Shown: positions 1 through 64,000 of the stretch, in pieces
Position numbering within the stretch: position 1 is the stretch's first letter
Layout of the letters: every line of letters begins with the position of its first letter
Assembly: GCA_016716705.1 (NCBI GenBank)
Contig: JADJVF010000011.1
Span: 18,687 to 82,686 of the forward strand
Origin: Holophagales bacterium
GTDB lineage: Bacteria > Acidobacteriota > Thermoanaerobaculia > UBA5066
Direction of reading: 5' to 3'
Length of the DNA stretch: 64,000 nucleotides
Translations under genes and position numbers: made by a program
The notes under the pieces: model-generated
Told to the model about the DNA's origin: nothing
The model's database searches: none
Seen by the model: the letters and a program-made list of their open reading frames with translations, nothing else

Positions 1-132
1 CGGCCGGGGCTCTGGAACGGCGCCATGGCCTTCTGGAACACGCTCTTCGTCGAGGTGCCGATCGAGACCTTCGCCCCGGTCAAGAGCGTCCTCGACCTCC
101 TGCGGCCCGAGCACCGTCCCGGGCCGGAGTAG
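1..132 (+). CDS. 3' end of an unidentified gene (partial, enters from the left edge)
   Basis: Open frame from position 1 to TAG at 130-132. It translates to a non-repetitive C-terminus (...AMAFWNTLFVEVPIETFAPVKSVLDLLRPEHRPGPE). No start codon is visible. Confidence 0.25.
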   Translation, partial: RPGLWNGAMAFWNTLFVEVPIETFAPVKSVLDLLRPEHRPGPE

Positions 133-138
133 CCGGCC

Positions 139-852
139 TCAGGGCGGCGACGGCGTCGGGGTGCGGCGGAAGAGCCACTCCTCCCGGCGCCTCTCGTCGG
201 CCGTGCACGGGACGCCGAAGGAGGCGTCGAAGGCGCAGCCGGGAAGGCGGGGACCGGCGAGGTCCGGGCCCGGCGGGCGAACGAGCACCGGGTCGAGGAG
301 CGCCAGGAAGTCCTCGGAGTAGAAGGCGAGGTCGGCGATCGGGAGCGCCGGCGCGAGGCCCCTCAGCCGGGCGAGGAACTCGGGGGAGACGACCCCGGAG
401 GCGCGGTGCCTGAACGAGGACGCGTCCTTTCCAGAGAAGGCCGAGAGAGGCGCGGCGAGCCTTCCGCGGGAGCCGTCGAGGACGAGGCAGGCGTCGGGTG
501 GTTGGATGGCGGCACATTCCGGAGCGTTCGGCGGAGGAACGTTCGCGAGAGTTCGCGTGACGGTTTCACCGAGGGCGGGGAGCGTCACCTCCTCGCGGGT
601 CCCGGAGCCCACGGCGGGCTGCGTCGACCGGAGGGTCCAGCGTCCGGCCGGGGTCTCGACGAGGAGGCGGGTCTCGTCCTCGCCCTCGGTCCGCCGGAAG
701 AGGACGGACCATCGAACGCGCGGAGGACCGGGGACCTCGTAGTGCCACCGGCCGCGAGGAGTGAGTGCGCGGCCGGCAAGCGCGGGAGCGGAGACCTCTC
801 CCGCCGCGACCAGCGGGAGGAGGGTCGCGAGCAGGAGCGCCGCGCCGGCCAC
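139..852 (-). CDS. hypothetical secreted protein (about 237 aa)
   Basis: GTG start at 850-852 (RC) followed by a hydrophobic signal-like segment (VAGAALLLATLLPLVAAGEVSAP). Its start lies 3 nt after the stop of the upstream HD-GYP gene (stop 855-857), so the two look like an operon. No recognisable domain. Confidence 0.4.
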   Translation of the reverse strand: MAGAALLLATLLPLVAAGEVSAPALAGRALTPRGRWHYEVPGPPRVRWSVLFRRTEGEDETRLLVETPAGRWTLRSTQPAVGSGTREEVTLPALGETVTRTLANVPPPNAPECAAIQPPDACLVLDGSRGRLAAPLSAFSGKDASSFRHRASGVVSPEFLARLRGLAPALPIADLAFYSEDFLALLDPVLVRPPGPDLAGPRLPGCAFDASFGVPCTADERRREEWLFRRTPTPSPP

Positions 853-854
853 GG

Positions 855-2726
855 CTAGGGGTGACCCGCGGGCACCCAGATCTTCTCGCTGACGAAGACG
901 GTCACGAGCCAGGGGTCGAGGAGGCCCGCGCGCCCCTCGTCTTCGAGGATGCGGAGGGCCTTCTCGCGCGGGACGGCGCGCTTGTAGGGGCGGTCGGCGG
1001 CCGTCAGGGCGTCGTAGATGTCGCAGACGGTCATGATCCGCGCGGGGACGGGGATCCGGTCGGCCCGGAGGCCGCGCGGGTAGCCGGTGCCGTCGAGCTT
1101 CTCGTGGTGGGCGTGGGCGATCTCGGGGACCCGGGCGAGGTCGGCCGTCCACGGGATGGACGAGAGGAAGCGGTAGGTGTGGGAGACGTGGCTCTCGATC
1201 TGCGTCCGCTCCTCGACGGACAGGCTCCCTTTGCGGATGGAGAGAAGCTGGAACTCGTAGTCGTCCAGGAGCGGCGTCATGACGCCCCGCCGGTCGCGGA
1301 AGGAACGGGTGAGGAGGCGCCGCAGGGTTCCCCCCGCCTCTTCCGGGAGGACGGTCGGCTCGTTGGCACGCCGCACCTCCTCGAACATCTCCTCCAGCTC
1401 CTGCGCGCGGTCCCACCGCGCCAGGTCGAGGTGGCGGACGTCCTCCGCCGAGGGCGGGACGCCCGCCTCGAGCAGCTTGAGGAGAAGCTCCCGGCACTCC
1501 TGCGCGTCCTCGGCCTCGAGGGCGAAGTCGAACCGGTCGCGAATCCGGAGGACCTCCTCCTCGTCGAGCTTCTTCGCCTTGACGAGCACGCGTTCGGGGA
1601 TCGAGATCTTTCCGAAGTCGTGGAGGAGCGCCGCCGTCTGCAGCTCGCGAATCTCCTCCCGCGAGAAGGCGACCCGGGCGTAGGGCCCGTCGGCGGCGCG
1701 GTCGACGACGCGGGCGAGCGCCACGGAGAGGTCGGCGACGCGGTTGCTGTGGCCGGCGGTCGTCGGATCCCTCAGCTCGACCGCCATGATGGCCGCGCGT
1801 GCGAAGTCCTCGAAGAGGCGCCGGATCGAAGCCGTCAGCTGGTTCGCCTTCACCGACACGGCGGCCTGCGTCGCCAGGGAAAGCAGGAGCGGCACGAGGT
1901 CGGTCGGGTAGGGGCTGTAGGCGCCGTCCGGCAGGCGCCGGTTCATGAGCTGAAGGACCCCGACGAGGGCGCCCGTATGGTCGCTCATCGGGACGACGAT
2001 CATCGATCGAGTCCGCCAGCCCGTCTGTTCGTCGAATGCGGTGTTGTGCCGGTACGGGGCGCCGGCCGGTACCGCGTAGGCGTCGTCGAGGTTCACCGGC
2101 TCGCCGTGCCCGGCCACGTAGCCGGCGAGGCTCGCGTCGTCGACCGGCATCGTCCTCTCGGAGAAGGCGAACCTCACCGCGTCGTTCTGCGCGAGCTTGA
2201 AGCGGAGCCGCATGCCGTGCGGCCCCTCCTCGAGGAGGTAGAGGCTTCCCGCTTCCGACCCCGTGAACCGGCGGGACTCGGTGAGGATCTTCTCCAGGAG
2301 GCGGTCGAGGTCTCGCTCGGCGGAGAGGGCGATCCCGATCCTGTTCAGCGCGGAGACGCGCTCCTCGGCCTCGGAGAGTCGGCGGGCGAGCGCGGCGGTC
2401 GACGCGCGGGCGGAGGCGACCTCCGCGGCGGCCGAGAGAATCGCGGTGAGGATGGTTGCCGGAGCGTTGCGGGGAAGGGCGAAGGCCGGAAGGAGCCCCT
2501 CCGGCGCCGTGCCCCACCGGACGAGAGCTGCGGGGGCGTCCGCGGGGAGGAGGCCGGAAAGAGCGTCCTGCCAGTGTTCCGTCGCGAGATAGAGCGCGGG
2601 TCCGTCACCCGGCGCGGGCGGTCCTTCGATCGACGGCCGGTCGTCGAGTCCCGCCGCGCGTACGGCCTCGTCGAGAGCATCCGGCAGAGGCTCCGCCGGC
2701 CGGTGGAAGACGACGCGCTCTCTCAT
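855..2726 (-). CDS. GAF domain / HD-GYP domain c-di-GMP phosphodiesterase
   Basis: ATG at 2724-2726 (RC). The HD-GYP signature HHEKLDGTGYPRGL is in the C-terminal half, with HD motifs (HDFGK) and an upstream GAF-like region. Stop at 855-857. Confidence 0.8.
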   Translation of the reverse strand: MRERVVFHRPAEPLPDALDEAVRAAGLDDRPSIEGPPAPGDGPALYLATEHWQDALSGLLPADAPAALVRWGTAPEGLLPAFALPRNAPATILTAILSAAAEVASARASTAALARRLSEAEERVSALNRIGIALSAERDLDRLLEKILTESRRFTGSEAGSLYLLEEGPHGMRLRFKLAQNDAVRFAFSERTMPVDDASLAGYVAGHGEPVNLDDAYAVPAGAPYRHNTAFDEQTGWRTRSMIVVPMSDHTGALVGVLQLMNRRLPDGAYSPYPTDLVPLLLSLATQAAVSVKANQLTASIRRLFEDFARAAIMAVELRDPTTAGHSNRVADLSVALARVVDRAADGPYARVAFSREEIRELQTAALLHDFGKISIPERVLVKAKKLDEEEVLRIRDRFDFALEAEDAQECRELLLKLLEAGVPPSAEDVRHLDLARWDRAQELEEMFEEVRRANEPTVLPEEAGGTLRRLLTRSFRDRRGVMTPLLDDYEFQLLSIRKGSLSVEERTQIESHVSHTYRFLSSIPWTADLARVPEIAHAHHEKLDGTGYPRGLRADRIPVPARIMTVCDIYDALTAADRPYKRAVPREKALRILEDEGRAGLLDPWLVTVFVSEKIWVPAGHP

Positions 2727-2827
2727 GTCGGGATTCTGTCGGTTGTTCGCCCGCGGGGTCAACGCAGGCGTCGATAGAGACCGAGGGGGCGGAGAAGGGG
2801 AAGAGCCGGCCCGAGGCCGGCCGCACG

Positions 2828-3814
2828 TCACTTCGGGCCGATGAGCGCAGAGAAGACGAGGTAGGGGTTCACGACGAGGCCCTTCCACGGACTCGGGGAG
2901 TCGGTATCGCGGAAGATGGAGAAGTGGAGGTGCGGGCCGGTGGAGCGGCCTGTCGAGCCGACCTCGCCGATCTTCTGTCCCCGCGCCACCCTGTCGCCGA
3001 CCTTGAGTCCGGGAGCGTAGCGGGAGAGGTGGGCGTAGTAATAGACGAACCGTCCCGTGGCGTCGCGCAGGTAGATGACGATGCCGCCACGGCGGTCGCG
3101 GCCGAGGCGCTCGATCGTCCCGTCATTCACCGCCACGATCGGCGTTCCCTTCGGGGCGCCGAGGTCGATCGCGTGGTGTTTCCTGTGGCGGCCGCGCGAG
3201 GCGTCGAAGGTGTCGCGCAGCTTCTCTTTCGGGAAGGACTCGATCGGAAGCGGGAAGTCCGTGGCGAAGAGGGTCGCCAGCTCCTCCTCCGGGATGGAGG
3301 CGGGCCTGCTGTCCTTCTTGCTCACGACGAGCCCCTTCAGCGTCCGTCCGAGGTTCTGCCAGAAGGATTTCTGCTCGTCGGAGAGGGAGGGGAGTACGGC
3401 CGGGACGACGGATCCACGGGAATAGAGGCCGTCTTCCATCGGCTCGTCCCCGTCGGGGTCTTCCTCGAGCGGGAGGTCGTCGGCCTGCTCGCGGGCCGCG
3501 GCAAGAATGGCCGGGAGACCGGGCGGAAGCGCCACGTGGCGGCTCTGGGGCGCCTGGTTTCCGCGCGTGATCCAGGCGAGATCGGCCTCGTCGGCCGTCC
3601 GATAGCAACTGCCGTCTTCGGGATCGCGGACAGGGCACGGATTCACGGAGCCGGGGGCGGGGGCGGACTTCTCGGCGCCGGGTGCGAACGAGGCCGTCGC
3701 GTCGGCCGGAGCCGAGCCGCCCGGGGCTCCCGCAGCGGAAGCGGACGCGGAGACAGCCGCCGCGAGGGCGAGCCCGAAGAGGGCCGCGGCCCCGGAAAGC
3801 GCGGGTCTCGTCAG
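2828..3814 (-). CDS. M23 family metallopeptidase (secreted); start codon unresolved
   Basis: M23 motifs HHAIDLGAPKGTPIVAVNDGTI...GSTGRSTGPHLHFSI. A signal peptide LTRPALSGAAALFGLALAAAVSASASAAG sits at the 5' end of the frame. No ATG, GTG or TTG precedes it, so the only candidate is a CTG (RC of 3812-3814) overlapping the efp stop. Confidence 0.7.
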   Translation of the reverse strand: MTRPALSGAAALFGLALAAAVSASASAAGAPGGSAPADATASFAPGAEKSAPAPGSVNPCPVRDPEDGSCYRTADEADLAWITRGNQAPQSRHVALPPGLPAILAAAREQADDLPLEEDPDGDEPMEDGLYSRGSVVPAVLPSLSDEQKSFWQNLGRTLKGLVVSKKDSRPASIPEEELATLFATDFPLPIESFPKEKLRDTFDASRGRHRKHHAIDLGAPKGTPIVAVNDGTIERLGRDRRGGIVIYLRDATGRFVYYYAHLSRYAPGLKVGDRVARGQKIGEVGSTGRSTGPHLHFSIFRDTDSPSPWKGLVVNPYLVFSALIGPK

Positions 3815-4371
3815 CCTGCCCTCTCCAGGTAGGAATCGTCGCGGGTGTCGATCCGGATGACCGTTCCCACGTCGACGAATTGCGGGACCATCACCTGAAG
3901 GCCGGTCTCGAGCTTCGCCGGCTTGTAGGAAGCGGTGGCCGTGGCACCCTTCATTCCCGGGTCCGTCTCGACGATCTTCAGGGCGACCGTCGTCGGGAGC
4001 TCGACGGAAATCGGGTTCCCTTCGTAGAAGTCGACGTCGATGACCGTCTCGGGAAGGAGGTACTTCATCGCGTCGCCCACGATCTCGTCCGTCAGGCGGA
4101 TCTGGTCGTAGGTCTCCTGGTTCATGAAGTGGTGCCCCTCGCTGTCCGAGTAGAGGTACTGCATCTCGTGCGTGTCGAGGCTCGCCTTCTCGATCTTGTC
4201 CTCGGAGCGGAAGCGGTGCTCGTTCATCGAGCCGGACTTGAGGCTGCGGAGCTTGGCCTGGACGAAGCCGCGGAGGTTCCCCGGCGTCTTGTGGACGACG
4301 GAGTGGGCGCGGTGAAGCTCCCCGTTGTGGACGACGATCATGCCGGCTCGAAGTTCGGTAGCTGAGATCAT
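3811..4371 (-). CDS. efp: translation elongation factor P
   Basis: 186 aa beginning MISATELRAGMIVVHNGELHRAH, typical EF-P length and N-terminus. ATG at 4369-4371 (RC), stop TGA at 3811-3813 (RC). Confidence 0.9.
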   Translation of the reverse strand: MISATELRAGMIVVHNGELHRAHSVVHKTPGNLRGFVQAKLRSLKSGSMNEHRFRSEDKIEKASLDTHEMQYLYSDSEGHHFMNQETYDQIRLTDEIVGDAMKYLLPETVIDVDFYEGNPISVELPTTVALKIVETDPGMKGATATASYKPAKLETGLQVMVPQFVDVGTVIRIDTRDDSYLERAG

Positions 4372-4475
4372 TCCGCGTCCTGGTACAGCCCTTCCGCTCA
4401 GCACAGCTTTCGCCGGACGATCCGGTCTCCTGCGGCGCCAAACGCGTGGAGGGTAAACCGACTACGCCTCCCAAA

Positions 4476-4508
4476 GCAAGCGGGACCGCCCGAAGGCGGT
4501 CCCGCTTG
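4476..4508 (-). terminator. rho-independent terminator candidate downstream of the SGNH-hydrolase gene
   Basis: Perfect 14-15 bp stem (gcaagcgggaccgcc / ggcggtcccgcttg) with a cgaa loop. On the minus strand it is followed by CUUUGGGAGG. It lies 23 nt past the stop at 4531. Confidence 0.4.
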
Positions 4509-4530
4509 GAAGCTATTTGGCTGGAATGGC

Positions 4531-6009
4531 TTAGTCGATGAGACTCACGCGCGGGACGCGAGGTGCCACCGGGATCGGGAGTTCGCCGTTGCCGTCTCCG
4601 AGGACGAGGCCCCTCGACTGGGTCGAAACGCCCATCGTCTGCCAGAAGTTCTCGAGGACTTCCGGCGTGAAGTACGCCGCGGCGTACTCGATGATTTCCT
4701 GCTGGCTCGGAGGGCCGTAGGAGCTGGTCGGGAAGCCGCCGGCCGACGTATTGCCGTTGAAGAGATACGCCGACATGTCGACCCGCGGGAGGCTCGTCCC
4801 GTAGTTCGCGTTCACGAACTGGACGAGGGCGTCCGCGACGATCGCGTAGCCCGTGGCGCTCGGGTGGACGCCGTCGTAGGAGAAGACGCCGCCCGAGAGG
4901 TAGTTCGACGTCAGTGTGATTCCGGCGAAGTCCCGCCCGTGGACGGCGATGTCGACCAGGAGAGCGGCGGCGTCGAACACCTTGTAGCCGGCCGCTTCGG
5001 CCAGGGTCCTGATCTGCTGGTTGTACTCGGTGCCACGGGCCTGCAGGAGCGACACCTCGCTCGGGTAGAGGAGGCCTGGTACTGCGGTGCCATTGATGAC
5101 GGTCCCGTTGTCCGGCAACGGGGTGTTGCACTTGGGGAGCGTGGGGGCGACAGCGCAAGGAATCCCGTACCCGGCCTTCATCAGGGCGCCGAGAGGCAGC
5201 GGCACGTAAGTTCCAAACGGCACCGGGCACGCGGGTACGCCCGCCGGGCAGCCCGTCGGCCCGAGGACGTAGATCGGAGCGCCCGTCGAGGGGTTGACAC
5301 CGAGGAAGGGCCCGACGGCCGTGAAATACGGAAGGGTCAAGACGTTCGGGATCGTCATCACGATTCCCTTTCCGGTGCCACCCTGAGCCGCTTTCATCGT
5401 GTCGACGATGGTCTTGTACGAGGCCGCGTAGGCCTCCTTGGAGATCAGCGTCACGCCGTCGATGACGGTGCCCGAGGTCGCCGGTCCGAGGAGCTCGTTG
5501 CCGAGGACGCCGATCGCGAAGAACGTCGGCTTCAGCGAAGCGGCCTGCTGGAGGACCGTGGCCCCGCTGCCCCGGAGGACGACGTCGATCAGGGCGTTCT
5601 TGCACGGCACGGTGCCGGTGTTCGTGACGCAGTTGACGACGCTCGCCCCGAGGTAGCCCGGGATGGCCAGGTTGTTGTAGGGGGTGGGAAGAGTGAGGTT
5701 CTCGGGCTTTCCGGTGTTCGGCGCGTAGCTGAAGGTCGGCGCCAGGCTCGTGAGGATCTGGCAGGGGCCGAGGCCCGGCTCGCCGATGATCGGCTGCTGG
5801 AAGCCGGAGACGCCCGCCTGGCGGGCGAAGATCGCGGGCCAGGAGTCCGTCTGGCCGTGCTTGACCCAGCAGCTGTCGATGAACCCGGCGTCGACGGACG
5901 CGCCGACGGCGACGAACTTGGTGAAGTCAGCCTGCGCGGCGGCCGGGGAGGCCGAAACCACGAGGGCGAGCGCGAAGGCGACGAGGAGGGTGTTCTTCAT
6001 GGTCTTCAC
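4531..6009 (-). CDS. secreted SGNH/GDSL-like hydrolase (lipase/esterase family)
   Basis: GTG start at 6009 (RC) with a GAGGGGG SD that overlaps the fadL stop. Signal peptide (V/M)KTMKNTLLVAFALALVVSASPAAAQA. N-terminal block VAVGASVDAGF and C-terminal block DGVHPSATGYAIVADAL fit the SGNH fold. Confidence 0.55.
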   Translation of the reverse strand: MKTMKNTLLVAFALALVVSASPAAAQADFTKFVAVGASVDAGFIDSCWVKHGQTDSWPAIFARQAGVSGFQQPIIGEPGLGPCQILTSLAPTFSYAPNTGKPENLTLPTPYNNLAIPGYLGASVVNCVTNTGTVPCKNALIDVVLRGSGATVLQQAASLKPTFFAIGVLGNELLGPATSGTVIDGVTLISKEAYAASYKTIVDTMKAAQGGTGKGIVMTIPNVLTLPYFTAVGPFLGVNPSTGAPIYVLGPTGCPAGVPACPVPFGTYVPLPLGALMKAGYGIPCAVAPTLPKCNTPLPDNGTVINGTAVPGLLYPSEVSLLQARGTEYNQQIRTLAEAAGYKVFDAAALLVDIAVHGRDFAGITLTSNYLSGGVFSYDGVHPSATGYAIVADALVQFVNANYGTSLPRVDMSAYLFNGNTSAGGFPTSSYGPPSQQEIIEYAAAYFTPEVLENFWQTMGVSTQSRGLVLGDGNGELPIPVAPRVPRVSLID

Positions 6010-6020
6010 TGGTCACCCCC

Positions 6021-7343
6021 TCAGAAGGACGTCCGGAGGTTGAGGACGGTCAGGTTCGCGTGGTTCTTGTACCGCCCGTTGAAGTTGTCGTCGTTTGTCG
6101 TGACGGACCGCTCGTTGAAGAAGAGGAAGAGGTTCGAGGCGTCGACCCAGACGTTCTTCATCATCTTCCAGCTGAAGCCGATGGAGTAGCCGTTGCGGTT
6201 CATGTCGGGGAGGAGCGGGCCTACGTCGCCGTCGGGCTCGGGAGTCTGGTCGTAGACGTAGCCGGCCATGAGGTCGAACTTGTCGCTCGCCTGCCACTTC
6301 GCGCCGAAGCGGAACGCCCAGGCGTTCTCCCAGTCGTGGGGAAGGTTGCTCGTCGGGATCTGCTTTCCGTCGACCGCCTCGAACTCGAGGACGGTCGTGT
6401 CGAAGGCCGACCACTCCGTGTAGGTACCGGCCGCCTCGACCGTGACCTTTCCGAAGTCGTAGGAGATGCCCACCTGGGTCATCGCGGGCGCCTGGATCGT
6501 CGTCTTCACCGGGACCGGCTTGCCCAGCGGGACCTTCGCGGCGAAGGCGGCGTCGAGGTCGGCGTAGCCGGTCCCGAGCTGGTAGAACATCGCCTCGCCG
6601 TCGAACTTCGCGTCGACCGCACCGTGGTAGGAGGCGCCGATCGAGAGCCTCGGGGTCGGCGTGATCTTGATGCCGGCGCCGAAGGTGACGTCCATCTCCA
6701 TGTCCGCGCGGATGTCGGTGTGCGCCGCGTCGACGACGCGGTTCGTGTAGGGGTTGAAGAGCGGGATCTTCCGCTGGAGCTTCACGTCGGTGAAGCGGAA
6801 TTCCGGGCCGACGCCGACCGCGAGGTAGTCGTTGATCTGCCAGGCGACCTGGAGGCCGGCGGCGTACTGCTTCAGGTCGACGTAGGTGGAGAGGTAGCGG
6901 CCGCGCCAGTCCGGCTCGCTCCACCTCGTCGCGAGGCCGAAGGGGAACCAGGTTCCGAAGGAGAGGCTGACGCACTCGCTGAGGCCATAAGATGCGTAGA
7001 AGTTCGGCGGGAAGAAGAACTGGTCGTGCATCTTGCTCGAGTAGCCCTGGCCCGGGTAGGGGTTGTAGCCCTCGGCGAGCTCGGACGTCGGGACGATGAG
7101 GGTCACCCCGACCATCGCCTTCAGCTCACCCTTCTTGACGTACTTGGCGAGACCCGCGGGGTTGTAGAACATGGCGGACAGATCGTCTGCCTGCGCTACG
7201 AACGCCCCGCCCATGGCCGTGGAACGGGAGCCTGCTTCAAAGATCGAGAACCCCGCGGCGGCCGCCGGGCCTGCCGCGAGCAACATGGCGGCCAGAAGGA
7301 GCGATAGCCCTCCAAGTCCGTACCGGGAACAGCCTCTCAACAC
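6021..7343 (-). CDS. fadL: FadL/TodX/OmpP1 family outer-membrane long-chain hydrophobic compound channel
   Basis: GTG start at 7343 (RC) preceded by GGAGGG. Signal peptide RYGLGGLSLLLAAMLLAAGPAAAAG, then FSIFEAGSRSTAMGGAFVAQADDLSAMFYNPAGLA, typical of FadL. C-terminal Phe is typical of an OMP. Confidence 0.8.
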   Translation of the reverse strand: MLRGCSRYGLGGLSLLLAAMLLAAGPAAAAGFSIFEAGSRSTAMGGAFVAQADDLSAMFYNPAGLAKYVKKGELKAMVGVTLIVPTSELAEGYNPYPGQGYSSKMHDQFFFPPNFYASYGLSECVSLSFGTWFPFGLATRWSEPDWRGRYLSTYVDLKQYAAGLQVAWQINDYLAVGVGPEFRFTDVKLQRKIPLFNPYTNRVVDAAHTDIRADMEMDVTFGAGIKITPTPRLSIGASYHGAVDAKFDGEAMFYQLGTGYADLDAAFAAKVPLGKPVPVKTTIQAPAMTQVGISYDFGKVTVEAAGTYTEWSAFDTTVLEFEAVDGKQIPTSNLPHDWENAWAFRFGAKWQASDKFDLMAGYVYDQTPEPDGDVGPLLPDMNRNGYSIGFSWKMMKNVWVDASNLFLFFNERSVTTNDDNFNGRYKNHANLTVLNLRTSF

Positions 7344-7427
7344 GAATCCCTCCTCTTCCGCGTAAACGCGCCGTGTAACAAGACTCCAGGAACGGGGCGA
7401 TTCTCTCTCCCGGCTGTCCAGAGTCAA

Positions 7428-7461
7428 GGCCCCTCCCGGACGGTGTCGTCCGGGAGGGGCC
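7428..7461 (-). terminator. terminator hairpin downstream of gcvPB
   Basis: 15-bp perfect stem ggcccctcccggacg / cgtccgggaggggcc with a gtgt loop, 22 nt after the gcvPB stop (7483-7485). Confidence 0.45.
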
Positions 7462-7482
7462 TGAGGGTGCTCGGAAGAAGGG

Positions 7483-9015
7483 CTAGGAGCGGCGAACCGG
7501 CGCCCGGAGAACCGGGGCGAAGTTCCCGGGCTTCGAGGCTTCACGTGCCAGGAGGGCCTCGTCGACCCGGCCGACCGGGGTGACGTGGGGCGCCGAGGTG
7601 ACGAGTTCGGGGCTCTCTTCGGCCTCCCGGGCGATGGCGATCATCGCGTCGGCGAAGGCGTCGAGCTCCTCGATCGGCTCGGACTCGGTCGGCTCGATCA
7701 TGAGCGCGCCGTGGACGATGAGGGGGAAGGACATCGTCGGCGGGTGGAAACCGTAGTCCATCAGGCGCTTGGCGACGTCGATGTTGTGGACGCCCTTCGC
7801 CGCCTGGAGGGTGTCGTCGAAGACGACCTCGTGGTAGCTCGGGGCGTCGTACTTGAGGTGGTAGAACGGGGCGAGCTTCTTCCGGAGGTAGTTCGCGTTC
7901 AGGACGGCGTTCTCGGCGACCTCGCCGATCTCCTGGCCGTACGACAGGATGTAGGTCAGGGCGCGGACGAGGACGCCGAAGTTGCCGTAGAAGGTCCGCA
8001 TCCGGCCGATCGAGTCGGGGCGGTCGAAGTCGAGGCGGAAGCCCGTTCCCTCGGGCTCGATCGTCGGGACGGGGAGGAACGGCACGAGCGCGGCGCCGAC
8101 GCCGACCGGGCCGGCGCCCGGGCCGCCGCCGCCGTGGGGCGTCGAGAACGTCTTGTGCAGGTTCATGTGCATGACGTCGACACCCATGTCGGCCGGCCGG
8201 ATCTTCCCGACGAACGCGTTGAAGTTCGCGCCGTCGAGGTAGACGTAGCCGCCCTTCGCATGGACGATCCGGGTGACCTCGAGGATGTTCTCCTCGAAGA
8301 CGCCGAGCGTGTTCGGCACCGTGATCATCACGGCGGCGACCTCGTCGGTCATCATCTTCTCGAGCTCGGCGGGGTCGAGAGTCCCCCGGGGCGTGGAGGC
8401 GAGCTCCTTCACCTGGTACCCCGCGAAGTGAGCGCTGGCGGGGTTCGTGCCGTGGGCAGAGTCGGGGACGAGGACGTACTTCCTCGGGGCTCCGGCCTTC
8501 ACGTGGGCGGCGCGGATCATCAGGCAGCCGGCCAGCTCGCCATTGGCGCCGGCGGAGGGCTGGAGCGTGACGCGCGCGAAGCCGGTGAGGGCGATCAGGG
8601 CCGCCTCGAGGCGGGCCATCAGCTCGAGCGCCCCCTGGGAGAGGTGCCCGGGGGTGTACGGGTGGACGTCGGCGAAGCCGGCGAGCCGCGCGATCTCCTC
8701 GTTGATCCGCGGGTTGTGCTTCATCGTGCACGACCCGAGCGGGTAGAGGTTCGCGTCGATCGAGAGGTTCTTCTGCGACAGCCGGGTGAAGTGCCGGACG
8801 GCGTCGACCTCCGACGCCTCCACCTCTCCCTCGACCTCGGTCCGGTGGAGCGCACCGAACAGCGCCTCCGGGTCCGCCCCGGGGACGTCGAGCGGCGGGA
8901 GGAGGACGCCCCGCCGTCCGGGACGGGAGGCGTCGAAGATGGAGGAGGCGCCGCGACGGCGGTCGAGCCGCGCGGCGTCGGGAGCGGGGTTCGTGAGGTT
9001 TCCGTGGTCGCTCAT
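7483..9015 (-). CDS. gcvPB: glycine dehydrogenase (decarboxylating) subunit 2
   Basis: 510 aa with a PLP-dependent glycine decarboxylase C-terminal-subunit pattern (…GSCTMKHNPRINEE…HLNLHKTFSTPHGGGGPG…). Confidence 0.9.
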   Translation of the reverse strand: MSDHGNLTNPAPDAARLDRRRGASSIFDASRPGRRGVLLPPLDVPGADPEALFGALHRTEVEGEVEASEVDAVRHFTRLSQKNLSIDANLYPLGSCTMKHNPRINEEIARLAGFADVHPYTPGHLSQGALELMARLEAALIALTGFARVTLQPSAGANGELAGCLMIRAAHVKAGAPRKYVLVPDSAHGTNPASAHFAGYQVKELASTPRGTLDPAELEKMMTDEVAAVMITVPNTLGVFEENILEVTRIVHAKGGYVYLDGANFNAFVGKIRPADMGVDVMHMNLHKTFSTPHGGGGPGAGPVGVGAALVPFLPVPTIEPEGTGFRLDFDRPDSIGRMRTFYGNFGVLVRALTYILSYGQEIGEVAENAVLNANYLRKKLAPFYHLKYDAPSYHEVVFDDTLQAAKGVHNIDVAKRLMDYGFHPPTMSFPLIVHGALMIEPTESEPIEELDAFADAMIAIAREAEESPELVTSAPHVTPVGRVDEALLAREASKPGNFAPVLRAPVRRS

Positions 9016-9025
9016 GGTCGCCTCC

Positions 9026-10384
9026 TCAGAAACCCTTCAGGACGTCGAGGAACCGGTCGAGGTCCTCGCGGCGGATCCGCTCGGTCGTGGCGACGAGGAG
9101 GAGGTCCTCGTGCTCGCCCGACCCGGGGGCGAGGCGGGCGAACGGCACGCCGCCGAGGATCTGCGCCTTCTCGAGGGCGGAGAGGACCTCGTCGACGGGA
9201 GGACCGCACCGGAGGGCGAACTCGTTGAACGTCGCCCCGGGGAAGGCGACGGCGAACTTCCCGTTCCCCAGCTTTCCGATCCCCGCCTTCAGGTACTCGG
9301 ACTTCGAGAGGCAGAGGAGGGCCGTCTCGCGCAGGCCGTGCTTTCCGAGGGCGGTGAGGGTCATCGTCGCCGCGAGGGCGAAGAGCCCCTGGTTCGTGCA
9401 GATGTTCGAGGTCGCCTTCTCGCGCCGGATGTGCTGCTCGCGCGTGGAGAGGGTCAGCGCGAAGACGGGGCCTTCCGGGGTCTCGAGCCGGCCGGCGAGG
9501 CGCCCCGGGATCTGCCGCTTGAAGCCGTCGCGGCAGGCGAGGAAGCCGACGAGCGGGCCGCCGAAGGATGCGGGGAGGCCGAAGGAGGCCGCCTCGCCGC
9601 AGGCGATGTCGATCCCCGCCGCGCCCGGCGGCTTCAGGAGGGCCAGCGAGAACATCTCGTTGACGACGCCGATGGCGAGGGCCCCCTTCGCGTGCGCCGC
9701 CTCGGCCGCGACGGACCAGTCCTCGACGAGGCCGAAGACGTTCGGCGACTGGACGGCGACGGCGATCGTCTCGTCGTCGACGGCCGCCGCGAGGGCCGCA
9801 GGGTTCGTCACGCCATCCTCGCCGGCCGGAACCTCGACGATCTCGAGCCCCAGGTTCGCGAGGTAGGTGCGAAGCGTCGTGAGGTACTCGGGGTGGATCG
9901 TCTTCGAGACGACGATCCTGGTCCGCTTCTTCGTCAGCCGTTCGGCCATCAGGACCGCCTCGACGAGGGCCGAGGCCCCCTCGTAGACCGAGGCGTTGGC
10001 GACGTCCATCCCGGTCAGGAGCGCCACGTGCGACTGGAACTCCCAGATCGCCGTGAGCGTCCCCTGCGAGACCTCGGGCTGGTAGGGCGTGTAGGACGTC
10101 AGGAACTCGCCGCGCAGGAGGAGCTGCGAGACGAACGCCGGCGAGTGGTGGGCGTAGAGGCCGGCGCCGAGGAAGGATGCGAAGCAGGTGGCGGCGGCGT
10201 TCTTCGCGGCCATCGCGCCCAGCTCGCGCCTCAGCTCGATCTCCGACATCGGCGGGGCGAGAGGGGGCGGATCCTTCCGGAAGACCTCGCGCGGGACGGT
10301 GGCGAAAAGGTCGTCGACGGAGGCGACGCCGACCTCGCGAAGGAGGGCCGCCTGCTCGGCGGGGCTGCTGGGGATATAGCGCAT
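9026..10384 (-). CDS. gcvPA: glycine dehydrogenase (decarboxylating) subunit 1
   Basis: 452 aa with a GcvPA-type sequence (…YTPYQPEVSQGTL…). Sits 10 nt upstream of gcvPB. Confidence 0.9.
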   Translation of the reverse strand: MRYIPSSPAEQAALLREVGVASVDDLFATVPREVFRKDPPPLAPPMSEIELRRELGAMAAKNAAATCFASFLGAGLYAHHSPAFVSQLLLRGEFLTSYTPYQPEVSQGTLTAIWEFQSHVALLTGMDVANASVYEGASALVEAVLMAERLTKKRTRIVVSKTIHPEYLTTLRTYLANLGLEIVEVPAGEDGVTNPAALAAAVDDETIAVAVQSPNVFGLVEDWSVAAEAAHAKGALAIGVVNEMFSLALLKPPGAAGIDIACGEAASFGLPASFGGPLVGFLACRDGFKRQIPGRLAGRLETPEGPVFALTLSTREQHIRREKATSNICTNQGLFALAATMTLTALGKHGLRETALLCLSKSEYLKAGIGKLGNGKFAVAFPGATFNEFALRCGPPVDEVLSALEKAQILGGVPFARLAPGSGEHEDLLLVATTERIRREDLDRFLDVLKGF

Positions 10385-10466
10385 GCGGGATCTCCCGGGC
10401 GTCCGCGCGGACGCGCGGGCCCCTCGTCTTTAGCTCTCTACGCCGCGATCCGGGGGCGGATGGGGG

Positions 10467-10862
10467 TCAGGCCTTCGCCTCTTCCTCGACGAACTTCTCG
10501 TACGCGGCCGCGTTCATCAGGCCGTCGAGGGCGCCGTCGGAGCTGACCTTCACCTGAACGAGCCAGCCGTCGCCGTGCGGGTCCTCGTTGACGGCGTTCG
10601 GCTCGTCGACGAGGGTCTTGTTCACTTCGACGATCTCGCCCGCGACGGGAAGGAAGAGCTCCGAGACGGCCTTGACCGACTCGATCGTGCCGAACTCCTG
10701 GCCCTCGTCGAAGATCTCGCCGAGGTCCGGCAGCTCGACGAAGACGACGTCTCCGAGCTCCTTCTGGGCGTGGTCGGTGATGCCGATCGTCGCGGTCTCG
10801 CCCTCCACGCGGATCCACTCGTGGCTCTTCGAGTAGAGGCGGTCGTCGGGATAGCTGCTCAT
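10467..10862 (-). CDS. gcvH: glycine cleavage system H protein (lipoyl carrier)
   Basis: 131 aa MSSYPDDRLYSKSHEWIRVEG…; the lipoyl-lysine motif ESVKAVSEL is present. Confidence 0.9.
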   Translation of the reverse strand: MSSYPDDRLYSKSHEWIRVEGETATIGITDHAQKELGDVVFVELPDLGEIFDEGQEFGTIESVKAVSELFLPVAGEIVEVNKTLVDEPNAVNEDPHGDGWLVQVKVSSDGALDGLMNAAAYEKFVEEEAKA

Positions 10863-10888
10863 GGCTTTCGACTCCTGGCGAAGACGTC

Positions 10889-12004
<1,116 letters not shown>

Positions 12005-12097
12005 AGGCCCGGCCGGGCACGATACGGCTGCCGCGGGAGGTCGTCAACCGCGGGAAGGGCCGGCGAGGCAAAACCTCGATAGACTCTCTTCCGCCCC

Positions 12098-13027
12098 ATG
12101 ACCGACACCTCCTCCCGCGACGTCTCCGTCCTCTCGGAAGGGCGGCTCCTCATTCCGCTCGACGCGGACTCTCCGATGACGGACGGGTCCGACGACGTCT
12201 ACCTCCTCGCCGAGGGGGAAGTCGTCGCGAACGTCCTCACCCCTTTCGGCCCTCACCCCGTCGGCACACCGCGGGCCCCGTCGTTTCTCTCGCTCCACGG
12301 CGCCCTCACGGGGGCCTACGATCTCTGTCGCTACGACCCTCGCTCCGGGGCCGGCATGTACGTCTTCTCGGGGACCGAGGCCCGTCAGCACCTCTTCGAC
12401 CCGTCGCCCCTCGGGGCCTCATTCCGGCGCCTCGCGCTGGCGAGCGTGACGACGGCCCTGCGCGAGGTCAACGCCTCGCTCGTCCGGTTCTTCGACGACG
12501 TCGTGCCGGACCCGGGCTGGAAGCCGAGGCCCGCGTCCCCGGCAGCCGAATCGCCCGCGGGCTCCCCGGCCGATCCGCGGCGCGTGCAGGACCTCTTCGA
12601 CGCCGCCGGCCTCGATCCGACGACCCTCCCCGACCTCGGCCTGACCGAGCGGCGGATTTCCGCCGGCAGCCGTCTCCTCGCGGCGGGCGATACGGGAGAA
12701 GAGGCCTACGTCGTCGCCGAAGGCCGGTTGCGCGTCTCCGTGAGGATCCCCGGCGTCGGCGAGGAGGCTCTCGCGTTCCTCGGCCCGGGCGAGGTCGTCG
12801 GCGAGATGGCCCTCGTGGACGATTCCCCGCGCTCGGCCGACGTCGTGGCCCAGGACGGGCCGGTCACCGTCTTCGCCCTGCCGCGGGAAGTGTTCCGACG
12901 ACTCCTGACCGATGGAACGCCGGAAGGGGCGCCCCTTCTCGGCGGCATCGTCGTCGCCCTCGTCCGCCGGTTCGAGGAGTCGGTCCGCAAGGCGGCCACG
13001 TTCCGGGTCCTCGCCGGCCCCTTCTAG
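12098..13027 (+). CDS. cyclic-nucleotide-binding domain protein
   Basis: ATG at 12098. The C-terminal third carries a cNMP-binding fold (…LAAGDTGEEAYVVAEGRLRVSV…FLGPGEVVGEMALVDDSPRSADVVAQ). Divergent from gcvT, with only a 93-nt shared intergenic region. Confidence 0.6.
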   Translation: MTDTSSRDVSVLSEGRLLIPLDADSPMTDGSDDVYLLAEGEVVANVLTPFGPHPVGTPRAPSFLSLHGALTGAYDLCRYDPRSGAGMYVFSGTEARQHLFDPSPLGASFRRLALASVTTALREVNASLVRFFDDVVPDPGWKPRPASPAAESPAGSPADPRRVQDLFDAAGLDPTTLPDLGLTERRISAGSRLLAAGDTGEEAYVVAEGRLRVSVRIPGVGEEALAFLGPGEVVGEMALVDDSPRSADVVAQDGPVTVFALPREVFRRLLTDGTPEGAPLLGGIVVALVRRFEESVRKAATFRVLAGPF

Positions 13028-13034
13028 GCGGGAT

Positions 13035-15040
13035 TCAGGGCTTCCGGAGCTTCTCCCGTACGATGGCCCGTTCCTTTCCCGTAGAGGGGGAGACGAGGAC
13101 GCGGACCGTCCGGGGCAGGTAGCCGGGCGCCGTCAGGACGACGTCGTAGACCCTCTGTTCCCTGAACTGCATGTCCTGCGCCTGGAACCGCGACGCGGGG
13201 CCCATGTCGTTCCCGTCCACGAACACGGTCGCGGAGGGGGGCTCCACTTCGACCCGGACGAGGCCGACGGTCTGGTAGTCGGGTCGCGAGATCTTTCCGC
13301 CGGGGCCGGTCGGTCCGTCGGGCGACCCCTTCTCGAGCGAGCGATCGATCTCGACGCGGTCTTCCCCGACGCTCGCCGCGACGACGACGTCGACGTTCAT
13401 GTCCTTGCGGCCGGGGTAGGTCAGCCGGATTCGCTGCCGCCCGTCGGACGTGAAGGTCAGCAGGGATCCGCCTCCGGCGTCGTCCCAGTCGTCCGCAATC
13501 CCGACATAGCGGCCGTTGATGAAGACGCGGGCCTGGGAGGGCGACACGTTCATCTTCACGGACCGGCGGGTGATGTAGGTCTTGTCCGCGGGGATGACCG
13601 GTTGAGGCGTCGGTGTGACCGTGGGCGGCGTCGTCGGCACGGGAGTGGCGGTGTCCGTCGGCTTCGGTCGGGGCGTGCGGGTCGGCACGGGGGTTCGGCC
13701 GCCGGGCGGAGCAATCCCAGCTGTGGCCGGGGTCGCCGTGGGCTCCGGAACGGGGGTCGTTCCCGGCGCGATCGGGGGCGTGACGGGAGCCGTCCCGGGG
13801 TCGGAGCGAGATCCGCACCGGCCTCGGGAGTCGCGGTGGCCGTGGGAACGGGAGCGACCGCGGGGGGAGGGCCGCCCCGCCCGAAGAGGCCCTGTGAGCG
13901 GAGGAAGAAGAAGCCGCCGACGACGATCCCCGCCAGGACGAGCCCTCCGGCGGCCGCCCCGGCCATCGCCGCAGGGCTGTGCTGCGAAGAGGTCGTCGAG
14001 GTCCTCCCGCCGGTCCTCGTCATTCGCCGCGACCCGGAGACGTCGGTCGGAGGTCCGCCGGATGCCGAGACCTGAGTGCCGGTGAGCGCGCGAGGGGACG
14101 TCCCCGCCGGCATCTGCATCGTCGGGGGGGCCGCCACCGCCGCCACCGCGGCCTGCTTTCGCGCCCGGCCGACCTTGCTCTCGGTGAGCCCCGACGTCGA
14201 GACGAGAGGGACGATCCCGATGACGGCCCGGAGGTCGTCGGCCAGCTCCGCTGCGTCTCCGTAGCGCTGCTCGCGGTCCTTGGCGAGGCACTTCAGGGCG
14301 ATCTCGGTGATCTCGGGAGGGAGCTCGCCGTTGTGCACGAGCGGGTCGTCGGGCTCGTTGTTGAGGATCTGGTAGACGAGCGTCGTCAGCGTGTCGGCCG
14401 GGAAGGGCTTCTTCAGCGTCAGCGTCTGGTAGAGGACGACGCCGAGCGAGAAGATGTCGCTCCTCACGTCGAGCTTGTCGCCCCGGATCTGCTCGGGGGA
14501 CATGTAGGCCGGCGAGCCGACCATCTGCCCGGTCGACGTCAGGTCGGTGTCCCCCGTCAGGAGCTTCCCGATTCCGAAGTCGGTCACCTTGGCGACGGAG
14601 GCCTCGGTGAGGAGGATGTTCGCCGGCTTGACGTCGCGGTGGATGACGCCGCGCTGGTGGGCGTGGGCGAGCGCGTCGGCCACCTCGGAGAGGATCCGGA
14701 TCCGCTCGGGAATCGGGAAATCGAGGCCGTCGGTCAGGCGCTGGTTGAGAGCCCCTCCCGAGATGTACTCCATCGCGAGGTAGAGCACGCCCTCGTCCTC
14801 GCCGACGTCGAAGACCGTGACGATGTTCGGGTGCTGCAGCCGCCCCGAGATCTTCGCTTCCTTCAGGAAGCGGGCCTTGGCCTCGGAGACGCTGAAGCTC
14901 TGCGACGGCCCGTCGAACCGGACGGTCTTCAAGGCGAGAGTCCGTTCGATCTGTGGATCGCGCGCGAGGTAGACGACACCCATCGCCCCCTTCCCGAGGG
15001 GGCGCAGGATCTCGTAGCGACCGATCCGGGCTGGATTCAC
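13035..15040 (-). CDS. Hanks-type Ser/Thr protein kinase with TM segment, Pro/Thr/Ala linker and two C-terminal PEGA domains; apparent frameshift near 13780-13808
   Basis: Kinase subdomains (GKGAMGVVY…HRDVKPANILL…DFGIGK…SPAYMSPEQ) in frame 13556-15040. TM helix GGLVLAGIVVGGFFFL. The PEGA-like repeats (KMNVSPSQARVFINGRYVG; RVEVEPPSATVFVDGNDMGP) continue in the +1 frame (13035-14291). The junction is at a C4/G3 homopolymer. Confidence 0.7.
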
Positions 15041-15059
15041 GCCGATTCTGGAATTCTAG

Positions 15060-15392
15060 TCAGTTCGACCCGTTCTCGGTCGGGTCGATCTCGGCGGGGC
15101 CTTCGTCGGTCATGAGGGTCGCCTCCCCCTCGGTGGCCGAGGCGAAGTCATCGTCGCGCTTCTCGAGGCTGGCCGACGCCTCCTCGAAGCGATCCGAAGG
15201 GACCGCGACCTCGATGGCGGCGAGGTCCTCGTCGGCCGGGACGGGGTTCTGCGAGAAGCTCTTGTCGACGAGGCGCGTGGGGATGCCGCGGCTCTCGAGG
15301 AACCCGACGATGAAACTGGCCTCGGACTCCGTCCCGACGGACGCGACCCCGCTCCAGTCCTGCCCGGTGGTTTCCTTCTGCTCGTCGCTCAT
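15060..15392 (-). CDS. DUF2007-like small acidic protein (putative signal-transduction protein)
   Basis: 110 aa. SEASFIVGFLESRGIPTRL…AIEVAVP…FEEA matches the DUF2007 pattern. Confidence 0.4.
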   Translation of the reverse strand: MSDEQKETTGQDWSGVASVGTESEASFIVGFLESRGIPTRLVDKSFSQNPVPADEDLAAIEVAVPSDRFEEASASLEKRDDDFASATEGEATLMTDEGPAEIDPTENGSN

Positions 15393-15551
15393 GGCTCACC
15401 TCGTTCCGCGGAACCGGCCCGCGCCGTGCGTCTGGAGCTGACCGGCTGCCGCGGCTCCAGTATCACCCCTTCCGGGCGGGTCCGAACGCAAAGTTCCGGT
15501 GCGCTCACGGGCCCGGACCCCTCCGGGTCAGGGCTGCAGGCGCACCGCCCG

Positions 15552-15836
15552 TCAGAAGTCCGTCGACTCGAACGCCCGGGAGAGCTGCCTCATCACCGCG
15601 TTCGTCGCCAGCCCGGCGGCGGCCGCGGCGATCGCCTTCCCGCGGTGCCGGCCGATCCAGAACCCGAGGGCGGCGGCGCCGAGCAGGCACGGGACGGGGT
15701 ACTTCCGGACGACGTCGAGGGCGACGTTCTGGAGCTCGAGCCCCCGCTCGAACGCGAACGGCGCCTCGGCCCCCCCGACGGGGCCGTCCGGCGACGCCCC
15801 GTGCGGGGCGGGCGGGCGGATCGTCGGCTCCGACAT
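15552..15836 (-). CDS. small membrane protein (YqjE/DUF1469-like?)
   Basis: 95 aa MSEPTIRPP… with one hydrophobic segment, YPVPCLLGAAALGFWIG. Its ATG (15834-15836 RC) overlaps the upstream stop in an ATGA arrangement. Confidence 0.35.
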   Translation of the reverse strand: MSEPTIRPPAPHGASPDGPVGGAEAPFAFERGLELQNVALDVVRKYPVPCLLGAAALGFWIGRHRGKAIAAAAAGLATNAVMRQLSRAFESTDF

Positions 15837-16114
15837 CAGTCGTCGCTCCGCCGGCGCAGAAGGAGCCCGAGCGCGAAGCCGACGCCGAGGGCGATCGCGA
15901 GCGACTTGCCGGGGTTCTGCCGCACGTAGTCGGTCGCCTTGTCGGTGACCTCGTCCCAGTCCGTGTCGCGGATCTTGTCGCGCAGGGCGCCCGCGCGGCT
16001 CTTCACCCCGTCCGCGACCTCGCCGATCTTCTCCTTGACGCGTCCGCCAAAGCCCTCGCGGGCGGCGTCGATCTTCTCGTCGACCATCTTCGCGGCGTCG
16101 ATCGTTTCGGCCAT
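15836..16114 (-). CDS. DUF883/ElaB/YqjD-family membrane-anchored protein
   Basis: 92 aa with an N-terminal coiled-coil region and a C-terminal anchor, NPGKSLAIALGVGFALGLLLRRR, characteristic of ElaB/YqjD. Confidence 0.55.
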   Translation of the reverse strand: MAETIDAAKMVDEKIDAAREGFGGRVKEKIGEVADGVKSRAGALRDKIRDTDWDEVTDKATDYVRQNPGKSLAIALGVGFALGLLLRRRSDD

Positions 16115-16220
16115 ATGGACCTCCCTTACCAGTAGTCGGAGCTGAATCTTCGCACGGCGGGCAGGCCCCTTCCATCGCGAACGGACGCCCCGGGGCTACG
16201 ATGGAGGGAGGAGGACCCCG

Positions 16221-17609
16221 ATGAAGATCGGCTTTCACGGCGCGGCCCGGACGGTGACCGGCTCGAAGTACCTCCTCACCCTCGACCACTACCGCCTCCT
16301 CGTCGACTGCGGCCTCTTCCAGGGCGGCTTCGAGATGCACCAGCGGAACTGGAGGCCGCTCGCCTTCAGCCCCGCCTCCGTGGACGACGTCCTCTTCACC
16401 CACGCGCACATCGACCACACCGGCTACTTTCCCCGCCTGGCCGCCGACGGCTTCACGGGGCGGGCTCTCGCGACCCCTCCGACGAAAGCCCTCCTCGGGG
16501 TACTTCTCCCCGATTCCGGCGGGCTCCAGGAAGAAGAGGCCCGGTTCGCCAACAAGAAGGGCTTCTCCCGGCACCAGCCTGCGAAGCCCCTCTACACCGA
16601 GGACGACGCGAACCGGTCGCTTCAGCTCCTCCATCGCATGGAGTTCGACCAGGAGACGACGCTCCACAAGGGGCTGAAGGTCAAGCTCCACCGGGCGGGG
16701 CACATCCTGGGGGCCTCCTTCGCCGAGATCCGCTACCGCGACCCGGAGGACGACTGGAAGACCGTCGTCTTCTCCGGCGACCTGGGGCGCCGGGCCGTCC
16801 CGATCCTCCACGACCCCGCCCCGCTCCCCGCCTGCGACGTTCTCGTCTGCGAATCGACGTACGGCGACCGGCTCCACGAGGCGACCGACCCGAAGGAACA
16901 GCTCCGGCGGGAGCTCTCCGACTCCTTCCGGCGCGGCGGCTTCACCGTCATCCCCGCCTTCGCCGTCGGGCGGACGCAGGAGATCCTCTACCACCTCTTC
17001 GAGCTCTTCGAGGAGGGGCGCCTCCCGAAGGTCCCGGTCTACGTCGACTCGCCGATGGCCAACTCCGTCGTCGAGCTCTACTGCCGCTACCGCTCCGAGC
17101 ACGACGTCGAGATGCAGGAGCTGGAGGACAACGTCGGCTCTCCGCTTCAGACGCCCTACTTCACGGTCGTGAGAAAGCGGGACGAGTCGAAGAAGCTGAA
17201 CGACCTCCCCGGACCCGGCATCGTCATCTCCGCCTCGGGCATGGCCACGGGCGGGCGCGTCCTGCACCACCTCCTCCACCGCCTGCCCGACGCGCGGAAC
17301 ACCGTCCTCTTCGTCGGGTACCAGGCCGAGGGGTCGCTCGGGCGGCGCCTCCTGGAAGGGGAGACCGACGTGACGGTCCTCGGCGAGGGTCTCACCGTGA
17401 AGGCGGCGATCAAGAAGATCCCGGCCCTCTCGGCGCACGCCGACGCCAACGAGATCATCGCGTGGATAAAGTCCGCGCCGACGCCGCCGAAGCGCGTCTA
17501 CCTGACCCACGGCGAGCCGGCCGCGCAGGACACCTTCGCCGCCCGCCTCCGGTCGGAGCTCGGCCTTCTCGTCCACGTCCCCGAGCCCGACGACGTCGTG
17601 GAGGTCTGA
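16221..17609 (+). CDS. MBL-fold beta-CASP ribonuclease (RNA-metabolising metallo-beta-lactamase)
   Basis: ATG at 16221 with GGAGGGAGGAGG just upstream. Metallo-beta-lactamase motif HAHIDHTG, then beta-CASP motifs. Confidence 0.8.
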   Translation: MKIGFHGAARTVTGSKYLLTLDHYRLLVDCGLFQGGFEMHQRNWRPLAFSPASVDDVLFTHAHIDHTGYFPRLAADGFTGRALATPPTKALLGVLLPDSGGLQEEEARFANKKGFSRHQPAKPLYTEDDANRSLQLLHRMEFDQETTLHKGLKVKLHRAGHILGASFAEIRYRDPEDDWKTVVFSGDLGRRAVPILHDPAPLPACDVLVCESTYGDRLHEATDPKEQLRRELSDSFRRGGFTVIPAFAVGRTQEILYHLFELFEEGRLPKVPVYVDSPMANSVVELYCRYRSEHDVEMQELEDNVGSPLQTPYFTVVRKRDESKKLNDLPGPGIVISASGMATGGRVLHHLLHRLPDARNTVLFVGYQAEGSLGRRLLEGETDVTVLGEGLTVKAAIKKIPALSAHADANEIIAWIKSAPTPPKRVYLTHGEPAAQDTFAARLRSELGLLVHVPEPDDVVEV

Positions 17610-17691
17610 CCTGGGCCGCGGGACCGGGGCCTTCCCCGTCCGCGCCCCCGAGCTGAAGGGGATCGGGCGGGCGATCGCGCTCGCCTGGGTC

Positions 17692-19068
17692 GTGCTTCGC
17701 AGGAGCGTGAAGTCGTTCCTCGACGGACGCGGCGTGGGGCTCGCCGCCGGCCTCGCCTACTCGTCGCTCCTCTCGTTCATCCCGCTCGTCGTCGCGGTCA
17801 CGGTCCTCACCTCGACCTTCTTCGGCGAGCGGGGGACGGGCTTCTTCAGGCTCCTCCGCTTCTTCGTACCCGGCACCTCGCGCGAGGTCCTCAGGGGCGT
17901 GGAGGCGCTCGTCGACGAGGCCCAGGCGGCCTCCTGGGTGGCGACCGCGCTCCTCGTCCTCACGTCGCTGCGCGTCTACTTCGACGTCGAAGGGGCCGCG
18001 AACCACCTCTGGGGAACCCTCCGGCCGAGGCGGGTGAGCCAGCGGTTCGCCCTCGCCGTCCTCGTCGTCGTCTTCGGGCCGGTGGCCCTCGGGGTCGCGA
18101 CCTCGTTTCTCCTCGAAGCGGGCGTCCCCCTGACGCAGCTCCACCTGCGCGGTCTCTTCGCGTCGATCTTCGCCCTGACCCTGATCTACAAGGTCGTCCC
18201 GTCGGCCCAGGTCCGCTGGGGCGCGGCCGCAGCGGCCGGTGTCCTCGCGGGCGCAGGGCTGACCGGACTGAGGCAGCTCTTCACCCTCGGGTTCGTCGCC
18301 GCCGCCGGCGCCGCGAAGGTCTACGGCACGATCAGCGCCATCGCCGTCTTCGTGACGGCCACCGGCTTCGCCTGGACGATCCTCCTCTTCGGCTTCTCGT
18401 TCGCGCACGCCGTCCAGTTCCGCGACGAGCTCCTCGCCCACGACGCCCCGCCGCCCGCGGCGAAGAAGCCGGGGGCGCTCGAGGAGGCGGTGCAGCTCCT
18501 CCTCCGCCTCACCGAGGCGTGGCACGCGGGCGTCTCCCTGGACATCCCTTCTCTGGCCCAGGCCTGCGGCCGCGCCGCCGACGACCTCAGGTCCCGTCTC
18601 AAGCGCCTCGGCACCGCCGGGCTCGTGGACGTGACGGGCGAGAGCGTCCGCCTGGCGCGTCCTCCCGACACGATCACCCTTTACGCCGTGGCCCGCGCCG
18701 TCGGCGAAGCGGCGCCGCGTGCGGTCCCCACGGGTTCCGAGCCGGCCGCAGCGATCCTCCGCGCCCTCTACATGCGCGCCGACGCCGAAGAGCGGGGCGT
18801 CCTGCAGGGAACCAGCCTCGAGGACGTCTATCGCCCGCACGCCCGCCGTCGATCCGAAAGCGAAGATGCCAGCGACCTTCGTCTCGGTCCGTCCGAGGCG
18901 GCGCAGGTCCGGCGAGGGACCGGGCACGGGGCGGGGCACGGCTCCGGGGTTCACCCCGTCAGCCCCGCGAGTCCCGAGAACGGAACAGCTCTCTGTACGG
19001 ATGACGGTGGCGACGGGAAGCCGGTGGACGGCTCCACTCCGAACGGCTCCCCAAACGGCTCCGATTGA
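17692..19068 (+). CDS. YihY/BrkB family inner-membrane protein
   Basis: GTG at 17692. N-terminal GLAYSSLLSFIPLVVA and six or more TM segments typical of YihY/BrkB, plus a long hydrophilic C-terminal tail. Confidence 0.7.
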   Translation: MLRRSVKSFLDGRGVGLAAGLAYSSLLSFIPLVVAVTVLTSTFFGERGTGFFRLLRFFVPGTSREVLRGVEALVDEAQAASWVATALLVLTSLRVYFDVEGAANHLWGTLRPRRVSQRFALAVLVVVFGPVALGVATSFLLEAGVPLTQLHLRGLFASIFALTLIYKVVPSAQVRWGAAAAAGVLAGAGLTGLRQLFTLGFVAAAGAAKVYGTISAIAVFVTATGFAWTILLFGFSFAHAVQFRDELLAHDAPPPAAKKPGALEEAVQLLLRLTEAWHAGVSLDIPSLAQACGRAADDLRSRLKRLGTAGLVDVTGESVRLARPPDTITLYAVARAVGEAAPRAVPTGSEPAAAILRALYMRADAEERGVLQGTSLEDVYRPHARRRSESEDASDLRLGPSEAAQVRRGTGHGAGHGSGVHPVSPASPENGTALCTDDGGDGKPVDGSTPNGSPNGSD

Positions 19069-19108
19069 CGAATCCACCCGTACCGGCTAGATTCTCCGCC
19101 CCCACGGT

Positions 19109-19184
19109 GGGGCTGTAGCTCAGCTGGGAGAGCGCTAGAATCGCACTCTAGAGGTCGGGAGTTCGATCCTCCTCAGCTCCACCA
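19109..19184 (+). tRNA. tRNA-Ala (anticodon CGC)
   Basis: 76 nt GGGGCTGTAGCTCAGCTGGGAGAGCGCTAGAATCGCACTCTAGAGGTCGGGAGTTCGATCCTCCTCAGCTCCACCA. The cloverleaf folds. The G3:U70 Ala identity pair is present. Anticodon loop AT-CGC-AC. CCA is encoded. Confidence 0.9.
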
Positions 19185-19202
19185 TTTATTTCGAAGAGCA
19201 CA

Positions 19203-19233
19203 GGCCGCGGGTCTCCCCCCGCGGCTGTTTCGT
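19203..19233 (+). terminator. rho-independent terminator after tRNA-Ala
   Basis: Stem gccgcggg / cccgcggc, loop tctcc, then TGTTTCGTT. Confidence 0.6.
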
Positions 19234-19316
19234 TCAGGGCCTGAGGTTGCGAGGTCGGAATCCCTCCCGCCCGGGCGGGCCGGAGGACCGGCCCGCCTTC
19301 GGCGCGAGGGCGGTTT

Positions 19317-21389
19317 TCAGAACGTCGCCGCGGCCCCCATGGCGAACGTCCGTCCCTGGCCCGGGAAGCCCGCTTCGCTCTCGTAGTCGGCGTCGAGGAG
19401 ATTCCGAATCGCCACGTGGGCCCGAATCCCCTTCACCACCTCCTGCGTGACCTTCGCCCCGAGGAGGACGTAGCCGTCGATCTCCTTGACGGGGTCGTTC
19501 GGGTAGATGGGCGACGGGAGGCTCGTGTACATCGACCCGACGTAGACGGCGTCGAGGTCGAGGAGCGTCTTCGGACCCGGCACCGTGTACGACGCGAGGA
19601 AGCCCGCCTTGTGGGCAGGAACGTTCGTCACGTCGTCCGTGACGCGCCCCTCGCTCTGGTCGGCGGAATGGACGTAGGTGTAGTCCGCGCGCAGGGTGAG
19701 ATCCGGGACGGGGGTGACCTCGACGACCGTCTCGAAGCCGGCCATCCGGACCTGCCCGATGTTCTGGTAGATGTTCAGGCTGCCCGACCCGTTCCGCGAG
19801 ATCAGGTTCCGGACGTCGTAGTAGAAGCCGCCGAGCTCCAGCCGCACGGTCGCCCCGAGCGGATGGGAGACGCTGACGGTCGTGTTGAGGCTCTTCTCGG
19901 ACTCGAGCGCCGTGTTCCCGTTCTTCGTCGAGTAGAGCTGCGAGAGGGTCGGGAACCGGCTCTTGCGCGCGATCGCGGCGTTCACGACAGTCCCGGAGGT
20001 CCCACGCCAGACGAGTCCCGCCATCGGGTTGACCTGCGAGTCGCTGGGCGTCGCGAGCGGGTCCTGGCGGACGAAGTCACCGGTCGAGCCGTCCGTCACG
20101 TTGCGGTTCGCGTTCGAGACGTCGAACCAGTCGAAGGAGACGCCCCCGACCGCCGAAAGACCCTTCGAGAAGGTCATCGCGTCCTCGAGCCCGACCGATC
20201 CGGTGATCGAGCTCGACTCGGCGAACGGAAGGTAGGCGTCGTCGCGCTCGCGGTGCGTGTCGTCCTTCAGGTGCGCCGAGAAGCGCAGGGTGTTCGAGGT
20301 CGCCACCTGCCACTCGCCGAGGAGGTTGCCCCCCGCGAGAGTGTCGTCGTAGCGGCTCACGGCGATCTGCTCGCGGTGCTCCGCGTCCTTGTACGAGACG
20401 AGGTCGTCGACGTGCTCGTGGTAGAAGCCCTTCGCCTTGAGCGTCAGTCCCGGGGCGAGCTGGTGCCTGCCGTCGAGATCGACACCGAGGTCGCGGTACG
20501 TCGGGATCTCGTTGAACTGGGAGAACGCGGGCCGCTTCAGGAAGACCTGCACGCTGTCGGTCGAAGGGGGGACGCCCTTGTCGCGGTCGAAGTAGTGGAG
20601 GTTGAGGAAGAGCGCGGACGCGGAGGAGGGCTCCCAGCCCACCTTTCCCCAGGCGTTCAGCGACCGGGTGTCGGAGCTCTCCCGTTTCCCGCCGTCCTCC
20701 AGGACCGCCGGAGTCGTCTTGCTCGGGTTCTTCTGGACGATCGTCCCGACCTTCGGCTCGTAGGAGCCGGAGACCGGCGTTCCGCCGCTCGTCTCCCCCG
20801 AGACGTTCAGCCAGTAGCTGAGCGCGCCGTGCCGCTGGCCGTGCGTCGCGGAGAATCGGCCGGTGGCCCAGTCGCCTCCCTCGGCCCGGATCTCGGTGTG
20901 CGGCGTCGTGCCGGCGGTCTTGCTGATGATGTTGATGGTTCCGCCGAGGGCGTTCGCGCCGCTCAGCACCGAGGCGGCCCCCTTCGTGATCTCGATCCGG
21001 GCGACGTTGTCGGTCGGGATCTGCGCGAGGTCGAGCTTGCCGTAGTTCGTCTCGTAGTACGGGACGCCGTCGATCAGGACCTGGACGCGGCTCTGGTCGA
21101 AGCCGTGGACGTAGACCGTCGGCTCGTTCTTCCGGCCGGTCGAGACGCGGAGGCCCGGGACGTTCGCGAGCGCCTCGGCGACGTTCTTCGCGTTGCGGGC
21201 CGCGATCTCCTCGGCCGTCACGGCGACGGTCAGGGCGGTCTCGTCGACCCTGTCCGCCTCGGCGGTCACGGTGACGCGGGCGAGAGCGTAGGCCTCGTAG
21301 CTCGGGGTCGGGTCCTCCGCCCGGGCGGACAGCGAGGAAAGGCCGATGCACGGCAGGAACAGGACGAGGAGACGGTATGCCTTGTTCAC
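19317..21389 (-). CDS. TonB-dependent outer-membrane receptor
   Basis: GTG at 21389 (RC) with GGAGGA 4 nt upstream. Signal peptide VNKAYRLLVLFLPCIGLSSLSARA. Plug-domain motifs (…TGRKNEPTVYVHGFDQSRVQVLIDGVPY…). Beta-barrel with a C-terminal aromatic (…GAAATF). Confidence 0.85.
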   Translation of the reverse strand: MNKAYRLLVLFLPCIGLSSLSARAEDPTPSYEAYALARVTVTAEADRVDETALTVAVTAEEIAARNAKNVAEALANVPGLRVSTGRKNEPTVYVHGFDQSRVQVLIDGVPYYETNYGKLDLAQIPTDNVARIEITKGAASVLSGANALGGTINIISKTAGTTPHTEIRAEGGDWATGRFSATHGQRHGALSYWLNVSGETSGGTPVSGSYEPKVGTIVQKNPSKTTPAVLEDGGKRESSDTRSLNAWGKVGWEPSSASALFLNLHYFDRDKGVPPSTDSVQVFLKRPAFSQFNEIPTYRDLGVDLDGRHQLAPGLTLKAKGFYHEHVDDLVSYKDAEHREQIAVSRYDDTLAGGNLLGEWQVATSNTLRFSAHLKDDTHRERDDAYLPFAESSSITGSVGLEDAMTFSKGLSAVGGVSFDWFDVSNANRNVTDGSTGDFVRQDPLATPSDSQVNPMAGLVWRGTSGTVVNAAIARKSRFPTLSQLYSTKNGNTALESEKSLNTTVSVSHPLGATVRLELGGFYYDVRNLISRNGSGSLNIYQNIGQVRMAGFETVVEVTPVPDLTLRADYTYVHSADQSEGRVTDDVTNVPAHKAGFLASYTVPGPKTLLDLDAVYVGSMYTSLPSPIYPNDPVKEIDGYVLLGAKVTQEVVKGIRAHVAIRNLLDADYESEAGFPGQGRTFAMGAAATF

Positions 21390-21476
21390 GGGTCCTCCGT
21401 TCGAATTCGGCGTCCGCGCCCGCCCTTCGGATTCCGCCGGGAACCTGCGAAACTGGCGCGTCGCCGTGGAAGTGAC

Positions 21477-21866
21477 GTGTTGAAGCCGTCGAAGAAGCCG
21501 GGAACCGAACGCCCGGCCCCGAGCCCCGCCCGGCTGAAGCCGAGGTTCCGGGTCCTGCGGGACGGCGAAGTCCTCGTCGGACCGGGGATGGTGGAGCTTC
21601 TCGAAGCGATCCGGCGCACGGGGAGCCTGCGGGTCGCCGCCAGCGAGCTGCAGATGTCCTACATGCACGCCTGGGGCCTCGTGAAGACGATGAACCAGGC
21701 GTTCCGGAGCCCGCTCGTGGAGCTCTCGCGCGGCGGCGCCCAGCGGGGAGGCGCCCTCCTCAGCGCGTGCGGCGAGGAGGTGCTCGCCCTCTACCGGGTG
21801 ATGGAGGCCGAAGCCCAGCGCGCCGTAGCGAGGCACTGGCGGCGCCTGAAGCGCCTCCTCTCCTGA
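21477..21866 (+). CDS. ModE N-terminal-domain-like winged-HTH regulator (short; no TOBE/Mop domain)
   Basis: GTG 21477 or TTG 21480. GPGMVELLEAIRRTGSLRVAASELQMSYMHAWGLVKTMNQAF…GGAQRGGALLSACG aligns with E. coli ModE residues about 20-90 (GSISQGAKDAGISYKSAWDAINEMN…GGKGGGGA). Ends at 21866. Confidence 0.6.
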   Translation: MLKPSKKPGTERPAPSPARLKPRFRVLRDGEVLVGPGMVELLEAIRRTGSLRVAASELQMSYMHAWGLVKTMNQAFRSPLVELSRGGAQRGGALLSACGEEVLALYRVMEAEAQRAVARHWRRLKRLLS

Positions 21867-22064
21867 CCCCGGAAGGCCCGACGACTCCTCCGCGACGAAC
21901 GCCAAGCCGATCTATTCTATAGAAGATATCGGAGCCGGGGCCCCGCGCGGTCGAGGCGAGAACGGGCGGAGGGCGAAGGCCCGGTCTGCCCCTCCCCGCC
22001 TCGTTCTCCGGACTGAAACAACCGCCTCGTTGCGAGTTTCGCCACTCCTCGGCAAGATGGCGCG

Positions 22065-23129
22065 ATGAGAAGTCTCGTGGTCCTGCCTCTCCTCGTCGGC
22101 ACCCTCCTCGCCGGTTGCTCGAAGCCTTCCGGGGGGGAGAAGGGTCCGGCGGCCCTCGTCGCGACGCAGGACCCGAAGGCGGTCGTGGCCCGCGTGGACG
22201 GCTCTCCCATCACCGAGGGCGAGCTGATGGTCGAGGCGAGGGCGTCGATGGCGGCGGCCGAGAAGCAGTTCCTCGAGGCGGTCCACGCGCAGAAGGTCCG
22301 CGCGCTCGACCGGCTCGTGGAGAAACGGCTCCTCGAGACCCGGGCGAAGAAGGAAGGGATCACGGTCGAGGTACTCCTCGACCGTGAGGTCGTCCGCAAG
22401 GTCCCCGAGCCCGCCGAGGCGATCCTGCAGGCGGTCTACGACCAGACGAAATCCACCGGGCGCCCGCTCCCGCCGTTCGCCGAGGTGAAGGCCGAGATCG
22501 CCGCCTTCGTGAAGGGACAGTCGGCGCAGGAGACCCACCAGGGGTTCATCGCGCGGCTCCGCGCCGAGTCCAGGGTCGAGAGCCTCCTGCCCCCCCTCCT
22601 GCTCCCGAAGGTCGTCTTCACGGCGGACGGCCCGTCCCGCGGCGCGGCCGGGGCCGCGGTGACGATCGTCGAGTTCTCGGACTACGAGTGCGGGTTCTGC
22701 GGCCAGGCGGAAGAGGTGGTCCGCAGGGTGATCGCCGAGTACAAGGGGCAGGTCCGCCTCGTCCACCAGGCGTTCCCGCTGGCGGGGCACCCTCGCGCCC
22801 CCAAGGCGGCCGAGGCGGCGCTCTGCGCCGGAGAGCAGGGCCGGTACTGGGAGATGCACGATCTTCTCTTCGCGGGCCAGGGGGCGCTCGGGATCGACGA
22901 CCTGAAGGGGCGCGCCCGAACGCTCCAGCTCGACGCGCCGCGGTTCGACGCCTGCCTCGACTCGGGCCGGATGGCGCCCGTCGTCGAAAAGAGCCGGAAG
23001 CTCGGAGAGGGAATCGGGGTGGACGCCACCCCGGCCTTCTTCGTCAACGGCCGACCCCTCTCCGGGATGCAGCCGTTCGAGCGGTTCAAGGAGCTCGTCG
23101 ACCACGAGCTGGCGAACCCGGGCCGCTGA
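22065..23129 (+). CDS. lipoprotein: SurA-N-like chaperone domain fused to DsbA-family thiol:disulfide oxidoreductase
   Basis: ATG at 22065. Lipobox LLAGC. N-terminal SurA_N-like segment. Thioredoxin-fold active site EFSDYECGFCGQ and a cis-Pro region VDATPAFFVNG, typical of DsbA. Confidence 0.7.
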   Translation: MRSLVVLPLLVGTLLAGCSKPSGGEKGPAALVATQDPKAVVARVDGSPITEGELMVEARASMAAAEKQFLEAVHAQKVRALDRLVEKRLLETRAKKEGITVEVLLDREVVRKVPEPAEAILQAVYDQTKSTGRPLPPFAEVKAEIAAFVKGQSAQETHQGFIARLRAESRVESLLPPLLLPKVVFTADGPSRGAAGAAVTIVEFSDYECGFCGQAEEVVRRVIAEYKGQVRLVHQAFPLAGHPRAPKAAEAALCAGEQGRYWEMHDLLFAGQGALGIDDLKGRARTLQLDAPRFDACLDSGRMAPVVEKSRKLGEGIGVDATPAFFVNGRPLSGMQPFERFKELVDHELANPGR

Positions 23130-23302
23130 CGCAGGAGCCGGATTCCCTTTCGCCGGGAAGCCGGCCCTTGCTGGTCCTCAATTTGCGCACCTGTCTCACC
23201 TCGGGGCACCGAGGGGAATTTGCTTTCCGTACGTGCGGAAACGCGTGATAGCGGACTAGAATCGGCCGCTTCACATTTCCTCAAGAGGAGGGCTTCGTTT
23301 AC

Positions 23303-26300
23303 ATGAGAGAAGAGGCAAGAGGACATTCCCGGGGCATCGTCCCCATCGCGGCAGCGGCCCTGGGAGCGGCGCTGCTCATCGGGGCCGGCACCGCCCAGGC
23401 TGGCGTCAAGTATCTCGGTGACGGGGCCGTCCAGAACGCCCGCGGAGGCTGGGACCTTCCCAAGCAGGGAGCCTGCCCGGCCGACCTGACGGCCAAGACC
23501 CGTCCCGACTGCGTTGCGCGCCGGTTCGTCGCCAAGGACTCGGCGGCCTGCACGGCGCTCGGCGCCAGCGGCGCCTACTCCTGGAGCACCGGCGTCTGCA
23601 ACGACCTCGTCAACAAGACCGAGGCCGCCTGCAAGGCGTCCACGGACCGCTACTGGAACGCCGCCGCCAGCGTCTGCGCCGTCGTGATGCAGGACGACGA
23701 CCGCAACGCGATCAACTGCGCCCAGCACGGTGGCACGTGGGTCACGGCCGGTAACTGCACGGCCGCGTGGGTCATGCCGGCCCGGGACGACTCGTCCTAC
23801 GGCGCAGGCGGGCTGCTCACGTCCAACGGCGCGGGCGACCAGTGCCTTCGCTGCCACAACACCGTGACCCAGTACAACGGGCCTCGCGTCCGCGACACGA
23901 ACTTCACGCTGATGCAGGGCCACAAGAACATGGCCCGGCCCGTCGACGCCGCCTTCAAGCCCTGGGGCGGGCCGCCGTTCTCCTGCACGGGCAAGGCGAC
24001 GGCCACCGACGAGCACGAGTGCGTCGCCGCCGGCGGGACGTGGGACCCGACGATCTACCCCGCCGACGACTCCGGGAACACCATCAACTGGACCAAGAAC
24101 ACCATCACCACGAGCGCCGGGACCTTCGACCTCAAGTGGATCTACGGCGACTGGCTCGGCCCGCTCCCCCGCGCGATCTACACGGGGGCCACGCTCAACA
24201 ACATGAGCTACTCGTGCGGCCGCTGCCACACGACCGGCTGGACGAGCGACGCGGGGACGACCCCGAACGCGAAGAAGCACCCCGAGCTGGACTTCCCGGG
24301 CATCACCTGGAACGGCACCGGGACGACCGGCCAGGTCAAGCTGGGCGGCGGCGTCGCGGGCGACAAGAACGTCATGTCCTCGTGGGACCAGTGGGGCATC
24401 ACCTGCTCGCGCTGCCACAGCAGCGCCGTCGACGACGCGACCTCGGGGCCGCCCTACAGCGCCCCGGCGGGCATGTCGACCCACCACAACGCCCTCACGA
24501 GCCCGAACGCCAACAACGGCGCCTGTACCGACGTCCGCTGGTCGAGCGCTCCCTCGGGCTCCACTCTCGAAGCCGCCTGCAATTCCACCGGCGGCACGTT
24601 CCTGACGGCCTGCAGCGTCAACCCGACCCCGGGTGTCTGCACGGCGGCCGCGAATACGAAGGACAAGTGCACGGCGGTCGCCGGCACCTGGGTGGCCGCG
24701 AAGGCCGGCTGGTGCAGCAACGCGTTCTACGGCGACTCGGCGAGCTGCACGGCGAACAAGTACACGTGGACCGACGGCTGGTGCAAGACGGCCGACGCCC
24801 AGGCCGCCTGCACGGGCGGTACCGGCGACGCCGCCAAGACCTGGCGCGCCAACGGCAGCCAGGCTTCATGCCAGGTGGCCGGCGCGGCCTGGACCTTCTC
24901 GAAGTGCACGGTCGAGGGCTACTGCAGCGCCGGGACCTGCAGCGACGTGAAGTACACGAACCAGAGGGACTGCACCGAGGCGGGCAAGACCTGGTGGGCC
25001 ATCCGGTCGAAGTCGGCCTGCGACACGGTCGGCGGTCAGTTCGCCTACGCGACCGACGTCGTCACCTGCGGTGACGCCGGCGGCCGGTGGTTCGGGAACA
25101 ACACGAACCGCGGCCAGATCATCACGTCGGTCTGCATGGACTGCCACCGCCAGGAGACGAGCGGCCTCCCGAACACGAACGGCAGCTGCAGCGACGGCAA
25201 GACGACGACGCAGGGCGCCTGCGTCGCCGCCGGCGCGACCTGGACCGAGACGGGTAACGGCCTGCCGGTCACGGTCGGCCCGTACCACAACACCGTCACG
25301 TTCCCGAGCCACCCGGCCGGCAACCAGTTCCTCAACAGCCCGCACGCCAAGTTCAGCGGCAAGTGGAGCGATATCGCGTCGGGCAAATACGACGGCTCGT
25401 CCGCCGGCAAGTACCAGAGCTCCTTCATGGCCCTCGGCGAGGCCTCCGGCACGGGCAACGGCTGCACGGGCTGCCACGAGATCCACACGAGCATCGTGGT
25501 CGGCGAGAAGCCCTTCCGCGAAGAGTGCAACACCTGCCACCACGTGAAGAACCTCGAGCACCTCATGCACCCGGCGGGCCACGGAACGCCGCTCGAGAAG
25601 GCGGAAGAGGACCCGATGGAAGCCTGCGTCATGTGCCACATGCCGGAGGGGCAGCACCTCTTCCGGATCAGCACCGACGCGGCCTACTCGACCTTCCCGC
25701 CCGCGCAGGCGATGACCGCCAACACGTCGGCGAACACCGCCCCCGACGGCAGCTACACGAACGCCGTCTGGGTCGACCTCGACGCCGCCTGCGGCCAGTG
25801 CCACGGCGGCGGCGCGGCGAACGCGAAGACGACCGGCACCATCGCGACGGGCTCGGCCGCCCTCACGGTCGCGAGCACGACCGGGCTCGCCGTCGGCGAG
25901 CGGATCAACGTCGCCGGAGCGGGCGCGTTCGCCAAGTCGGGCTCCTGGTACGACCTCCACACCTACGTCAAGGCGATCGCGGGCAACGTCGTCACGCTCG
26001 CCGGCACCGCGACCCACGGCGTCACGAACGCCGCGGTCACGCAGAACCCGACGACGAACGGCGCGAGCTACGTGACCAAGGCGAACCTCGCCGTCCTACG
26101 CGAAGGGAATCCACAACGACAGCCCGGAGGCGAGATTCACGGTGAAGCAGGGAGCCAACGAGCTGACGGTCGCGGTCGATGCCTCCGGTACCAAGTGCCG
26201 CGGCAGCGCCGCGAACTGCGGCGCCTTCGACTGGAACTGGGGCGACAACACCGCGCACGGTTCCGGCAAGACGGCGACGCACACCTACGCCGCTCCGGGC

Positions 26301-26678
26301 AACTACACCATCACCCTGACGGTCGAGGACGAGGAGACGGGCACGGGCAGCGCCACCCAGACCTTCGCCGCCAAGGCGATCCCCGGGGCGCCCACCGTGA
26401 CCGGCACCTGCACGCCCGACTACCCGAAGGCGAGCGTGAGCTGCGCGGTGACCGTGCCCACCGGGGGCTACGCGAGCGTATCCGTCTACTTCGGTGAGGG
26501 CTATAACGTGGACAAGGTCAGCAACCCGGCCGCCGGAACGCTGACCATGACCCACACCTACCAGCAGTTCGACAACTACACGATCATGGCGACGGCCACC
26601 AACGCCGCCGGCCAGTCGACGACGGCTCCGATCGGGTTCATGGCCCGGGGCCTGTTCGTCAACGACAAGAACAGGTAG
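23303..26678 (+). CDS. secreted multihaem c-type cytochrome (8 CxxCH) with a Cys-rich GGTW repeat array and C-terminal PKD domain; apparent frameshift near 26076-26141
   Basis: ATG at 23303, RBS AAGAGGAGGG. Signal peptide. Haem motifs CLRCH, CGRCH, CSRCH, CMDCH, CTGCH, CNTCH, CVMCH, CGQCH. The PKD motif FDWNWGDNTAHGSGKTATHTYAAPGNYTITLTVED lies in the +1 frame, which opens after TGA 26073-26075. GGAGG lies 11 nt before GTG 26142, so a separate PKD ORF is possible. Confidence 0.7.
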
Positions 26679-26962
26679 ATCGTCACGGGGAGGGGCCGGC
26701 GGGGACTCCCGCCGGCCCTCCATCGCAATCCAAGGGGTTCAGGGGCCGCAATCGCGGCCCCTTCTTTTCGGTGCAGCCGCCCGACCTGTCGGAATAGGGC
26801 AGTAAGCAGGCCCGCCCCTCGAGAGCCCTCGAAAGTTCTTGCGTGGGATCTCGAGAGGAGCGACACTACCGTGTAACAGGACCATTTCGGGCCGCATTTC
26901 ACCGGCAAAAGGTGTATGCGGCCCGAAGTGTTTTCAGGGTGCCTAACGAGAAGGAGGGTCAT

Positions 26963-28926
26963 ATGCGGGTACGGCTGATCGTGTATTTCGGGGTGGTTCT
27001 TGCGGTGCTCCTCCTGGCCCTCATTCCGGGCGCGGCGGTCTCCCCCACGGGGTGGACCGTCGTCGCCTGGAACAACCTCGGGATGCACTGCATGGACGCC
27101 GACTTCAGCGTCTTCGCCATCCTGCCGCCCTACAACACGATCCAGGCGCACGTCGTCGACGCTTCCGGAAAGCTCGTGAAGAGCTCGTCGTCCGTCACGG
27201 TGACGTACGAGGCCGTCGCCGACCCGACCGGCTCCATCAACACGACGTCGCAGGGCAAGACGAACTTCTGGGACCACGTCGTGGCGCTGTTCGGCGCGTC
27301 GCTACCTGTCGACGCGGGGCTCGCGGGGAAGGACATGCCGGGGTCCTCGAACGCGCCAAAGCCGATGACGTTCGATGCCTCGAAGAACTGGTTCATCGCC
27401 GAGGGGATCCCGATCACCCCGTACGACGACGCGGGGAACAAGAATCCCTACCCGATGATGAAGGTGACGGCCCGTGACACCTCGGGCAACGTCCTCTCGT
27501 CCACTCGCATCGTCCTTCCCGTCTCCGACGAGATGGACTGCCGGACCTGCCACGCCTCCGGCTCGCCCATCGACGCCCGGCCGGCCGCGGGCTGGGTCTT
27601 CGACCCGGACCCCGAGCGGGACTACCGCCTGAACGTCCTCCGGCTCCACGACGAGGCGGCCGCCTCGAGCCCGGCGTATGCGCCCGCCCTCGCGGCGGCC
27701 GGGTACGACCCAGCGGGCCTCTACGCCAATGTCACGGTCCGGGGAAAGCCGATCCTCTGCGCCGCGTGCCACGCCTCCGAGGCGCTCCCCGGCAGCGGCC
27801 AGGCCGGCATCCCGCCGCTCACCCAGGCCGTTCACGCCCGGCACGCGGGGGTCAACGACCCGACGAACGGGCAGCCCCTCGGCTCCTCCACGAACCGGTC
27901 GGCCTGCTACCGCTGCCACCCCGGCTCGGAGACGAAGTGCCTGCGCGGGGCGATGGGAGCGGCGACGGCGGCCGACGGCTCGATGCTCATGCAATGCCAG
28001 GACTGCCACGGCCTGATGGCGGCGGTCGGTGCGACGACGCGCACGGGCTGGTTCGACGAGCCCACCTGCCAGCAGTGCCACACCGGTACGGCGACGAAGA
28101 ACTCCGGCCAGATCCGCTTCACGTCCGTCTTTGACGGGGACGGCAATCCCCGCGTCGCCGCCGACGCGCGCTTCGCGACGAACGTCGACACGCCCGCCGC
28201 GGGCCTCTCTCTCTACCGGTTCTCGAAGGGGCACGGCGGCCTGCAGTGCGCGGCGTGCCACGGATCGACGCACGCGGAATACCCCTCCTCCCACGTGAAC
28301 GACAACCTCCAGAGCCTCGACCTGCAGGGGCACGCGGGGACGATCGGCGAGTGCGCCGCCTGCCACGGCGGGAACGTCCCGCAGACCGTCTCCGGGGTCC
28401 TCACGGGATGCACCCGGTCGGCTCGTCGTGGGTCGACAGGCACGAAGACGCGGCCGAGGGCAGCCTCGCCTCCTGCCGCACCTGTCACGGCGCAGACGAT
28501 CGCGGGACCGTCCTCTCTCGCGGGTTCGCCGAGCGGACCCTGAAGACGAGGGCCGGTACGAAGACCTTTGCCGCCGGCACGACGTTCGGCTGCTACACCT
28601 GCCACAACGGACCGGACGGCGAGGGGAACCCTCCGGGCGGTGGAACGCCGACCCCCACTCCGACCCCCCGCGTGACCGCGACGCCAGGTCCTACGACCAC
28701 GCCGACCGTCAGGCCCACGAGGACCGCGACCCCGGGCTGGACTTCGACGCCCACCCGGACGCCGACCCGGACTCCGACCGTCCGGCCGACGAGGACACCG
28801 ACGCCTACCCGCCCTCCGCGGTCGACCGCCACCCCCACGCCGACCCGCCGGCCGCGACACGACGGGGACAGCCCGCTCCCCGTGGGTGACCCGGGAGTCG
28901 CGGGACCGGTCCCGATCCGGCGCTGA
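26963..28926 (+). CDS. secreted multihaem c-type cytochrome (7+2 CxxCH) with C-terminal Pro/Thr-repeat tail; apparent frameshift near 28376-28415
   Basis: ATG at 26963 with AAGGAGGG. Signal peptide [27 protein letters not shown]. Haem motifs CRTCH, CAACH x3, CYRCH, CQDCH, CQQCH in frame A. CRTCHGA and CYTCHNG, then (T/R)PT repeats, in the -1 frame, which ends at 28926. Confidence 0.7.
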
Positions 28927-28955
28927 GGGCCTCTCTCCCGTCGTTTTCGCCGCGC

Positions 28956-29525
28956 TCAGCCGAAGCTGAGCGCGGCGAGAACGAGGCAGGCCGACAGCCG
29001 GGCGGCGATGGCCCGGACGGTGGTGAGGTTCCGGAACGTGGCGCGCAGCCCGAGCGCCTTCTCGAGCTTCCCTCCCGAGAAGTCCGAGTCGGACGAGCGG
29101 ATGCGGCAGAGCCACCAGACTTCGCGCCCGCTCACCGCGAGCTCGTCGGTCGGCGTCCGGAACCCGTGGACGAGGGCATGCTGTTCGGGGCTCGGCGGTT
29201 CCTTCAGGAACCCGACGTAGACCCCCTGGGCCTCGCCGACGTCCTCGGCGGCGAACGGCTCGTGCGCGGCGACGGCCGAGAGCTCGGCGGGCGTGCGGAG
29301 GAACGTCGCCACCTCCCAGCCGAGCGCCGCCTCCAGCCTCTTCTCGATCTTCGCCTCGAGCGTCGCGGCCCGTCCCCGTCCCGCCGTGAAGAGGACGTTC
29401 CCGCTCGCGATGTGGGTCGAGACGCCCGTGAAGCCGGTCTCCTCGAAGAGCTGCCGCAGCCTCTCCATCTTCACGACGCGGCCGCCGACGTTCACGGCGC
29501 GGAGGAAGGCGGCGTACCGGGGCAC
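28956..29525 (-). CDS. DUF1697 family protein
   Basis: 189 aa MPRYAAFLRAVNVGGRVVKME… matches the DUF1697 N-terminal signature. A 29-nt hairpin (28948-28976) overlaps its stop codon. Confidence 0.65.
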   Translation of the reverse strand: MPRYAAFLRAVNVGGRVVKMERLRQLFEETGFTGVSTHIASGNVLFTAGRGRAATLEAKIEKRLEAALGWEVATFLRTPAELSAVAAHEPFAAEDVGEAQGVYVGFLKEPPSPEQHALVHGFRTPTDELAVSGREVWWLCRIRSSDSDFSGGKLEKALGLRATFRNLTTVRAIAARLSACLVLAALSFG

Positions 29526-29579
29526 GGCCCGATTATAGGGTCAGGTCTTGATTTTCTATTACAGCGCCTGGTTTCCGCA

Positions 29580-30302
29580 TCAGCCCGCGGCGCCGAAGAG
29601 CATCCCTGCCGCCGCCGTGACCGCCATGGCGACCGCCCCCCAGAACGTGACCCGTCCCGAGCCGACGAGGACGGAGGCTCCGCCGACCCGGGCCGCGAGG
29701 GCGCCAAGCCCCGCCAGGAGAACGAGAGTCGTGCCGACCATGACGGGGACGAGCTGGGCCCGCGGAACCAGGGCGACCGTGAGGACGGGAAGGGCGGCCC
29801 CCACCGCGAAGCTCGCGGCGGAGGCGAGCGCAGCCTGGAGCGGCCGGGCGGCGGTGAGGTCGTGGATCCCGAGCTCGTCGCGGGCGTGCGCGCCGAGGGC
29901 GTCGTGCGCCATGAGCTGCTCGGCGACCCGGGCGGCCAGCTCGGAGTCGAGGCCGCGGGCGACGTAGATGCCGGCCAGCTCGGCGCGCTCCCCGTGCTCG
30001 TCGGTGGCCAGCTCGCCGCGCTCGCGCTCGAGATCGGCCCGCTCCGTGTCGGACTGGGAGCTGACCGAGACGTACTCGCCGGCCGCCATCGACATCGCGC
30101 CGGCCAGGAGGCCGGCGACGGCCGAGACGATGATCGATTGGGGAGCGGCCCCGGCCGCGGCGACGCCGACGACGAGGCTGGCGGTGGAGATGAGTCCGTC
30201 GTTCGCCCCGAGGACGGAGGCGCGGAGCCATCCGATGCGGTCGCTTCGGTGAAGCTCGCGGTGGCGCGAATACCGGGCCGGTGTGAAGGACGAGGCGTGC
30301 AT
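29580..30302 (-). CDS. VIT1/CCC1 family iron/manganese transporter
   Basis: WLRASVLGANDGLISTASLVVGVAAA signature, an acidic helical cytoplasmic domain and five TM segments. Confidence 0.8.
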   Translation of the reverse strand: MHASSFTPARYSRHRELHRSDRIGWLRASVLGANDGLISTASLVVGVAAAGAAPQSIIVSAVAGLLAGAMSMAAGEYVSVSSQSDTERADLERERGELATDEHGERAELAGIYVARGLDSELAARVAEQLMAHDALGAHARDELGIHDLTAARPLQAALASAASFAVGAALPVLTVALVPRAQLVPVMVGTTLVLLAGLGALAARVGGASVLVGSGRVTFWGAVAMAVTAAAGMLFGAAG

Positions 30303-30346
30303 CCCCCGACGATAGCGCTGTTCGGGGGCTAGACTTCTCCTCGACG

Positions 30347-31873
30347 GTGCCGGCGTTCACGCCTTCTCCCTCGTCCGATCCCCCGGAGGGACGTCTCTCC
30401 GAGACGGAGCTGCGCTTCGAGAGACGACGCAGGAAGGCAGGGCTCGTCCTCGGCCCGGTCGCGTTCGCCCTGCTCCTCGCCTTTCCTCCGCCGAGCCTCG
30501 GGTCCGGGGCCGGTTGGCTCCTCGCGGTCGTCGCCTGGGTCCTCGTCTGGTGGATTACCGAGGCCGTCCCGCTGCCGGTGACGGCAGTCCTCGGGCCGGC
30601 CCTCACCGTCGTCCTCGGAGTCGTTCCAGTCCGGGAGGCGTTCGCGCCGTTCGGCGATCCCATCATCTTCCTGTTCCTGGGCTCGTTCCTCCTGGCCCGG
30701 GCGATGAGCGCGCACGGCCTCGACCGGCGCCTCGCGCGGGCGGTTCTGGCGATCCCGGCCGCGAGCTCTTCCCCGCGAAGGGTCGTCTGGACGTTCGCGG
30801 CGCTCGCCGCGGTCCTATCGATGTGGGTGTCCAACTCCGCCACGACGGCCATGCTCTTTCCCATCGCGCTCGGGGTGCTCGGGACGATGGACGGGGAGAG
30901 GGGACGGTCGACGCCCCTCGCGCGGTCGCTCCTGCTGGCGTGCGCCTACGGCGCCTCGGTGGGTGGCATCGGGACGCCCGTGGGCTCTCCCCCGAACCTG
31001 GTCGCCATCGGGCAGCTCTCGTCCCTGGCCGGAATCCGGGTCGGGTTCGTGCCGTGGCTCCTCGTCGCCTTCCCCGTGATGCTGGCGATGATCGGCGTCG
31101 CGGCCCTGGTCCTGGGCGTGCCGCTCCGGGGTGTCGGGGCGACCGGGCGGACGGGGCCGGCACTCCCGGCACCCGCCGCGCCCGCGGGGGCGATGACCGC
31201 CGGAGAGCGAAGCGTCACTGCCGCGTTTCTCTTCACCGTCGCGCTCTGGGTGGCTCCGGGAATCGTGTCGCTCTTCCTCGGCTCCGGCCATCCGGTGTCG
31301 ACCGCGCTCGGCCGCGCGCTCCCCGAGGGGGCGGTCGCGGTTCTCGGGGCGGCCCTCCTGTTCGTCCTGCCGGGCGGTGGAAGCGAGCGCCGGTGCGCGC
31401 TCACCTGGGGCGAGGCGACACAGATCGACTGGGGAACGCTTCTCCTTTTCGGCGGAGGGCTCTCGCTGGGCGGCGCGATGTTCCGCCTGGGCCTCTCGGA
31501 GGCCCTCGGGCACGGCCTCGTTTCGGCGACCGGCGTCTCGTCGACGGTGGGTCTGACCATCGTCTTCACCGTCTTTTCCATCTTCTTCACCGAGGTCACC
31601 TCGAACACGGCGGCCGCCACGATGCTCATTCCCCTGGCCATCGCGAGCGCGCAGGCCGCGGGCGCCTCTCCGCTCGAGCCGGCCCTCGGCTGCGCCCTCG
31701 GTTGCAGCATGGCCTTCATGCTCCCCGTGGCGACGCCGCCGAACGCGATCGTCTACGGCTCAGGCCTCGTCCCCATCGGCACGATGGCGCGCGCCGGCAT
31801 GTGGATGAACCTCGCCGCCTGCGTCGTCATCCCGGCCGGCGTTCTGATCCTGGTGCCGCTCGTCCTGAAGTAG
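30347..31873 (+). CDS. DASS (SLC13-like) family anion:sodium symporter
   Basis: Polytopic membrane protein with the duplicated hairpin motifs SNSATTAM and PVATPPNAIV characteristic of DASS/ArsB-NhaD-superfamily transporters. Confidence 0.75.
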   Translation: MPAFTPSPSSDPPEGRLSETELRFERRRRKAGLVLGPVAFALLLAFPPPSLGSGAGWLLAVVAWVLVWWITEAVPLPVTAVLGPALTVVLGVVPVREAFAPFGDPIIFLFLGSFLLARAMSAHGLDRRLARAVLAIPAASSSPRRVVWTFAALAAVLSMWVSNSATTAMLFPIALGVLGTMDGERGRSTPLARSLLLACAYGASVGGIGTPVGSPPNLVAIGQLSSLAGIRVGFVPWLLVAFPVMLAMIGVAALVLGVPLRGVGATGRTGPALPAPAAPAGAMTAGERSVTAAFLFTVALWVAPGIVSLFLGSGHPVSTALGRALPEGAVAVLGAALLFVLPGGGSERRCALTWGEATQIDWGTLLLFGGGLSLGGAMFRLGLSEALGHGLVSATGVSSTVGLTIVFTVFSIFFTEVTSNTAAATMLIPLAIASAQAAGASPLEPALGCALGCSMAFMLPVATPPNAIVYGSGLVPIGTMARAGMWMNLAACVVIPAGVLILVPLVLK

Positions 31874-31882
31874 ACGTCCGCC

Positions 31883-32794
31883 TCAGAAGATCGACAGCGC
31901 CGTCTTCGTCGTCAGCAGCTCGAGCGCCATCGTCCCGGCGAGCGAGTTCCCTTTCTCGCTCAGGCACGGCGACCAGACGGCCGCCACGAACCGGCCGGGC
32001 ATCACGGCCACCACTCCGCCTCCCACGCCGCTCTTGGCCGGGAGGCCGACGCGGTAGGCGTAGTCGCCCGCCTCGTCGTAGACGCCGCAGGTCAGCATCA
32101 CGGAGTTCACCCGTTTCACCTGACGCGCCGTGGCGACCTGCTCGCCGCCGGCAGAGAGCCCGGACGTGGCCAGGTACTGGAAGGCGGCGGCCAGCTCGGC
32201 GCAGCTCATCGAGAGGGAGCAGAGGAGGAAGTAGGCGTCGAGGACCCGGTCCGGGTCGTTCCTCAGGTTCCCGAACGACTTGAGGAAATGGGCGAGCGCG
32301 CGATTCCGGTGTCCCGTGGCCCGTTCCGCCTCGGCGACCGAGGTGTCGTAGCCGACGGAGGGGTTCGCAGAGGCGCGGCGGACGAAGTCGAGGACGAGGT
32401 CCTGCCCCTGGGCCTGATGGCTCAGGACCATGTCCAGAACGACGAGCGCGCCCGCGTTGATGAACGGGTTTCTCGGAATTCCGTGCTCGACCTCGAGCTG
32501 GACGAGCGAGTTGAACGCCGTGCCGGACGGCTCGCGGCCGACCCGCTCCCAGACGGTATCCCCTTCCAGCCGCATCGCGAGCGTCAGGCTGAAGACCTTG
32601 GCGATGCTCTGGATCGAGAAGCGCTCCTCAGCGTCCCCGACGGAGAAGACCTCGCTGCCGATCGTTCGGACGACCATTCCGAAACGGCCGCGCGGAACGT
32701 CGGCCAGCGGGGGGATGTAGTCGGCGATGCGGCCCCGCCCGACGAGCGGCCTCACCTCGTCGGCGATCTCCCGGAGGGTACGCTGGTAGTCCAC
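31883..32794 (-). CDS. glsA: glutaminase
   Basis: 303 aa with glutaminase motifs (…QSIAKVFSL…GVGGG…). Confidence 0.85.
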   Translation of the reverse strand: MDYQRTLREIADEVRPLVGRGRIADYIPPLADVPRGRFGMVVRTIGSEVFSVGDAEERFSIQSIAKVFSLTLAMRLEGDTVWERVGREPSGTAFNSLVQLEVEHGIPRNPFINAGALVVLDMVLSHQAQGQDLVLDFVRRASANPSVGYDTSVAEAERATGHRNRALAHFLKSFGNLRNDPDRVLDAYFLLCSLSMSCAELAAAFQYLATSGLSAGGEQVATARQVKRVNSVMLTCGVYDEAGDYAYRVGLPAKSGVGGGVVAVMPGRFVAAVWSPCLSEKGNSLAGTMALELLTTKTALSIF

Positions 32795-32937
32795 GACCCA
32801 ATGTTACCGGCGTGGCGAGGGCGGAGCCGGCGGAGATGCCAGAAACGAGCGTCACCGGCTGATCCGGACCGATGGGAAGAGACTGCGGAATCTCCGGCTC
32901 CCTCCTTTCCCTTGACTTGCGCCCAGCGCCGACCCAC

Positions 32938-32972
32938 ATTAGTAGTTGCTGTGGCTACTACTAGTGACGACA
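32938..32972. promoter_or_regulatory. AT-richer imperfect palindrome (TAGTAGTTGC-tgt-GGCTACTACTA) overlapping the TrmB-family regulator start; candidate auto-operator
   Basis: A local drop in GC and an inverted repeat, AGTAGTTGC / GGCTACTACT, centred on GTG 32951. Confidence 0.3.
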
Positions 32973-33823
32973 ATTTGTCTAAGGCACTGCAGGGGCTTGG
33001 TTTCTCAGAGATCGAGGCGCTCGTTTACGCCTTCCTGGTGGGGAGGGAACCCGCCACCGGCTACCGCATCAGCCACGGCATCGGCAAACCGACGGCGAAT
33101 AGCTACAAGGCCATTGCGTCGCTGGTTCAGCAAGGAGCGGTGCAGGTGGACGAGGGCGGGAACAGGCTGATCCGGGCCGTCCCTCCCGACGAATTTCTCG
33201 CGGGCTTCGAGCGCCGCGCCAGGGAGAAGCGCGAGGCCGCCCGTGCCGCACTCGCCGATCGGAGCGTCGACGTCGCGGACGACCGGGTCTACACCCTTCG
33301 CGGCCGCGACCAGGTCCTCGAGCGCGCCCGGGCGATGCTGGGACGGGCGCGGGAGATCGTCCTCGGCGACCTTTTTCCGGGTCCGCTCGAGGCGCTCGCC
33401 GCCGATCTTGCCGCCGCCGCCGCGCGCGGCGTGCGCGTCGTCGTGAAGGTCTACTCCCCGCTCGACGTCCCGGGAGTCGCGGAGGTGCCGGAGGCCGACG
33501 CGGCACGGGCTCTGTCCGGGTGGCCCGGCCAGCAGCTCTCTCTCGTCGTCGACGCCGACGAGCATCTCCTCGCCCTGTTCGATGCCACCCTCGCGAACGT
33601 CCACCAGGCGGTCTGGAGCCGCAGCACCTTTCTCTCGTGTCTCCACCACAACCACGTCGCCATGGAGATCCTCCACACGGCCTGGAAGGGGCGAGGCTCC
33701 CTCGCCGGTGCCGACTCCCTCGTCGGCATATCGCTCCTTTCGAGTCGGCCCGCGGGCCTGCGCCGCCTTCAGAAGCTCACCGGTGGAGCCATTTCCCCGG
33801 AACCCGATGGAGAAGACAGATGA
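32951..33823 (+). CDS. TrmB-family transcriptional regulator
   Basis: N-terminal winged-HTH LSKALQGLGFSEIEALVYAFLVGREPATGYRISHGIGKPTANSYKAIASLVQQGAV typical of TrmB, with a C-terminal effector domain. GTG 32951, or alternatively TTG 32912. Confidence 0.6.
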   Translation: MATTSDDNLSKALQGLGFSEIEALVYAFLVGREPATGYRISHGIGKPTANSYKAIASLVQQGAVQVDEGGNRLIRAVPPDEFLAGFERRAREKREAARAALADRSVDVADDRVYTLRGRDQVLERARAMLGRAREIVLGDLFPGPLEALAADLAAAAARGVRVVVKVYSPLDVPGVAEVPEADAARALSGWPGQQLSLVVDADEHLLALFDATLANVHQAVWSRSTFLSCLHHNHVAMEILHTAWKGRGSLAGADSLVGISLLSSRPAGLRRLQKLTGGAISPEPDGEDR

Positions 33824-35685
33824 ACCACGCATCCGCCCGCATACACCGGCCCCTCGCCTTCCTCGTCGGCGTGGCCACGCTGCTCGGCTCGCCGGCGCCC
33901 GCCGCGGAGCCCGCGGTTCCGCACGACGTCGCAGCCCTCATCGAAAAGCACGTCGGGTGGCTCGGCGGGTGGGAGGCCCTCGGCGCCGTTCGGGACCTGA
34001 CCCTCGCCGGGACGATCCGGGTCTCGGGTCTTTCGGGCCCCCTCGCCGTCCGCACGCGCCGCGACGGGAAGCAGAGGACGGAGGTCGACCTGAAGGTCAT
34101 GAAGGGTGTCGAGGCGCTCGCCGGCGGCGGCGGCTGGGAGCAGAACGCGAGCGGGCAGGTGGAGGAGATGGGGCACGACAAGGCCGCCTCCGAGCGCCGC
34201 GCTCTCGACCGCACCTTCGGCCGGCACTTTCGCGGTGACGGGGTGATCACGAGCCTTGCAAGCCGTGAGGAGAAGGGCGGGCGAGCGTGGACGGTCGTTC
34301 GCTTCTCCTACCCCGACGGAGATACGTACGACCTGCTCGTCGATCCGGAGACGGGAGAGTCGACGTGGTCGCGGTCCGTAGCCGACGGCCGGACGACCTG
34401 GACGAAGCTCTCCGACTTCCGGGTCGTGAACGGCCTCCGGTTCCCGTTCCGCCAGGAGACGGAAGGCGAAACGGCGCGTCAGGCGCAGACGGTGTCGTGG
34501 GAGAAGGTGACGGTCAATGCCGGTCTCGACGACGACCTCTTCGCGCGGCCGTCCACGGGCGCCTCGGTCGTTCGCCTTCCCTCGGGCCGGAATGCGACCG
34601 AGTGGCTCGCGGTCGACCTCTACCAGAAGCGCTGGGTCTATCTCCGCGGCGAGGTCAACGGCGTTGCCACCGACATCGTCCTCGATTCGGGCGCGGGAAT
34701 GACCGTTCTCGACAGCGCGCTCGCGAAGAAGCTGGGGCTCCGCGTCGAGGGAGAGCTCGAAGCGCGGGGCACCGGGGGGAACGTCGGCGCCGGAATCGTC
34801 TCGGGGGTGACGGTGAAGCTCGCGGGGATGGAGATCGGCCCGCTCTCGGCGGCCGTCATCGACCTCGCCGGCGTGGGGAAGCGGGTCGGCCGGCCCCTTC
34901 CGCTCATCCTCGGCAAGGAGCTCTTCCACGCCCTCGTCGTCGACCTCGACTACCCCGGCTCGCGCATCCGCTTCCTCGACGCCGCGACGTTCCGCTACGA
35001 CGGCCCCGGACGGAAGCTCGACCTCATCCCCGCCGAAGACGGCCACAAGAGCCTGAAGCTCGCCATCGAGGGAGGCGAGCCGGTCGTCGTGGGCCTCGAC
35101 ACGGGGCAGGGAGGCGCCCTCTCGGTCTATCGGCACTACGCCGACGAGCGGGGCTTCCTCTCGGGCCGTCCCGTTTCCGAGCGGCGATCCGGCGGCGTCG
35201 GCGGCGCCACGACGATGAAGGTCGCGACCCTGCGCTCGGTGACGATCGCGGGGTACGAGCTTCGGAACGTGCCGTCCGCCTTCCAGGCGAGCGACGTCCG
35301 CGGCGCGTTCGACACGAAGCGGCAGGAAGGGAACCTCGGCGCGGGCGTCCTTTCGCGATTCCGCGTCGTCTTCGACTACTCCCGCTCCTGCCTCTGGCTC
35401 GAGCCCGGCCCGGCCCTCGGCGCGCCGTTCCCGAAAGACAAGAGCGGTCTCGCCCTCCAGTGGGCCGAAGGGGTCCTCACGGTGGAATTCGTCGCGCCCG
35501 CAAGCCCGGCCGCCGAGGCCGGCTGGAAGGAGGGCGAACGCCTCGCCGCCCTCGATGGCAAGCCTGCCGGCGAGGACTGGTGGAAGACCTTTACCGGGTG
35601 GGCAGAGGCGAAGGCGGGTACGGAGGTTCGACTCACCCTGGCGGACGGGACGGAGCGGAAGCTGGTGCTGAAGGAGTACTACTGA
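33820..35685 (+). CDS. secreted protein with two retropepsin-like aspartic protease domains and a C-terminal PDZ domain
   Basis: ATG at 33820 overlaps the TrmB stop (ATGA). Signal peptide. DIVLDSGAGMTVLDS and VVGLDTGQGGALSV are clan-AA D(S/T)G motifs. C-terminal PDZ-like segment GVLTVEFVAPASPAAEAGWKEGERLAALDGKP. Confidence 0.65.
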   Translation: MNHASARIHRPLAFLVGVATLLGSPAPAAEPAVPHDVAALIEKHVGWLGGWEALGAVRDLTLAGTIRVSGLSGPLAVRTRRDGKQRTEVDLKVMKGVEALAGGGGWEQNASGQVEEMGHDKAASERRALDRTFGRHFRGDGVITSLASREEKGGRAWTVVRFSYPDGDTYDLLVDPETGESTWSRSVADGRTTWTKLSDFRVVNGLRFPFRQETEGETARQAQTVSWEKVTVNAGLDDDLFARPSTGASVVRLPSGRNATEWLAVDLYQKRWVYLRGEVNGVATDIVLDSGAGMTVLDSALAKKLGLRVEGELEARGTGGNVGAGIVSGVTVKLAGMEIGPLSAAVIDLAGVGKRVGRPLPLILGKELFHALVVDLDYPGSRIRFLDAATFRYDGPGRKLDLIPAEDGHKSLKLAIEGGEPVVVGLDTGQGGALSVYRHYADERGFLSGRPVSERRSGGVGGATTMKVATLRSVTIAGYELRNVPSAFQASDVRGAFDTKRQEGNLGAGVLSRFRVVFDYSRSCLWLEPGPALGAPFPKDKSGLALQWAEGVLTVEFVAPASPAAEAGWKEGERLAALDGKPAGEDWWKTFTGWAEAKAGTEVRLTLADGTERKLVLKEYY

Positions 35686-36331
35686 ACCCGGCGAGGGCCT
35701 CGACGGCCTGCGCGTAGGTTGCGGCGACCTCGGCCTCGCTCGTGCCGGTGATACCGAGGTCCTCGAGGAGGCCGTCCTCGATGCCGTAGATCCAGCCGTG
35801 GACGGCGAGCGACTGGCCGCGCGCCCAGGCGTCCCTGACGACCGTCGTGTTCGTCACGTTCAGGACCTGCTCCACGACGTTCAGCTTGCAGAGGCGGTCG
35901 TGCTCCTCCGCCTCGGTTCCGCGCGGCGCGAGGCGCGCCCGGTGCTTGTCGCGCACGTCGCTGACGTGCCTCAGCCAGTTGTCCACGAGGCCGTGCCGGT
36001 CGCCCCGGAGCGCGGCGAGGACGCCACCGCAGCCGTAGTGACCGCAGACGATGACGTGCGAAACGCGCAGGACCGCGACGGCGAAGTGGAGGGCCGACAG
36101 GGCGTTGAGATCGCTGTGGACGAAGACGTTCGCCACGTTCCGGTGGACGAACATCTCGCCCGGCATGAGGCCGACGATCTGGTTCGCCGGGACGCGGCTG
36201 TCCGAGCAGCCGATCCAGAGGTACGACGGCGCCTGCTGGCGCGAGAGACGGGTGAAGAACGCAGGGTCGTTCCGGAGCACCTCGGCGGCCCAGGCCCGGT
36301 TGTTCTCGAAGAGGCGGGGAAGGTGTTTCAT
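35633..36331 (-). CDS. beta-class carbonic anhydrase
   Basis: CSDSRV…HxxCGG motifs. ATG at 36329-36331 (RC). Its 3' end overlaps the convergent protease gene by 53 nt. Confidence 0.8.
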   Translation of the reverse strand: MKHLPRLFENNRAWAAEVLRNDPAFFTRLSRQQAPSYLWIGCSDSRVPANQIVGLMPGEMFVHRNVANVFVHSDLNALSALHFAVAVLRVSHVIVCGHYGCGGVLAALRGDRHGLVDNWLRHVSDVRDKHRARLAPRGTEAEEHDRLCKLNVVEQVLNVTNTTVVRDAWARGQSLAVHGWIYGIEDGLLEDLGITGTSEAEVAATYAQAVEALAGFSSTPSAPASAPSRPPG

Positions 36332-36442
36332 CGTTCTCCGGGTGGCCCCCCGGTGATCAGAACATACCGTTCTCGTTGACGGAGGTCCCGGGCTCGGCCC
36401 GGGTCAGGAGGCCGATCGCCCTCTCGCGAAGCGAGGAGCTCG

Positions 36443-36892
36443 TCATCGGACGAGCGGTGGAAGGTCCCAGCCCGGCGTGAGGACGTCCGGCTTCTTCGGG
36501 GGAATGTTGAGCACCGCGAGGAGGGTCCGGGCGACCGTGTTGCTGTTCGGCCCCGTCGGCCTGTAGCCGATGCCCATGAACGTGATGGTCTGGCAGGCGG
36601 CGACCATCTTCTGGTAGCTCTCCTGCCTGTAGCCGGTGGCGACGGTGACGGACTTCGCGGCGGGGTTGTAGTCGATCGACCCAGGAACGTAGGGACCCCA
36701 GAGGCAGTGGATCGCCTTGAAACCCATCGAGTCCTCGTCGAGCGGGCCGAGCTTCGGGTTGCCGGGCCCTCCGCGAAGGAAGATCTCCTTGCCGTCCTCT
36801 CCCATCCAGATGATGAAGAGGTGATGGGCGCCGGCAAGGTCCGCCACGCCTTGAGGAATGGGTACCGCGCGGACGTCGATGCGGGTCTGCAT
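36443..36892 (-). CDS. hypothetical protein (149 aa)
   Basis: ATG at 36892 (RC) with AAGGAG 8 nt upstream. No recognisable domain (MQTRIDVRAVPIPQGVADLAGAHHLFIIWMGEDGKEIFLRGGPGNPKLGPLDED…). Confidence 0.5.
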   Translation of the reverse strand: MQTRIDVRAVPIPQGVADLAGAHHLFIIWMGEDGKEIFLRGGPGNPKLGPLDEDSMGFKAIHCLWGPYVPGSIDYNPAAKSVTVATGYRQESYQKMVAACQTITFMGIGYRPTGPNSNTVARTLLAVLNIPPKKPDVLTPGWDLPPLVR

Positions 36893-37003
36893 TTTCCGTA
36901 CTCCTTGTGACGCGCGGTTTAGCACGTCCGGAAAAGGCCCGGCCGTGTCGCCCGTCACCGGTCGTCCGGGGGAAAGGGGGCCGGTTCCGGGCCTGGACCC
37001 GGG

Positions 37004-37480
37004 TCAGGGGGGGCTCGAGAGGGCGCAACGAGCCTGATCGAGCCTCGACCCGGGCTTCCCGGCGGCGCGCTCGTCGAAGCACGTGAGCCGGTGCTGCCCG
37101 GGAGCCACCTGGAGGACGAGGGGCGAGCACTCGACCTCGGCGAGGTGAAGGCGGGGGCCGAATCTGGAGGAGCGCGTTTCGGTCTCGGGCTCGGTGCGGA
37201 TCGTCAGGAGACGGCCGTCGGCGGTTCGAAGGAAGACGGTTTCGCTGGCGGCATCGCAGCCGCACCCGCCGTACCGGACCCAGAAGGGGACCCCACGCTC
37301 GTAGGCCGACAGCGCACAGGCGTCGGCCGCCGACGGGTCCGCGCCCGGGGCGACGGTGCCGCACGCGACGGCCCCGGGTCCCGTCCAGGTCCGGACGCGT
37401 CCGGCAACCTCCGTGCCCGTGGCGCAGCCAACGGTCGAGAGGAGGGCGAGCCAGGACACGAGGCACTTCAAGGAGACCAA
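37004..37480 (-). CDS. Cys-rich lipoprotein, hypothetical
   Basis: Signal peptide and lipobox LSTVGC, then 9 further Cys (GCGCD, VECSPL, LTCF, ARCAL). Confidence 0.45.
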   Translation of the reverse strand: MVSLKCLVSWLALLSTVGCATGTEVAGRVRTWTGPGAVACGTVAPGADPSAADACALSAYERGVPFWVRYGGCGCDAASETVFLRTADGRLLTIRTEPETETRSSRFGPRLHLAEVECSPLVLQVAPGQHRLTCFDERAAGKPGSRLDQARCALSSPP

Positions 37481-37568
37481 CCCACGAGAAGAGTGACCCG
37501 GCTCCTCGCGACCTAACGTCGCGCCGGCGATCCCGGGAAGAACCCTCGCCCGATCGCCTCCCTGCCGG

Positions 37569-38606
37569 TCAGGCCCCCTCGAAGCCGTCCAGGACGTTCG
37601 CCGCGTTCACTCCCAGCTCCTTCGTCGCGTAGCCGCCCTCGAGCACGAGAACCGTGGGAAGGCCGAGCCGTGCGAGGCGGGTACCCAGGCGGCGGAAGTC
37701 CGTCGCATGGAGCGCGAATTTCGAGATCGGGTCGTCCGCGTAGGTGTCGAGGCCGAGCGAGACGACGAGGGCGTCGGCCGCGAACTCCAGGATTCGGTCA
37801 CGAGCCACTTCGAGAGCGGAGAACCACTCGTCGGCCGTCGTGCCGGGGGGCAGGGGCAGGTTCAGGTTGAAGCCGGCGCCGGGTCCCTCGCCGGTCTCGT
37901 CGGCGTGACCGAGGTAGAAGGGGTACTCGGTGCGCGGATCGCCGTGAATGCTGGCGAAGAGGACGTCGGAGCGGCGATAGAAGACGCTCTGCGTTCCGTT
38001 TCCGTGGTGGTAGTCGACGTCGAGGATGGCGACCCGGCCGCAACCGCCGGCCCGGAGCGCCTCCGCCGCGATCGCGGCGTTGTTCAGGAAGCAGTAGCCG
38101 CCCATGAAATCGGCTCCCGCGTGGTGGCCCGGAGGCCGCGTCGCGCAGAAGGCGCTTCGCGTGCCCGAGCCGACGAGCGCGGCGGCGCTGGCGGCCGCGT
38201 CGGCGGCGGCCTTTGCCGCGGCCCAGGTGCCCGCCACGAGCGGGGTCCCGTTGTCCATGGAGTAGAGCCCGAGCCGGGCGGTGAAGTCGGCCGGCTCGAC
38301 GTCGCTGCGCAGCGACCGCACGGGCCACACCGAAGGGAACGGCTGGACGGCCGCGTTCGCGCTGTCCGCCTCCAGCCACTGGCTCCAGGCGGTTTCCAGG
38401 AAGTCGAGATACCGGCGGGCGTGGACCCGAGGGAGGAGGGGGGCGCTGTCGTGCGCCGGCGTCCGCAGCTCGTGGCCCCGCGCGACCAGCTCGTCGCGAA
38501 CGAACGCCGCCCGCGCGGGAACCTCGAAACAGGGAACGCGCGCACCCCGGAAGAACTCGAACTCCGGAGCGTGGCGTTCGTGAAGGGTCGAGAAGAACGT
38601 GATCAC
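37569..38606 (-). CDS. histone-deacetylase-family (AcuC/AphA-like) amidohydrolase
   Basis: HDAC fold motifs RPPGHHA…GFCFLNNAAIA…LDVDYHHGNGTQ…GGY. Confidence 0.8.
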   Translation of the reverse strand: MITFFSTLHERHAPEFEFFRGARVPCFEVPARAAFVRDELVARGHELRTPAHDSAPLLPRVHARRYLDFLETAWSQWLEADSANAAVQPFPSVWPVRSLRSDVEPADFTARLGLYSMDNGTPLVAGTWAAAKAAADAAASAAALVGSGTRSAFCATRPPGHHAGADFMGGYCFLNNAAIAAEALRAGGCGRVAILDVDYHHGNGTQSVFYRRSDVLFASIHGDPRTEYPFYLGHADETGEGPGAGFNLNLPLPPGTTADEWFSALEVARDRILEFAADALVVSLGLDTYADDPISKFALHATDFRRLGTRLARLGLPTVLVLEGGYATKELGVNAANVLDGFEGA

Positions 38607-38680
38607 GGGACCATCTTAGTGTGGCCCCGGCGGGAGGACGGGCTGCCACGGTCTCCGCCGATGAGGCAGACTCCGACGCG

Positions 38681-39487
38681 ATGGGCCGGAGCGGGACGAT
38701 CGCCGTCGTCGTGGCCGTCGAGGAGGAGTTCGCGCCGTATCGCGGCCTCTTCCCGGGCCTGGGGCCGCTGAGGGAAACGGGTCCGTGGGAGGTCTACGAG
38801 GCCCGGGCCGGCCGGCGCCGCGTCCTCCTCGTTCTGTCGGACTGCGGACCGGCGAACGCAGGGGCGGCCACCGAGCGGGTCATCGGCCATTTCGCCCCGG
38901 CGATCGTCCTGAACGGCGGCTCGGCGGGCGCGCACGACCGCGACCTGCTCCCGGGCGACGTCGTCGTCGGCTCCCGGTACGCGATCCTCTTCCCGCCGTC
39001 CGGCCAGGAGAGGCTCGGTGGCGGCGCGGAGCGGAGCTTTCGCAAGGGGATTCGCTTCCGGAAGGGTGGCGCGAGGGTCCACCTCGACGAGTGCCGGGCG
39101 AACCCGGAGCTGCTGCGCCTCGCGACGGCGACGGCGCGGCGTGTCGTCCCGGCGCTCGGAAGCTGGGCGGCGCCGGGCTGGCCTGCCGGCGTCGAGCCCC
39201 GCACCGGCACGGTGACGGAAGGGCTGATCGGCTCCACGGATGTCTGGACTTCGGACCCCGATGAAGTGGCTACGCTGCGCGTGCTCTACGGAGCGAGGTG
39301 CGAGGACATGGAGAGCGCGTATGTCGCCCAGGTATGCGCGCTGCACGACGTCCCGTTCCTCGCGGTTCGCGTCATCTCCAACAACGAGGAGGCCTGCCCG
39401 GTCGGCGAGGCGGACGTGCCGCGGTCGATCGCCGCCGCGGGCCATCGAGCGGCGGCCGTGATCGCCGCCCTGGCCCGCGAGCTCTAG
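38681..39487 (+). CDS. PNP/UDP phosphorylase-family nucleosidase (MTA/SAH nucleosidase-like)
   Basis: ATG at 38681. GTIAVVVAVEEE… is the characteristic N-terminus of Pfs/MTAN-type nucleosidases. Confidence 0.6.
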   Translation: MGRSGTIAVVVAVEEEFAPYRGLFPGLGPLRETGPWEVYEARAGRRRVLLVLSDCGPANAGAATERVIGHFAPAIVLNGGSAGAHDRDLLPGDVVVGSRYAILFPPSGQERLGGGAERSFRKGIRFRKGGARVHLDECRANPELLRLATATARRVVPALGSWAAPGWPAGVEPRTGTVTEGLIGSTDVWTSDPDEVATLRVLYGARCEDMESAYVAQVCALHDVPFLAVRVISNNEEACPVGEADVPRSIAAAGHRAAAVIAALAREL

Positions 39488-39508
39488 CGTTCGCGGTTGG
39501 TCCGGGAC

Positions 39509-41245
39509 TCACGCCAGCGGCGAGACGAAATCGAAGGCCTTCACGTCCACCAGCCCCCTGTCCGTCAGCTTCAGCTCAGGGATGACCGGCAGCGCGAGGA
39601 AGGCGAGCGTCATGAAGGGGTGGTCGACGGAGGTGCCGAGGGTGTGGGCGGCGGCGTTCGCCCTGCGCTCGGCGAGGTCGACGTCTTCCATCCGCGAATT
39701 GGACATGAGCCCCGCGACGGGAAGGGCCACCTGGGCGAGGACCTGTGCGCCGTCCGCGATGACGATGCCGCCGCCGATCTCGGCGGCCCTTCGGACGGCG
39801 GTCTCCATGGAAGCGTCGTCGCATCCGACCACGACGACGTTGTGGGAGTCGTGGGCAACGGAAGAGGCGATGGCGCCTCGGGCGAGGCCGAAGCCGCGCG
39901 CGAAGGAGACGCCGACGTTGCCGGTGCCGCGGTGGCGCTCGACGACGGCGAGCTTGGCGAGGTCGCGCGAGGGGTCGGCGGCTGCCGCGCCGTCGACGAC
40001 GCGGGCCTCGGCGGTCGCGGAGCCGGTGGCGAGGGAGCCGGGGTGGACCTCGATGACGCGAATGTGCGCGCCCGGCGTTGCGGCGAGGCGGAAGCGCGTC
40101 GCGTCGAATCCGTCGAGGCGGAAGGACGGCCCCTCGGAGATGCCGCGCGAGGGGATGTCGACGAGGAGCTTGCCTCCCTGCGCGACACGGCGCCCGCCGA
40201 GGACGACGAGGTCGGGGCGGACGTCCTCGAGCGCGGCGAAGGTGACGAGGTCGGCGCGGAAACCGGGGGCGATGGCGCCGCGGTCGCGGAAGCCGTAGTG
40301 CCGCGCGCACGACCAGGACGCGAGGCGGAAGGCGAGGACCGGGTCGAGGCCCATCGCGATGGCGCGGCGGACGTGGTGGTCGACGTGGCCGTGGGTGAGG
40401 AGGTCCCACGGGTGGCGGTCGTCGGTGGCGAAGGCGAAGCGCTCGGAGTTCGTCGCGGTGACGAGCGGGAGGAGGTCGTCGAGGTTCTTGGCGGCGGTCC
40501 CCTCGCGGATCCAGATCGACATGCCGCGGCGGACCTTCTCGGTCGCCTCGTCGCGGCCGAGGCACTCGTGGTCGGTCCGGATCCCCGCGCCGATGTAGGC
40601 GTTGAGGTCGAGGCCGGTCAGGAGCGGCGAGTGGCCGTCGATGGGGAGAGAGCGGGAGACGGCGTCCTCGATCTTGGCGCGGACGCCGGGGTCGCCGAAG
40701 AGGAAGCCGGGGACGTTCATCATCTCGGCGAGGCCGAGGACGTTCCTGCGCCCGTAGAAGGGGGCGAGGTCGTGGGCGCCGAGCGTCGCGCCGGCCGTCT
40801 CGAGGTGCGTCGCCGGGACGCACGAGGGGAGCATGACGTGGATCTCGACGGGAAGATCCGCCGCGGAGGCGAGGAACGCCTCGAGCCCCTCGGCACCTCG
40901 GACGTTCGCGATCTCGTGCGGGTCGGTGACGACGGCAGCCGTGCCGTGGACGGCGGCGAGGCGCGCGAAGACGGGAGGGGTCGTCATCGTCGACTCGATG
41001 TGGATGTGGGCGTCCCAGAAAGCGGGGGCGAGGAAGGCGCCCTTCAGGTCGATCTCATTCTCGGGGCGGGCCGCGCGGTAGGGTCCGAAGCCGAGGATCC
41101 GGTCTCCCGCGACGCCGACCGTCTCCTCGTGGATCTCGCCCGTCAGGACGTTGACGACCCGGGCGTTCCGGAAGACGAGGTCGGCGGGGACCGTGCCGCG
41201 GGCGGCGTCGACGAACGCGGAGAGGGGGAGCTTTCCAGAGGGCAT
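39509..41245 (-). CDS. ade: adenine deaminase
   Basis: ATG at 41245 (RC) with GGAGG upstream. Amidohydrolase metal motifs (…AFWDAHIHIES…) and an adenine-deaminase C-terminal domain. Confidence 0.8.
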   Translation of the reverse strand: MPSGKLPLSAFVDAARGTVPADLVFRNARVVNVLTGEIHEETVGVAGDRILGFGPYRAARPENEIDLKGAFLAPAFWDAHIHIESTMTTPPVFARLAAVHGTAAVVTDPHEIANVRGAEGLEAFLASAADLPVEIHVMLPSCVPATHLETAGATLGAHDLAPFYGRRNVLGLAEMMNVPGFLFGDPGVRAKIEDAVSRSLPIDGHSPLLTGLDLNAYIGAGIRTDHECLGRDEATEKVRRGMSIWIREGTAAKNLDDLLPLVTATNSERFAFATDDRHPWDLLTHGHVDHHVRRAIAMGLDPVLAFRLASWSCARHYGFRDRGAIAPGFRADLVTFAALEDVRPDLVVLGGRRVAQGGKLLVDIPSRGISEGPSFRLDGFDATRFRLAATPGAHIRVIEVHPGSLATGSATAEARVVDGAAAADPSRDLAKLAVVERHRGTGNVGVSFARGFGLARGAIASSVAHDSHNVVVVGCDDASMETAVRRAAEIGGGIVIADGAQVLAQVALPVAGLMSNSRMEDVDLAERRANAAAHTLGTSVDHPFMTLAFLALPVIPELKLTDRGLVDVKAFDFVSPLA

Positions 41246-41375
41246 GGGAGCCTCCGGCCGTAGCCTAGACCGGGACGGGTCCGGAGGCGAAATCGAGCGC
41301 CGCCCCCAGCGGAAATGCGGAAACCCGGGGCTGTCATTCGCGTAGGATGAGGACACACCAAAAGGAGGGTTCCCC

Positions 41376-42176
41376 ATGTCCGAGCGCACGGAACTGCTGC
41401 CGGGTTCTTTCTGCTGGCCCGAGCTGGCCACCCCCGACTCCACGAAGGCGAAGGCGTTCTACGCCGGCCTCTTCGGCTGGGCCGCCTTCGACGTGCCTTC
41501 GGCCGGAGGCGCCTACACGCTCTTCCAGCTCCGCGGGCTCGACGTCGCGGCGTGCCGGACGCTGAGCGAGGACGAGAAGGCGCAGGGGATCCCGTCCTAC
41601 TTCATGACGTACATCTCGACGGCCTCGACGGACGCGTCGGCCGCGAAGGCGGCCGAGCTGGGCGGGAAGGTCCTCTTCGGGCCGTTCGACGTCGAGGGGA
41701 TCGGCCGGATGGCGGTCGTCATGGACCCGGGCGGCGTCGTCTTCGCCCTCTGGGAGGCGCGGGGGCACATCGGTGCACGCCTCGTGGGCGAGGAGAACAC
41801 ACTCTGCTGGACCGAGCTCGTCACGAAGGACGCCGACGGCGCGAAGGCGTTCTACGGCGGCCTCTTCGGCTGGACGTGGAAGGAGTCGGAGGTCAGCGGT
41901 CCCGCCGAATACCACGAGATCCACCGCGACGGGCAGGCGATCGGCGGAATGCTGCCGATGAAGGGCCAGTGGTGGGGCGACGTTCCGCCTCACTGGATGC
42001 CCTACATCTTCGTGTCGGACTGCGACGCGTCCGCCACGAAGGCCGCCGAGCTGGGCGGTGCGGCGGTGGTGCCGCCGACGGACATCCCGCACGTCGGCCG
42101 CTTCGCGGTCCTGCACGACGACCAGGGGGCGCACTTCTCGGTCATCGCGATGGCGCCGATGCCGGTGACCGCCTGA
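41376..42176 (+). CDS. tandem VOC (glyoxalase/bleomycin-resistance/dioxygenase) domain protein
   Basis: AAAAGGAGGG RBS. Two repeats of CW(P/T)EL…T(P/K)D…AK(A)FY(A/G)GLFGW. Confidence 0.75.
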   Translation: MSERTELLPGSFCWPELATPDSTKAKAFYAGLFGWAAFDVPSAGGAYTLFQLRGLDVAACRTLSEDEKAQGIPSYFMTYISTASTDASAAKAAELGGKVLFGPFDVEGIGRMAVVMDPGGVVFALWEARGHIGARLVGEENTLCWTELVTKDADGAKAFYGGLFGWTWKESEVSGPAEYHEIHRDGQAIGGMLPMKGQWWGDVPPHWMPYIFVSDCDASATKAAELGGAAVVPPTDIPHVGRFAVLHDDQGAHFSVIAMAPMPVTA

Positions 42177-42265
42177 GTCAACGGGAAGGAGCGGGACGGC
42201 AACCCGCCGTCCCGCACCGCCGCGTCCTCGCGGCGGTGCTACCGTCCTCGCCGGAGGCGAAGCGG

Positions 42266-43309
42266 ATGCGCGCGATCGACCTGAGGAGCGACACGGTGAC
42301 GCGGCCGTCGGCCGCGATGCGGCAGGCGATGGCCGAGGCGGTCGTCGGCGACGACGTCTTCGGCGACGACCCGACGGTCCGGGAGCTGGAAGAGGTCGCG
42401 GCGGAGCTGCTCGGGAAGGCCGCGGGGCTCTACCTGCCTTCGGGGACGATGTCGAACCAGGCGGCGCTCCTCGCGTGGACGGAGCGGGGCGACGAGGTCT
42501 TCCTCCACGAGCGGAGCCACATCCTCCTCTACGAGCAGGCGGGCGCGGCGGTCATCGGGTCGCTCCAGACGCACACCTTCGCCTCCGAGGACGGGATGCT
42601 CGACCCGGAGACGATGGAGGAGTTCGTCCACTCGGGGGAGGACCCGCACAACGCGCCCACGCGCGTCGTCGCCCTCGAGAACACCCACAACCACTGCGGA
42701 GGCCGGGTCCTCGATCCCGCGGGGATCCTGGCGGTGCGCCTCTTCTGCGACCGCCACGGCCTCGCCCTCCATCTCGACGGCGCGCGGGTCGCGAACGCCG
42801 CGGTCGCGAGCGTTCGCTCGATGGCGGAACTCGCCGCGCCGTTCGACTCGGTGAGCCTCTGCCTCTCCAAGGGGCTCGGAGCGCCCGTCGGGTCGGTCCT
42901 CGCCGGCCCGGCGGAGTTCGTGAAACGGGCGCGCCGCGCGCGGAAGATGCTCGGCGGCGGGATGCGCCAGGCCGGGATCCTCGCCGCGGCGGGGCTCTAC
43001 GCACTCCGTAACAACGTCTCCCGCCTCGCGGAGGACCACCGTCGTGCCCACGCCCTCGCCGAGAGGCTCGCGACGGTGCCGGGCCTCGCGGTCGAGCTCC
43101 GCTCCGTGGAAACGAACATGGTCTTCGTCTCCACGCGGCCCTCGGGCCGCCGCGCCGCCGAGGTCGCAAGACTCTTTTCCGAGGCCGGGGCCCTCTGCCT
43201 CGCCGAATCGCCGTGGAGGATCCGTTTCGTCACGCACCTCGACGTGGACGACGCGGACGTGGAGGAAGCGGGCGAGATCGTCGCGCGGACGATGGCCGCC
43301 CTCGTGTGA
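42266..43309 (+). CDS. ltaE: low-specificity L-threonine aldolase
   Basis: MRAIDLRSDTVTRPS… is the beta-eliminating lyase/threonine aldolase N-terminus; PLP Lys region SLCLSKGLGAP. Confidence 0.8.
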   Translation: MRAIDLRSDTVTRPSAAMRQAMAEAVVGDDVFGDDPTVRELEEVAAELLGKAAGLYLPSGTMSNQAALLAWTERGDEVFLHERSHILLYEQAGAAVIGSLQTHTFASEDGMLDPETMEEFVHSGEDPHNAPTRVVALENTHNHCGGRVLDPAGILAVRLFCDRHGLALHLDGARVANAAVASVRSMAELAAPFDSVSLCLSKGLGAPVGSVLAGPAEFVKRARRARKMLGGGMRQAGILAAAGLYALRNNVSRLAEDHRRAHALAERLATVPGLAVELRSVETNMVFVSTRPSGRRAAEVARLFSEAGALCLAESPWRIRFVTHLDVDDADVEEAGEIVARTMAALV

Positions 43310-43328
43310 AGAGGAGCCTGCCGCTTCC

Positions 43329-44549
43329 GTGAGCCGGGTGCCGGGGCCTGCGGGCGCGTCCCCTTCCGCGACGGGGCGCGAGCTCTTCGCCGCCGGCTTC
43401 GTGACCTTCTCGCTCCTCTACGAGACGCAGCCGGTCCTGCCTCTCATCGCCGGAACGTTCGGCCTCTCGCCGGCAGGGGCCAGCCTCTCGCTCTCGGCGG
43501 CGACCTTCGCCCTCGCGCTCGGAATGGTCTTGGCGGCGCCGCTCTCCGACGCGAAGGGCCGGGTCGGGGTCCTGCGGGTGGCGCTCGTCCTCGCTGCGCT
43601 CCTCGGGCTCGTCGTCCCGTTCGCGCCGACGTTCTCCCTCCTCGTGGTCCTCAGGGCCGTCCAGGGGCTCGCCCTCGCGGGCGTGCCCGCGGTCGCCATG
43701 GCCTATCTCTCCGAGGAGGTCGAACCGAAGCGGGCCGGCGCCGCGATGGGGCTCTTCATCGCGGGGAACGCGGTGGGCGGGATGGTCGGGCGCCTCGTCG
43801 TGGGGCTCCTCTCCGCACACCTCGGCTGGAAGGGAGGCCTGTGGGGGCTCGCCCTCCTCGACCTCGCGCTCGCGGCGTGGTTCGCTCGGAACGTCCCGCC
43901 GTCGCGACGCTTCCGTCCGCGCCCCTTCGAGCGGGCCGCGATTCTCCGGGGGCTCGTCGCGAGCGGGCGCGACCCGGTCCTCCTCGGGCTCTGCGCGATG
44001 GGGTTCCTCGTCATGGGGAGCTTCGTCACGGTCTACAACTACCTGGCCTTCTCGCTCGAGGGGCCGCCCTGGCGGCTTTCGCCGTCGGTCGTCTCGTGGG
44101 TCTTTCTCCTCTACACGGTCGGGGTCTTCACCTCGCCGCTCGCCGGGCGCCTCTCGGATCGCGTCGGAAGGCCGCGGGTCCTGATGGCCGGGGCGCTCCT
44201 TCAGCTCGCTGGGGCGGCCGCGACGCTCGTCGTCCCGCTGCCGCTGAAGCTCCTCGGGCTCGCCGTCTTCACGCTCGGCTTCTTCACCGCCCACGCCGTC
44301 GCCTCGACCGGCGTCGCCCACCGGGGCGGCGCGGAGAAGGCGGCGGCGTCCGCGCACTACCTCCTCGCCTACTACACGGGCTCGAGCGCGGTCGGTACGC
44401 TCGGCGGGCTCGTCTTCGCGCGCGCCGGGTGGAGCGGCGTCGTGGCCCTCGTCTCGGCGCTCCTCGCGCTGGCGGTCGCCGTGGCCCTGGCGCTCGGAAG
44501 GACGGCGCGGGGAGCAGGGCGGGCGGCCCCCCCCGCTCCGGCCGGCTAG
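43329..44549 (+). CDS. MFS transporter
   Basis: GTG at 43329. Twelve predicted TM segments and the MFS motif GRLSDRVGRPRVL. Confidence 0.7.
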   Translation: MSRVPGPAGASPSATGRELFAAGFVTFSLLYETQPVLPLIAGTFGLSPAGASLSLSAATFALALGMVLAAPLSDAKGRVGVLRVALVLAALLGLVVPFAPTFSLLVVLRAVQGLALAGVPAVAMAYLSEEVEPKRAGAAMGLFIAGNAVGGMVGRLVVGLLSAHLGWKGGLWGLALLDLALAAWFARNVPPSRRFRPRPFERAAILRGLVASGRDPVLLGLCAMGFLVMGSFVTVYNYLAFSLEGPPWRLSPSVVSWVFLLYTVGVFTSPLAGRLSDRVGRPRVLMAGALLQLAGAAATLVVPLPLKLLGLAVFTLGFFTAHAVASTGVAHRGGAEKAAASAHYLLAYYTGSSAVGTLGGLVFARAGWSGVVALVSALLALAVAVALALGRTARGAGRAAPPAPAG

Positions 44550-45553
44550 AACCTCCCGGAGTCGACGTCCCGGAGGAACCGGAGGAGCCCCTCGAAGTAG
44601 CTCTTCTGGTCGTCGTAGATCGCCAGGTGGCTGCCGTCGGGGCAGTGGTGGTACCGGCCGCGTGCGAACGCCCCCGCCATCCACTCGAGGTGCGCGGGGT
44701 CCATCGTGTCGTGCCGGGCGCCGAGGACGAGCGTCGGGACGGTGATCGACGAAAGGTCCTTCGTCCGATCCCAATCGACGAGCTTTCCGGAGGCGCCCAG
44801 CTCGCTTGGCCCCTGCATCGGCACGTAGACCTTCGGGTTCAGGTGACGGAACGCCCGGCTCACCGGCTCGGGCCACTCGGCGGCGGGGATTCGGAGAACG
44901 TGGTGCTCGTAGTGGTGGGGGACGAGGAGCTCCATGTAGCGCGGGTGCTCGTGGTTCCCCTCGGCCTCGAGCCGCTGGATCTCCTCGAGCGCCTCCGGTG
45001 GCATCGCCGGCATGAGGACGTCCCGCGCGTAGGCGTTGTAGGCCGGGATGCTTGCCATCATGTTGGAGACGATGAGACCGCGCAGGTGCTCCTGGTGCTT
45101 CAGGGCGTACTCGATGGCCAGGATGCCTCCCCACGACTGGCCCAGCAGAAAGAAGCTCCGCCGGTCGAGGCCGAGTGCCGCGCGGACCTGCTCGACCTCG
45201 TCGACGAACCGCGGGAGCTCCCAGAGCTCGGGAGCCTCGGGCTGGTCGCTGTAGAAGGAGCCGAGCTGGTCGTAGTAGTAGTACTCGACGCCGGCGCCGG
45301 GGAACCAGCTGTCGCACGCTTCGAAGTACTCGTGGGTGACGCCAGGTCCGCCGTGGAGAAGGAGGACCTTGACGCGCGGGTTGTTCCCCACCCGCTTCGT
45401 CCAGACGCGAAACGTTCCGGCGGGCGTTTCGACCGGGATCACCCGGACGCCGCCCGTGAGCGCGTCGGCGCGGCCCGAGGAGTCGAGGTAGCTCGCGAGC
45501 GACACGCCCCCGACGGGCTCGACTGCGTCAGCGCGCGACACGTCCTTCGTCAT
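44546..45553 (-). CDS. pip: proline iminopeptidase (alpha/beta hydrolase)
   Basis: ATG at 45553 (RC) with GGAGG. HGGPG oxyanion motif, GQSWGG nucleophile elbow. Confidence 0.85.
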   Translation of the reverse strand: MTKDVSRADAVEPVGGVSLASYLDSSGRADALTGGVRVIPVETPAGTFRVWTKRVGNNPRVKVLLLHGGPGVTHEYFEACDSWFPGAGVEYYYYDQLGSFYSDQPEAPELWELPRFVDEVEQVRAALGLDRRSFFLLGQSWGGILAIEYALKHQEHLRGLIVSNMMASIPAYNAYARDVLMPAMPPEALEEIQRLEAEGNHEHPRYMELLVPHHYEHHVLRIPAAEWPEPVSRAFRHLNPKVYVPMQGPSELGASGKLVDWDRTKDLSSITVPTLVLGARHDTMDPAHLEWMAGAFARGRYHHCPDGSHLAIYDDQKSYFEGLLRFLRDVDSGRF

Positions 45554-45742
45554 GAAGCCTCCTGTGCCGGTGGAGAACGCCACCGGCCGGCAGGGCGGGC
45601 GGCGAGGAAGTGAACGTCGAAGCGGTTGGCGGCAGGACTTTACGGCAGGAACGGCCGGAATGCGACGCCCACGCGGGACCGCTCGTCCGTCAACTATCCT
45701 CGTGCGGTCGTCGGCGACCGAACTGGCGGCCGGGAGAGAGAG

Positions 45743-46774
45743 ATGAGCCACCTCCGGGGAGCGTTCGCGGTATTCACGCTTGCTGTCCTTCCCCTGGCCG
45801 GTTGCGCCACGGGCACGAAGAGGGCGGCGTCGTTCGCCGAGGCGGTGAAGGCCCGGCCCGACGTGACGATCGTCGTCACCGACTCGGGCCTCGGCGGTCT
45901 CTCCGTCGTCGCCGACCTGGCGGCGCGGCTCCCGCAGAGCGGCATCGCCCGCTCGGCGCGCGTCGTCTTCGTCAATGCCCTTCTCGACGACGCCATCGGC
46001 TACAACGACCTGAAGGACGAGGCCGACAAGGTCCGCGTCTTCGACGCCGCCCTCGCGGCGATGGAGAGCCGCTACCGACCCGACCTCGTCCTCGTCGCCT
46101 GCAACACGCTCTCGGTCTTCTACGAGAAGACGGAGCACGCCCGGCGGGGGACGACGGAGACAGTCAGCATCGTCCCCATGGGGGCGGAGCTCATCGAGCG
46201 GACGCTGAAGGAGACGCCGGACGCCACCGCGATGATCTTCGCGACGAAGGGGACGATCGACTCCGGGGCCCACCGCCGCCTCCTTCTCGGCAACGGGGTC
46301 TCCGGCGCGAGGATCGTCGGGCAGGCGTGCCCGAAGCTCACCGGCGCGATCGAGAGGGGTGCGCACAGCGAGGAGACGGCCGGCCGGATCCGAGGGTTCG
46401 TGGAGGAGGCGATCGGGAGTCTCCCGGAGAAGAAGGGCCCGCTCGTCGTGAGCCTCAACTGCACCCACTTCGGCTACGCCCGGCCGCTCTGGGAGGAGAC
46501 CTTCGAGAAGCTCGGCTACCCGGGGGTGAAGGTCCTCGACCCCAATCCGCTCATGACCGACCTCGTCCTGCGGGAGGGTGGGGCGAAGCGCTACCCGGAG
46601 ACGAAGGTGACGGTCGAGGTCGTCTCGAAGACGCCGATCACGCCCGACGTGAAGGCCGCCCTCGGCGCCCTCCTCCGGACGACCTCGCCCGCGACGGCGG
46701 ACGCGCTCGAGAAGTACACGCACGCCCCGGACCTCTTCCACGTCGCGATCGAGCCGTCGGCGCTCGTCCGCTGA
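45743..46774 (+). CDS. Asp/Glu/hydantoin racemase-family lipoprotein
   Basis: ATG at 45743 with GGGAGAGAGAG upstream. Lipobox LPLAGC. VVTDSGLGGLSV…LVACNT resembles the glutamate-racemase Cys motifs. Confidence 0.55.
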   Translation: MSHLRGAFAVFTLAVLPLAGCATGTKRAASFAEAVKARPDVTIVVTDSGLGGLSVVADLAARLPQSGIARSARVVFVNALLDDAIGYNDLKDEADKVRVFDAALAAMESRYRPDLVLVACNTLSVFYEKTEHARRGTTETVSIVPMGAELIERTLKETPDATAMIFATKGTIDSGAHRRLLLGNGVSGARIVGQACPKLTGAIERGAHSEETAGRIRGFVEEAIGSLPEKKGPLVVSLNCTHFGYARPLWEETFEKLGYPGVKVLDPNPLMTDLVLREGGAKRYPETKVTVEVVSKTPITPDVKAALGALLRTTSPATADALEKYTHAPDLFHVAIEPSALVR

Positions 46775-46910
46775 GGCGTGCCGGGGAGCAGCCCCGACGA
46801 GGCGGACGGGTTCGACGGGGGGCGGGATCGCCCCTGCCGGAAACCTGCCGCGACGCAGCGCGTACCTCGGAAAGGTGCCCCTCCGCAGAGGTCGGTCCGA
46901 GGAGGAACGG

Positions 46911-48389
46911 ATGAGAAGAATCGTTCCTGCCGCAGCGGCTATCGCGGCTTTTCTTGCTCTTTCCGCCGCGCCTGCCCTGGGCCAGGAGAAGCCGCGCGCC
47001 TTCGCAAGCTACGCAGAGATGCGCGCGGAGGCGGGGCGCCTTTCGAACGACGAGAAGTACGCCGAGGCTGCGGCCATCCTCGAGAAGGCGATCGACGCGT
47101 ATCCCGATCGGCTTCGTGCCAACACGTACAACCTCGCCTTGATGCGCGTGAGGCTCGGGGAGCCGGAGAATGCGGCAGAGGCTCTCGAGCTCGGTCTCTC
47201 CCGCGGGGCCTGGTACGGCAAGTTCGATTTTTTCGCCGAGCTCTGGGCTCCGCTGAAGGCGCTACCGCGCTTCGCGGAGATCGAGAGGCGCTGCGAGGCG
47301 CGCAGGGCCGAGGCCGAGAAGCTCCTGAAGCCGCGACTGGACGTCGCCGTTCCCCCCGGCGCCAGGGCGGGTGCGAAGCTCCCGCTCTTCATCGCGCTTC
47401 ACGGCGGGGGCGAGAACGTCGACGCCTTCCGCCCGCACTGGACCTCTCCGCTTCTCGAGCAGGGCTTCGTCGTGGCCTACCCGCAGTCGACCCAGCTCGT
47501 CGCGCCCGACGGATACGACTGGATGCAGGACGCCCCGCGCACGCTCCGCGAGCTGAAGGACGTCTACACCAGGCTCGTCGCGGATTACCCGGTCGACGCG
47601 TCCCGGGTCGTCGTCGGCGGTTTCTCGTCGGGCGGGGCGGCGGCCCTCGAGGTGGTCGCCGCCGGGACGTTCCCGGTGTCCGGTTTCGTCTCCCTCTGCC
47701 CGCCGAGACCGCCCGGCCTCACGGCCGAGAAGGCCCGGGCCGCGGCGTCGCGGGGCGTGAAGGGGACGCTGCTCACGACCGAACGGGATGGGCGTCTCGC
47801 CGACCAGAAGGAGATGGCCGAGCTGATGCGGGGCGCGGGGCTCCTCGTCGATTTCGTCGTGACGCCCGACATCGGCCACTGGTACCCCGCGGACCTCGCC
47901 GCGAGGATCGATTCCACTCTCCGGGCGGTCGTTCCGCTCGGGCTGCCAGGAGCGGCGGGTGAGAGAGCCGTGGTCGAAGCGGCGATCCGCGACTCCATCG
48001 GCTGGGCGCTCGGGAAGGACAGGGCGCGCCTGGAGAGCATCCTGACGCACGACGACGACCTCTTCATCTTTCATCCCGACTCGAAGTCGAACGTGAGTGG
48101 GTGGGCCGCATTCTCGAAGCTTCTGGACGGGTTCATGGATCCCCGCTTCGTGGCGACCCGCTTCGAGGTGAGAGACCTCGCCATCACCTTCTCCCGCGGG
48201 GGAGACGTGGCCTGGTTCTCGACGCTTCTGGAGGATTGCGGCACCTGGGAGGGGAAGGAGTCGTGCTGGAAGGACACCCGCTGGACGGGGGTCCTCGAGA
48301 AGCGGGGCGGAACCTGGAGGATCGTCCAGATGCACTTTTCGTTCGCCAGGGACAAGGTCCTCGCGGAGTGCCCTGTCCCCGCGGCTTAG
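46911..48389 (+). CDS. secreted alpha/beta-hydrolase (esterase) with C-terminal SnoaL/NTF2-like domain
   Basis: ATG at 46911 with GAGGAGG. Signal peptide. Nucleophile elbow GGFSSGG. C-terminal 130 aa NTF2-like. Confidence 0.6.
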   Translation: MRRIVPAAAAIAAFLALSAAPALGQEKPRAFASYAEMRAEAGRLSNDEKYAEAAAILEKAIDAYPDRLRANTYNLALMRVRLGEPENAAEALELGLSRGAWYGKFDFFAELWAPLKALPRFAEIERRCEARRAEAEKLLKPRLDVAVPPGARAGAKLPLFIALHGGGENVDAFRPHWTSPLLEQGFVVAYPQSTQLVAPDGYDWMQDAPRTLRELKDVYTRLVADYPVDASRVVVGGFSSGGAAALEVVAAGTFPVSGFVSLCPPRPPGLTAEKARAAASRGVKGTLLTTERDGRLADQKEMAELMRGAGLLVDFVVTPDIGHWYPADLAARIDSTLRAVVPLGLPGAAGERAVVEAAIRDSIGWALGKDRARLESILTHDDDLFIFHPDSKSNVSGWAAFSKLLDGFMDPRFVATRFEVRDLAITFSRGGDVAWFSTLLEDCGTWEGKESCWKDTRWTGVLEKRGGTWRIVQMHFSFARDKVLAECPVPAA

Positions 48390-48435
48390 CCGCCCTCGAC
48401 GGGAAGGACGCGTCTTCGGCTAACCTCAGCGGGAG

Positions 48436-49586
48436 ATGCCGTTTCGCTCCCGGACCCTCCTGGTGCTCTTCCTCCTCGGGCGGCCGCTCGTCGCTGCCGA
48501 ACCCCCGTTCGCGACGGAGCTGGCGATCGGGTTCGGGTACGAGGGGAGCGCGATGCAGCGACCCGTCGTCGTTCTCGACGGGACCCCCTCGTCCGCCTAC
48601 GAGTACTCCGCCGACGGAAGGGCGCACACGGTCGACGTCGCGGCGACGCGCTGGTTCTCGCCGGTCGGCGACGACGACCGGACTCCCTTCGCGCTTCTGC
48701 CGTACGTCGCGCGGTCCTCGAGCGCCACGGCGCGCTTCGCCCTGACCGGGACGAGCCGCGACTCGTTCGGGAGCTTCTCGGGGCAGGAGTCGAGCCTGGA
48801 AGTTCGGCTCGCGGGAGACGGATCGCTCCGTGAGGCGGACCTTTCGGCCGAGTGGTTCTTCGGGAGGAGCCTCGCCGTGCGCGGGAGCTTCGAATACGGA
48901 AACGAGCGGGAGACGGCTGCGTCGACCGGCGTGGAACGCCCCTCGGGCCGGGCCGACGTCTCGACGGCCGGGACGCGCTCGTCGAGCGCGACGGGCTCGC
49001 TCGGCCTCGCCCTCCGCCTCGGCGAGCACGAGGTGAGCGCTACGGGGAGCTACGGTGAATCGGACCAGACGCGCGACGACGCGAGCGCTTTCACCGGGAG
49101 CGCGCAGCCCTTCTTCTCGACCCTGACCTCGGAGGGGATCGTCCGGCGGGCGACGCTCGGCACGCGCCTTCTCTTTTTCGATCGGCGCCTCGCCGTCGAC
49201 GCCTCGGCGAGCACCGCCGAGACGACCTCCTCCTCGGACCTCGCGACGGCCCTCTCCGGCCCCTTCGTCCAGGGGCGGGCATCTCGAGGATCGCGACCGT
49301 CGAGGCGACCTGGTTCGCGACGCGCCGCCTCGGCCTCTCGGCCGGCTTCGGGTTCGGCTCGCAGGACGTGTCCTCCGGCTCGCCCGGGCGGCTCCGGCCG
49401 TCGCGGTCGGAGACGGCACGAACGTTCTCCGCGAGCCTCCGGTGGTTCGCGTCGGAGCGGGTCTCCGTCGTCCTTTCGGCGTCGCGGACCCGGAGCGAGG
49501 AGATCACGCCTCCCGATTCGAGCACCTACCAGCGCTTCGAGGAGACCGTCGACCGTGTGACGCTCGGAGCGGCGCTGAGGTTCTGA
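48436..49586 (+). CDS. putative outer-membrane beta-barrel protein; apparent frameshift near 49265-49290
   Basis: Signal peptide MPFRSRTLLVLFLLGRPLVAAEP. Alternating beta-strand pattern with a C-terminal …VTLGAALRF. The C-terminal 100 aa are only coherent in a second frame. The stop at 49584-49586 lies 1 nt before the kefC GTG. Confidence 0.45.
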
Positions 49587-49587
49587 C

Positions 49588-51571
49588 GTGCACGGGTCGG
49601 TCTTCCTCCGCGATCTGGCGTGGGTCCTCGCGGCCTCCCTCCCGGTGCTCTTCCTCTTCCGGAAGCTGAAGGCGCCCGCCATCGCCGCGTTCCTCGTGAC
49701 GGGAATGCTGATCGGCCCGCACGCGCTCGGTCTCGTGGAGGACCCGGCCCGCGTCAGCGGGATCGCCGAGCTCGGCGTGGCGCTCATCCTCTTCTTCGTC
49801 GGCCTGGAGTTCCCGCTCGCCCGGCTCAAGACGATGGGGCGGTCGGCGCTCGTCGGGGGCTCCCTCCAGATGGCCTTCGCCGCGGCCGCGACGGCTGCCG
49901 CGCTACTGGCCTTCGGCGTCCCCGCGCGCGAGGCGGTCTTCGCAGGCATCCTCGTCTCGGTCTCCTCGACCGCCGTCGTCCTTCCGGTCCTCGCGGCGCG
50001 CGACGAGCTCGGCGGACCTGCTGGCAAGCAGTTCCTCGGCGTCGCGCTCTTCCAGGACCTCGCCGTCATTCCCCTCGTCCTCCTCCTCCCCGCCCTCGCG
50101 CCGCAGGGAAACGGGGCGCCCGACCTGGGACCGCGTGCTGACGAAGGTCGGCGTCGCCGCGGTCGGAACGGTCCTCCTCGTCGCCGTCGCCCGCTTCCTC
50201 GTACCGAGGGTCCTCGACCGATTCGTCCGCGTGGCGGGGCCGGAGACCTTCACGGCCGCGGCCCTCGTCGTCGTCCTCGGCATCGTCGCCCTCGTCGAGA
50301 CCGCGGGCGCGTCGGCGGCGATGGGTGCCTTCGCGGCGGGGATCGTCCTGGCCGAGAGCGAGTCGATCGCCGACGTCTCCTCGACGTTCGCGCCGTTTCG
50401 CGACGTCCTTTCGAGCCTTTTCTTCATCTCGGTCGGGATGCTCTTCGACCCGCAGTTCCTGGCCCATCACCCGGGTCTGGTCCTCGCCGGCGCGGCGTTC
50501 GTCGTCGGGGCGAAGCTGCTCACGGCCTACCCGGCGCTGCGGATCGCGAGGGCCGTCCCGAAGACGGCCGTCCGCGCCGCGCTCGCCCTCGCCAACGTCG
50601 GCGAGTTCTCGTTCGTCCTCGCGCTCGCGGGCGGGAAGCTGGGGCTCCTCGGCGCGTCGGGGCAGCAGCTCTTCGTGGCCGTCGCCGTCCTGACGATCCT
50701 CCTCGTGCCGTTCGTGATCGGCGCCGGGCCGGCGCTCGCGGCGCGGCTCCCCGACGTGCACACCGACCGTGAGCCGGTCGCCTCGGAGCTGCGCCGCGGA
50801 CACGTCGTCGTCGTCGGCTACGGCCTGAACGGGAGCAACGTCGCGCGCGTCCTCGGAGAGACGGGGCTGAAGACGGTCGTCGTCGAGGCGGACGCGGACC
50901 GCGCCGACAACGCGCGGCGCGACGGCGTGGCGGTGCTCCTGGCGGACGCGACGGGCGTCGAGGGGCTGTTGATGGCGGGCATCGTGCGGGCTCGAGCCGT
51001 CGTCGTGACGATTCCCGACCCGGGAGCGAGCCGGAAGGTGGTGCGGATCTGCCGGTCGCGCAACGCCGACGTGCGGATCATCGTCAGGACGCGGTACATC
51101 CGGGAGGTCGAGGAGCTTCGCCGCGCGGGAGCGGACGAAGTGATCCCGGAGGAGTTTGAGACGTCGATCGAGATCGTCGCGCGGGTCCTCCGCTCGCTTC
51201 ACGTCCCGGGGAACATCATTGCGACGCAGGTCCGCATCCTCCGGGACGAGGCGTACAGGAAGCTCCGCGACCCGCAGGCGCGGCCCGAGGCGGGTCGGCG
51301 GCTGTCGGCGCTCATGGCCGCCGGCACTTCGGACCTCGTCCTCATCCTCCCGGAGATGGCGGCAGCGGGGAAGACGCTCGGTGAGCTCCACCTCGAGGAG
51401 GAGCACGTCGCCGTCCCGGCGCTCCTGCGAGACGGCGTGCCGCTCGCGCCTCCACCTCTCGACGTCCCGATCGAGGCGGGCGACACGCTCCTGCTCGTCG
51501 GCGCGCACGAGGATCTCGTCCACGCCACGAAGCGGCTGGAGGGGAGCGGGCCGGAAGAACCGGTGCGGTGA
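49588..51571 (+). CDS. kefC: KefB/KefC-type CPA2 K+/H+ antiporter with RCK (TrkA-N/TrkA-C) domain; apparent frameshift near 50105-50135
   Basis: Aligns with E. coli KefB across the junction ([21 protein letters not shown]…DWDRVLTKVGVAAVG versus [39 protein letters not shown]). Rossmann motif VVVVGYGLNGSNV. Two frames: 49588-50100 and 50135-51571. Confidence 0.8.
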
Positions 51572-51599
51572 GCGGGACGTAGGGCGGTCGAAGGACGAG

Positions 51600-52989
51600 C
51601 GCTCTGATCATCGCGACGGCGGCCGCACTCGTAGCCGCTTCGCTCTGGCTTTCGGCCGGGCTGCCCCTCGTCGCGCTGGCGGACTTCGTTCACGAGGACG
51701 CCCTCTCGGCGCCCTCTGGCTGACTCGCGAGGAGGGGATCTGGATCGTACCGGCCGTCGGGACGCTGCTCGCGGCGACGGTCGTTCGCACGGCGATCACC
51801 CATGGAAGGACGCGCCCCGTGGGCGAGGCGGCGCTGGTGGCGTTGCTCCCGGCCGGAGTCCTCGGAACCGTCCTCGTCGTGGTGGCCTTCGTGAACCTCC
51901 GGGTTTACGGGTCGTTCTCGGTGCGCGAGTCGTCGAGCGAGCCGTTCCTGTCGGCTTACGGCTCTCTCGTCCGCATCCGTTCTCTTCCGCCGGTTCCCCG
52001 GGTTCCCGCCTCGCGCGAGCTGCGTCTCCGTGCCTACGCCCAGAGCCCGGCCCTGCGGCCCCTCGAGCCGCATCTGGAAGGAGAGGTCGGGCGGAGGTTC
52101 ATCGCCTCGAGCGAATGGCTGATCCCTGAGGCGAAGGGCGAGATCACCGCCGGATGGCTCCAGTTCGCCCTTCGCGAATCGGCGGCGAGGACCGGGCGCT
52201 ACCGCGACGCCCGAACGGCCGCGGGGTTCTGGAAGCAGGTCGCGCGAGAGCTGGACGACGCCTGCGACCGGGGGCGGCTTGCGTGCGGGCCGAATCCACG
52301 GTCGATGACGCCGGCGGACGCGACGGCGCAGCTCCCCGCCGTCTTCGCGGACCTTCCCCGGACCCTCGCGTTCCTGGCCACTTCGGTGGACTCCGCCCCG
52401 GCGCTGCGGAATGCCGCGTGGAGCCGGGGGTCGAGGGAGTCCCGCATCGTCTTCGCCCGTACGACACGCGAGCGGCTGGCTCCCGCGGCGGACGAACCCC
52501 GCTGGTTCCGCGTCTTCGGCTGGGCCTTCCAGCGAGGGGGGGCTCCCGTCGCCTGGAGGGTTCTCGGTCCGGACGGCGCGCCGGTTCCCTCTGGCGTCCG
52601 CCACCTGGCGAGCGGGGACGTCGCCGCCGCGACCCGGTGTCTCCGGGCGAGAGGCTCGGGCCCCCCCGCGAGCGCTCGAGCTGAGCATCGTTGCCGTGCA
52701 GGTCGCGCCGCCCCCGACGGGGCCAGGAGAGTACGAGCGGAACGAGACGCGATTGGCCGCGCTGAGGGGAATCGCTGGCGCCTACCGGCGAATCCTGACA
52801 CCGGGCCTCCCGGTGGCCATCGTGCTCTTCGCCCTCGCGGCGGGTGTCGCGGCACTTCGCCGTCGGGGCGGCCCCGGCGTGGTCGTCGCAGGCGCACTCC
52901 TCGCCGGAGTCGTGGCGCGCGTGGCGCTGCTCGCCCTCATCGACCGGCTGTTCCGCCGTGAAGGCCACGGGTCCTCAGGCGCCCTCTAA
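51600..52989 (+). pseudogene. decayed N-terminally truncated paralogue of the downstream polytopic membrane protein (frameshift at a C7 run, 52661-52667)
   Basis: 51711-51755 is near-identical to 53586-53630 (gctctggctgac[t/c]cgcgaggaggggatctggatcgt). The protein matches copy-2 residues about 190-700 in two frames (51156-frame and 52411-frame). No start codon, and a stop at about 51720 in the N-terminal frame. Confidence 0.45.
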
Positions 52990-53013
52990 GCTCGGGTAGG
53001 AGCGCGCCGGGGA

Positions 53014-55122
53014 GTGCCTGCTACGCTCGCCGCCGTGACCACCGCGCGCCGGGCGGCGACACCCCGCGGCCCCTTCGACCGCTTCCCGGCCCGGTTTGGT
53101 TGGATTTTCGCCGGGGCGCTCCTGGCGCTGCTCGCCGCGTGGATCCAGTCGGTTCTCCCCCTGACGGCGATCGGCGGCGCCAGCGCGGACGACGCCCTTT
53201 ACGTGAGGCTCGCCGAATCCGCCGCGCGGGGAGAGTGGCTCGGCCCCTACGACGAGTCGACGCTCAGCAAGGGGCCGTTCTTCCCCCTCTTCGTGGCGGC
53301 GGCCTTCCGCGCCGGGGCTCCGCTCTTCGACGCCGAGCGGGCGCTCTACGTAGCGGCCTGCGCGCTCTTCGTCCTGGCCGTCGCTCCGGTCGTGCGCACG
53401 GAGTGGGGGCGACTCCTCCTCTTCTCGCTCCTCGTGTTGAACCCCGTCGTCGTGACGCGCGCGGTGCGGGAGGGGCTCTACCCCGCGTTGACCCTCCTCG
53501 TCCTCGCGGGAGGCGTCGGCGTCCTCTGCTGGCTCCCCACGTCGTACCGGCGGGCGGCGGCCTGGGCGGGCCTCTGCGGCGTTTCGCTCGGAGCGCTCTG
53601 GCTGACCCGCGAGGAGGGGATCTGGATCGTCCCGGCGGTGGCGCTGCTCCTCGGGGCTGCCGTCCTCCGCGCGGCGACGGACTCCGCGGCGAGGCATCGC
53701 CTGCTGCGCGCCACGGTCCTCGCGCTCCTGCCGCTCCCGATCGCGGCGGTCTGCGTCCAGGCGGTGGCACTCCGGAACCGGGCGGCTTACGGCGTCCCGA
53801 CGGCGTGCGAGTCGACGGACCGCCCGTTTACCTCAGCATACGGGGCGCTCGCGCGGATCGTCCCGTCCGACAGGAAGGCGAAGGTCCCGGTTCCCGCGGA
53901 TGTCCGGCGAAAGGCGTACGGGCAGAGCGAGGCCTTCCGGCATCTCGAGCCCTTCCTGGAGGGAGCGGTCGGGGCCGGCTGGTCGGCGATCAGCGCCGCG
54001 AACCTGCCGGAGACGGCAGGCGAGATCGCGGGCGGCTGGTTCCAGTTCGCGATTCGCGAGGCCGCCGCGAAGGCCGGCTTCTATCGGGACGCGACGACGG
54101 CCGCCTCCTTCTGGCGGCGCGTCGCCTCCGAGCTGAACGGAGCGTGCGCGGCGGGGAGACTCGATTGCCTTCCGGAGAGGCACACGCTGACGCCCGTGGG
54201 GGCGCTCGCGCTGGCGCCGACGCTGCTCCGCGGCGTGCCGGAGAACTTCGCCCTCCTCTGTTCCTCGATCGACGCGAGCTCTTCCCGGAACCTCGGGTCG
54301 AGCAGCGGCCCTCCGGGCGCTCGCCTCCTCTTCGCGCGGGTCACGCGCGAGCCCCTCGCGCCGGGGGCCGAAGACCGCCGCTGGGTGACGATCCGCGGCT
54401 GGGCGTATCGCTCCGGCGCGCCTCCGCTGGAGTGGAGGGCTCGAGCGCCGGATGGGACCCCGCTTCCGGTGGCCCAGAGCTGGTCGCCGAGCGGCGACCT
54501 CGTCGAGTGGTTCTCCGACCCTTCCGCGAGCCGGGCGCGCTTCCGCCTCGAGGCGTCTTGCCCCGGACCGTGCGCCGTCGAGCTGACGGAGGCGGGGTCC
54601 GTCCTCCTGCGCTTCGAGCCTTCGGCGCCGGACGAGAGGAGCGGACCGATGCCCGCCGACCTGAAGCTCTGGCTCGACACGGTGAAGGTCCGGCCGCCCG
54701 AACGTGCGGGCGACCGCTGGGGATTGGACGACCTGCGGCGCGGAGCCCTCGACCGGCTCGCGTCGGCCTATGCCCGGGGCCTGGGTCTGCTCCTACCGGC
54801 CGCGGTCGTCCTCTTCGGCGCGACGGCGGCGTGGGCACTCATCCGCCGACGGGCGCCGGTGCCGGTTCTCGTCGGGGCCGCGCTGCTGGGAGCCGTCGTT
54901 TCCCGGATCGTCCTTCTCGACCTCGTCGACCGGACCTCGTTCCCGGCGCTCCACCCGCTCTACTTCGCGCCGGCCTACCCGCTCCTCTACGCCTTCGTCG
55001 TCCTCGCCTTCGTCTCCGCGGCCGGGGCGCTGGGGCGCGTCCCGGCCGCGGAGCGGCTTTCGGCCTACCTCTGGACGAAGGCCACGACCTTCGGCTTCAC
55101 GAGGCGTTCGAAGTCCGAGTAG
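53014..55122 (+). CDS. large polytopic membrane protein of unknown function (N-terminal TM bundle, about 350-aa soluble middle, 3-4 C-terminal TMs)
   Basis: 702-aa ORF with GTG at 53014. Hydrophobic segments at both ends. No motif I can name. The architecture is reminiscent of GT-C-type integral-membrane glycosyltransferases, but that is conjecture. Confidence 0.6.
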   Translation: MPATLAAVTTARRAATPRGPFDRFPARFGWIFAGALLALLAAWIQSVLPLTAIGGASADDALYVRLAESAARGEWLGPYDESTLSKGPFFPLFVAAAFRAGAPLFDAERALYVAACALFVLAVAPVVRTEWGRLLLFSLLVLNPVVVTRAVREGLYPALTLLVLAGGVGVLCWLPTSYRRAAAWAGLCGVSLGALWLTREEGIWIVPAVALLLGAAVLRAATDSAARHRLLRATVLALLPLPIAAVCVQAVALRNRAAYGVPTACESTDRPFTSAYGALARIVPSDRKAKVPVPADVRRKAYGQSEAFRHLEPFLEGAVGAGWSAISAANLPETAGEIAGGWFQFAIREAAAKAGFYRDATTAASFWRRVASELNGACAAGRLDCLPERHTLTPVGALALAPTLLRGVPENFALLCSSIDASSSRNLGSSSGPPGARLLFARVTREPLAPGAEDRRWVTIRGWAYRSGAPPLEWRARAPDGTPLPVAQSWSPSGDLVEWFSDPSASRARFRLEASCPGPCAVELTEAGSVLLRFEPSAPDERSGPMPADLKLWLDTVKVRPPERAGDRWGLDDLRRGALDRLASAYARGLGLLLPAAVVLFGATAAWALIRRRAPVPVLVGAALLGAVVSRIVLLDLVDRTSFPALHPLYFAPAYPLLYAFVVLAFVSAAGALGRVPAAERLSAYLWTKATTFGFTRRSKSE

Positions 55123-55529
55123 TGGAGCTTCATCAGCTCGGTGTGGGAGCCGGCGTTGAACGCGATCTCGGCGTCCTCGGACAGCCTCGGCGCGACGTAG
55201 ACGTCCATGCCGTAGAGGTTGCCGAACGGGGGCATCGCTCCGGCCTCGCAGTCGGGGAAGAGCTCGCGGAACTCGGCCTCGCTCGACAGGACGACGACCC
55301 CTCCACCGGTGACGTCGCGCAGGACCTGGAAGTCGACGCGCTGCGAGGCCGGCAGGACGACCATCACCGGCTTGCCGTCGACCTTCACCATGACGGTCTT
55401 GGCGAGCTCCTTTCCTTTGACGTGCGCGGAGGCGGCGATCTCCTGCGCCGTGTAGGCCGGCGAGTGGACGATCGATACCCAGCGGACGCCGTTCTGGTCG
55501 AGGAATTCCTTCAGCTTCCGGACGGGCAT
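55065..55529 (-). CDS. YbaK/EbsC-like aminoacyl-tRNA deacylase-domain protein
   Basis: ATG at 55529 (RC) with AAGGAGGG. About 154 aa. Resembles the YbaK fold (…VVLPASQRVDFQVLRDV…GAMPPFGN…). Confidence 0.55.
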   Translation of the reverse strand: MPVRKLKEFLDQNGVRWVSIVHSPAYTAQEIAASAHVKGKELAKTVMVKVDGKPVMVVLPASQRVDFQVLRDVTGGGVVVLSSEAEFRELFPDCEAGAMPPFGNLYGMDVYVAPRLSEDAEIAFNAGSHTELMKLHYSDFERLVKPKVVAFVQR

Positions 55530-55778
55530 GGGGCCCTCCTTTCCGGCCGAACGGGGCACGCCCCGGCCGGCCCGTACGCGGGCGCTCGGGTCGTCTCGGT
55601 GTGGTGCGGCGCGCTCATGCCGTCACCTCCGAACCGGTTGGGTGGTTCGGTAGAATTCTATTCCCGCAACGCAGCCGACGCGCGCTGCGAAGCAGCGTAG
55701 CGAGGCCGCGTCGCGGGTCGCCGAAGGATCCACCTGGAAGAGGACCGCACCGGGACCGACGCTGGTCCGGTGTCCGGT

Positions 55779-57017
55779 TCAGTCTCCCCTGGACAGCGTC
55801 TCCGCATTCCTCCCGAACCGTTCGAGCTGGATCTCCTCGAGGACGGCGGCGAGCTCGGGGCGCTGGGCCAGGAGGGCGAGGAGGTCGGGACCGGAGAGCC
55901 AGAGGAGCTCCGTGTCGGTGACGGCGGCGACGCTCGCGGTCCGGGGGCGCGATCGCACCGTGGCGAGATCACCGAAGAACTCGTGAGGCGTCAGAAGTGC
56001 GAGTGCGACGTCGCGTGGTCCCCGTCTCACCGTCACCCGGACGGCCCCGCGCCGGACGAGGTAGATACCGGCGTCGCTCGCCCCTTCCCGGATCACGACC
56101 TCCCCCGGTTTCGCGGCGACGGGTTTCAGCCGCCGGGCGAGAGCGTCGCGATCGGGGCGTGGCAGGTGGCCGAAGAGGCGGGAACGCGCGAGGACGCCGT
56201 CGAGGACCCTCTCGGCGAAGAGCCGCGAGAGGGCATCGGCCACGTGACGGTGCTTCTTCACGAGCGGGGTGAGCGCGTTCCGGTCGAGCTCGAGGAGGTC
56301 GACGCGTGTCCGCGCCTGGACGGTGGCCGTGCGCGGGACGCCGCTGAGGAAGGAGATCTCGCCGGCGACGTCGCCCGGGCCGAGGATCCCGAGGAGGACC
56401 GTCGCGCCGCCGTCGCCCTTCGCCGAGACGACGAGCTCCCCGGCCGCGACGAAGGAGAGGGAGCTCCCCTCGTCGCCCTCCGCGAAGAGCCTCTCCCCGG
56501 CCGCGAGCGTCCGGAGGTGGATCTTCTCGAGGACGAGCTCGAAGAGAAACGGCGGGATGTCCTTGAGGAGCGGGATCTCCTTCCGCAGGGCGTGGACCTT
56601 TTCCGACTTCCTTCGCCGTTCGGCCATCTCGGCGGGCGGCGGGGCCGCGGGCCCGTCGACGGCTGGCGCTTCCGACTCCGCCTTCGCTTTCGCGGTCGCT
56701 TTTGCGGTCGCCTCGAGGATCTTCTTCAGCTCGATCTGCGAGAGGAAGCTGGACGTGACCTCGGCCTTCGGATCGAGCTCCTCGACCTTCTTGTAGACGG
56801 CGATCGCTTCGACGAGCTTCCCGGACTTCTGGAGCCGCGGTCCGGCCCGATTGAGGACCTGGACAGCCTCCCGGGAATCGCCGCCCGACGCGAGGGCGTC
56901 GGCGAGACGGAGGACCGCGGCCGTGTCGCCCGGATCGTCGCGCAGCCGGCGCCGGCACTCCTCGACGGTTTCCTTCAGGCGGGCTTCACCGCTCGTCCGG
57001 CCTTCGAACAGGGTCAC
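55779..57017 (-). CDS. TPR-like N-terminal domain plus two cyclic-nucleotide-binding domains
   Basis: GTG at 57017 (RC). Helical TPR-like 80 aa, a Lys/Ala-rich linker, then two cNMP-binding folds (…FAEGDEGSSLSFVAAGELVV…GEISFL…; …IREGASDAGIYLVRRGAVRV…FFGDLA…). Confidence 0.65.
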   Translation of the reverse strand: MTLFEGRTSGEARLKETVEECRRRLRDDPGDTAAVLRLADALASGGDSREAVQVLNRAGPRLQKSGKLVEAIAVYKKVEELDPKAEVTSSFLSQIELKKILEATAKATAKAKAESEAPAVDGPAAPPPAEMAERRRKSEKVHALRKEIPLLKDIPPFLFELVLEKIHLRTLAAGERLFAEGDEGSSLSFVAAGELVVSAKGDGGATVLLGILGPGDVAGEISFLSGVPRTATVQARTRVDLLELDRNALTPLVKKHRHVADALSRLFAERVLDGVLARSRLFGHLPRPDRDALARRLKPVAAKPGEVVIREGASDAGIYLVRRGAVRVTVRRGPRDVALALLTPHEFFGDLATVRSRPRTASVAAVTDTELLWLSGPDLLALLAQRPELAAVLEEIQLERFGRNAETLSRGD

Positions 57018-57139
57018 GGACTCATCGTACGACGGGAGCGGCCTCGCGGCAGACCGCCATCCGGCTCGGGCATTGCTGCATTGCAGTAAGATCGGGAGAG
57101 GACAGGGTGGCCCATCCCGGGGCCCCCGAGGAGGCCGAA

Positions 57140-57328
57140 ATGAAAGCCGAGCCCCGCTCCTCCAGCCGAGAAGCCGTGATCCTGGTGGAGGAACCGGCGA
57201 CCGCCTGCACCAACTGCCCGGTCTGTGGAAGCGAGGAGTGCCTGATGCTCGAGGAGCTCGGGACCTACTGCTCGACGATGACGGCCACGAGTCTGGCGAA
57301 CCGGGAGGCGGACCGGACGCGGCACTGA
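57140..57328 (+). CDS. small Cys-rich protein (62 aa; CxxCxxCx4C…C)
   Basis: ATG at 57140 with GAGGAGG 5 nt upstream (57128-57134). MKAEPRSSSREAVILVEEPATACTNCPVCGSEECLMLEELGTYCST…. Lies between the cNMP-binding protein gene and the GGDEF gene. Confidence 0.4.
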   Translation: MKAEPRSSSREAVILVEEPATACTNCPVCGSEECLMLEELGTYCSTMTATSLANREADRTRH

Positions 57329-57377
57329 GGAGCGCCGGGAGGGACGGGAGCCGCCGGACGCGCCTATCATCGCCCCG

Positions 57378-58610
57378 TTGCTCTCCGCAATCGTCCTCCT
57401 GTCGGCAGCCCCCGGGCGGGGCCCGGCCTTCGAGAGCGTTCGCGCGCCGGCTCCCGGGGTGACGGAGCTCCTGCCGGCTCTCGTGATCCCGGCCGCTTCC
57501 GCCGTGGCGATCGCCACGCTGGGTCTCGTCGCCCTCCTCTTCTTCGGCCGCGACCGGAGCCGGCGTGACCTTCTCCTCTACGCCCTCCTCGCGGCGGGCC
57601 TCACGACGTATCTCGCCGCAGGTCTGCCTCTGTGGTCGAACGACCCCGGGAGACTTCGTGCCGCGCTCGCCCTCCTTCTCCCGGCTCTCGCCTATCTCCT
57701 GCTCCTGCGTTTCCTCGAGCTGCCGCATACCCGCGTCCGGCTCGCTCTCCTCGCCCTCCCGGCCGCGGGCCTCGTTCTCGTGATCGCGGTCCCGTCGGCG
57801 GGGCGGGTGTCGGGATGGCTGGAAGCCGCCTCTCTGATCGTCTTCGGGGGGGCAGCCCTCCTCGATCTCGCGAGACTCCACCGGCCCGACGGCGCCCTGC
57901 TCTTCGCGGCGACGGCGGCCCTCCTCCTCGCCGCGCTCTTCGACGCCGCCGCCTCGCGGGACGTCCTCCTTCCCGGCCTCTCCCCGCCGCCCCTCGTCGG
58001 CCCCGCGTTCCTCCTCTTCACGGCGCTTCTCCTCGTGGCCGTGGCGGACCAGGGGCGGATGATTCTCGAGCGGGCGACGACCGACTCCCTGACCGGGCTC
58101 CCGAACCGGGCGACGTTCCTCGATCGGGCCCGGCGGGAGCTGGCCCGCGCGGAGCGCAGCGGCAGCTCCCTCGCCCTCGCGATGCTCGACATCGACCGCT
58201 TCAAGCGGTTCAACGACCGCTACGGCCACCAGGCCGGCGACCGGGTCCTGGCCCAGGCCGGCCGGGCCGTCGCCGGGGCCGTACGCGGCATCGACATCGC
58301 CGGGCGTTACGGAGGCGAGGAGCTCGTCCTCGTCCTCGTCGACGTGGAGGCGGACGCGGCCGTGGCCGCGGTCGAGCGGGTCCGGGCCGCCATCGCCGAG
58401 GTTCGTCTCCCGAACGTCCAGGAGGCCGTCACGGCGTCGGCGGGAGTGGCGCTGCATCACGGCGCATTCGACAGCGCGGACGTCGCCGGGCTGATCCGGA
58501 GGGCGGACCAGGCGCTCTACCAGAGCAAGGAGGAGGGCCGCGACCGGACGACACTCGAATCGCGAGGGCCTGATCACCCGACGTCGCCCGCAGAAGTCCG
58601 CTACCGCTGA
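57378..58610 (+). CDS. membrane-anchored diguanylate cyclase (GGDEF)
   Basis: Six or more N-terminal TM helices, then a GGDEF domain with an active-site RYGGEE and an I-site RGID five residues upstream. The TTG start at 57378 is uncertain. Confidence 0.8.
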   Translation: MLSAIVLLSAAPGRGPAFESVRAPAPGVTELLPALVIPAASAVAIATLGLVALLFFGRDRSRRDLLLYALLAAGLTTYLAAGLPLWSNDPGRLRAALALLLPALAYLLLLRFLELPHTRVRLALLALPAAGLVLVIAVPSAGRVSGWLEAASLIVFGGAALLDLARLHRPDGALLFAATAALLLAALFDAAASRDVLLPGLSPPPLVGPAFLLFTALLLVAVADQGRMILERATTDSLTGLPNRATFLDRARRELARAERSGSSLALAMLDIDRFKRFNDRYGHQAGDRVLAQAGRAVAGAVRGIDIAGRYGGEELVLVLVDVEADAAVAAVERVRAAIAEVRLPNVQEAVTASAGVALHHGAFDSADVAGLIRRADQALYQSKEEGRDRTTLESRGPDHPTSPAEVRYR

Positions 58611-58728
58611 AGCGGCTCCCGGGCGCTGGGCCGGTGGCCTCGCTGATCACGACTCGACGGACGGGAACCCCGCCAGGCGTACGGAGCGTTGCCTGCCCTC
58701 CGGACTCCGCTGGTAAGATGCGATTTCG

Positions 58729-59211
58729 ATGTCCGCCGACACCGGAATTCGCGATGTGGTGACGGGGCTCTACGTCCGCGAGTATTTCGACGACGTCATC
58801 GCGCGCGAGCTGGAGCGGTCGCGCCGCCACGAGATCCCGCTCTCGGTCGTGTCGGTCGTGATCCGCGACTTCGAGTCCCTCGAGGCGGCAGGCGAGGAGG
58901 CCACCGTCTCCGTCCTCGTGGAGATTGCACGGGAGCTGGGACGGAACGTTCGCGAGACGGACCACCTCTTCCGGTGGGAGGCCGACGAGTTCCTCCTCCT
59001 CCTGTTCGGGGCCGACGGGGCCGCCTGCGAACAGAAGGTGCAGCAGCTCGACCAGCTCTTCAGGCCCTGGCGGGACGGCGACGGGCCGGTGCCGGTCGGA
59101 GTCCGGATCCGGGTCGGCGGCGCCACCCACGAGAGCGACATCGTCTTCGCGTCGGTCCTGCAGGCCGCCCGCGCGATGGCCCGGCCGGGCGTCGCCGCGG
59201 TGCCGGGCTGA
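58729..59211 (+). CDS. stand-alone degenerate GGDEF domain protein (RWEADEF) retaining an RxxD I-site
   Basis: 160 aa. The GGDEF fold with the signature replaced by EADEF, preceded by RETD at the canonical I-site spacing. Confidence 0.55.
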   Translation: MSADTGIRDVVTGLYVREYFDDVIARELERSRRHEIPLSVVSVVIRDFESLEAAGEEATVSVLVEIARELGRNVRETDHLFRWEADEFLLLLFGADGAACEQKVQQLDQLFRPWRDGDGPVPVGVRIRVGGATHESDIVFASVLQAARAMARPGVAAVPG

Positions 59212-59230
59212 ACGATCCTAGAGTAGAAAA

Positions 59231-59794
59231 TCAAGACCTGACCCCAAGGCTCCGGACGAGGCGGAGGGGGAGGCCGATGACGTTGGAGGGGGTCCCGGAG
59301 ATCCGCTCCACGAAGAGCCCGCCGAGGCCCTGCAGGGCGTAGGCGCCCGCCTTGTCGGCCGGCTCGCCGGAGGCGACGTAGGCGTCGACCTCGTCGTCGG
59401 TCATCGAGGCGAAGACGACCTCGGTCGTCTCGCGCCCCGACACGAGAACCCCGTCTCGAGCGAGGGCGACCCCCGTGACGACGTCGTGCGCGCGGCCGCG
59501 GAGAGCGCGGAGCATCCGCCGGGCGTCCTCGTCGTCGCGAGGCTTCCCGAGCGCCATGCCGTCGAGGACGACGATCGTGTCCGCGGCGAGGACGACGGTC
59601 CCCGCCGGTGCCGAGGACGCCACGGCCGAGGCCTTGGCGCGGGCGAGCCGCTCCGCGGCATCGTGGGCGTCCTCGCCCGGGAGCAGCGACTCGTCCACGT
59701 CGGCCGGCCGGACCTCGGGCTCGAGCCCGAGGGCGCGGAGGAGGTCGAGGCGGCGGGGTGAGGACGAGGCGAGGAGGAGACGCGGTCGGCTCAC
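59231..59794 (-). CDS. maf: Maf-family nucleoside triphosphate pyrophosphatase
   Basis: …[15 protein letters not shown]… N-terminal Maf motif. GTG at 59794 (RC), 12 nt after the upstream gene's stop. An alternative ATG at 59878 would overlap that gene by 72 nt. Confidence 0.7.
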
Positions 59795-59805
59795 GGCGGC
59801 TGAGT

Positions 59806-62800
59806 CTAGGGGTAGTAGCCGCTGATCGTCCGCGCCTCGAGGTTCGTCGGCGTCATCTTCACCTCGATCTTCCGCCACGCCGATCCCTTCCTCGCCGGGG
59901 GCGTGTAGGTGAGGAGGTACTGGCTCCGGAGCTCCTCGTCGATCTCCTTGTAGACGCCGGACAGCCCCTTGGCCGAGTCGACGTAGTAGACGGTGCCGCC
60001 GGTCTCGCGCGCCATCCGGTTGATCTTCGTCCTCACGTCGAACTGCGTTCCGCCGATCTTCAGCCCGATGAAGTAGATCGCCACGCCGGTCTTGCGCGCG
60101 TAGTCGAGGGCCGCCTCGAACGTGAACTTCGAGGCCCGGTCGGCGCCGTCGGAGAGGATGACGTAGGCCTTGCGCCCCTTCGTCCCCTGGTACTGGTAGA
60201 GGCCGTAGACGACGGCGTCCCAGAGCGAGGTCGAACCCTGGGCCCTGAGCCCCGCGAGCGCCTGGGCGAGGCGCTCGCGGTCGGTCGTGAAGCGGGAGAC
60301 GAGCTGCGGCTCGTTGTCGAACGTGACGAGGAAGGTCCGGTCGCGGGGCGTCATGATGCTCCGGAGGAAGTCGTTCGCGGCCTTCTGCGCCTCGGGCAGG
60401 GTCTCCTCCATCGACCCCGACGTGTCGACGCCGACGCCGAGGGAGAGCGGGAGGTTCGTGACGACCTCGAAGGCGTCGACCTCCTGGGGGGCGCCGTCCT
60501 CCAGGATGCGGAAGTTCGTCTTCGAAAGCCCCGTGACGGGGCGCCCCTTGGCGAAGACCGAGGTGTAGAGCTCGACCGCCTGGACGTCGACCTCGGAGAG
60601 GTACTTCGGCGCGTTGATGTAGCGGACGTCCTCGGTGACGTCGCCGTCCTCGAGGGTGGCCACGACGCGGAGGAAACCGATCTCGCTGCGGCGCGGGACG
60701 TCGACGACCTGCTGGAAGGGGGGCTGGAAGAGCGTCGCGGCGCGCGTCTCGTTGACGAAGATCTCGAGCTTCTGGAGCTTCTTCGTCTCGGGAACGGCGA
60801 GGTCGGCGACGACGCGCACCGGACCGAAGATGCTGATCCCCTTCTCCGGCGCCGTGATCTTCACCCGGAACGCTTCGCGCCCCTCGTTCAGCACGACCTC
60901 GTCCTCGGAGAGCATCTTGCCGTCCCTCGAGAATCCGGTGACCTTGATCGTCCGCTTCCGCGGGAGCTCGCCGAGGTCGAGGTCGGCCTCGAAGGGAGGC
61001 CGCCGGTCGGTGACGATCTTCCGGCCGTCGAGGTAGAACTCGGCGAAGGCGATGTCGTCGGAGCTGGCGCGCGTCTCGAATTTCACGACGCCGGTCGCGA
61101 ACTCGCGCGCGATCGGCAGGAGCGTGAGGACACCTCGCTCGTTCGGAGAGGAGACGAGCCGCGCGAGAGCGGCCTTGGCCGACTCGCGGGCCGCCTTTTC
61201 TTCGGGGGAGAGGAGCTGGTCGGGCGACTCGGGGACGACGACCTTCTCGTCGATGAGGGCGGCGGCGTTACGGTTCGAGTCGGCGATCTTCACCTTCAGG
61301 CGGTACTCGCCGGGGTAGAGGAAGCGCTCGAGGTTGAGGGGGAGGAAGGCCCCCTTCACCGTCGAGGCGGGGAAGTCGAAGCGATACCGGAAGTTGTCGA
61401 CGAGCTTGCCCCCCTTGACGATCTCGCCGACGACGTCGAGGTCGTAGAAGGTCTCCTCGCCGAGAGCCTTGGTCCCGAGGGTCGCGCGCTCGAGGAGGAC
61501 GGAGATCTCCATCCGGATCTTGCTCGCGACCATCTCGGGAAAGCGGAGGACCCGCTGGACCGGGAGCTTCGCCGCGGCCGGGTCGACGTCCGTCGTCATC
61601 AGGAGGATCTTGTCGACGCCCTCCACGTCCGGCTTCGGCCCCTCCTTCAGCTCGTCGATCAGCCTCTGGGCGCCCATCGTCCCGAAGAGGCCGGTCGCGG
61701 ACGCCATCGCGCTGTTGATCTCCCTCCACTCGCCGCAGCGCGTGACGTCGACCGTTCGGCCGGTGCCGATCCCCGCGAGGCCGGCGATGCCGCCGACGAG
61801 GAGCGCCTGGGGGCCTTCGAGCGGCGTCCAGAGCCGAAAGTCTCCCGTCCCGAAAGGCTGGTAGAAGAGGAGCGAGACCTTGCTCATCCGGAGCGTCTCG
61901 AGGCGCTCGTAGAACCAGATCTCGAGCGGGTTGTAGATGTCCTGGCAGTCGATGCGCCGGAAAGCGTCTGGCGGGCCGTTGATGAGGAAGATCCTCCCCT
62001 GGTCGGTGTTGACGTTCCGGAACCGCTCCTTGACCGTCTGGAGTCTCAGCTCGTAGATCTCCCGGAACGCGACCCTCTGCCCGTCCGAATCGACCGAGCG
62101 CCGCTTCCAGAAGTCCTCGATGAAACGGTCCCGCTGGTAGTCGGAGGCGAGGCGGAGGAACGTCGCCTCCTCGACCTCGGCGAGGATCGGCTCGACGTCG
62201 GACAGGAACTGCCTGTAACGGTCGGGCAGGGCGGCAATCGCCTGCTTGCGCTCCTTCCCCGAGAGCTTCTTCGCCGAAAGGACGAGGGGCGCCGCAGCCC
62301 CGGCCGGGGCCGAGGCCGTCGGTCCGGAGAGGGGGACGGCGAGGGCGGCGCGCTCGCGCAGGCCTCCGGCGGTGTCGGCCTGGCGGGAGGAGATCGCCCG
62401 GTAGGCGGCCTGGACGAGAGTGGTGTCGGCGCAGCCGAAGGCGCTCTCCGTGAGAGCGTCGAGCGGCTTGTCGGCCTGGGACTTCGGCGCGAGGAGCACC
62501 GATTCGCCGTCGATGACGGTCCAGTAGCGGGAGATCCCGGTCCCCGGCTCGGGGAAGAACAGCATCCGGACGTTCGTACCGAGGAGGCGGTGAGTGAGGT
62601 AGGTCCAGACCTCGACCCGGGCGAAGAGGTTCGGGCAGGAGACGATCCGGCGGGCGTCAGGCCCCCCCCCGGAGGCGACCCACACGGAGGCACGATCGTC
62701 GTCGAGACGGCCGAAGAGGGTCATCGCCTCGGCCCGGAGCGACTGGATCGGGTCTGGTTCCTGGCGGGTGACCTCGACGCCCTTCGAGGCGTCGGCAGGG

Positions 62801-62886
62801 GTGGCAGGAGGCGCCTGCGCGGGCGCGTCGGCTGCGAGGAGAGCCGAAGCCACGAAGGCGAGCCATCGAGCCTGGTTCCGGACCAT
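59806..62886 (-). CDS. 1026-aa secreted GWxTD-domain protein with C-terminal von Willebrand factor A domain
   Basis: ATG at 62886 (RC) with GAGGAGG. Signal peptide [25 protein letters not shown]. GWxTD-like block [25 protein letters not shown] motif VDTSGSM near the C-terminus. Confidence 0.8.
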
Positions 62887-63018
62887 GGACGTTCCTCCTC
62901 GGCACCCGCCTCCCGACCATGCAAGATGGGGACCGTATCCGAAGTGTACGGCGCGCACCGGGAAGGGTTCGTGAGGGAGGGCACGGGCCCCGCTCGGTCC
63001 TCACTAGAATCCTCCGGA

Positions 63019-64000
63019 ATGCCTGTTCGCCGCCCGGTCTACGCCGATCACCACGCCACGACACCCCTTCGTCCCGAAGCGCTCGAGGCGATGCTCCCGT
63101 GGCTCACCTCCCTCGCGGCGAATCCTTCCTCGATCCACGCCCCGGGCCGGGCGGCGAGAAAGGCGGTCGAATCGGCGCGCGAGGCGGTGGCGTCCGCCCT
63201 CGGCGTCCTGCCGGACGAGATCGTCTTCACCTCGGGTGGGACGGAGTCGGACGTTCTCGCCGTCAGGGGCGCGGCCCTGGCCGCTCGCGAGCGGGAATCG
63301 GGGCGGAGCCGCGTCGTCTTCTCCGCCGCAGAGCATCCTGCCGTCCGCGAGGCGGGGCTCTCCCTGGCCGGGGACGGATTCGAGCCGGTCGAGGTGCCGG
63401 TCGACCGGGACGGGCTGCCCGACGAGGACGGACTCGCGTCCGCGCTCGACGCGAAGGCGGCGGTCGTGTCGCTCATCCTCGCGAGCAACGAGACGGGCGC
63501 CGTGAACGTCCTGATGCCGGATGCGGCCAGGATCGCGCACGCGGTCGGCGCCGTCGTCCACACGGACGCCGTCCAGGCCGTGGGAAAGGTCCCGGTCCGG
63601 CCCGGAGCGCTCGGGGTCGACCTGCTTTCGTTCACCGGGCACAAGTTCGGCGGACCGAAAGGGGCGGGGGGGCTCTGGGTGAGGAAGGGTGTCCGCCTCC
63701 GGCCGCTCTTCAAGGGCGGCGGACAGGAACGAGGTCGTCGGGGGGGGACGGAAAACGTCCCGGCCATCGTGGGGCTGGGAGCGGCGCTGACCGCCGCGGT
63801 CGCCGGAATGGATGCGGAGGCCCTGCGCGTCGCAGCGCTGCGGGATGCCTTCGAAGCGGAGCTCCTCGTCCGGGTTCCCGGCGCGCGGATCAACGGGCCC
63901 GGGGCGGTGCGGGGGGAGCGCCTTCCAACGGTCAGCTCCGTCACCTTTCCGGGCGCCGACGGCGAAACCCTCCTGGCGGCGCTCGACCTCGAAGGGGTTG
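63019..64000 (+). CDS. cysteine desulfurase (NifS/IscS family), 5' part (runs off the right edge)
   Basis: ATG at 63019. Class-V aminotransferase motifs (…FTSGGTESD…SFTGHKFGGPKGAGGLWV…). No stop before 64000. Confidence 0.75.
   Translation, partial: MPVRRPVYADHHATTPLRPEALEAMLPWLTSLAANPSSIHAPGRAARKAVESAREAVASALGVLPDEIVFTSGGTESDVLAVRGAALAARERESGRSRVVFSAAEHPAVREAGLSLAGDGFEPVEVPVDRDGLPDEDGLASALDAKAAVVSLILASNETGAVNVLMPDAARIAHAVGAVVHTDAVQAVGKVPVRPGALGVDLLSFTGHKFGGPKGAGGLWVRKGVRLRPLFKGGGQERGRRGGTENVPAIVGLGAALTAAVAGMDAEALRVAALRDAFEAELLVRVPGARINGPGAVRGERLPTVSSVTFPGADGETLLAALDLEGV

Follow-up and report, generated by a model that had tools for sequence, protein, structure and literature searches.

The stretch of DNA analysed here, hereafter the window, comprises 64 kb of an Acidobacteriota genome with a GC content of 70%, whose nearest relatives are MAGs assigned to Thermoanaerobaculia/'Holophagales'. 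Three co-directional genes, g1 (22065-23129), g2 (23303-26678) and g3 (26963-28926), lie on its forward strand with gaps of 173 bp between g1 and g2 and 284 bp between g2 and g3, in the arrangement that the initial annotation had described. Downstream of g3 are a DUF1697 gene on the minus strand (28956-29525) and VIT1 (29580-30302), which is also on the opposite strand and convergent to g3; by Pfam, the neighbours of the locus are a TonB receptor, an HTH protein, DUF1697 and VIT1. No CxxCH-bearing ORF other than those of g2 and g3 was found in the 64-kb window. A gene for tRNA-Ala(CGC) (19109-19184, forward strand) stands at the left boundary of a segment that is variable among close relatives, and the alignments of the window to loci L003 and L007 end at approximately 19196-19198, just past this gene. 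Although the variable segment begins directly after the tRNA gene, the idea that g1 and g2 sit on a tRNA-linked integrative island is unsupported; a search for a second copy of the tRNA-Ala 3' end as island boundary found none, and there was no integrase among the ORFs scanned in the segment.

The initial annotation had presented g2 as encoding a secreted protein with eight CxxCH motifs, many further cysteines and a PKD domain, and g3 as encoding one with nine CxxCH motifs and a (T/R)PT-repeat tail. These counts hold only once a frameshift in each gene has been repaired; neither gene is a single ORF in the assembly, and both frameshifts had been silently bridged. g2 is split into two ORFs (23303-26497 and 26142-26678) by a +1 frameshift near 26091-26096, where the window has one base more than L003, L009 and L012, and g3 is split into two ORFs (26843-28543 and 28246-28926) by a -1 frameshift at 28395-28398, where a base is missing at 28396 (GGGG versus GGTGG in L003) and where the comparisons with L009, L012 and L007 reveal the identical uncompensated 1-bp gap. 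Both frameshifts are specific to the window against four relatives, which are all in frame there. Programmed frameshifting was ruled out, since no relative departs from the reading frame at either site and no slippery heptamer was seen. Assembly errors are the most likely cause, since the relatives keep the frame and at least one unrelated gene of the window is also frameshifted, namely a Kef-type transporter gene (49588-51571), in which positions 5-165 and 172-369 of the Pfam profile lie in different frames. The outer-membrane protein gene at 48436-49586 is probably frameshifted too.

The 354-aa product of g1 is a lipoprotein (lipobox LLAG-C18) with a SurA_N-like and a DsbA-like domain, predicted to be a periplasmic thiol oxidase/holdase. 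Its active site reads C209-G-F-C212 (nt 22689-22700), and a Thr-Pro pair (the 'DATPAF' loop) occupies the position of the cis-Pro loop. Matches above the Pfam cut-offs were obtained to Thioredoxin_4 (PF13462; E 1.6e-24, 87.4 bits) and DSBA (PF01323; E 3.2e-18, 66.6 bits) and, marginally, to SurA_N_3 (PF13624; 27.6 bits, cut-off 27.2). The thioredoxin-fold match, the CxxC motif, the cis-Pro loop and the export signal together mark a DsbA-type protein, so that the description of g1 as a thiol oxidase-type lipoprotein with a SurA-like domain was borne out. Judged by its sequence, g1 belongs to a widespread SurA_N+DsbA lipoprotein family and is no special fusion: the family counts 1,583 matches, and the two-domain architecture recurs in most of the 120 homologues listed. 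g1 shares the CxxC, the Thr-Pro, the lipobox and both profile matches with DsbA-family/Thioredoxin_4 lipoproteins that carry a SurA_N-like extension, but it falls below the cut-off of the sole matching NCBIfam model (Rcas_1661 family; 105 versus 190 bits). Proteins of this family would introduce disulfides into exported proteins.

g2 encodes in its 5' part (23303-26095) a Sec signal with cleavage between …TAQA and G, the eight CxxCH motifs (nt 23843-25804) and approximately 12 helix-hairpin modules that bear cysteines; its 3' part (26097-26678, next frame) encodes a PKD domain (approximately nt 26160-26369) as well as another, PKD-like beta domain, with the stop codon at 26676-26678. The C-terminal PKD domain was confirmed both by Pfam (PKD/PKD_4, above threshold) and by its fold. 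With several CxxCH motifs behind an N-terminal signal sequence, the product is by its sequence a multihaem c-type cytochrome. The repaired protein has 48 cysteines, 32 of them outside the haem motifs, which would allow up to 16 disulfides. In the family, for which a word-indexed search gave 201 full-length matches, all eight CxxCH motifs are invariant, as are at least eight further histidines, and 21 of the 32 non-haem cysteines are invariant or at least 90% conserved. Successive CxxCH motifs are 21-243 aa apart, and the structure model is only of moderate quality (pLDDT 72.8). The family would comprise secreted octahaem cytochromes of approximately 1,100-1,300 aa, so far uncharacterised; some dozen small helix-hairpin modules with cysteines alternate with the parts of their haem core, and surface domains of the PKD type come after it.

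The 5' part of g3 (26963-28397) encodes a signal/anchor helix, an Ig-like beta-sandwich with an invariant WNxLGMHCxD motif and haem motifs 1-7, and the 3' part in the -1 frame (28397-28926) encodes the last two haem motifs (8-9; nt 28474-28605), followed by a (T/R)PT-rich tail (28636-28926). After repair of the frameshift, 18 of the 20 cysteines lie in the nine CxxCH motifs, leaving two non-haem cysteines; four of the motifs are invariant and five at least 90% conserved across the family alignment, and an N-terminal signal sequence is present. The word-indexed search returned 5,898 matches for g3, a family approximately 30-fold larger than that of g2, with 569 clusters at 50% identity (E<=1e-30) and 60-70% identity across Acidobacteriota and Binatia. 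The family is built on a module of approximately 525 aa, consisting of the Ig-like domain and nine haems, that carries variable cell-surface tails; this core is found in different places within proteins that reach 1,738 aa and have PKD, Ig/cadherin-like or SLH tails. BLASTP between g2 and g3 gave no significant match, and we reject the idea that they are paralogues.

Neither haem core was covered by a Pfam or NCBIfam model or by a sequence-related solved structure, and the literature searched held no description of either family, the nearest texts being general surveys. The claim that neither protein belongs to a named cytochrome family can be upheld in this respect, but it has to be tempered for g3, which gives weak OmcA/MtrC signals. 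The window ORF scored 29.0 against PF22113 (cut-off 30); a homologue 92% identical to g3 (P0122) matched TIGR03507 partially, at 23.9 against a cut-off of 209.3; and the top Foldseek match was MtrC at E 3e-3, obtained with a query model (pLDDT 61.5) in which one N-terminal beta domain is confident and the haem half poorly modelled. g3 resembles OmcA/MtrC of Shewanella (PDB 4LM8, 4LMH) in its beta-rich N-terminal domain, in cell-surface-type tails and in closely spaced CxxCH motifs of similar density. The loose haem spacing noted initially for both proteins applies to g2 but not to g3, in which the gaps measure 24-73 aa. At approximately 62 aa per haem without the tail, g3 equals the density of MtrC, for which a chain of 626 residues is listed and which we take to carry ten haems. 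The differences lie in the haem number (nine versus ten) and in the missing lipobox; g3 has one beta domain whereas MtrC has two, no mtrA/mtrB-type genes adjoin it, and its core is far more conserved and widespread as a module. The OmcA/MtrC layout of two pentahaem and two beta-barrel domains in a lipoprotein is not that of g3, in which the nine CxxCH motifs are grouped as 5 + 4 and the signal peptide has no cysteine. These signals, weak but consistent and below every curated threshold, suggest that g3 is distantly MtrC/OmcA-like.

The setting of g2 in relatives provides further insight. Among 13 distinct loci with a g2 at least 55% identical, 11 have g1 adjoining g2 or separated from it only by HK-NtrC-RR. 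In 4 of these 11 loci, the two genes are separated by those for a haem-sensor kinase, a sigma-54 activator and a small regulator; the kinase carries a conserved CxxCH, and its match overlaps that of g1 by 8 nt in L049, L050 and L055. The four activator-carrying loci examined have a canonical GGCAC-N5-TTGC site at -67 to -69 before g2. More distant loci, approximately 20 in number, have a g2 homologue at the head of a conserved downstream cluster that is porin-cytochrome-like and absent in the window. The products of this cluster are small cytochromes of the periplasm, NHL propellers, a candidate beta-barrel of the outer membrane that ends in F, a 10/11-haem protein with an MtrC domain and a 13-haem protein resembling MtrA/DmsE. 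In most relatives, g2 opens such a cluster, which would be under a sigma-54 promoter, and because it heads a conduit-like cluster, we infer that g2 is an outer, extracellular electron-transfer component. The clade of the window has lost the conduit genes from this locus, together with the sigma-54 activator and its sensor kinase; g1 is thereby left directly upstream of g2, which now has a different upstream region. An outer-membrane beta-barrel with a periplasmic multihaem partner alongside, by which a porin-cytochrome conduit is recognised, occurs only at the distant g2 loci; neither a porin nor a periplasmic cytochrome was found anywhere in the 64-kb window, which counts against an electron-transfer reading there. 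A descent of g3 from the 10-haem gene of the distant cluster is unsupported, BLASTP giving only E 0.002 over 91 aa.

The distant clusters can be likened, by published descriptions, to the NHL-propeller conduits of Desulfovibrio ferrophilus (DFE_448-451 and DFE_461-465) and to the EET1/EET2 clusters of peat Acidobacteriota: small cytochromes, NHL propellers, a beta-barrel, and MtrC-domain and 13-haem proteins are common to them. The descriptions of those clusters include neither an octahaem protein with Cys modules and PKD domains of the g2 type nor control by a haem kinase and sigma-54, and partner genes of this kind are absent from the window.

Upstream of g2 in the window, the conserved leader contains TAGAAT (23257-23262, forward strand), a candidate -10 box suggested by the comparison of upstream regions. 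TAGAAT is shared by the window and the relatives L003, L009, L010, L001 and L004, all without the two-component system, and reads TACAAT in L012. A sigma-54 promoter before g2 in the window was considered and rejected: the sole match, TGGTCCTCAATTTGC at 23172-23186, has two mismatches, a degree of similarity that occurs 25 times in the window against 27 expected, and it is kept only in L003 and L009, the activator-carrying relatives having the canonical site at -67 instead. On the 3' side of g2, two G+C-rich hairpins (26688-26772, forward strand) are present, and the second (26741-26762), which is followed by TCTTTT, is likely to be an intrinsic terminator.

The initial annotation had combined the three genes into one redox and cell-surface system. 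We consider instead, with a probability of about 0.6, that g1, g2 and g3 are envelope genes with separate expression that became neighbours recently and by chance, and not a dedicated module. The contrary view, in which the genes form one co-transcribed redox module with g1 folding both cytochromes and possibly with an iron link through VIT1, can appeal to the shared direction and short gaps, to the g1-g2 linkage kept across a clade together with the 32 non-haem cysteines of g2, to another g1 homologue that adjoins other cytochromes (L128/L129), and to the order g1-g2-g3-DUF1697-VIT1, which is preserved in L003 and L009. Synteny contradicts it, however, and makes it very improbable. The trio and the g2-g3 adjacency are kept only in these two nearest relatives; in L012, 4.7 kb separate g2 from g3, in GCA_046331465.1 the two lie on different contigs, and g3 stands alone in all five more distant loci (L007, L008, L125, L126 and L127). 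g3 would thus normally be a stand-alone gene that became a neighbour of g2 only in the nearest relatives, and the disparity in family size and the two non-haem cysteines of g3 also speak against a common module. The terminator-like hairpin at 26741-26772, the separate conserved leader of g2 and the unconserved gene order argue against an operon. VIT1 is indeed present downstream, but it is convergent on the other strand, DUF1697 lies between, and its synteny with g3 is limited to close relatives. The dedicated DsbA proposed upstream of the cytochromes fared better for g2 alone: g1 and g2 are linked in a clade and the cysteines of g2 are conserved, which suggests that g1 helps g2 to fold, and the repeated placement of a g1-type gene beside cytochrome genes and a haem-sensor kinase is undescribed in the literature searched. 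The architecture is widespread, however, and because the family has 1,583 matches and one homologue has no cytochrome neighbour at all, g1 may simply be the general DsbA of the cell.

The earlier view that both cytochromes are not housekeeping respiratory components is supported. Probably, g2 and g3 are cytochromes that are secreted and serve in electron transfer; their domain types suggest an extracellular location, and they would pass electrons to insoluble or extracellular acceptors. It is unlikely that both genes are genuine pseudogenes decaying after the lineage had lost the sensor system and conduit genes. The frameshifts are confined to the window, and its locus lacks HK-NtrC-RR and the downstream cluster of more distant relatives, but the further frameshifted genes of the window point to assembly error, each gene has a single lesion, the restored frames are free of stop codons and 92-98% identical to intact relatives, and g2 is intact in close relatives with an equally reduced locus (L003, L009, L010 and L012). 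If g3 were an enzyme and not a wire, namely a multihaem oxidoreductase with a soluble substrate (an N- or S-oxyanion or peroxide), this would explain its unusually strong conservation across phyla and clusters, as well as the monocistronic genes in varied contexts; the invariant WNxLGMHCxD motif in the non-haem N-terminal domain would also fit. We nevertheless give an enzymatic g3 little credence, as searches of the PDB and family libraries gave no match, by sequence or by profile, to NrfA, HAO, OTR or MccA-type enzymes, at least 11 invariant or near-invariant extra histidines suffice for bis-His ligation of all nine haems, the sole family signals are those of OmcA/MtrC, and the tails are of the surface-anchoring type.

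A wider proposal can be put forward tentatively, although we hold it to be rather doubtful as a whole. Proteins of the g2 type would represent extracellular cytochromes of a new structural class, with an octahaem chain braced by approximately 16 disulfides in repeated helix-hairpin modules. In Thermoanaerobaculia and Binatia they would form the outermost part of a conduit not described before, the expression of which would be set by a periplasmic c-haem sensor kinase via the sigma-54 activator; g1 would be their dedicated oxidative-folding factor; and the g3-type nonahaem modules would constitute a further surface reductase, independent of the first and very widespread. The conserved motifs and cysteines, the gene orders, the CxxCH of the kinase and the sigma-54 motif are observed, and the roles assigned to them are putative. 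Soils, sediments and wastewater sludge harbour Acidobacteriota in abundance, and the capacity of these bacteria for iron, manganese and humic respiration has largely been inferred from CxxCH counts. Current annotation gives the two large conserved families defined here no more than the label 'PKD domain' or 'Ig-like domain' protein, and the tie of the g2 family to a regulated porin-cytochrome-like cluster offers markers and targets for tests of extracellular electron transfer in the phylum. For the window itself, the significance is more modest, the 'module' being a neighbourhood accident and the assembled genes frameshifted.

The tail of g3 invites one further comparison. Geobacter sulfurreducens PgcA is an extracellular trihaem lipoprotein, the TPTx repeats of which have been proposed to bind Fe(III) oxides, and the (T/R)PT-rich stretch of approximately 95 aa in g3 may be its analogue. 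The haem parts of the two proteins are without sequence homology, and the repeats of PgcA lie between haem motifs, whereas those of g3 form a C-terminal tail.

The window has a G+C content of ~70%, and the MAGs closest to it are from Acidobacteriota and carry the labels Thermoanaerobaculia or 'Holophagales'. In it, the SurA_N-DsbA lipoprotein gene g1 (22065-23129; 354 aa) carries a lipobox (LLAG-C18), an active site of C209-G-F-C212 and Pfam matches that are clear for Thioredoxin_4 and DSBA and marginal for SurA_N_3. The octahaem PKD cytochrome gene (g2) and the nonahaem TPT-tail cytochrome gene (g3) each consist of two overlapping ORFs in different frames; the initial annotation described the genes and their motifs largely correctly and overlooked these frameshifts. 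In alignments with intact homologues from loci L003, L009, L012 and L007, g2 shows a single additional base near 26091-26096 and g3 lacks one at 28396, and all remaining 1-bp gaps within coding sequence were compensated alignment artefacts. When repaired, g2 encodes 1,124 aa, equal in length to its relative P0001 (93% identical), with a Sec signal, 8 CxxCH motifs, 32 other cysteines and C-terminal PKD domains; repaired g3 encodes 654 aa with 9 CxxCH motifs and a (T/R)PT tail of ~95 aa.

Both frameshifts are unique to the window among the compared loci, as would also be expected of genuine pseudogenes. Nevertheless, an assembly error is a more likely source than pseudogenisation (roughly 4:1), because each cytochrome gene has a single lesion and at least one other gene in the window is affected. 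A Kef-type Na+/H+ exchanger/TrkA gene (49588-51571, forward strand) is split near 50.12-50.14 kb, with Pfam Na_H_Exchanger profile positions 5-165 falling in the ORF 49588-50772 and positions 172-369 in the ORF 50135-51571 in another frame, which indicates that frameshifts are probably a general property of this assembly. A probable outer-membrane beta-barrel gene (48436-49586, forward strand) looks split as well; its ORF 48436-49560 degenerates to Arg/Ser-rich nonsense, and the ORF 49368-49586 has a typical …GAALRF end.

Both g2 and g3 probably belong, as variant forms, to a known kind of protein, extracellular multihaem cytochromes. The g2 family comprises 201 matches; almost all of them span the full length and come from MAGs, and their sources call them just 'PKD domain-containing' or 'carboxypeptidase regulatory-like'. 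Across 50 aligned sequences, none of the eight CxxCH motifs varies, nor do at least eight other histidines, and conservation is complete or reaches at least 90% for 21 of the 32 non-haem cysteines; these extra cysteines lie in recurring C-x3-4-GG-x-W modules, each predicted as a helix plus beta-hairpin in the AF2 model. The haem region matched no Pfam model, NCBIfam model or solved structure, and structural matches were confined to the PKD/FN3 part. The view of g2 and g3 as uncharacterised secreted redox proteins is supported.

The g3 family is far larger: a word-indexed search gave 5,898 matches and an exhaustive one 569 clusters at 50% identity (E<=1e-30), and identity is 60-70% throughout Acidobacteriota and Binatia. 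Its core of ~525 aa is placed N-terminally, internally or C-terminally in proteins that reach 1,738 aa (P0377, P0385, P0394, P0404 and others), a distribution that suggests a mobile cassette of Ig-like domain plus nonahaem part; attached to it are tails of PKD, cadherin/Ig-like, SLH or low-complexity type. Four weak signals point to a distant resemblance to OmcA/MtrC, all below membership thresholds, among them a PF22113 score of 29.0 against a cut-off of 30, a partial TIGR03507 match and 4LM8 as the top Foldseek match. The argument that haem spacing sets these proteins apart from Mtr/Omc-type cytochromes fails for g3. The TPT tail has a counterpart in the TPTx repeats of Geobacter PgcA, for which Fe(III)-oxide binding has been proposed.

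The initial annotation also proposed that g1-g2-g3 form an electron-transfer module linked to the downstream VIT1 gene (29580-30302). The reading as a module or operon is not supported, since the three genes do not form a unit, and the VIT1 link found no support. Adjacency of g2 and g3 is limited to the nearest relatives, L003 and L009; in L012, ~4.7 kb of unrelated ORFs (13385-18080) intervene, which shows the g2/g3 junction to be a probable site of rearrangement. In GCA_046331465.1 the two genes are on different contigs, L007 retains g3-DUF1697-VIT1 with an MNT/HepT toxin-antitoxin pair replacing the block of TonB receptor, HTH gene, g1 and g2, and L008, L125, L126 and L127 carry solitary g3 homologues. 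Two G+C-rich hairpins follow g2, the second with a T-run after it.

The proposed DsbA link is supported for g2. Among loci with g2 at least 55% identical, g1 is directly upstream of or divergent from g2 in seven (L003, L009, L010, L012, L014, L017 and L046), and in four more (L013, L018, L019 and L054) only a histidine kinase, an NtrC-type sigma-54 activator and a small receiver protein lie between them; two lineages (L001/L011 and L004/L005) lack g1 beside g2. A g1-side search added six contigs with g1 followed by the kinase, in four of which the activator also precedes the contig end, and in three of the six the matches to g1 and to the kinase share 8 nt. The g1 architecture is common (1,583 matches); one homologue, 58% identical, adjoins two c7-type multihaem cytochromes, a NapC/NirT-like cytochrome and a tandem-rotamase PPIase (L128 8001-14495; L129), which gives this family of DsbA fusions a second, distinct setting among cytochromes, and another has no cytochrome neighbour. 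A functional tie of g1 to Cys-rich cytochromes is therefore plausible, with about even chances, and not exclusive.

The three regulatory genes lie upstream of g2 homologues in L013 (6251-9660), L018, L019, L024-L026, L029, L042, L044 and L049-L056. A single CxxCH, conserved in 16/16 full-length homologues, lies in the kinase's N-terminal sensor region, which on visual inspection was taken to be periplasmic; a canonical GGCAC-N5-TTGC lies 67-69 nt upstream of the g2 start in all four activator-bearing loci examined (L013, L016, L018 and L019). Kinase and activator look like a putative haem-based redox sensor controlling a cytochrome cluster. None of the three genes is present in the window; they were lost from its clade, which has a conserved leader with TAGAAT in their place. 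The leader before the g2 start (23270-23302, forward strand; …ATTTCCTCAAGAGGAGGGCTTCGTTTACATG) hardly varies between g2 loci, even with differing promoters, and may be a translational control element, since it can fold with CCTC paired to the ribosome-binding site GGAGG.

Behind g2 homologues of at most 56% identity, ~20 loci carry a fixed downstream series of ~10 kb (L016 8466-17946; same order in L006/L021, L017, L022-L025, L027-L034, L037 and L042): a 4-haem protein, an NHL propeller, a 5-haem protein, a ~600-aa candidate beta-barrel without a Pfam match, a second NHL protein, a 10/11-haem MtrC/MtrF-domain protein and a 13-haem DmsE/MtrA-like protein. The candidate barrel ends in …RRLLF, an ending typical of outer-membrane barrels. 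From its gene content, the series appears to have the logic of a porin-cytochrome conduit, and it recalls published descriptions of NHL-containing clusters in Desulfovibrio ferrophilus and of clusters recently reported from peat Acidobacteriota. None of these partner genes is present in the 64-kb window, and the more interesting biology, a putative haem-sensor/sigma-54-controlled conduit headed by g2 homologues, is sited in the relatives.

The segment of ~19.2-26.9 kb (19200-26860), which starts directly after tRNA-Ala(CGC) (19109-19184, forward strand), differs between close relatives; no att-like repeat was found for it and no integrase among the ORFs scanned within it. In L003, an SNase-like gene stands where the window has the TonB receptor and HTH genes. 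To the left of the tRNA, a forward-strand gene (17692-19068) encodes a fusion of a membrane domain of BrkB type with an Rrf2-like regulator domain (29.5 bits against a cut-off of 30 bits), and this gene is also found in L007.

Follow-up and report, generated by a model that had tools for sequence, protein, structure and literature searches.

A two-cysteine G-G-T-W module in a secreted octahaem cytochrome of a Holophagales bacterium and in phage and surface proteins

Long stretches of a multihaem cytochrome encoded in the genome of a Holophagales bacterium (Acidobacteriota, Thermoanaerobaculia) carry no haem-binding site and are instead populated by short cysteine-containing segments ending in G-G-T-W, which raises the question of what these segments are and where else they occur. 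The window analysed is a stretch of 64,000 nucleotides of contig JADJVF010000011.1, for which a first-pass annotation had proposed a previously undescribed repeat array in this protein, here termed cytochrome 1.

The host cytochrome and its haem sites

The open reading frame at 23303-26497 (+) was found to be an interrupted reading frame of cytochrome 1. Comparison with loci L004, L005 and L007 made a 1-nt insertion near position 26091 evident, because of which the PKD domains lie in a different frame from this open reading frame, and the orthologue P0001 (1124 aa, 93% identity) continues through into the PKD frame. The gene, its upstream neighbour and the features other than modules are the following.

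22065..23129 (+), DsbA-like thiol:disulfide oxidoreductase with a SurA_N domain, directly upstream of the cytochrome (Thioredoxin_4 E=1.6e-24, DSBA E=3.2e-18)
23303..26678 (+), gene of the secreted octahaem c-type cytochrome, which ends in two PKD domains; frame interrupted by the 1-nt insertion
23303..23401 (+), predicted Sec-type signal peptide, aa 1-33, ending ...GAGTAQA before GVKY (read by eye from the sequence)
23843..23857 (+), haem site 1, CLRCH, aa 181-185, invariant in 101 sequences
24215..24229 (+), haem site 2, CGRCH, aa 305-309, invariant in 101 sequences
24404..24418 (+), haem site 3, CSRCH, aa 368-372, invariant in 101 sequences
25133..25147 (+), haem site 4, CMDCH, aa 611-615, invariant in 101 sequences
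25463..25804 (+), haem sites 5-8, CTGCH (aa 721), CNTCH (aa 742), CVMCH (aa 775) and CGQCH (aa 830), without G-G-T-W modules
26142..26678 (+), two PKD-like domains, which form the actual C-terminus of the cytochrome (PKD_4 E=1.5e-15; continuity in P0001)

With eight CxxCH sites (aa 181, 305, 368, 611, 721, 742, 775 and 830), the protein belongs to the multihaem c-type cytochrome class. All eight were invariant in an alignment of 101 sequences, as were H207, H394, H681, H728, H756, H785 and M780, and eight sites were likewise counted in nearly all of 121 family members. Pfam matches to Cytochrome_C7 and Cytochrom_c3_2 were obtained at aa 714-780, and the host protein is closed by PKD and CarboxypepD_reg domains. 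Upstream of the PKD domains, 28 non-haem cysteines are present. The G+C content is 0.70, and Gly, Ala and Thr are abundant in the protein; residues 1-31 had a pLDDT below 50 in the AF2 model.

Copies, canonical form and predicted fold of the module

All eight of the G-G-T-W motifs quoted in the first-pass annotation, which had counted at least eight copies, were recovered verbatim in the translation of 23303-26497 (+), starting at aa 138, 239, 425, 455, 522, 556, 588 and 639 (nt 23714-25255). The pattern C-x(2-4)-[GA][GAK][TAR][WF] was observed eight times, as against a mean of 0.135 and never more than 3 in 2000 shufflings of the residues, and its C-x3 version gave nine strict and, as C-x3-[GA][GAK]-x-[WF], ten relaxed copies. 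Two further copies, at C482 (CTANKYTW) and C573 (CDTVGGQF), had been overlooked, degenerate copies are located at C70, C83 and C110, and an HMM built from the units gave ten copies with good scores, and as many as 14 in all, in the open reading frame. A spacing of 40-80 residues, as originally described, was not borne out, with successive copies lying 16-186 residues apart. Seven of ten are gathered in one array between haem 3 (C368) and haem 4 (C611), and no module is present among haem sites 5-8. The modules are arranged as follows.

23474..23758 (+), N-terminal Cys-rich domain, aa 58-152, with four modules that range from degenerate to canonical (pLDDT 90-96)
23984..24052 (+), single inserted module C228-x11-C240-VAA-GGTW (17.0 bits with the non-family unit HMM)
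24524..25102 (+), central module array, aa 408-600, 16 cysteines (unit HMM matches; AF2 sub-model pLDDT 82)
25187..25255 (+), single lineage-specific module C629-x10-C640-VAA-GATW (18.3 bits with the non-family HMM)

Recent tandem DNA duplication or an assembly artefact was rejected as the origin of the copies, since the TRF output was empty and the intermodule identity was only 70-82% over 33-64 nt; the module at 25187..25255, for instance, shares 70% DNA identity over 64 nt with that at 24931-24994. An HMM search of the remaining open reading frames of the window gave no match, and among the proteins of the window and of 22 related loci, orthologues and paralogues of the cytochrome alone have the module.

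The consensus was determined to be C-[ST]-[ND]-P-x-[YF]-T-[TD]-[QE]-x-x-C-x3-G-G-T-W, with a unit length of about 22-26 residues. The defining cysteine pair does not bracket G-G-T-W, as had been supposed; the fixed partner lies upstream, C(-11) to C(0), in the form C-x10-C-x3-GG-x-W. The half-pattern C-x3-GG-x-W occurs in ten copies of cytochrome 1, and both cysteines together with the second half, separated by 9-13 residues, are seen at C228/C240, C446/C456, C471/C482, C546/C557, C629/C640 and C125/C139 (x13), while at C99/C110 the cysteine pair is kept and the second half is degenerate. Paired behaviour was evident from co-occurrence, with C228 and C240 both present in 106 sequences, both missing in 10 and never found singly (phi 1.00), and with phi values of 0.95 for C546/C557 and 0.98 for C629/C640. 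In matches outside cytochromes, a cysteine exactly 11 residues upstream was found in 216 of 378 units, and 137 units had an upstream partner only versus 32 with a downstream cysteine only. The conserved positions are the two cysteines, a Thr cap, G-G and Trp; residues past the Trp are unconserved.

The full AF2 model (pLDDT 87.1, pTM 0.85), analysed by DSSP, placed 13 of 13 module cysteines within helices of 5-7 residues, in most copies followed by a strand that is predicted to begin near the module Trp. The helix cysteines of the central array are those at 426, 456, 482, 523, 557, 573 and 589, and in the N-terminal domain, which contains the eight cysteines C58, C70, C83, C99, C110, C125, C139 and C152, the predicted helices 67-71, 80-84, 107-112 and 136-141 hold one cysteine each and lead into a strand. 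The same succession of helix cysteine and strand recurred in an isolated model of aa 402-606 (pLDDT 82). Such helix-plus-strand units are compatible with the disulfide-stapled knobs suggested at the outset, but with a pair other than the bracketing one. Foldseek returned no PDB match to the full model at E<=1e-3 and nothing significant in BFVD for the aa 402-606 model. Weak Foldseek matches of about 85 columns to phage tail or tailspike proteins and to ATPase subunits were also noted, the region involved being, as a guess, the small barrel at aa 841-915.

The full set of eight CxxCH sites is retained, together with the non-haem cysteines, in over 190 orthologues from Acidobacteriota. The module cysteines, whose conservation in homologues had been named as a check, were either conserved at 96-100%, a range that also applies to the eight of the N-terminal domain, or had gone together with entire modules. 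Module positions are kept across orthologues at 40-93% identity, with a family mean of 5.9 strict copies per member. Variability within the family peaks in the central array, which has a gap fraction of 0.27, an identity of 0.40 versus 0.59-0.69 in the haem regions, and a copy number that differs among orthologues; the four N-terminal modules are highly conserved, not variable. The module at aa 629-650 has a gap fraction of 0.50 and is found, as a unit, in about 34% of the family.

The DsbA-like gene precedes the cytochrome in seven related loci, at identities down to 51%. It is missing from the orthologous loci L006 and L011, so the notion of an obligate partner was rejected; that its product oxidises the module cysteines is plausible.

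Occurrence beyond the cytochrome and relation to known families

A profile of 74 units retrieved 361 proteins at E<=1e-3, 68 of them at E<=1e-10, from 1.84 billion cluster representatives, with clean unit alignments. Most of these matches are not cytochromes, and the module is thus no cytochrome-specific feature. The best 150 matches included 140 proteins new to the analysis, of which 19 have at least four CxxCH sites and 121 have fewer; prepilin N-termini are present in 16 of the 140, and N_methyl was found in 19 of 80 module-bearing proteins scanned. The carriers are exported or lie on the virion surface and comprise prepilin-type, phage tail-fibre, distal-tail and baseplate proteins devoid of CxxCH, giant surface proteins (one named InlB B-repeat-containing) and several kinds of multihaem cytochrome, and among the PHROG annotations are tail fibre, distal tail, internal virion protein and baseplate wedge. 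By taxon, the module was detected in Acidobacteriota, methanotrophic Gammaproteobacteria, phages and Actinomycetota, where a Propionibacteriaceae member has it in a large surface protein. An HMM made from 297 non-cytochrome units scored the cytochrome 1 open reading frame at 58.7 bits over 12 stretches (best stretches 25.7, 21.7, 18.3 and 17.0 bits), a result that is partly circular, as its units were first retrieved with the cytochrome-derived profile.

Copies also reside within two described T4-type proteins. Residues 140-165 of T4 gp8, GMCSIASLTDKDECLKLGGKWTPSAR, form an exact C-x10-C-x3-G-G-x-W unit (1N7Z, 5IV5; PF09215 Phage-Gp8) with Thr and acidic residues ahead of the second cysteine, as in the module. 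A further solved gp8-type example is 9F4A chain A4, residues 146-176, and 1470 phage records retain the 140-165 segment in their gp8 gene. Metagenomic module-bearing proteins match Phage-Gp8 and phrog_977 at the module positions, and Foldseek of the array model against the PDB gave 1n7z_A as the sole, insignificant match (E=7.4, 31 columns). Whereas cytochrome 1 has many copies, gp8 has a single one embedded in a two-domain protein of 334 aa. In gp10 of phage RB14, C331-EGASSDTQEG-C342-ISL-GGEW lies inside the Gp10_D3 (PF22670) match at aa 267-387, making up about 20 of the 122 positions of this domain 3 model; gp10 of 9F4A contains EDCINNGGQW, and three module-bearing proteins match Gp10_D3 with E-values down to 4e-5. 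Cys555 is the sole cysteine conserved in gp10 across all T4-like phages (PMC3004832), and therefore C331/C342 are not universal in gp10. Cytochrome 1 did not match the whole PF09215 and PF22670 models at E<=1, what is common being the embedded element of about 20 residues alone. T4 assembly takes place in the reducing cytoplasm, and the fold is therefore not strictly dependent on the disulfide. The isolated gp8 and gp10 segments scored 18-21 bits (E 0.003-0.05 at PDB size), and 7.5-11 bits in full-length context. The exact pattern match and these weak statistics hint at a kinship of gp8 and gp10 with the module, which we regard as tentative.

Pfam-A 2025, searched at E<=1, yielded cytochrome families alone, at aa 714-844, and no family over aa 40-700; NCBIfam 20.0 gave no match to cytochrome 1. 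The repeat in the cytochrome itself is thus free of a match to a known Pfam-A or NCBIfam family, and neither the gp8 nor the gp10 family models the module separately. No repeat family was encountered in 10 and a further 80 module-bearing proteins scanned. In PDB sequences, the whole of cytochrome 1 found no match at E<=1, phmmer of P0137 gave nothing relevant, and the unit profile gave nothing significant, with gp10 of 9F4A as the best lead (E=1.4). The literature on multihaem cytochromes, Cys-rich repeats, tail fibres and gp8/gp10 disulfides was not found to describe the repeat. The novelty initially claimed holds in that no stand-alone family was found, but not in that copies sit inside the described gp8 and gp10; its scope is Pfam-A, NCBIfam, PHROGs, PDB sequences and the text search. 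Judged from sequence, we conclude that the module is a widespread family without a stand-alone model in the libraries searched.

Outer-surface proteins of the MtrC/OmcA/UndA type (PF22113, Mtrc-MtrF_II-IV_dom) are likewise exported multihaem cytochromes with alternating haem and non-haem domains, and a beta-barrel domain of theirs holds a conserved CX8-15C disulfide. Cytochrome 2, encoded next to cytochrome 1, matches PF22113, but cytochrome 1 does not, has 8 haems instead of 10, shows mini-domain arrays and not Greek-key barrels, and has no sequence or fold match in the PDB. Short Cys-rich repeats known from other secreted bacterial proteins, among them the Myxococcus cysteine-rich repeat TIGR02232, are also small (20-40 residues), tandem, disulfide-stabilised and exported, but differ in consensus, which is of the C-x-x-C-G-D-G type; none of the Pfam or NCBIfam models of short Cys-rich repeats matched cytochrome 1 or ten other module-bearing proteins. 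The C-type-lectin-like or Lcl C-terminal domain (DUF1566, PF07603, about 120 aa) was considered for its 'C...GG..W' helix-strand element; identity with it was rejected, as there was no match at E<=1 and the module units are tandem and of 22-26 aa.

Proposed role and meaning

The module is probably a mobile structural mini-domain, stapled by a disulfide, and would serve as a scaffold for the haem-free parts of the exported cytochrome, a function that we infer. According to the predictions, the second cysteine would sit in a helix of 5-7 residues that is ended by G-G, with the Trp where a beta-strand begins or shortly ahead of it; a putative intramodule disulfide between both cysteines, together with the Trp as a tiny hydrophobic core, would yield a rigid oxidised knob, and copies lacking the upstream cysteine may pair with one beyond the Trp strand. 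The 10-14 copies would make up the non-haem scaffold as a domain of four modules at the N-terminus, two inserts of one module each and the variable array between haems 3 and 4, with entire modules apparently gained and lost among orthologues around a fixed haem core. The role is most likely structural: as degradation-resistant units stabilised by disulfides, the modules would space out and shield an electron-transfer protein that works in the periplasm or outside the cell.

A binding function, in which the modules recognise glycans, cell surfaces or minerals and the hypervariable central array tunes the docking of the cytochrome, for example to a mineral, an extracellular polymer or a partner protein, is possible but considerably less likely. 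The concentration of the module in surface-contact proteins (T7-type tail fibres, distal tail, baseplate, prepilin-type and giant surface proteins) speaks for it, and enrichment in receptor-binding proteins fits it equally well; further points in its favour are the variability of the central array, the lack of conservation past the Trp, and the C-terminal PKD and CarboxypepD_reg domains, which are typical of surface proteins. However, all conserved positions look structural and no conserved polar or aromatic patch was found, T4 gp8 and gp10 are internal wedge proteins and not receptor binders (PMC3004832), and the four N-terminal modules are conserved rather than variable. We consider it unlikely, and somewhat more so, that the module is an ancient, horizontally mobile surface-recognition knob, missing from all databases and common to phage baseplate and tail-fibre proteins, prepilin-type proteins, the large Propionibacteriaceae surface protein and extracellular cytochromes, with the array setting the docking target.

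The location of cysteines between haem sites and the adjoining thiol:disulfide oxidoreductase gene could also suggest redox-active or metal-binding cysteine pairs, engaged in haem-coupled electron or thiol-disulfide chemistry or in the ligation of Fe, Cu or Zn. This is very improbable given that phage tail and pilin-type proteins without redox cofactor have the module too, that a unit offers just two cysteines and no conserved His, Met or Asp ligand, and that the closely spaced haems 5-8 are free of modules. Even more remote is an origin by chance, with the motifs as a by-product of coding sequence that is 70% G+C and abundant in Gly, Ala, Thr and Cys codons; the excess of copies over shuffled sequences, the conservation of their positions across orthologues, the score with the non-cytochrome HMM, the regular secondary structure and the absence of scoring in other open reading frames of the window ruled it out.

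Regarding the structural mini-domain, no new electron-transfer mechanism is revealed; the module accounts for about 40% of the cytochrome sequence upstream of the PKD domains, which is haem-free and unannotated, and suggests, in view of the DsbA-like neighbour, that heterologous expression would require oxidative folding. The cysteine pairs of T4 gp8 and gp10, so far unexplained, would gain evolutionary context. If the surface-recognition reading were true, phages and bacteria would exchange one adhesive building block, and the array would decide which mineral, polymer or partner is docked by the electron conduit. With 361 or more cluster representatives at E<=0.001, the module is a candidate new domain family, and a stand-alone model would annotate long stretches, now labelled 'hypothetical', of phage tail and pilin-type proteins as well as of multihaem cytochromes.

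Repeat copies and their host gene

The G-G-T-W repeat was located in cytochrome 1, whose surroundings are as follows.

19317-21905, - strand: TonB-dependent receptor (Plug and beta-barrel), upstream on the opposite strand
22065-23129: DsbA-like thioredoxin fused to a SurA_N domain, directly upstream of cytochrome 1
23303-26497, + strand: cytochrome 1 ORF, holding all repeat copies
26085-26096: single-base insertion, CTCGCCGTCC in the window versus CTCG-CGGCC in the related locus L004
26142-26678: ORF with two PKD domains, its frame continued in the orthologue P0001
26843-28926: second multihaem cytochrome with MtrC/MtrF-type domains, downstream of cytochrome 1

Each of the eight Cys-bracketed strings quoted in the first-pass annotation was found verbatim in cytochrome 1 (nt 23714-25255), where the motif pattern occurs eight times (0.135 expected, at most three in any of 2000 shuffles). 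With a fixed C-x3 spacing, nine strict and ten relaxed copies were counted, adding C482 (CTANKYTW) and C573 (CDTVGGQF), and a unit HMM detected up to 14 copies in cytochrome 1 and no copy in the window's remaining ORFs. Verbatim strings, shuffle test and HMM thus bear out the repeat itself. Its layout is less regular than had been described: instead of a copy every 40-80 residues, the gaps vary between 16 and 186 residues. A single array between haems 3 and 4 holds seven copies; four degenerate ones lie N-terminal to haem 1, and there are none among haems 5-8.

The cytochrome 1 product starts with a signal-like N-terminus, read from the sequence as …GAGTAQA/GVKY, and contains 45 cysteines and eight CxxCH sites (aa 181, 305, 368, 611, 721, 742, 775 and 830). 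In Pfam, only short stretches of cytochrome c7/c3 type (aa 714-780) were recognised; the NCBIfam scan gave no match. AT skew of up to +0.26 at 24001-26000, the highest positive value of the window, might stem from the + strand codons of a module array rich in Thr, Asn and Ala.

The reading frame is lost over the final ~130 residues of the ORF. Aligned with the three orthologous loci L004, L005 and L007, none of which has the additional base, the window shows one extra base near 26091, so that cytochrome 1 is frame-shifted and cut off from its two PKD domains; P0001 (93% identity, 1124 aa) runs on into the frame of ORF 26142-26678. The second cytochrome has a frame change near 28400: its tblastn alignment to L004 splits into two frames, and its tail, with an MtrC/MtrF II-IV match, lies in ORF 28246-28926. 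With two frameshifts in 3 kb, assembly indels seem likelier than pseudogenes in both cytochromes.

The DsbA-like gene also precedes the cytochrome in seven related loci (L004, L005, L007, L008, L009, L012 and L013; identity down to 51%) and is absent from this place in L006 and L011. The position of the TonB-dependent receptor is conserved in L004 and L007. At one more distant locus, cytochromes and NHL proteins form a cluster headed by the cytochrome orthologue.

Conservation, cysteine pairing and predicted shape

Searching 5.8 billion protein clusters gave 193 homologues of cytochrome 1 at E<=0.001. Their sources are MAGs of Thermoanaerobaculia, Holophagales and further Acidobacteriota, and the only names given to them are 'PKD domain-containing', 'carboxypeptidase regulatory-like' or hypothetical. 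Nearly all have eight CxxCH sites, and strict motif copies average 5.9. The cysteines are kept in orthologues: non-haem cysteines are 96-100% conserved and otherwise missing only at alignment gaps. The repeat is real and conserved. On an Acidobacteriota MAG contig (CAWDOT010000004.1; loci L014 and L021), the cytochrome family is represented by two paralogues about 7 kb apart or less.

Identity is 40% in the central array (gap fraction 0.27) and 59-69% in the near gap-free haem regions. Whole modules were gained and lost across the family, half of which has no module at aa 629-650. The lineage-specific modules C546-C557 (24931-24994) and C629-C640 (25180-25243) are 70% identical over 64 nt of DNA, and 24020-24052 and 25220-25252 are 82% identical. 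Both likenesses are remnants of module duplication within the gene; no recent tandem duplication of modules was found in cytochrome 1 DNA.

Stacking of 902 distinct units gave the consensus …C-[ST]-[ND]-P-x-[YF]-T-[TD]-[QE]-x-x-C-x-A-A-G-G-T-W…, with the commonest neighbouring cysteine 11 residues upstream, C(-11), of the cysteine preceding G-G-T-W, C(0). Cysteine pairs are present or absent together (phi 1.00 for C228/C240, 0.95 for C546/C557 and 0.98 for C629/C640). Among 378 non-cytochrome units, 216 have a cysteine exactly 11 residues upstream; 137 have only this upstream partner, and downstream cysteines, the sole partner in 32, stand at scattered positions. Co-occurrence, spacing and this upstream bias identify C(-11)-C(0) as the defining pair, in place of the cysteines bracketing G-G-T-W that had been proposed, and we infer an intramodule disulfide of this connectivity. 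The 173 of 903 cytochrome copies with a downstream cysteine only may pair with that one.

An AlphaFold2 model of full-length cytochrome 1, built from a 101-sequence alignment (pLDDT 87.1, pTM 0.85), placed all 13 of 13 module cysteines inside helices of 5-7 residues, followed in most copies by a strand. The array at aa 402-606 modelled alone again gave helix then strand (pLDDT 82), so that a helix-strand module is predicted. A small all-beta domain follows haem 8 (aa 841-915, window 25823-26047); weak Foldseek matches of the full model to phage tail tube and tailspike proteins and to F/V-ATPase subunits (some 85 columns, E between about 1e-3 and 0.5) might belong to it.

The module beyond cytochromes

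A 31-position module profile from 74 units, run against 1.84 billion cluster representatives, matched 361 proteins at E<=1e-3, 68 at E<=1e-10 and three at E<=1e-30. Of the best 150 of these 361, 140 were not among the proteins found earlier in the analysis; at least four CxxCH occur in only 19 of the 140, and prepilin-type N-termini in 16. A Pfam scan of 80 module-bearing proteins revealed N_methyl as the commonest family (19 members), followed by Gp10_D3, Phage-Gp8, T4 neck protein, tail-tip, TadE/G, fn3, TIG and VWA, the repeat itself falling under none. PHROGs called several as tail fibre (T7-type N-terminus), distal tail protein, internal virion protein or baseplate wedge. Among the source names, none of which refers to the repeat, are prepilin-type proteins from Methylobacter and Methylococcaceae and, from Propionibacteriaceae, an 'InlB B-repeat-containing protein'.

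Unit alignments are unambiguous (e.g. CSNPIYTTELACTDNGGQW, CSDPTYTTKEECTASKGAW). An HMM from non-cytochrome units only scored cytochrome 1 at 58.7 bits, with its top scores on the four canonical C-x10/11-C modules. The repeat reaches well past cytochromes and is not peculiar to them. No curated model covers it in Pfam and NCBIfam scans, and only in this sense does 'previously undescribed' stand.

One module-bearing protein gave a weak match (E=0.021) to NGMCSIGNLTSKEECIKLGGKWTPST in 9F4A chain A4 ('baseplate wedge subunit'). This segment matches T4 gp8 residues 140-165, GMCSIASLTDKDECLKLGGKWTPSAR (E=4.5e-9; 1N7Z, 5IV5 and others), and 1470 phage records carry the gp8 segment in their gp8 gene. 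Phage RB14 (L023) has two wedge proteins with one exact C-x10-C-x3-GG-x-W unit each.

4084-5088: gp8, C142-x10-C153-LKL-GGKW
6018-7823: gp10, C331-x10-C342-ISL-GGEW, within the Pfam Gp10_D3 match

The unit HMMs gave 18-21 bits for the isolated segments (E 0.003-0.05 at PDB size) and only 7.5-11 bits at full length, and Foldseek of the array model against PDB returned a single match, 1n7z_A (31 columns, E=7.4). The link to gp8 and gp10 is therefore an exact pattern match with weak statistics. The element goes unmentioned in a review of the T4 tail (PMC3004832), which names Cys555 as the sole cysteine that gp10 keeps in all T4-like phages; this implies that the gp10 copy is not universal.

Role of the module

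A structural role is probable, since all conserved positions look structural, conservation is high in the N-terminal modules, and the wedge proteins gp8 and gp10 are internal. Modules acting as binding elements would fit the variable central array and a module enriched among tail fibres, pilin-type proteins and giant surface proteins; we regard this as rather unlikely beside the structural role. Redox or metal chemistry at the module cysteines is very improbable, and the excess over shuffled sequences leaves chance motifs hardly credible.

The first-pass observation holds up, and its interpretation is borne out in part: the cysteines are conserved and no curated model covers the repeat, but the defining pair is not the bracketing one and the repeat is not peculiar to cytochromes. 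We conclude that the repeat is an uncurated family of a known type of object, the small disulfide-stapled repeat, which implies no new mechanism and merits its own domain model.

Follow-up and report, generated by a model that had tools for sequence, protein, structure and literature searches.

The regulator gene and the protease gene that lie side by side in the 64-kb window (the whole stretch of DNA analysed here) probably form a self-contained, auto-repressed bicistronic operon. Established here are the anatomy of the two genes, the domain folds read from sequence and models, the co-conservation of the pair, the conservation of the candidate operator and the co-variation of that operator with the recognition helix of the regulator. 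The elements of the locus are the following:

32912..32917, + strand: -35-like hexamer TTGACT, of which TTGAC is invariant in Holophagales-clade loci (10/10)
32935..32940, + strand: -10-like hexamer CACATT, 17 nt past the -35
32940..32963, no strand assigned: 24-bp palindromic candidate operator (halves TAGTAGTTGCTG and TGGCTACTACTA), centred on the GTG start codon
32951..33823, + strand: TrmB-family, TrmBL2-like regulator gene, GTG start, TGA stop (33821-33823), 290 aa
32951-33181, + strand: winged HTH of the regulator, aa 1-77
33185-33262, + strand: long helix of the regulator, aa 79-104
33284-33700, + strand: predicted PLD-like sensor domain of the regulator, aa 112-250
33809..33812, + strand: Shine-Dalgarno GGAG for the protease gene, within the regulator 3' end, 7 nt before the ATG
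33820..33823, + strand: ATGA start/stop overlap, read from both ORFs
33820..35685, + strand: gene for a 621-aa single-chain tandem retropepsin-like protease, predicted to be exported, stop 35683-35685
33820..33903, + strand: predicted Sec-type signal peptide, aa 1-28, with basic n-region, hydrophobic core PLAFLVGVATLLG and A-P-A before the predicted cut
33907..34554, + strand: LolA-like beta-barrel domain, aa ~30-245 (Foldseek)
34603..34995, + strand: retropepsin domain 1, aa ~262-392, with DSGAG at aa 289-293 (34684-34698) and psi-psi-Gly ILG at aa 363-365
35005..35409, + strand: retropepsin domain 2, aa ~396-530, with DTGQG at aa 427-431 (35098-35112) and NLG at aa 505-507
35437..35682, + strand: C-terminal PDZ domain, aa ~540-621 (family profile)

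The regulator belongs to the TrmB family and lacks a sugar-binding subdomain

A sequence-only reading of this DNA had placed the beginning of the regulator at 32938, where there is no start codon; the sole start that aligns with homologues is the GTG at 32951-32953. Its assignment of the product to the TrmB family, on the other hand, is upheld by Pfam and by superposition of the predicted structure on TrmBL2 and TrmB. The TrmB HTH model (PF01978) scores 53 bits over aa 13-79 against a cut-off of 25.6, Regulator_TrmB (PF11495) scores 29.4 bits against 22.2 over profile positions 2-92 of 233, and the sequence matches PDB entry 3qph with an E-value of 2e-5. Foldseek searches with the AF2 model (pLDDT 89.2) retrieve TrmBL2 (5bpd, 1.8e-13) as the best structural match and TrmB (3qph, 1.1e-11), as well as 2f5t and the PLD-fold proteins NucT, Nuc and Zucchini.

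The sugar-binding beta-barrel subdomain of the TrmB/TrmBL1 type is absent from the 290-aa protein and from its AF2 model, in which the PLD-like domain is followed only by short helices and a disordered tail. The regulator therefore resembles TrmBL2, which is devoid of a C-terminal sugar-binding subdomain (PMC4158304). The NCBIfam equivalog models for TrmB, TrmBL1 and haloarchaeal TrmB reach 15-33 bits on the regulator, against cut-offs of 500-650. Hence, of the earlier remark that a member of this family would be expected to control sugar metabolism, the family assignment stands and the contrast itself does not, since a regulator without the sugar-binding subdomain puts it beside the point. 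Within the PLD-like domain, a cluster formed by Cys230, His233, Glu239 and Asp201 is invariant.

The protease carries two retropepsin domains and two flanking domains

The presence in the downstream protein of two clan AA domains in one chain (DSGAG and DTGQG), together with a PDZ domain, had been proposed from the sequence and is supported by Pfam and profile searches and by the AF2 model (pLDDT 89.7, pTM 0.85). Domain 1 matches Asp_protease_2 (PF13650) with an E-value of 2e-12, and its profile matches DDI1/DDI2 (~2e-5), while domain 2 reaches 23.2 bits with PF13650, just under the cut-off of 24.3. The retropepsin fold of the second DTG segment is nonetheless corroborated by a profile-profile comparison with domain 1 (hhalign, probability 92%, E = 5.5e-7), which pairs DSGAG with DTGQG and ILG with NLG at 22% identity over 106 aligned columns, and by the match of the model, over both domains, to tethered single-chain HIV-1 protease dimers (target-normalised TM 0.70-0.75, 260-270 columns). 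On this sequence comparison, the two predicted domains are homologous to each other and constitute an internal duplication. The D-T/S-G motifs, the hydrophobic-hydrophobic-Gly motifs and the bilobal retropepsin fold seen in the model are those of clan AA. A canonical homodimeric retropepsin was considered and rejected; with two diverged domains in one chain, the protein would therefore work like a retropepsin dimer without being a canonical homodimer. Pepsin family A1 was rejected as well: there is no Pfam pepsin (Asp) match, the lobes span ~130 aa against 160-170, and the similarity is structural only.

The PDZ assignment is sustained by the family profile, which matches solved PDZ structures (E ~2e-8), with syntenin, DegP, DegQ and RseP at E-values of 2e-8 to 1e-5. 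On the single protease sequence PDZ_2 and PDZ_6 fall below the Pfam cut-off, and many homologues carry precomputed PF13180, PF17820 or PF00595. The original domain list was incomplete, however, having overlooked a folded N-terminal domain of ~215 aa for which Foldseek retrieves DUF1329 (4z48) and LolA3 (9tp6), both at E = 2.6e-8, and also the LolA-superfamily protein NE2245 (3buu), a lipoprotein-sorting domain (3bk5) and LolB (9tpm). Overall, these matches have a probability of 1.0, E-values of 2.6e-8 to 7e-7 and target-normalised TM scores of 0.51-0.62. No sequence-family match was obtained for this domain, Pfam giving just a weak, sub-threshold PepSY; the modelled structure is that of the LolA-like superfamily, an open beta-barrel with a helical plug. 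The putative signal peptide has no lipobox Cys, and a hydrophobic N-terminus equivalent to it is present in 26/26 aligned homologues. The model has pLDDT below 50 at residues 1-10 and 19-28, and the fold begins at about aa 33.

The two genes overlap and are frequently conserved together

The ATGA overlap between the regulator gene and the 621-aa protease gene was confirmed at 33820-33823. Across the loci compared, a 4-nt ATGA overlap occurs in 24 of 36 evaluable cases (it is also found in L083, L084 and L086), a gap of at most 30 nt separates the genes in 9 more, and most of the overlapping pairs have GGAG where it stands here.

Near-full-length protease homologues number 91, and 40 of the 80 loci examined have the regulator gene as their direct upstream neighbour, in the same orientation. 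Co-conservation of the pair, examined in this manner, thus spans at least six phyla, the carriers belonging to the Acidobacteriota, Eisenbacteria, Krumholzibacteria, Planctomycetota, Myxococcota, and Alpha- and Gammaproteobacteria; around the protease, no other neighbour family is conserved in the 80 loci. Viewed from the regulator, the protease adjoins 4 of 6 homologues; one homologue (P0207) stands alone, with no partner gene. Some 30 loci with sufficient upstream sequence have neither regulator nor palindrome, among them close relatives at 53-59% identity, and the link is therefore frequent, not obligatory. Neither of the two objections that the sequence-only reading had raised in advance, a second segment without the retropepsin fold and a lack of co-conservation, was borne out. 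The protease family profile retrieves ~3,690 clusters at 50% identity (E <= 1e-30). The architecture, which had been called unusual, is so with respect to characterised bacterial retropepsins but not overall, given those clusters and the tandem structure 9iy9.

A conserved palindrome overlaps the putative promoter and the start codon

The inverted repeat consists of TAGTAGTTGC (32940-32949), tgtg and GCTACTACTA (32954-32963), with 9 of 10 arm positions complementary and a perfect outer TAGTAGT-N10-ACTACTA; its right half doubles as the codons for regulator residues 2-5 (A-T-T-S). It is unique in the window except for one overlapping match at 32937-32960, offset by 3 nt and carrying 3 mismatches. 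With 3 or fewer mismatches allowed, ~0.1 matches would be expected by chance in the window, and 0 of 100 shuffles reached 2 matches. Allowing one mismatch, 27 of 40 loci have TAGTAG-N4-14-CTACTA where the regulator gene starts; elsewhere the motif turns up just three times in 943 kb. Two of those three sites belong to Caulobacter loci without an adjacent regulator gene and precede the protease ATG by ~50 nt. The palindrome also accompanies some regulator homologues that are followed by another gene (L081). The repeat noted around the GTG is, in short, real, centred on the start codon and conserved across phyla. In the Myxococcaceae, a variant palindrome, TTATTAC-N-GTAATAA, accompanies the recognition helix KAPPSIYQ in place of KPTANTYK; in the sequences compared, the candidate operator co-varies with the recognition helix of the regulator.

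In the Holophagales clade, no variation is seen in the -35, at positions 2 (A, 32936) and 6 (T, 32940) of the -10 or in either palindrome arm, whereas the 17-nt spacer is variable. One locus (L010) has TACAAT where the window has CACATT. Loci from other phyla (L013, L014 and L031) follow the pattern TTGACN-17-TAnnnT-7-ATG, with the -10 within the left half-site, and two more (L022 and L048) have 16-nt spacers and 7-8 nt to the ATG. A simple scan called no sigma-70 promoter here, the -35 included, and the -10 of the window, CACATT, is weak. Leaderless genes are characterised by a TANNNT element ~12 nt ahead of their start codon (PMC3160421). From this arrangement, transcription is predicted to start at ~32947-32951, with a leader of 0-4 nt. 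The palindrome, which shares the last base of the -10 (32940), would thus overlap the -10 of an apparently leaderless promoter.

According to PMC4158304, TrmB-family proteins recognise palindromes composed of TACT/AGTA elements at promoters or transcription starts, and cases of auto-regulation are on record. The suggestion that the regulator controls its own synthesis, previously drawn from the repeat, now has strong comparative support in operator conservation, promoter overlap and co-variation, and we infer it on these grounds.

Proposed mechanism and alternative explanations

Beyond auto-regulation, we infer DNA binding by the regulator, repression over activation, a leaderless start, export and catalysis, as well as a ligand and a substrate, and propose the following scheme. 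A regulator dimer would bind the 24-bp palindrome (32940-32963), covering the predicted transcription start and the GTG of its own leaderless, or nearly leaderless, mRNA and shutting out RNA polymerase. A signal sensed by the PLD-like C-terminal domain would free the regulator from the operator and allow synthesis of the bicistronic mRNA. Ribosomes ending the regulator gene would re-initiate at the ATGA overlap, aided by the internal GGAG, and protease would therefore be made in fixed proportion to its repressor. After leaving via the Sec pathway, the protease would pack its two retropepsin domains as an intramolecular pseudo-dimer resembling tethered HIV protease or a small pepsin, to which each contributes one catalytic Asp (D289 and D427). 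The PDZ domain may dock substrate C-termini, while for the LolA-like domain two roles are proposed: holding a lipid or hydrophobic portion of the substrate, or acting as a pro-domain that covers the cleft.

As regards the role of the protease, it is conceivable, albeit doubtful, that it is a periplasmic regulatory or quality-control enzyme instead of a general extracellular nutritional one, with the LolA-like and PDZ domains recognising lipoproteins or exposed C-termini of envelope proteins. Folds of the LolA/LolB/RseB type bind acyl chains, and such folds are among the structural matches; the best PDZ matches include DegP, DegQ, RseP and Ctp proteases. A dedicated one-gene regulon with fixed stoichiometry to the regulator suggests a specific task, and the characterised secreted retropepsins of bacteria (RloA) serve stress tolerance, not nutrition (PMC12239564). 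Nevertheless, no feature was found that would place the protease in the periplasm over the cell exterior, no envelope-stress regulator is linked to its gene, and the soil and sediment oligotrophs and predators that carry it are rich in secreted hydrolases. This possibility refines the auto-repressed operon and does not contradict it.

It seems unlikely that the regulator activates, or both activates and represses, through the palindrome, or that another protein binds there and the TrmB-like protein has other targets. Members of the family may act as repressors, activators or both, and TrmBL2, the closest structural match, is chromatin-like, with little sequence specificity on DNA (PMC4158304); some regulator homologues are orphans, and some have different partner genes. 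A site spanning -10 to ~+12, however, has the classic geometry of repression, and the palindrome tracks the regulator gene through varied neighbourhoods and changes with its recognition helix.

Less probable still is a 5' mRNA hairpin burying the GTG start in its loop, by which control would be translational and the palindrome would not be an operator. If both arms were transcribed, the RNA would fold at -14 kcal/mol (z = -3.3, 0/200 shuffles as stable) with the GUG in the loop, and the arm changes from clade to clade are complementary, as a hairpin would also need. Yet, judging from the conserved -35 and -10, transcription would begin at the start codon or a few nt ahead of it, leaving the left arm out of the RNA. 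Furthermore, in the Myxococcaceae and Phycisphaerae the palindrome occupies the interval from the -35 to the start codon, where it overlaps elements of the core promoter; in a Caulobacter locus (L038) it lies ~50 nt upstream of a gene with its own SD and leaves out the start codon. Co-variation with the recognition helix is unexplained under an RNA model, and there is no Rfam match.

Finally, that the protease is a catalytically dead binding protein, like the plant pepsin-fold xylanase inhibitors and 7S globulins, is highly improbable: although Foldseek also matches inactive basic 7S globulin, conglutin gamma and EDGP, and the middle residue of the second motif may be T, V or L (giving DVG or DLG in some clades), both Asp, both Gly of the D-x-G motifs and both psi-psi-Gly glycines (D289, G291 and G365; D427, G429 and G507) stay unchanged across 26 sequences whose identity falls as low as 26%, a pattern that indicates selection on the catalytic dyad.

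Significance of the proposed auto-repressed operon

Full-length TrmB regulators, comprising DNA-binding and effector domains, are mostly archaeal (2014 TrmB-family review, PMC4158304), and no bacterial full-length member with a described regulon was found in the literature. The operon proposed here would provide a clean case, with a single operator and a single target, and is carried by bacteria that can be cultured, Caulobacter, Phenylobacterium and Myxococcus among them; with only two genes and a predicted operator, it is directly testable. If the scheme is correct, core promoter, operator, translation start and N-terminal codons all share the same 24 bp, a compact instance of overlapping codes on a leaderless mRNA; an operator centred on the start codon would also explain the conserved Met-Ala/Thr-Thr-Thr N-terminus of the regulator.

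A duplication-fusion step has long been proposed to link dimeric retropepsins to bilobed pepsins. As a large family (thousands of clusters) of predicted natural single-chain retropepsin pseudo-dimers, the proteases described here are useful for asking about the route from retropepsin dimer to bilobed pepsin and about the evolution of asymmetric active sites. More tentatively, the pair might represent a widespread, undescribed bacterial module, in which the Cys230/His233/Glu239/Asp201 cluster would let a TrmBL2-like repressor respond to a signal other than sugar, perhaps a metal or thiol oxidant, and in which a single DNA stretch would combine promoter, operator, translation start and the first four codons of a leaderless mRNA. 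Such a module would deliver a natural tethered retropepsin, an independent living example of the duplication-fusion step, equipped with lipid- and C-terminus-binding domains for a specific envelope substrate.

Comparison with known systems

Like TrmBL2 and TrmB of Pyrococcus and Thermococcus (5bpd and 3qph), the regulator proceeds from a winged HTH through a long dimerisation helix to a PLD-like alpha/beta domain, at only ~17-20% identity to those structures and in a bacterial host. TrmB and TrmBL1 possess the C-terminal sugar-binding barrel that TrmBL2 and this regulator (290 aa versus 338) lack. Its proposed target is a protease gene, in contrast to the sugar transporter or glycolytic genes known as targets of the family, and a single, specific 24-bp site seems to set it apart from TrmBL2. 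Both here and in the TrmB family, a palindrome containing AGTA and TACT elements lies at the promoter or transcription start (predicted here), but the half-sites read AGTA...TACT with much wider spacing, instead of the TACT...AGTA of TrmB and TrmBL2 sites.

For the protease, the best structural match is 9iy9 (E = 7.8e-15, 311 columns), a Bacteroides fragilis 'exported protein / putative endopeptidase' released in 2025, for which no paper was found. Its profile likewise reveals an N-terminal domain followed by a single-chain pair of retropepsin repeats (FDTGAG and FDTGNS, residues 164-408), but at 420 aa the protein ends right past the second repeat, without a PDZ domain, and its identity is ~16%. 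APRc of Rickettsia is an exported retropepsin-like protease with the clan AA fold and a D-T/S-G motif. RloA/RimB of Pseudomonas are secreted retropepsin-like proteins with the same fold and motif (PMC12239564). Unlike in these proteins, two diverged domains are fused here and flanked by LolA-like and PDZ domains. In the model, as in pepsins (A1) and engineered tethered HIV-1 protease dimers, two homologous lobes per chain would supply one Asp each, and plasmepsin and penicillopepsin are matched by Foldseek at E-values of ~1e-8 to 1e-7; in size (~130 aa) and in their Pfam matches the lobes are nevertheless of the retropepsin type, the pepsin model giving no match. The duplication seems to have arisen separately from that of pepsins. 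DegP/DegQ/DegS, RseP and the Ctp proteases share with this predicted exported protease a PDZ domain of the same sequence type, but they are serine or metallo enzymes and this one is aspartic, with its PDZ domain C-terminal to the pseudo-dimer and its gene paired with a dedicated cytoplasmic regulator.

Organization and conservation of the gene pair

The pair noticed by the sequence-only reading, a TrmB-family regulator gene followed by a protease gene, is real, and the interpretation given to it holds after correction of the regulator start (32951), of the regulator type (predicted to be TrmBL2-like and not sugar-sensing), of the protease domain list (which gains a LolA-like domain) and of the assumed rarity of an architecture that is common in sequence databases. 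So corrected, the pair would form a module in which a bacterial TrmB-type auto-repressor, with an operator centered on its own start codon and probably a leaderless mRNA, is translationally coupled to a predicted single-chain retropepsin. Both ORFs lie on the same strand and occupy the space between a glutaminase-like and a carbonic-anhydrase-like ORF.

Features of the regulator-protease region (window coordinates unless given as protease residues)
31883-32794, minus strand: divergent glutaminase-like ORF, name read off the translation
32912-32917, plus strand: predicted -35 element, clade-invariant TTGAC
32935-32940, plus strand: predicted -10 element, clade-invariant at positions 2 (A) and 6 (T)
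32940-32963: palindrome TAGTAGT-N10-ACTACTA, predicted operator
32951-33823, plus strand: TrmB-family regulator gene, 290 aa
33551-33667, plus strand: invariant cluster D201-E239 of the regulator sensor domain (regulator aa 201-239)
33809-33812, plus strand: GGAG within the regulator gene, 7 nt 5' of the protease ATG
33820-35685, plus strand: protease ORF, 621 aa, ATG at 33820, read from the sequence
33821-33823, plus strand: regulator stop codon TGA, read from the sequence
Protease aa about 262-392, plus strand: retropepsin domain 1 (Pfam E = 2e-12)
Protease aa about 396-530, plus strand: retropepsin domain 2 (Pfam 23.2 bits, just below the 24.3 cut-off)
Protease aa about 540-621, plus strand: PDZ domain, from the family profile against solved PDZ domains
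35633-36331, minus strand: convergent carbonic-anhydrase-like ORF, name read off the translation

The proposed start/stop overlap is borne out by an ATGA common to the regulator end and the protease start. No start codon exists at 32938, where the regulator had been taken to begin, and the aligned upstream regions of its homologs place the start at GTG 32951, which is replaced by ATG in other loci. An SD sequence is absent before the regulator gene, the left half-site of the palindrome filling that position. The regulator side and the divergent glutaminase-like gene share an intergenic region of 156 bp (32795-32950). At the other end, the protease and carbonic-anhydrase-like ORFs overlap at their 3' ends by 53 nt (35633-35685), where a simple terminator scan of 32700-35900 found no terminator-like site; the same scan returned a single one, at chance level, within the regulator gene. 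No Rfam match was obtained for 32700-33900, and a defense-system reading was rejected, PADLOC giving only noise-level matches (E about 1e-3).

Of 80 fetched genomic loci, each encoding a protease homolog, 40 have a regulator homolog (39-92% identity) as the immediate upstream neighbor in the same orientation, which confirms the co-conservation of the two genes. The regulator-carrying loci belong to Holophagales, Thermoanaerobaculia, Eisenbacteria, Krumholzibacteria, Phycisphaerae and other Planctomycetota, as well as to Myxococcus, Corallococcus, Pyxidicoccus, Caulobacter, Phenylobacterium, Sphingomonadaceae and Gammaproteobacteria. Clustering of all ORFs in the fetched loci identifies the regulator as the only neighbor family kept beyond close relatives, and this sole conserved linkage, in half of the loci, rules out chance adjacency. 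Upstream synteny is kept only among close relatives, and the carbonic-anhydrase-like ORF has a homolog as neighbor in nine close-kin loci. Of 36 evaluable loci, 24 share the ATGA overlap, in most cases preceded by GGAG at a distance of about 8 nt; in nine more, no more than 30 nt separate the two genes. An apparent in-frame regulator-protease fusion in one locus, L050, was rejected on account of a TGA at its positions 5911-5913.

The regulator is missing from about 30 loci with sufficient upstream sequence, and its link with the protease is therefore frequent, not obligatory. Upstream of these TrmB-less proteases no other conserved regulator family was found, the ORFs there being mostly spurious high-GC ones. 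Starting from the regulator side, the protease lies directly or nearly downstream in four of six homologs; of the other two, one is followed by an unrelated gene of 365 aa and one has no partner gene. The locus of protein P0172, one of the four, has a 370-aa regulator, then a 203-aa ORF that shares 4 nt with the regulator gene, then a short-form protease of 434 aa with Asp_protease_2 and PDZ, and looks like a split version in which the LolA-like part is a separate gene, the 203-aa product being the candidate.

A palindrome at the regulator start codon

The palindrome, perfect over its outer 7 bp, had been noticed as an inverted repeat around the regulator GTG. Its pattern has about 0.1 expected chance matches in 64 kb, and the only other match in the window is an overlapping one, shifted by 3 nt, with three mismatches. 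The consensus at regulator starts across phyla is TAGTAGTAGCcA|TgGCTACTACTA, with ATG or GTG central. A search of 943 kb of fetched loci for TAGTAG-N4-14-CTACTA with at most one mismatch placed the pattern at 27 of the 40 regulator starts, against just three occurrences in any other position. Two of these three stray sites (TAGTAG-N6-CTACTA) occur in Caulobacter sp. loci with no adjacent regulator gene, about 50 nt 5' of the protease ATG:

L038, 5860-5877: stray palindrome; the protease ATG is at 5926, with its own SD sequence GAAGGAG
L039, 5888-5905: stray palindrome

Hence, the palindrome stays with the protease where the regulator gene is absent, which suggests that the protease may be regulated there in trans by a regulator copy elsewhere in the genome.

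The palindrome is centered on the start codon in Acidobacteriota, Eisenbacteria and Caulobacterales, and ends at it in Phycisphaerae, some Gammaproteobacteria and locus L081. In the latter, a palindrome of the same type (TTAGTAGCATATACTACCAA, 3980-4003) ends 2 nt ahead of the ATG of a regulator homolog (48-50% identity), which is preceded by two ORFs of only 50 and 77 aa and followed by an unrelated 365-aa protein without Pfam match (4954-6051). The Myxococcaceae carry a different palindrome, TTATTAC-N4-6-GTAATAA, between the -35 element and the start, and only there is the predicted recognition helix altered, from K-P-T-A-N-T-Y-K to K-A-P-P-S-I-Y-Q. Such a joint change of site and helix would be as expected for a predicted operator and its repressor. 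In agreement with this assignment, known TrmB-family sites are TACT/AGTA-based palindromes at promoters or transcription starts (PMC4158304).

A simple sigma-70 scan of 32700-35900 called no promoter, and the promoter was placed by comparative footprinting. Several loci (L014, L013, L031) present TTGACN-17-TAnnnT-7-ATG with the -10 element within the left half-site, the L014 version being TTGACA-17-TATAGT-7-ATG; L022 and L048 follow a similar pattern, in which the spacer is 16 nt and 7-8 nt remain before the ATG. Throughout the Holophagales clade that includes the window, TTGAC, the A2 and T6 of the -10 element and both palindrome arms are invariant, while the 17-nt spacer is free to vary. This invariance places the predicted -35 and -10 elements and a putative transcription start 0-4 nt ahead of the GTG. 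A TANNNT about 12 nt 5' of the start codon is a signature of leaderless bacterial genes (PMC3160421), and the regulator mRNA is probably leaderless. The right half-site coincides with regulator codons 2-5, and this double duty would explain the Met-(Ala/Thr)-Thr-Thr N-terminus conserved in the start-centered class.

It is conceivable that the regulator activates instead of repressing, although activation fits poorly with the -10/+1 position of the palindrome. The palindrome might also be taken for an RNA hairpin, given that the region as RNA would fold to -14 kcal/mol with the GUG buried, but this is argued against by the inferred promoter, which leaves the left arm outside the transcript, by the location of the palindrome within core promoters in other clades and by its different placement in the Caulobacter loci.

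The TrmB-family regulator

Two Pfam models score over cut-off on the regulator: the TrmB winged helix at 53 bits and the TrmB effector domain, matched in its N-terminal part, at 29.4 bits. NCBIfam equivalog models score far under theirs. By sequence, the sole solved relative is Pyrococcus furiosus TrmB (3qph; E = 2e-5, residues 8-166). The AF2 model (24 homologs as input, pLDDT 89.2) consists of a winged HTH, a 26-residue helix and an alpha/beta domain followed only by short helices, and its best PDB match is TrmBL2 (5bpd, E = 1.8e-13), with TrmB (3qph) next. The regulator is thus a member of the TrmB family but lacks the sugar-binding barrel by which the sugar-sensing members are defined. The sequence-only reading had set it against the usual role of TrmB regulators in sugar metabolism; the model supports a TrmBL2-like, not sugar-sensing, member of the family.

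Matches to the PLD-fold proteins NucT, Nuc and Zucchini cover the C-terminal domain alone; inspection of the alignment by eye shows no HKD catalytic motif, as known from PLD enzymes, in this domain, and an enzymatic role was therefore set aside. Across 40 orthologs from several phyla, W191-P192-G193, D201, S223, S225, C230, H233 and E239 are invariant or nearly so, a single helix carrying C230-x-x-H233 and E239. Hypothetically, these sensor-domain residues might form a ligand, metal or redox site. An HHNH run is present in the Acidobacteriota regulators and is not kept in Myxococcaceae or Caulobacterales.

Domain organization of the protease

The protease N-terminus combines a basic stretch, a hydrophobic core of 13 residues and A-P-A ahead of residue 29, which fits a Sec signal peptide without lipobox, and the model is disordered at the N-terminus and folded from about residue 33; from these N-terminal features alone, we infer that the protein would be exported. 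The AF2 model (26 homologs as input, pLDDT 89.7, pTM 0.85) has four folded parts. The first, overlooked in the earlier domain list, spans residues about 30-245 and matches LolA-superfamily/lipoprotein-sorting folds (3buu, 9tp6, 4z48, 3bk5, 9tpm). As sole query of a homolog search it gave three matches, the best of which (P0357) has surroundings that resemble a fragmented assembly.

Profile-profile comparison shows the two retropepsin domains to be homologous (probability 92%, E = 5.5e-7), the alignment pairing DSGAG with DTGQG and ILG with NLG, and the predicted pair superposes on HIV-1 protease dimers engineered as single chains (TM 0.70-0.75), more closely than on pepsins. Both lines of evidence uphold the claim of two such domains in one chain, the second included. 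The C-terminal PDZ domain is likewise supported, by family-profile matches to the PDZ domains of syntenin, DegP and RseP (E about 2e-8). The protease may be a periplasmic, substrate-specific enzyme or may be a general extracellular one; a catalytically inactive binding protein is unlikely, since all of 26 sequences, the most distant at 26% identity, keep both Asp, both D-x-G Gly and both psi-psi-Gly Gly residues.

Distribution of the architecture and comparison with known systems

A full HMMER scan of the family profile against 1.84 billion cluster representatives yielded 3,690 with E <= 1e-30. These comprise proteins of 600-630 aa, the form of the window protease, many of about 400 aa in which the LolA-like domain is missing, and some of 1,000-1,200 aa (P0267, P0274, P0285, P0302) with two stretches matching the profile, the best covering nearly all of it in the C-terminal half. 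Some genomes hold more than one copy: one Planctomycetota locus (L065) has a full-length and a short-form protease (534-2249, 5354-6544), and two Caulobacterales loci have a short-form paralog, with two retropepsin domains and PDZ and without the LolA-like domain, just upstream of the regulator-protease pair:

L059, about 3274-5049: short-form paralog, separated from the pair by a 216-aa ORF
L066, about 3265-4338: short-form paralog

Literature searches found no description of the conserved regulator-protease module, nothing on the TrmB family with an aspartyl protease, nothing on the module under bacterial TrmB with leaderless mRNA and autoregulation, nothing on bacterial retropepsin-like proteins with PDZ or with tandem retropepsins, and no paper describing the PDB entry 9iy9. 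The architecture had been called unusual; the number of representatives speaks against rarity, and the term holds only in comparison with characterized bacterial retropepsins. The characterized bacterial retropepsins RloA, RimB and APRc are all single-domain homodimers (PMC12239564), and thus the single-chain form is unstudied rather than unusual. The best PDB match of the protease is 9iy9, a Bacteroides fragilis 'exported protein' released in 2025, which likewise joins two retropepsin repeats (residues 164-408) in a single chain, with the motifs FDTGAG and FDTGNS.

Follow-up and report, generated by a model that had tools for sequence, protein, structure and literature searches.

The window, by which we mean the whole stretch of 64 kb of Holophagales DNA that was analysed, contains a Kef-type K+/H+ antiporter gene, a degraded gene (copy 1, designated psi-A in the following), its intact paralog (copy 2, paralog B) and a YbaK/tRNA_edit-like gene (Table 1). 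Kef is the conserved upstream neighbour of copy 1. The YbaK/tRNA_edit-like gene is the conserved downstream neighbour; it is convergent with copy 2 and overlaps its 3' end. Owing to a +1 insertion, which was placed near 50131-50134 by comparison with the related loci L004 and L010, the Kef gene is spread over two frames; its orthologs in L001 and L004 are intact (652 aa). A gene of 383 aa upstream of Kef is also broken, by a single-base indel at about 49275-49281. The adjacency of Kef was considered as a functional clue and dropped, since it is confined to Holophagales (4 of 80 loci).

Table 1. Features of the psi-A/B locus (positions within the 64-kb window).
Feature	Position	Strand	Basis or content
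Kef-type K+/H+ antiporter gene	49588..51571	+	Pfam matches to Na_H_Exchanger, TrkA_N and TrkA_C, on two frames
psi-A, N-terminal remnant	51568..51704	+	MAFFT alignment with L004, codon mapping, scan for start and stop codons
psi-A, junction of 388-nt deletion	51704..51705	+	Comparison with intact orthologs
psi-A, middle segment	51705..52629	+	A residues 190-501 (TM5-TM7, most of the periplasmic domain)
psi-A, 45-nt core	51711..51755	+	Encodes (G)ALWLTREEGIWIVP(A)
psi-A, junction of 106-107-nt deletion	52629..52630	+	Ortholog comparison; conserved SCPGPC region of the beta-sandwich lost
psi-A, C-terminal segment	52666..52949	+	A residues 549-642 (TM8-TM9), different frame
psi-A, junction of 131-nt deletion	52949..52950	+	TSFPALH loop and next TM helix lost
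Copy 2 (paralog B)	53014..55122	+	Intact ORF, 702 aa
Copy 2, 45-nt core	53593..53637	+	Encodes W196-L-T198-R199-E200-E201-G, periplasmic end of TM5
YbaK/tRNA_edit-like gene	55065..55559	-	ORF; synteny and nucleotide alignment to L004/L001 genes with PF04073

Copy 2 is nearly identical to the protein IPL90_10460 of a Holophagales bacterium MAG at NCBI (99.9% identity over residues 8-702, one mismatch), which is annotated with 695 aa and starts 7 codons downstream of the copy 2 start. The preliminary description had proposed an N-terminal transmembrane (TM) bundle, a large soluble middle and C-terminal TM segments, and the AF2 model (pLDDT 92.2, pTM 0.87) agrees with this order: a bundle of 7 TM helices is predicted to be followed by a soluble domain (residues 260-568) and 3-4 C-terminal TM helices. 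In the model TM1 comprises residues 26-45, D59 lies after it, and two helices (60-71 and 89-99) precede TM2.

Copy 1 spans positions 51568-52999. In a tblastn search of the window with copy 2, residues 189-496 matched 51696-52622 (46% identity over 309 aa, E 1.8e-68) and residues 547-640 matched 52666-52947 in a different frame (41% identity, E 1e-10). The two genes are thus tandem paralogs as first described, and the peptides quoted at that time are present. The similarity extends over about 400 residues of copy 2, not over the roughly 500 C-terminal residues originally given. At DNA level A and B are only about 68% identical. Copy 1 is closer to intact proteins of 702 aa encoded elsewhere, with 83% identity to P0011 and 78% to P0007.

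Comparison with intact 702-aa orthologs in three close relatives confirmed that the upstream copy is degraded, by a stop codon, four large deletions and a 1-nt deletion. Contrary to the initial impression that a start codon is missing, there is a GTG at 51568, overlapping the TGA stop codon of Kef, and four codons later an in-frame TAG follows at 51580. The N-terminus, said to lack 190 aa, is indeed affected by the 388-nt deletion, which eliminated A residues from about 64 to 189 with TM2-TM4, the invariant WLGPYD motif, P144, R152 and Y156. It is, however, not wholly absent: 32 codons within 51583-51704, in a third frame, correspond to residues 32-63 of intact A and retain TM1 and the 'HEDAL' loop with the conserved Asp. 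Microhomology amounts to only 2-5 nt at the flanks of this deletion and at the junctions in general, and it is not informative about the deletion mechanism. The middle segment shows 87% nucleotide and 83% amino acid identity to the intact copy A of L004. Downstream of it the 106-107-nt deletion, an additional 1-nt deletion at 52661 and the 131-nt deletion follow, and the last 50 nt or so of A extend to about 52999. A further deletion of about 30 nt was found relative to the intact orthologs. A frameshift is therefore present as noted before, but a single one does not account for the damage; the lesions amount to a loss of frame beyond repair by correction of a single base. We also considered copy 1 as a natural short isoform. 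This was ruled out, as the N-terminal TM module is kept in all 83 homologs; the forms of 550 aa among them lack part of the periplasmic domain and not the N-terminus.

The inspection of synteny in relatives that had been suggested showed both copies intact, as 702-aa orthologs at the same position, in L004, L005 and L010+L007. In L004 and L005 the gene order is Kef-A-B-YbaK. All three regions deleted in psi-A are present in the closest relative, MFD10097.bin.2.1 (89-94% nucleotide identity). Full-length A orthologs at this position occur in L004, L005, L010+L007 and L001. L001/L009 and L013 have A only; in L006/L008, Kef is followed by B and A is absent. In a neighbour-joining (NJ) tree the clades A, B and A+B were each recovered in 200 of 200 bootstraps, and A and B were equidistant from the outgroup. 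The A/B duplication is old. Some sister lineages have retained the complete pair and others just one member, either A or B, from which we infer that the pair is partly redundant, with differential loss under way.

For psi-A against intact A the dN/dS was 0.306, compared with 0.30-0.32 for pairs of intact genes. The N/S ratio of the psi-A branch was not different from that of the intact branch (branch test P=0.69), and relaxed selection was not seen. Since the remnant still has a gene-like dN/dS, its decay should be recent. The missing relaxation is also compatible with an artefact. A C-terminal extension of Kef common to our sequence and L006 might have dated the inactivation of A to their common ancestor; this dating was rejected because the dN/dS values point to constraint along most of the psi-A branch.

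We consider the following reading the best explanation, with a probability of roughly 80%: the locus carries an ancient A/B tandem of a family with GT-C glycosyltransferase fold, of which B has stayed intact and A has recently become a pseudogene, and the near-identical core is not a conversion tract.

One alternative is that the 383-aa gene, Kef and copy A, which are tightly packed and operon-like, were inactivated as one block, instead of A alone owing to its redundancy. In L004 the four genes of this stretch lie 0-15 nt apart, and in the window the three consecutive genes of the block are all disrupted. Further downstream, between 53 and 60 kb, every indel lies between genes, preserves the reading frame or affects no more than the last ~9 codons of a gene (Maf, 59246). 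On the other hand, the relative L006 has lost A and still has Kef beside B, and the lesions in the 383-aa gene and Kef are indistinguishable from sequencing errors because they are single-base indels. Inactivation as a block appears rather unlikely to us.

The same single-base indels, which are typical of long-read MAGs and break two genes upstream of copy 1, indicate that the contig is not error-free. Copy 1 might then be intact in the real organism and its deletions might be errors of a long-read metagenome assembly, either by mis-consensus or by strain mixing. The sister MAG L007 carries a 1-nt indel of its own in copy B, the dN/dS of psi-A (0.31) is what a functional gene would show, and the deleted allele is known from one metagenome-assembled contig only. 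When the psi-A deletion junctions were searched as exact and wobble-degenerate patterns in genome and metagenome contig collections, there were 0 matches; these collections may simply not contain the psi-A strain. However, long-read consensus errors comprise 1-2 nt, compared with deletions of 30-388 nt in psi-A. In an alignment of 48.4-60 kb with L004 (11.6 kb), every large deletion fell inside copy 1, so that four separate ones are found in a single gene of 2.1 kb and none in the other ~9.5 kb. In addition, the locus offers no collapsible repeat, given the low DNA identity of A and B. A loss of A is also biologically plausible, since in an independent relative the entire gene has disappeared from this site. 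An assembly artefact is in our view improbable.

Apart from its age, psi-A behaves like other bacterial pseudogenes arising under deletion bias. Several deletions gather in one member of a redundant pair, the junctions show short microhomologies, and the whole copy is excised in a relative; nothing is unusual except that the decay is so recent that the dN/dS has remained at 0.31. psi-A is an ordinary gene birth-and-death event.

The assignment to the GT-C fold relies on structural comparison. In a Foldseek search of the PDB with the copy 2 model, the top match was ArnT (5EZM, E 8.7e-5) and the best matches ranged from E 8.7e-5 to 1e-3. ArnT, AglB, Pmt1/2 and Pmt4 reached a probability of 1.00 and ALG3 0.96. 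This supports the GT-C fold which had been put forward for checking, and on the basis of the model we tentatively classify the family as having a GT-C glycosyltransferase fold. The best structural matches, ArnT (GT83, the lipid A Ara4N transferase; PDB 5EZM/5F15) and the GT-C_A enzymes (PMT/GT39, OST/AglB/PglB), have in common with the family an N-terminal TM module, a large periplasmic domain and a first periplasmic loop in which an invariant Asp precedes two short helices and TM2. As with ArnT, an ArnC-like GT2 is encoded next door in most other phyla. In contrast to ArnT/GT-C_A, the soluble domain of the family is inserted after TM7 with more TM helices following, and it consists of a helical part and an Ig-like beta-sandwich without a significant PDB match. 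Significant sequence homology to these enzymes was not detected either, and there is no Pfam PMT or PMT_2 match. With hhalign, A1 aligned to a single E. coli ArnT sequence at E 0.26, the sole aligned stretch being DDALYVRLAES..GEWLGPY versus DETRYAEISRE..GDWIVPH; the alignment is suggestive but short of significance. A profile search of PDB sequences gave nothing relevant, only a spurious match to ELAPOR1 (E 0.2).

The family could instead comprise other polytopic membrane proteins, such as transporters or polymerases/ligases, with a superficial likeness to GT-C enzymes. Consistent with this, no significant link to any GT family was found at sequence level, global TM-scores against GT-C structures are low (0.25-0.35), RND and MmpL transporters are also among the Foldseek matches, and the periplasmic domain folded alone found no Foldseek match at E<=1e-3, only generic Ig/filamin-like sandwiches. 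Against it, all Foldseek matches with a probability >=0.84 are GT-C enzymes, while the non-GT-C matches, RND transporters among them, do not exceed 0.25. The invariant Asp in the first periplasmic loop is shared with ArnT, PMT and OST, and across many phyla the family has a conserved ArnC-like GT2 as its partner, accompanied by sugar-nucleotide genes, GtrA and BacA. We give the non-glycosyltransferase alternative little credence.

The 45-nt stretch described as almost identical between the two copies is so: 41 of 45 positions agree in the best window of this length, compared with an alignment mean of 26/45 (57%). Gene conversion between A and B or selection on the segment had been suggested. 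W196, T198, R199, E200 and E201 are invariant or nearly so in 70 family members, and the W-L-T-R-E-E-G motif, the most strongly conserved one of the family, is kept across phyla. With codon usage strongly biased towards GC-rich codons, few synonymous alternatives are available in the core. Homogenisation by gene conversion, to which the high identity and a Val shared by both copies at the I-V-P position (Ala or Leu in the orthologous A genes) might point, is hardly credible, since identical codons occur at only 10 of 16 degenerate positions against a background of 52% (binomial P=0.29) and the copy 2 core is 40/45 identical to the A genes of L004 and L001, the latter lacking a copy B. Judging by these sequence comparisons, the core identity is a matter of protein-level constraint plus codon bias and not of gene conversion; selection, the other suggestion, holds in the sense that it acts on the protein. 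Short near-identical DNA blocks in diverged high-GC paralogs can accordingly be explained without gene conversion.

The family was regarded as unannotated, and this is still the case: neither Pfam nor NCBIfam has a model that matches copy 2, the copy 1 fragments or any of 70 aligned homologs. It comprises about 4500 clusters at 50% identity and occurs in at least 224 species-representative genomes of many phyla. Related loci were searched with a 13-sequence alignment, in which D59-D60 is invariant. D59, located in the first periplasmic loop, shows no variation among 70 sequences; two Cys pairs, 378/385 and 516/520, are likewise invariant.

According to our proposal, A and B would be old duplicates encoding inner-membrane proteins of ~700 aa with GT-C glycosyltransferase fold. 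By analogy with ArnT/Gtr-type GT-C enzymes, the protein may act at the periplasmic face and use a polyprenyl-phosphate-sugar as donor, which the adjacent ArnC-like GT2 would make in most other phyla. The candidate active site of the family consists of Asp59 and a cluster formed by R152, Y156, R199, E200, E201, N255 and Y259, for which a catalytic role is assumed. The sugar would then be handed to an envelope acceptor bound by the disulfide-containing periplasmic domain. The combined lesions of psi-A have cost it the putative catalytic-loop region, four TM helices and a portion of the periplasmic domain.

An ArnC-like GT2 lies within 5 kb of the family gene at 46 of 80 loci, in genomes from many phyla. 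Of these 46, 34 belong to a single conserved subfamily of ~390 aa, which has four predicted TM segments and shows homology to E. coli ArnC (E 1e-11 to 1e-17). Among 120 immediate neighbours of family genes, 24 are GT2 and 4 carry a GtrA domain; BacA and sugar-nucleotide genes occur in the neighbourhoods as well. In the 64-kb window, tblastn with 8 conserved GT2 partners detected no ArnC-like GT2.

Gtr-type systems consist of three components, the GtrA flippase, the GT2 GtrB and a serotype-specific GT-C enzyme. The family resembles them in that a GT-C-fold enzyme is paired with a GT2, which is membrane-anchored and would load polyprenyl phosphate with the sugar, and in the GtrA-domain proteins among its neighbours. 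Gtr-type GT-C enzymes are variable and dispensable, which is in line with paralogs A and B being gained and lost. The GT136 system is a newer example of this type of periplasmic glycosylation (PMC11127046). Unlike Gtr-type systems, the family system is not phage-borne, its GT2 partner has four predicted TM segments instead of two, and the neighbours at the Holophagales locus are a Kef antiporter and YbaK, with no GT2 in the window. Further GT2 and GT-C pairs, CsbB-YfhO and YkcC-YkcB, serve teichoic acid glycosylation in Bacillus/Listeria. A two-gene cassette of GT2 followed by GT-C exists for the family, too, also in Firmicutes (Cohnella, L018 and L021), but a YfhO (PF09586) or PMT_2 Pfam match was found in 0 of 70 family members.

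psi-A itself is a routine case. It captures cleanly how a redundant tandem duplicate is deleted, and together with the relatives all stages are represented, namely both copies present, A half-gone, just A left and just B left. The label of a GT-C glycosyltransferase can tentatively be given to the family, with a candidate active site and a conserved ArnC-like partner. Cultured carriers such as Cohnella, Variovorax, Roseomonas and Acerihabitans make it a concrete, testable candidate for a new GT family. It is conceivable, though doubtful at present, that the family and the four-TM ArnC-like GT2 form a widespread two-gene cassette for envelope glycosylation with a new GT-C family, which would span Acidobacteriota, Verrucomicrobiota, Proteobacteria, Nitrospirota, Firmicutes, Cyanobacteria and CPR bacteria. 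If this is true, tandem paralogs such as A and B would differ in the sugars or linkages that they add, and the loss of one copy, as in psi-A, would change the cell-surface glycan, comparable to gtr seroconversion.

Copy B, the downstream member of the pair, is an intact open reading frame (53014-55122, 702 aa) in a window of about 72% G+C. Its residues 8-702 match 'MAG: hypothetical protein IPL90_10460 [Holophagales bacterium]' (NCBI, 695 aa) with 99.9% identity and one mismatch, the annotated start of that protein lying seven codons downstream of the start of copy B. A tblastn search of the window with copy B yielded two matches upstream of it, 51696-52622 corresponding to residues 189-496 (46% identity, E 1.8e-68) and, in a different frame, 52666-52947 corresponding to residues 547-640 (41%, E 1e-10). 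The tandem paralogy claimed in the preliminary description, whose quoted peptides are present, is therefore real and the similarity far above chance. Copy A, the upstream member, is nearer to proteins of other genomes than to copy B (83% identity with the 702-aa P0011, 78% with the 704-aa P0007). The two copies are genuine tandem paralogs, one of them a young pseudogene full of deletions.

The ancestral layout was read from the contigs on which these proteins are encoded. In L004 (JGI metagenome) and L005 (Logan assembly) it comprises a 383-aa signal-peptide protein gene, the K+/H+ antiporter gene Kef (652 aa), A (702 aa), B (702 aa) and, running convergently, a YbaK/tRNA_edit gene. Neither A nor B is damaged there, which answers the earlier question of their state in relatives. 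They are intact, too, in the closest relative, MAG MFD10097.bin.2.1 (L010 and L007, 89-94% nucleotide identity), except for one 1-nt deletion in B (L007 about 1320, window 53266; L004 has no indel there), indicating that sporadic frameshifting indels occur in such long-read MAGs. Kef-A-YbaK without B was found in the Holophagales MAG GCA_016714815.1 (L001/L009) and in L013. L006/L008 exhibit Kef-B-YbaK; A is absent and merely 18 nt lie between Kef and B.

The Kef 3' end of the window (51549-51571) and of L006/L008 (L006 790-810) carries an 8-codon extension (GSGPEEPVR / GSGPEEVAR) missing from L004 and L001. Kef and A have one base in common in both of these; in L004 the sequence is TAGTG, where the Kef stop codon runs into the GTG start of A. 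In the lineage that was later to lose A, or is now losing it, the junction between Kef and A underwent remodelling. In the predicted protein P0079 (556 aa) a TrkA_N domain precedes the initial ~350 residues of the family; this probably reflects read-through from Kef into copy A, or a merged gene call, in another relative.

To map the lesions of copy A, the window was aligned base by base with L004 and L010 (see table). Copy A keeps 438 of 702 codons, distributed across three frames, and its deletion junctions show microhomology of 2-5 nt only. The earlier view of a degraded copy holds, but not that of a missing N-terminus, since 32 codons survive, nor that of one frameshift, since several deletions are out of frame. 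In the remainder of the 11.6 kb aligned to L004, no deletion of more than 7 nt was detected outside copy A.

Lesions and remnants of copy A (window positions)
Feature	Position	Remark
GTG start	51568	overlaps Kef stop codon TGA 51569-71
TAG stop	51580	four codons after GTG at 51568
N-terminal tail		net loss 30 nt
TM1 and 'HEDAL' loop remnant	51583-51704	32 codons left
388-nt deletion	51704/5	residues ~64-189 lost
106-107-nt deletion	52629/30	
1-nt deletion	52661	
131-nt deletion	52949/50	

Compared with L004 and L010, the Kef-like gene (49588-51571; intact orthologs have 652 aa) contains a +1 insertion at 50131-50134 splitting the Na_H_Exchanger/TrkA antiporter into two frames, and the 383-aa signal-peptide protein gene upstream of it (48436 to ~49586; no Pfam family) is frameshifted by a 1-nt deletion at 49275-49281. 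Three adjacent genes, including copy A, are broken; the downstream genes are all intact. The two 1-nt indels may be sequencing errors, e.g. a long-read consensus error in Kef, or may reflect true decay of the whole upstream block. That the large deletions of copy A are an assembly artefact is improbable: the contig is a metagenome assembly and the deleted allele is known from it alone, being absent from all other public contigs searched, but the deletions are four in number, far bigger than consensus errors and limited to one gene, and a relative shows a parallel, complete loss of A.

Further differences were observed nearby. The apparently intact gene at 46875-48389 (504 aa) contains ~760 nt (47460-48217) without counterpart in L010. 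Relative to L004 and L007, 1-nt indels cluster in the spacer of two GGDEF genes (58624-58705) and another was seen close to the 3' end of Maf (59246), leaving the gene cores undisrupted.

Each of the three groupings A, B and A+B was recovered in 200/200 bootstraps of a neighbor-joining tree, and the distance to the outgroup is equal for A and B (1.30 and 1.33). Therefore the duplication is older than the diversification of these Holophagales, and single-copy genomes would reflect later loss of one paralog or the other. The dN/dS of the copy A remnant versus intact L004-A (0.306) matches that of intact pairs (0.31 for A of L004 and L001, 0.30 for B of the window and L004). With L001 as outgroup, the pseudogene branch carries 33.7 nonsynonymous and 44.3 synonymous changes and the intact branch 14 and 22 (Fisher P=0.69); our point estimate of the neutral share of the pseudogene branch is ~7%. 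These substitution patterns point to a recent inactivation of copy A.

For the near-identical 45-nt core, gene conversion or selection had been suggested. Along the codon alignment the two copies agree on average at 26 of 45 bases, and at 41 in the best 45-nt window, which encodes L-G-A-L-W-L-T-R-E-E-G-I-W-I-V-P. Amino acids identical in both copies use the same codon in 10/16 cases in the block versus 52% overall (binomial P=0.29). Copy B of the window shares 41 bases with its degraded neighbour and 40 each with A of L004 and of L001, the latter a genome lacking B. Gene conversion is hence superfluous and without support. Selection does act, on the protein: in an alignment of 70 family sequences R199 never varies, and conservation reaches 90% or more at W196, T198, E200, E201 and P207. 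The block is explained by protein-level purifying selection together with GC-rich codon bias; it is an active-site-proximal motif and no conversion tract.

As described before, the family is unannotated: no Pfam or NCBIfam model matched copy B or any of 70 homologs, and the family profile found no match among PDB sequences. Searching 1.84 billion representative proteins with the family profile gave 4506 clusters at E<=1e-10. Scanning species-representative genomes confirmed 224 family loci, in Acidobacteriota, Verrucomicrobiota, Alpha-, Beta- and Gammaproteobacteria, Nitrospirota, Thermodesulfobacteriota, Cyanobacteria, Firmicutes (Cohnella), Chloroflexota and CPR lineages.

The AlphaFold2 model of copy B, built with the 70-sequence alignment (pLDDT 92.2, pTM 0.87), predicts TM1 (26-45) and, after a loop that holds two short helices (60-71, 89-99), another six TM helices reaching as far as residue 259. 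A helical part and a beta-sandwich then make up a soluble domain (260-568), behind which come three to four additional TM helices. The GT-C fold proposed earlier is supported by Foldseek against the PDB, with ArnT as top match (5EZM, E 8.7e-5) followed by AglB, Pmt1/2, Pmt4 and ALG3 (all at probability 0.96-1.00; RND and MmpL transporters <=0.25), but global TM-scores are modest (0.25-0.35). The first loop, the place of the catalytic acid in ArnT, PMT and OST enzymes, contains the invariant D59. R152, Y156, R199, E200, E201, N255 and Y259 would share the periplasmic membrane face, judging topology from helix order, and the Cys pairs 378/385 and 516/520, both invariant, fit a disulfide-bonded periplasmic domain. 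This domain folded alone (pLDDT 80.7) had no significant PDB match. The hhalign comparison with E. coli ArnT was not significant (E 0.26), its sole stretch pairing the family loop DDALY...GEWLGPY with DETRY...GDWIVPH. The family is an unannotated GT-C-fold candidate glycosyltransferase.

Adjacency to Kef is confined to Holophagales (4/80 loci). Among 120 immediate neighbours from 70 diverse loci, 24 were GT2, 13 methyltransferases and 4 proteins with GtrA domains, the others including GDP-mannose dehydratase or epimerases, nucleotidyltransferases and BacA. A recurrent same-strand upstream gene encodes a ~390-aa protein homologous to E. coli ArnC (E 1e-11 to 1e-17), with a GT2 domain and then four predicted C-terminal TM segments (two in ArnC). 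An ArnC-like GT2 lies within 5 kb in 46/80 loci, 34 of the 46 falling into the subfamily of this ~390-aa protein at >=40% identity; none was found in this 64-kb window. The conserved ~390-aa protein is encoded directly upstream of the family gene in L018, L020, L022, L025, L033, L048, L056 and L071 (~3700-4950 each), loci from very distant phyla, and Pfam recognises only its GT2 domain. The combination has the gene logic of Gtr/Arn-type systems, in which a GT2 loads polyprenyl phosphate with the sugar that a GT-C enzyme transfers outside the cytoplasm (reviewed in PMC11127046).

A second family copy is nearby in 7/80 loci, and P0084 (1488 aa), P0085 (1353 aa) and P0087 (1146 aa) contain the N-terminal module twice per chain, whether through natural fusion of tandem paralogs or through merging of gene calls; local duplication is hence a habit of the family. 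The evolutionary event at the A/B locus is ordinary. The family itself is a modestly interesting orphan that merits a sequence model and experiment.
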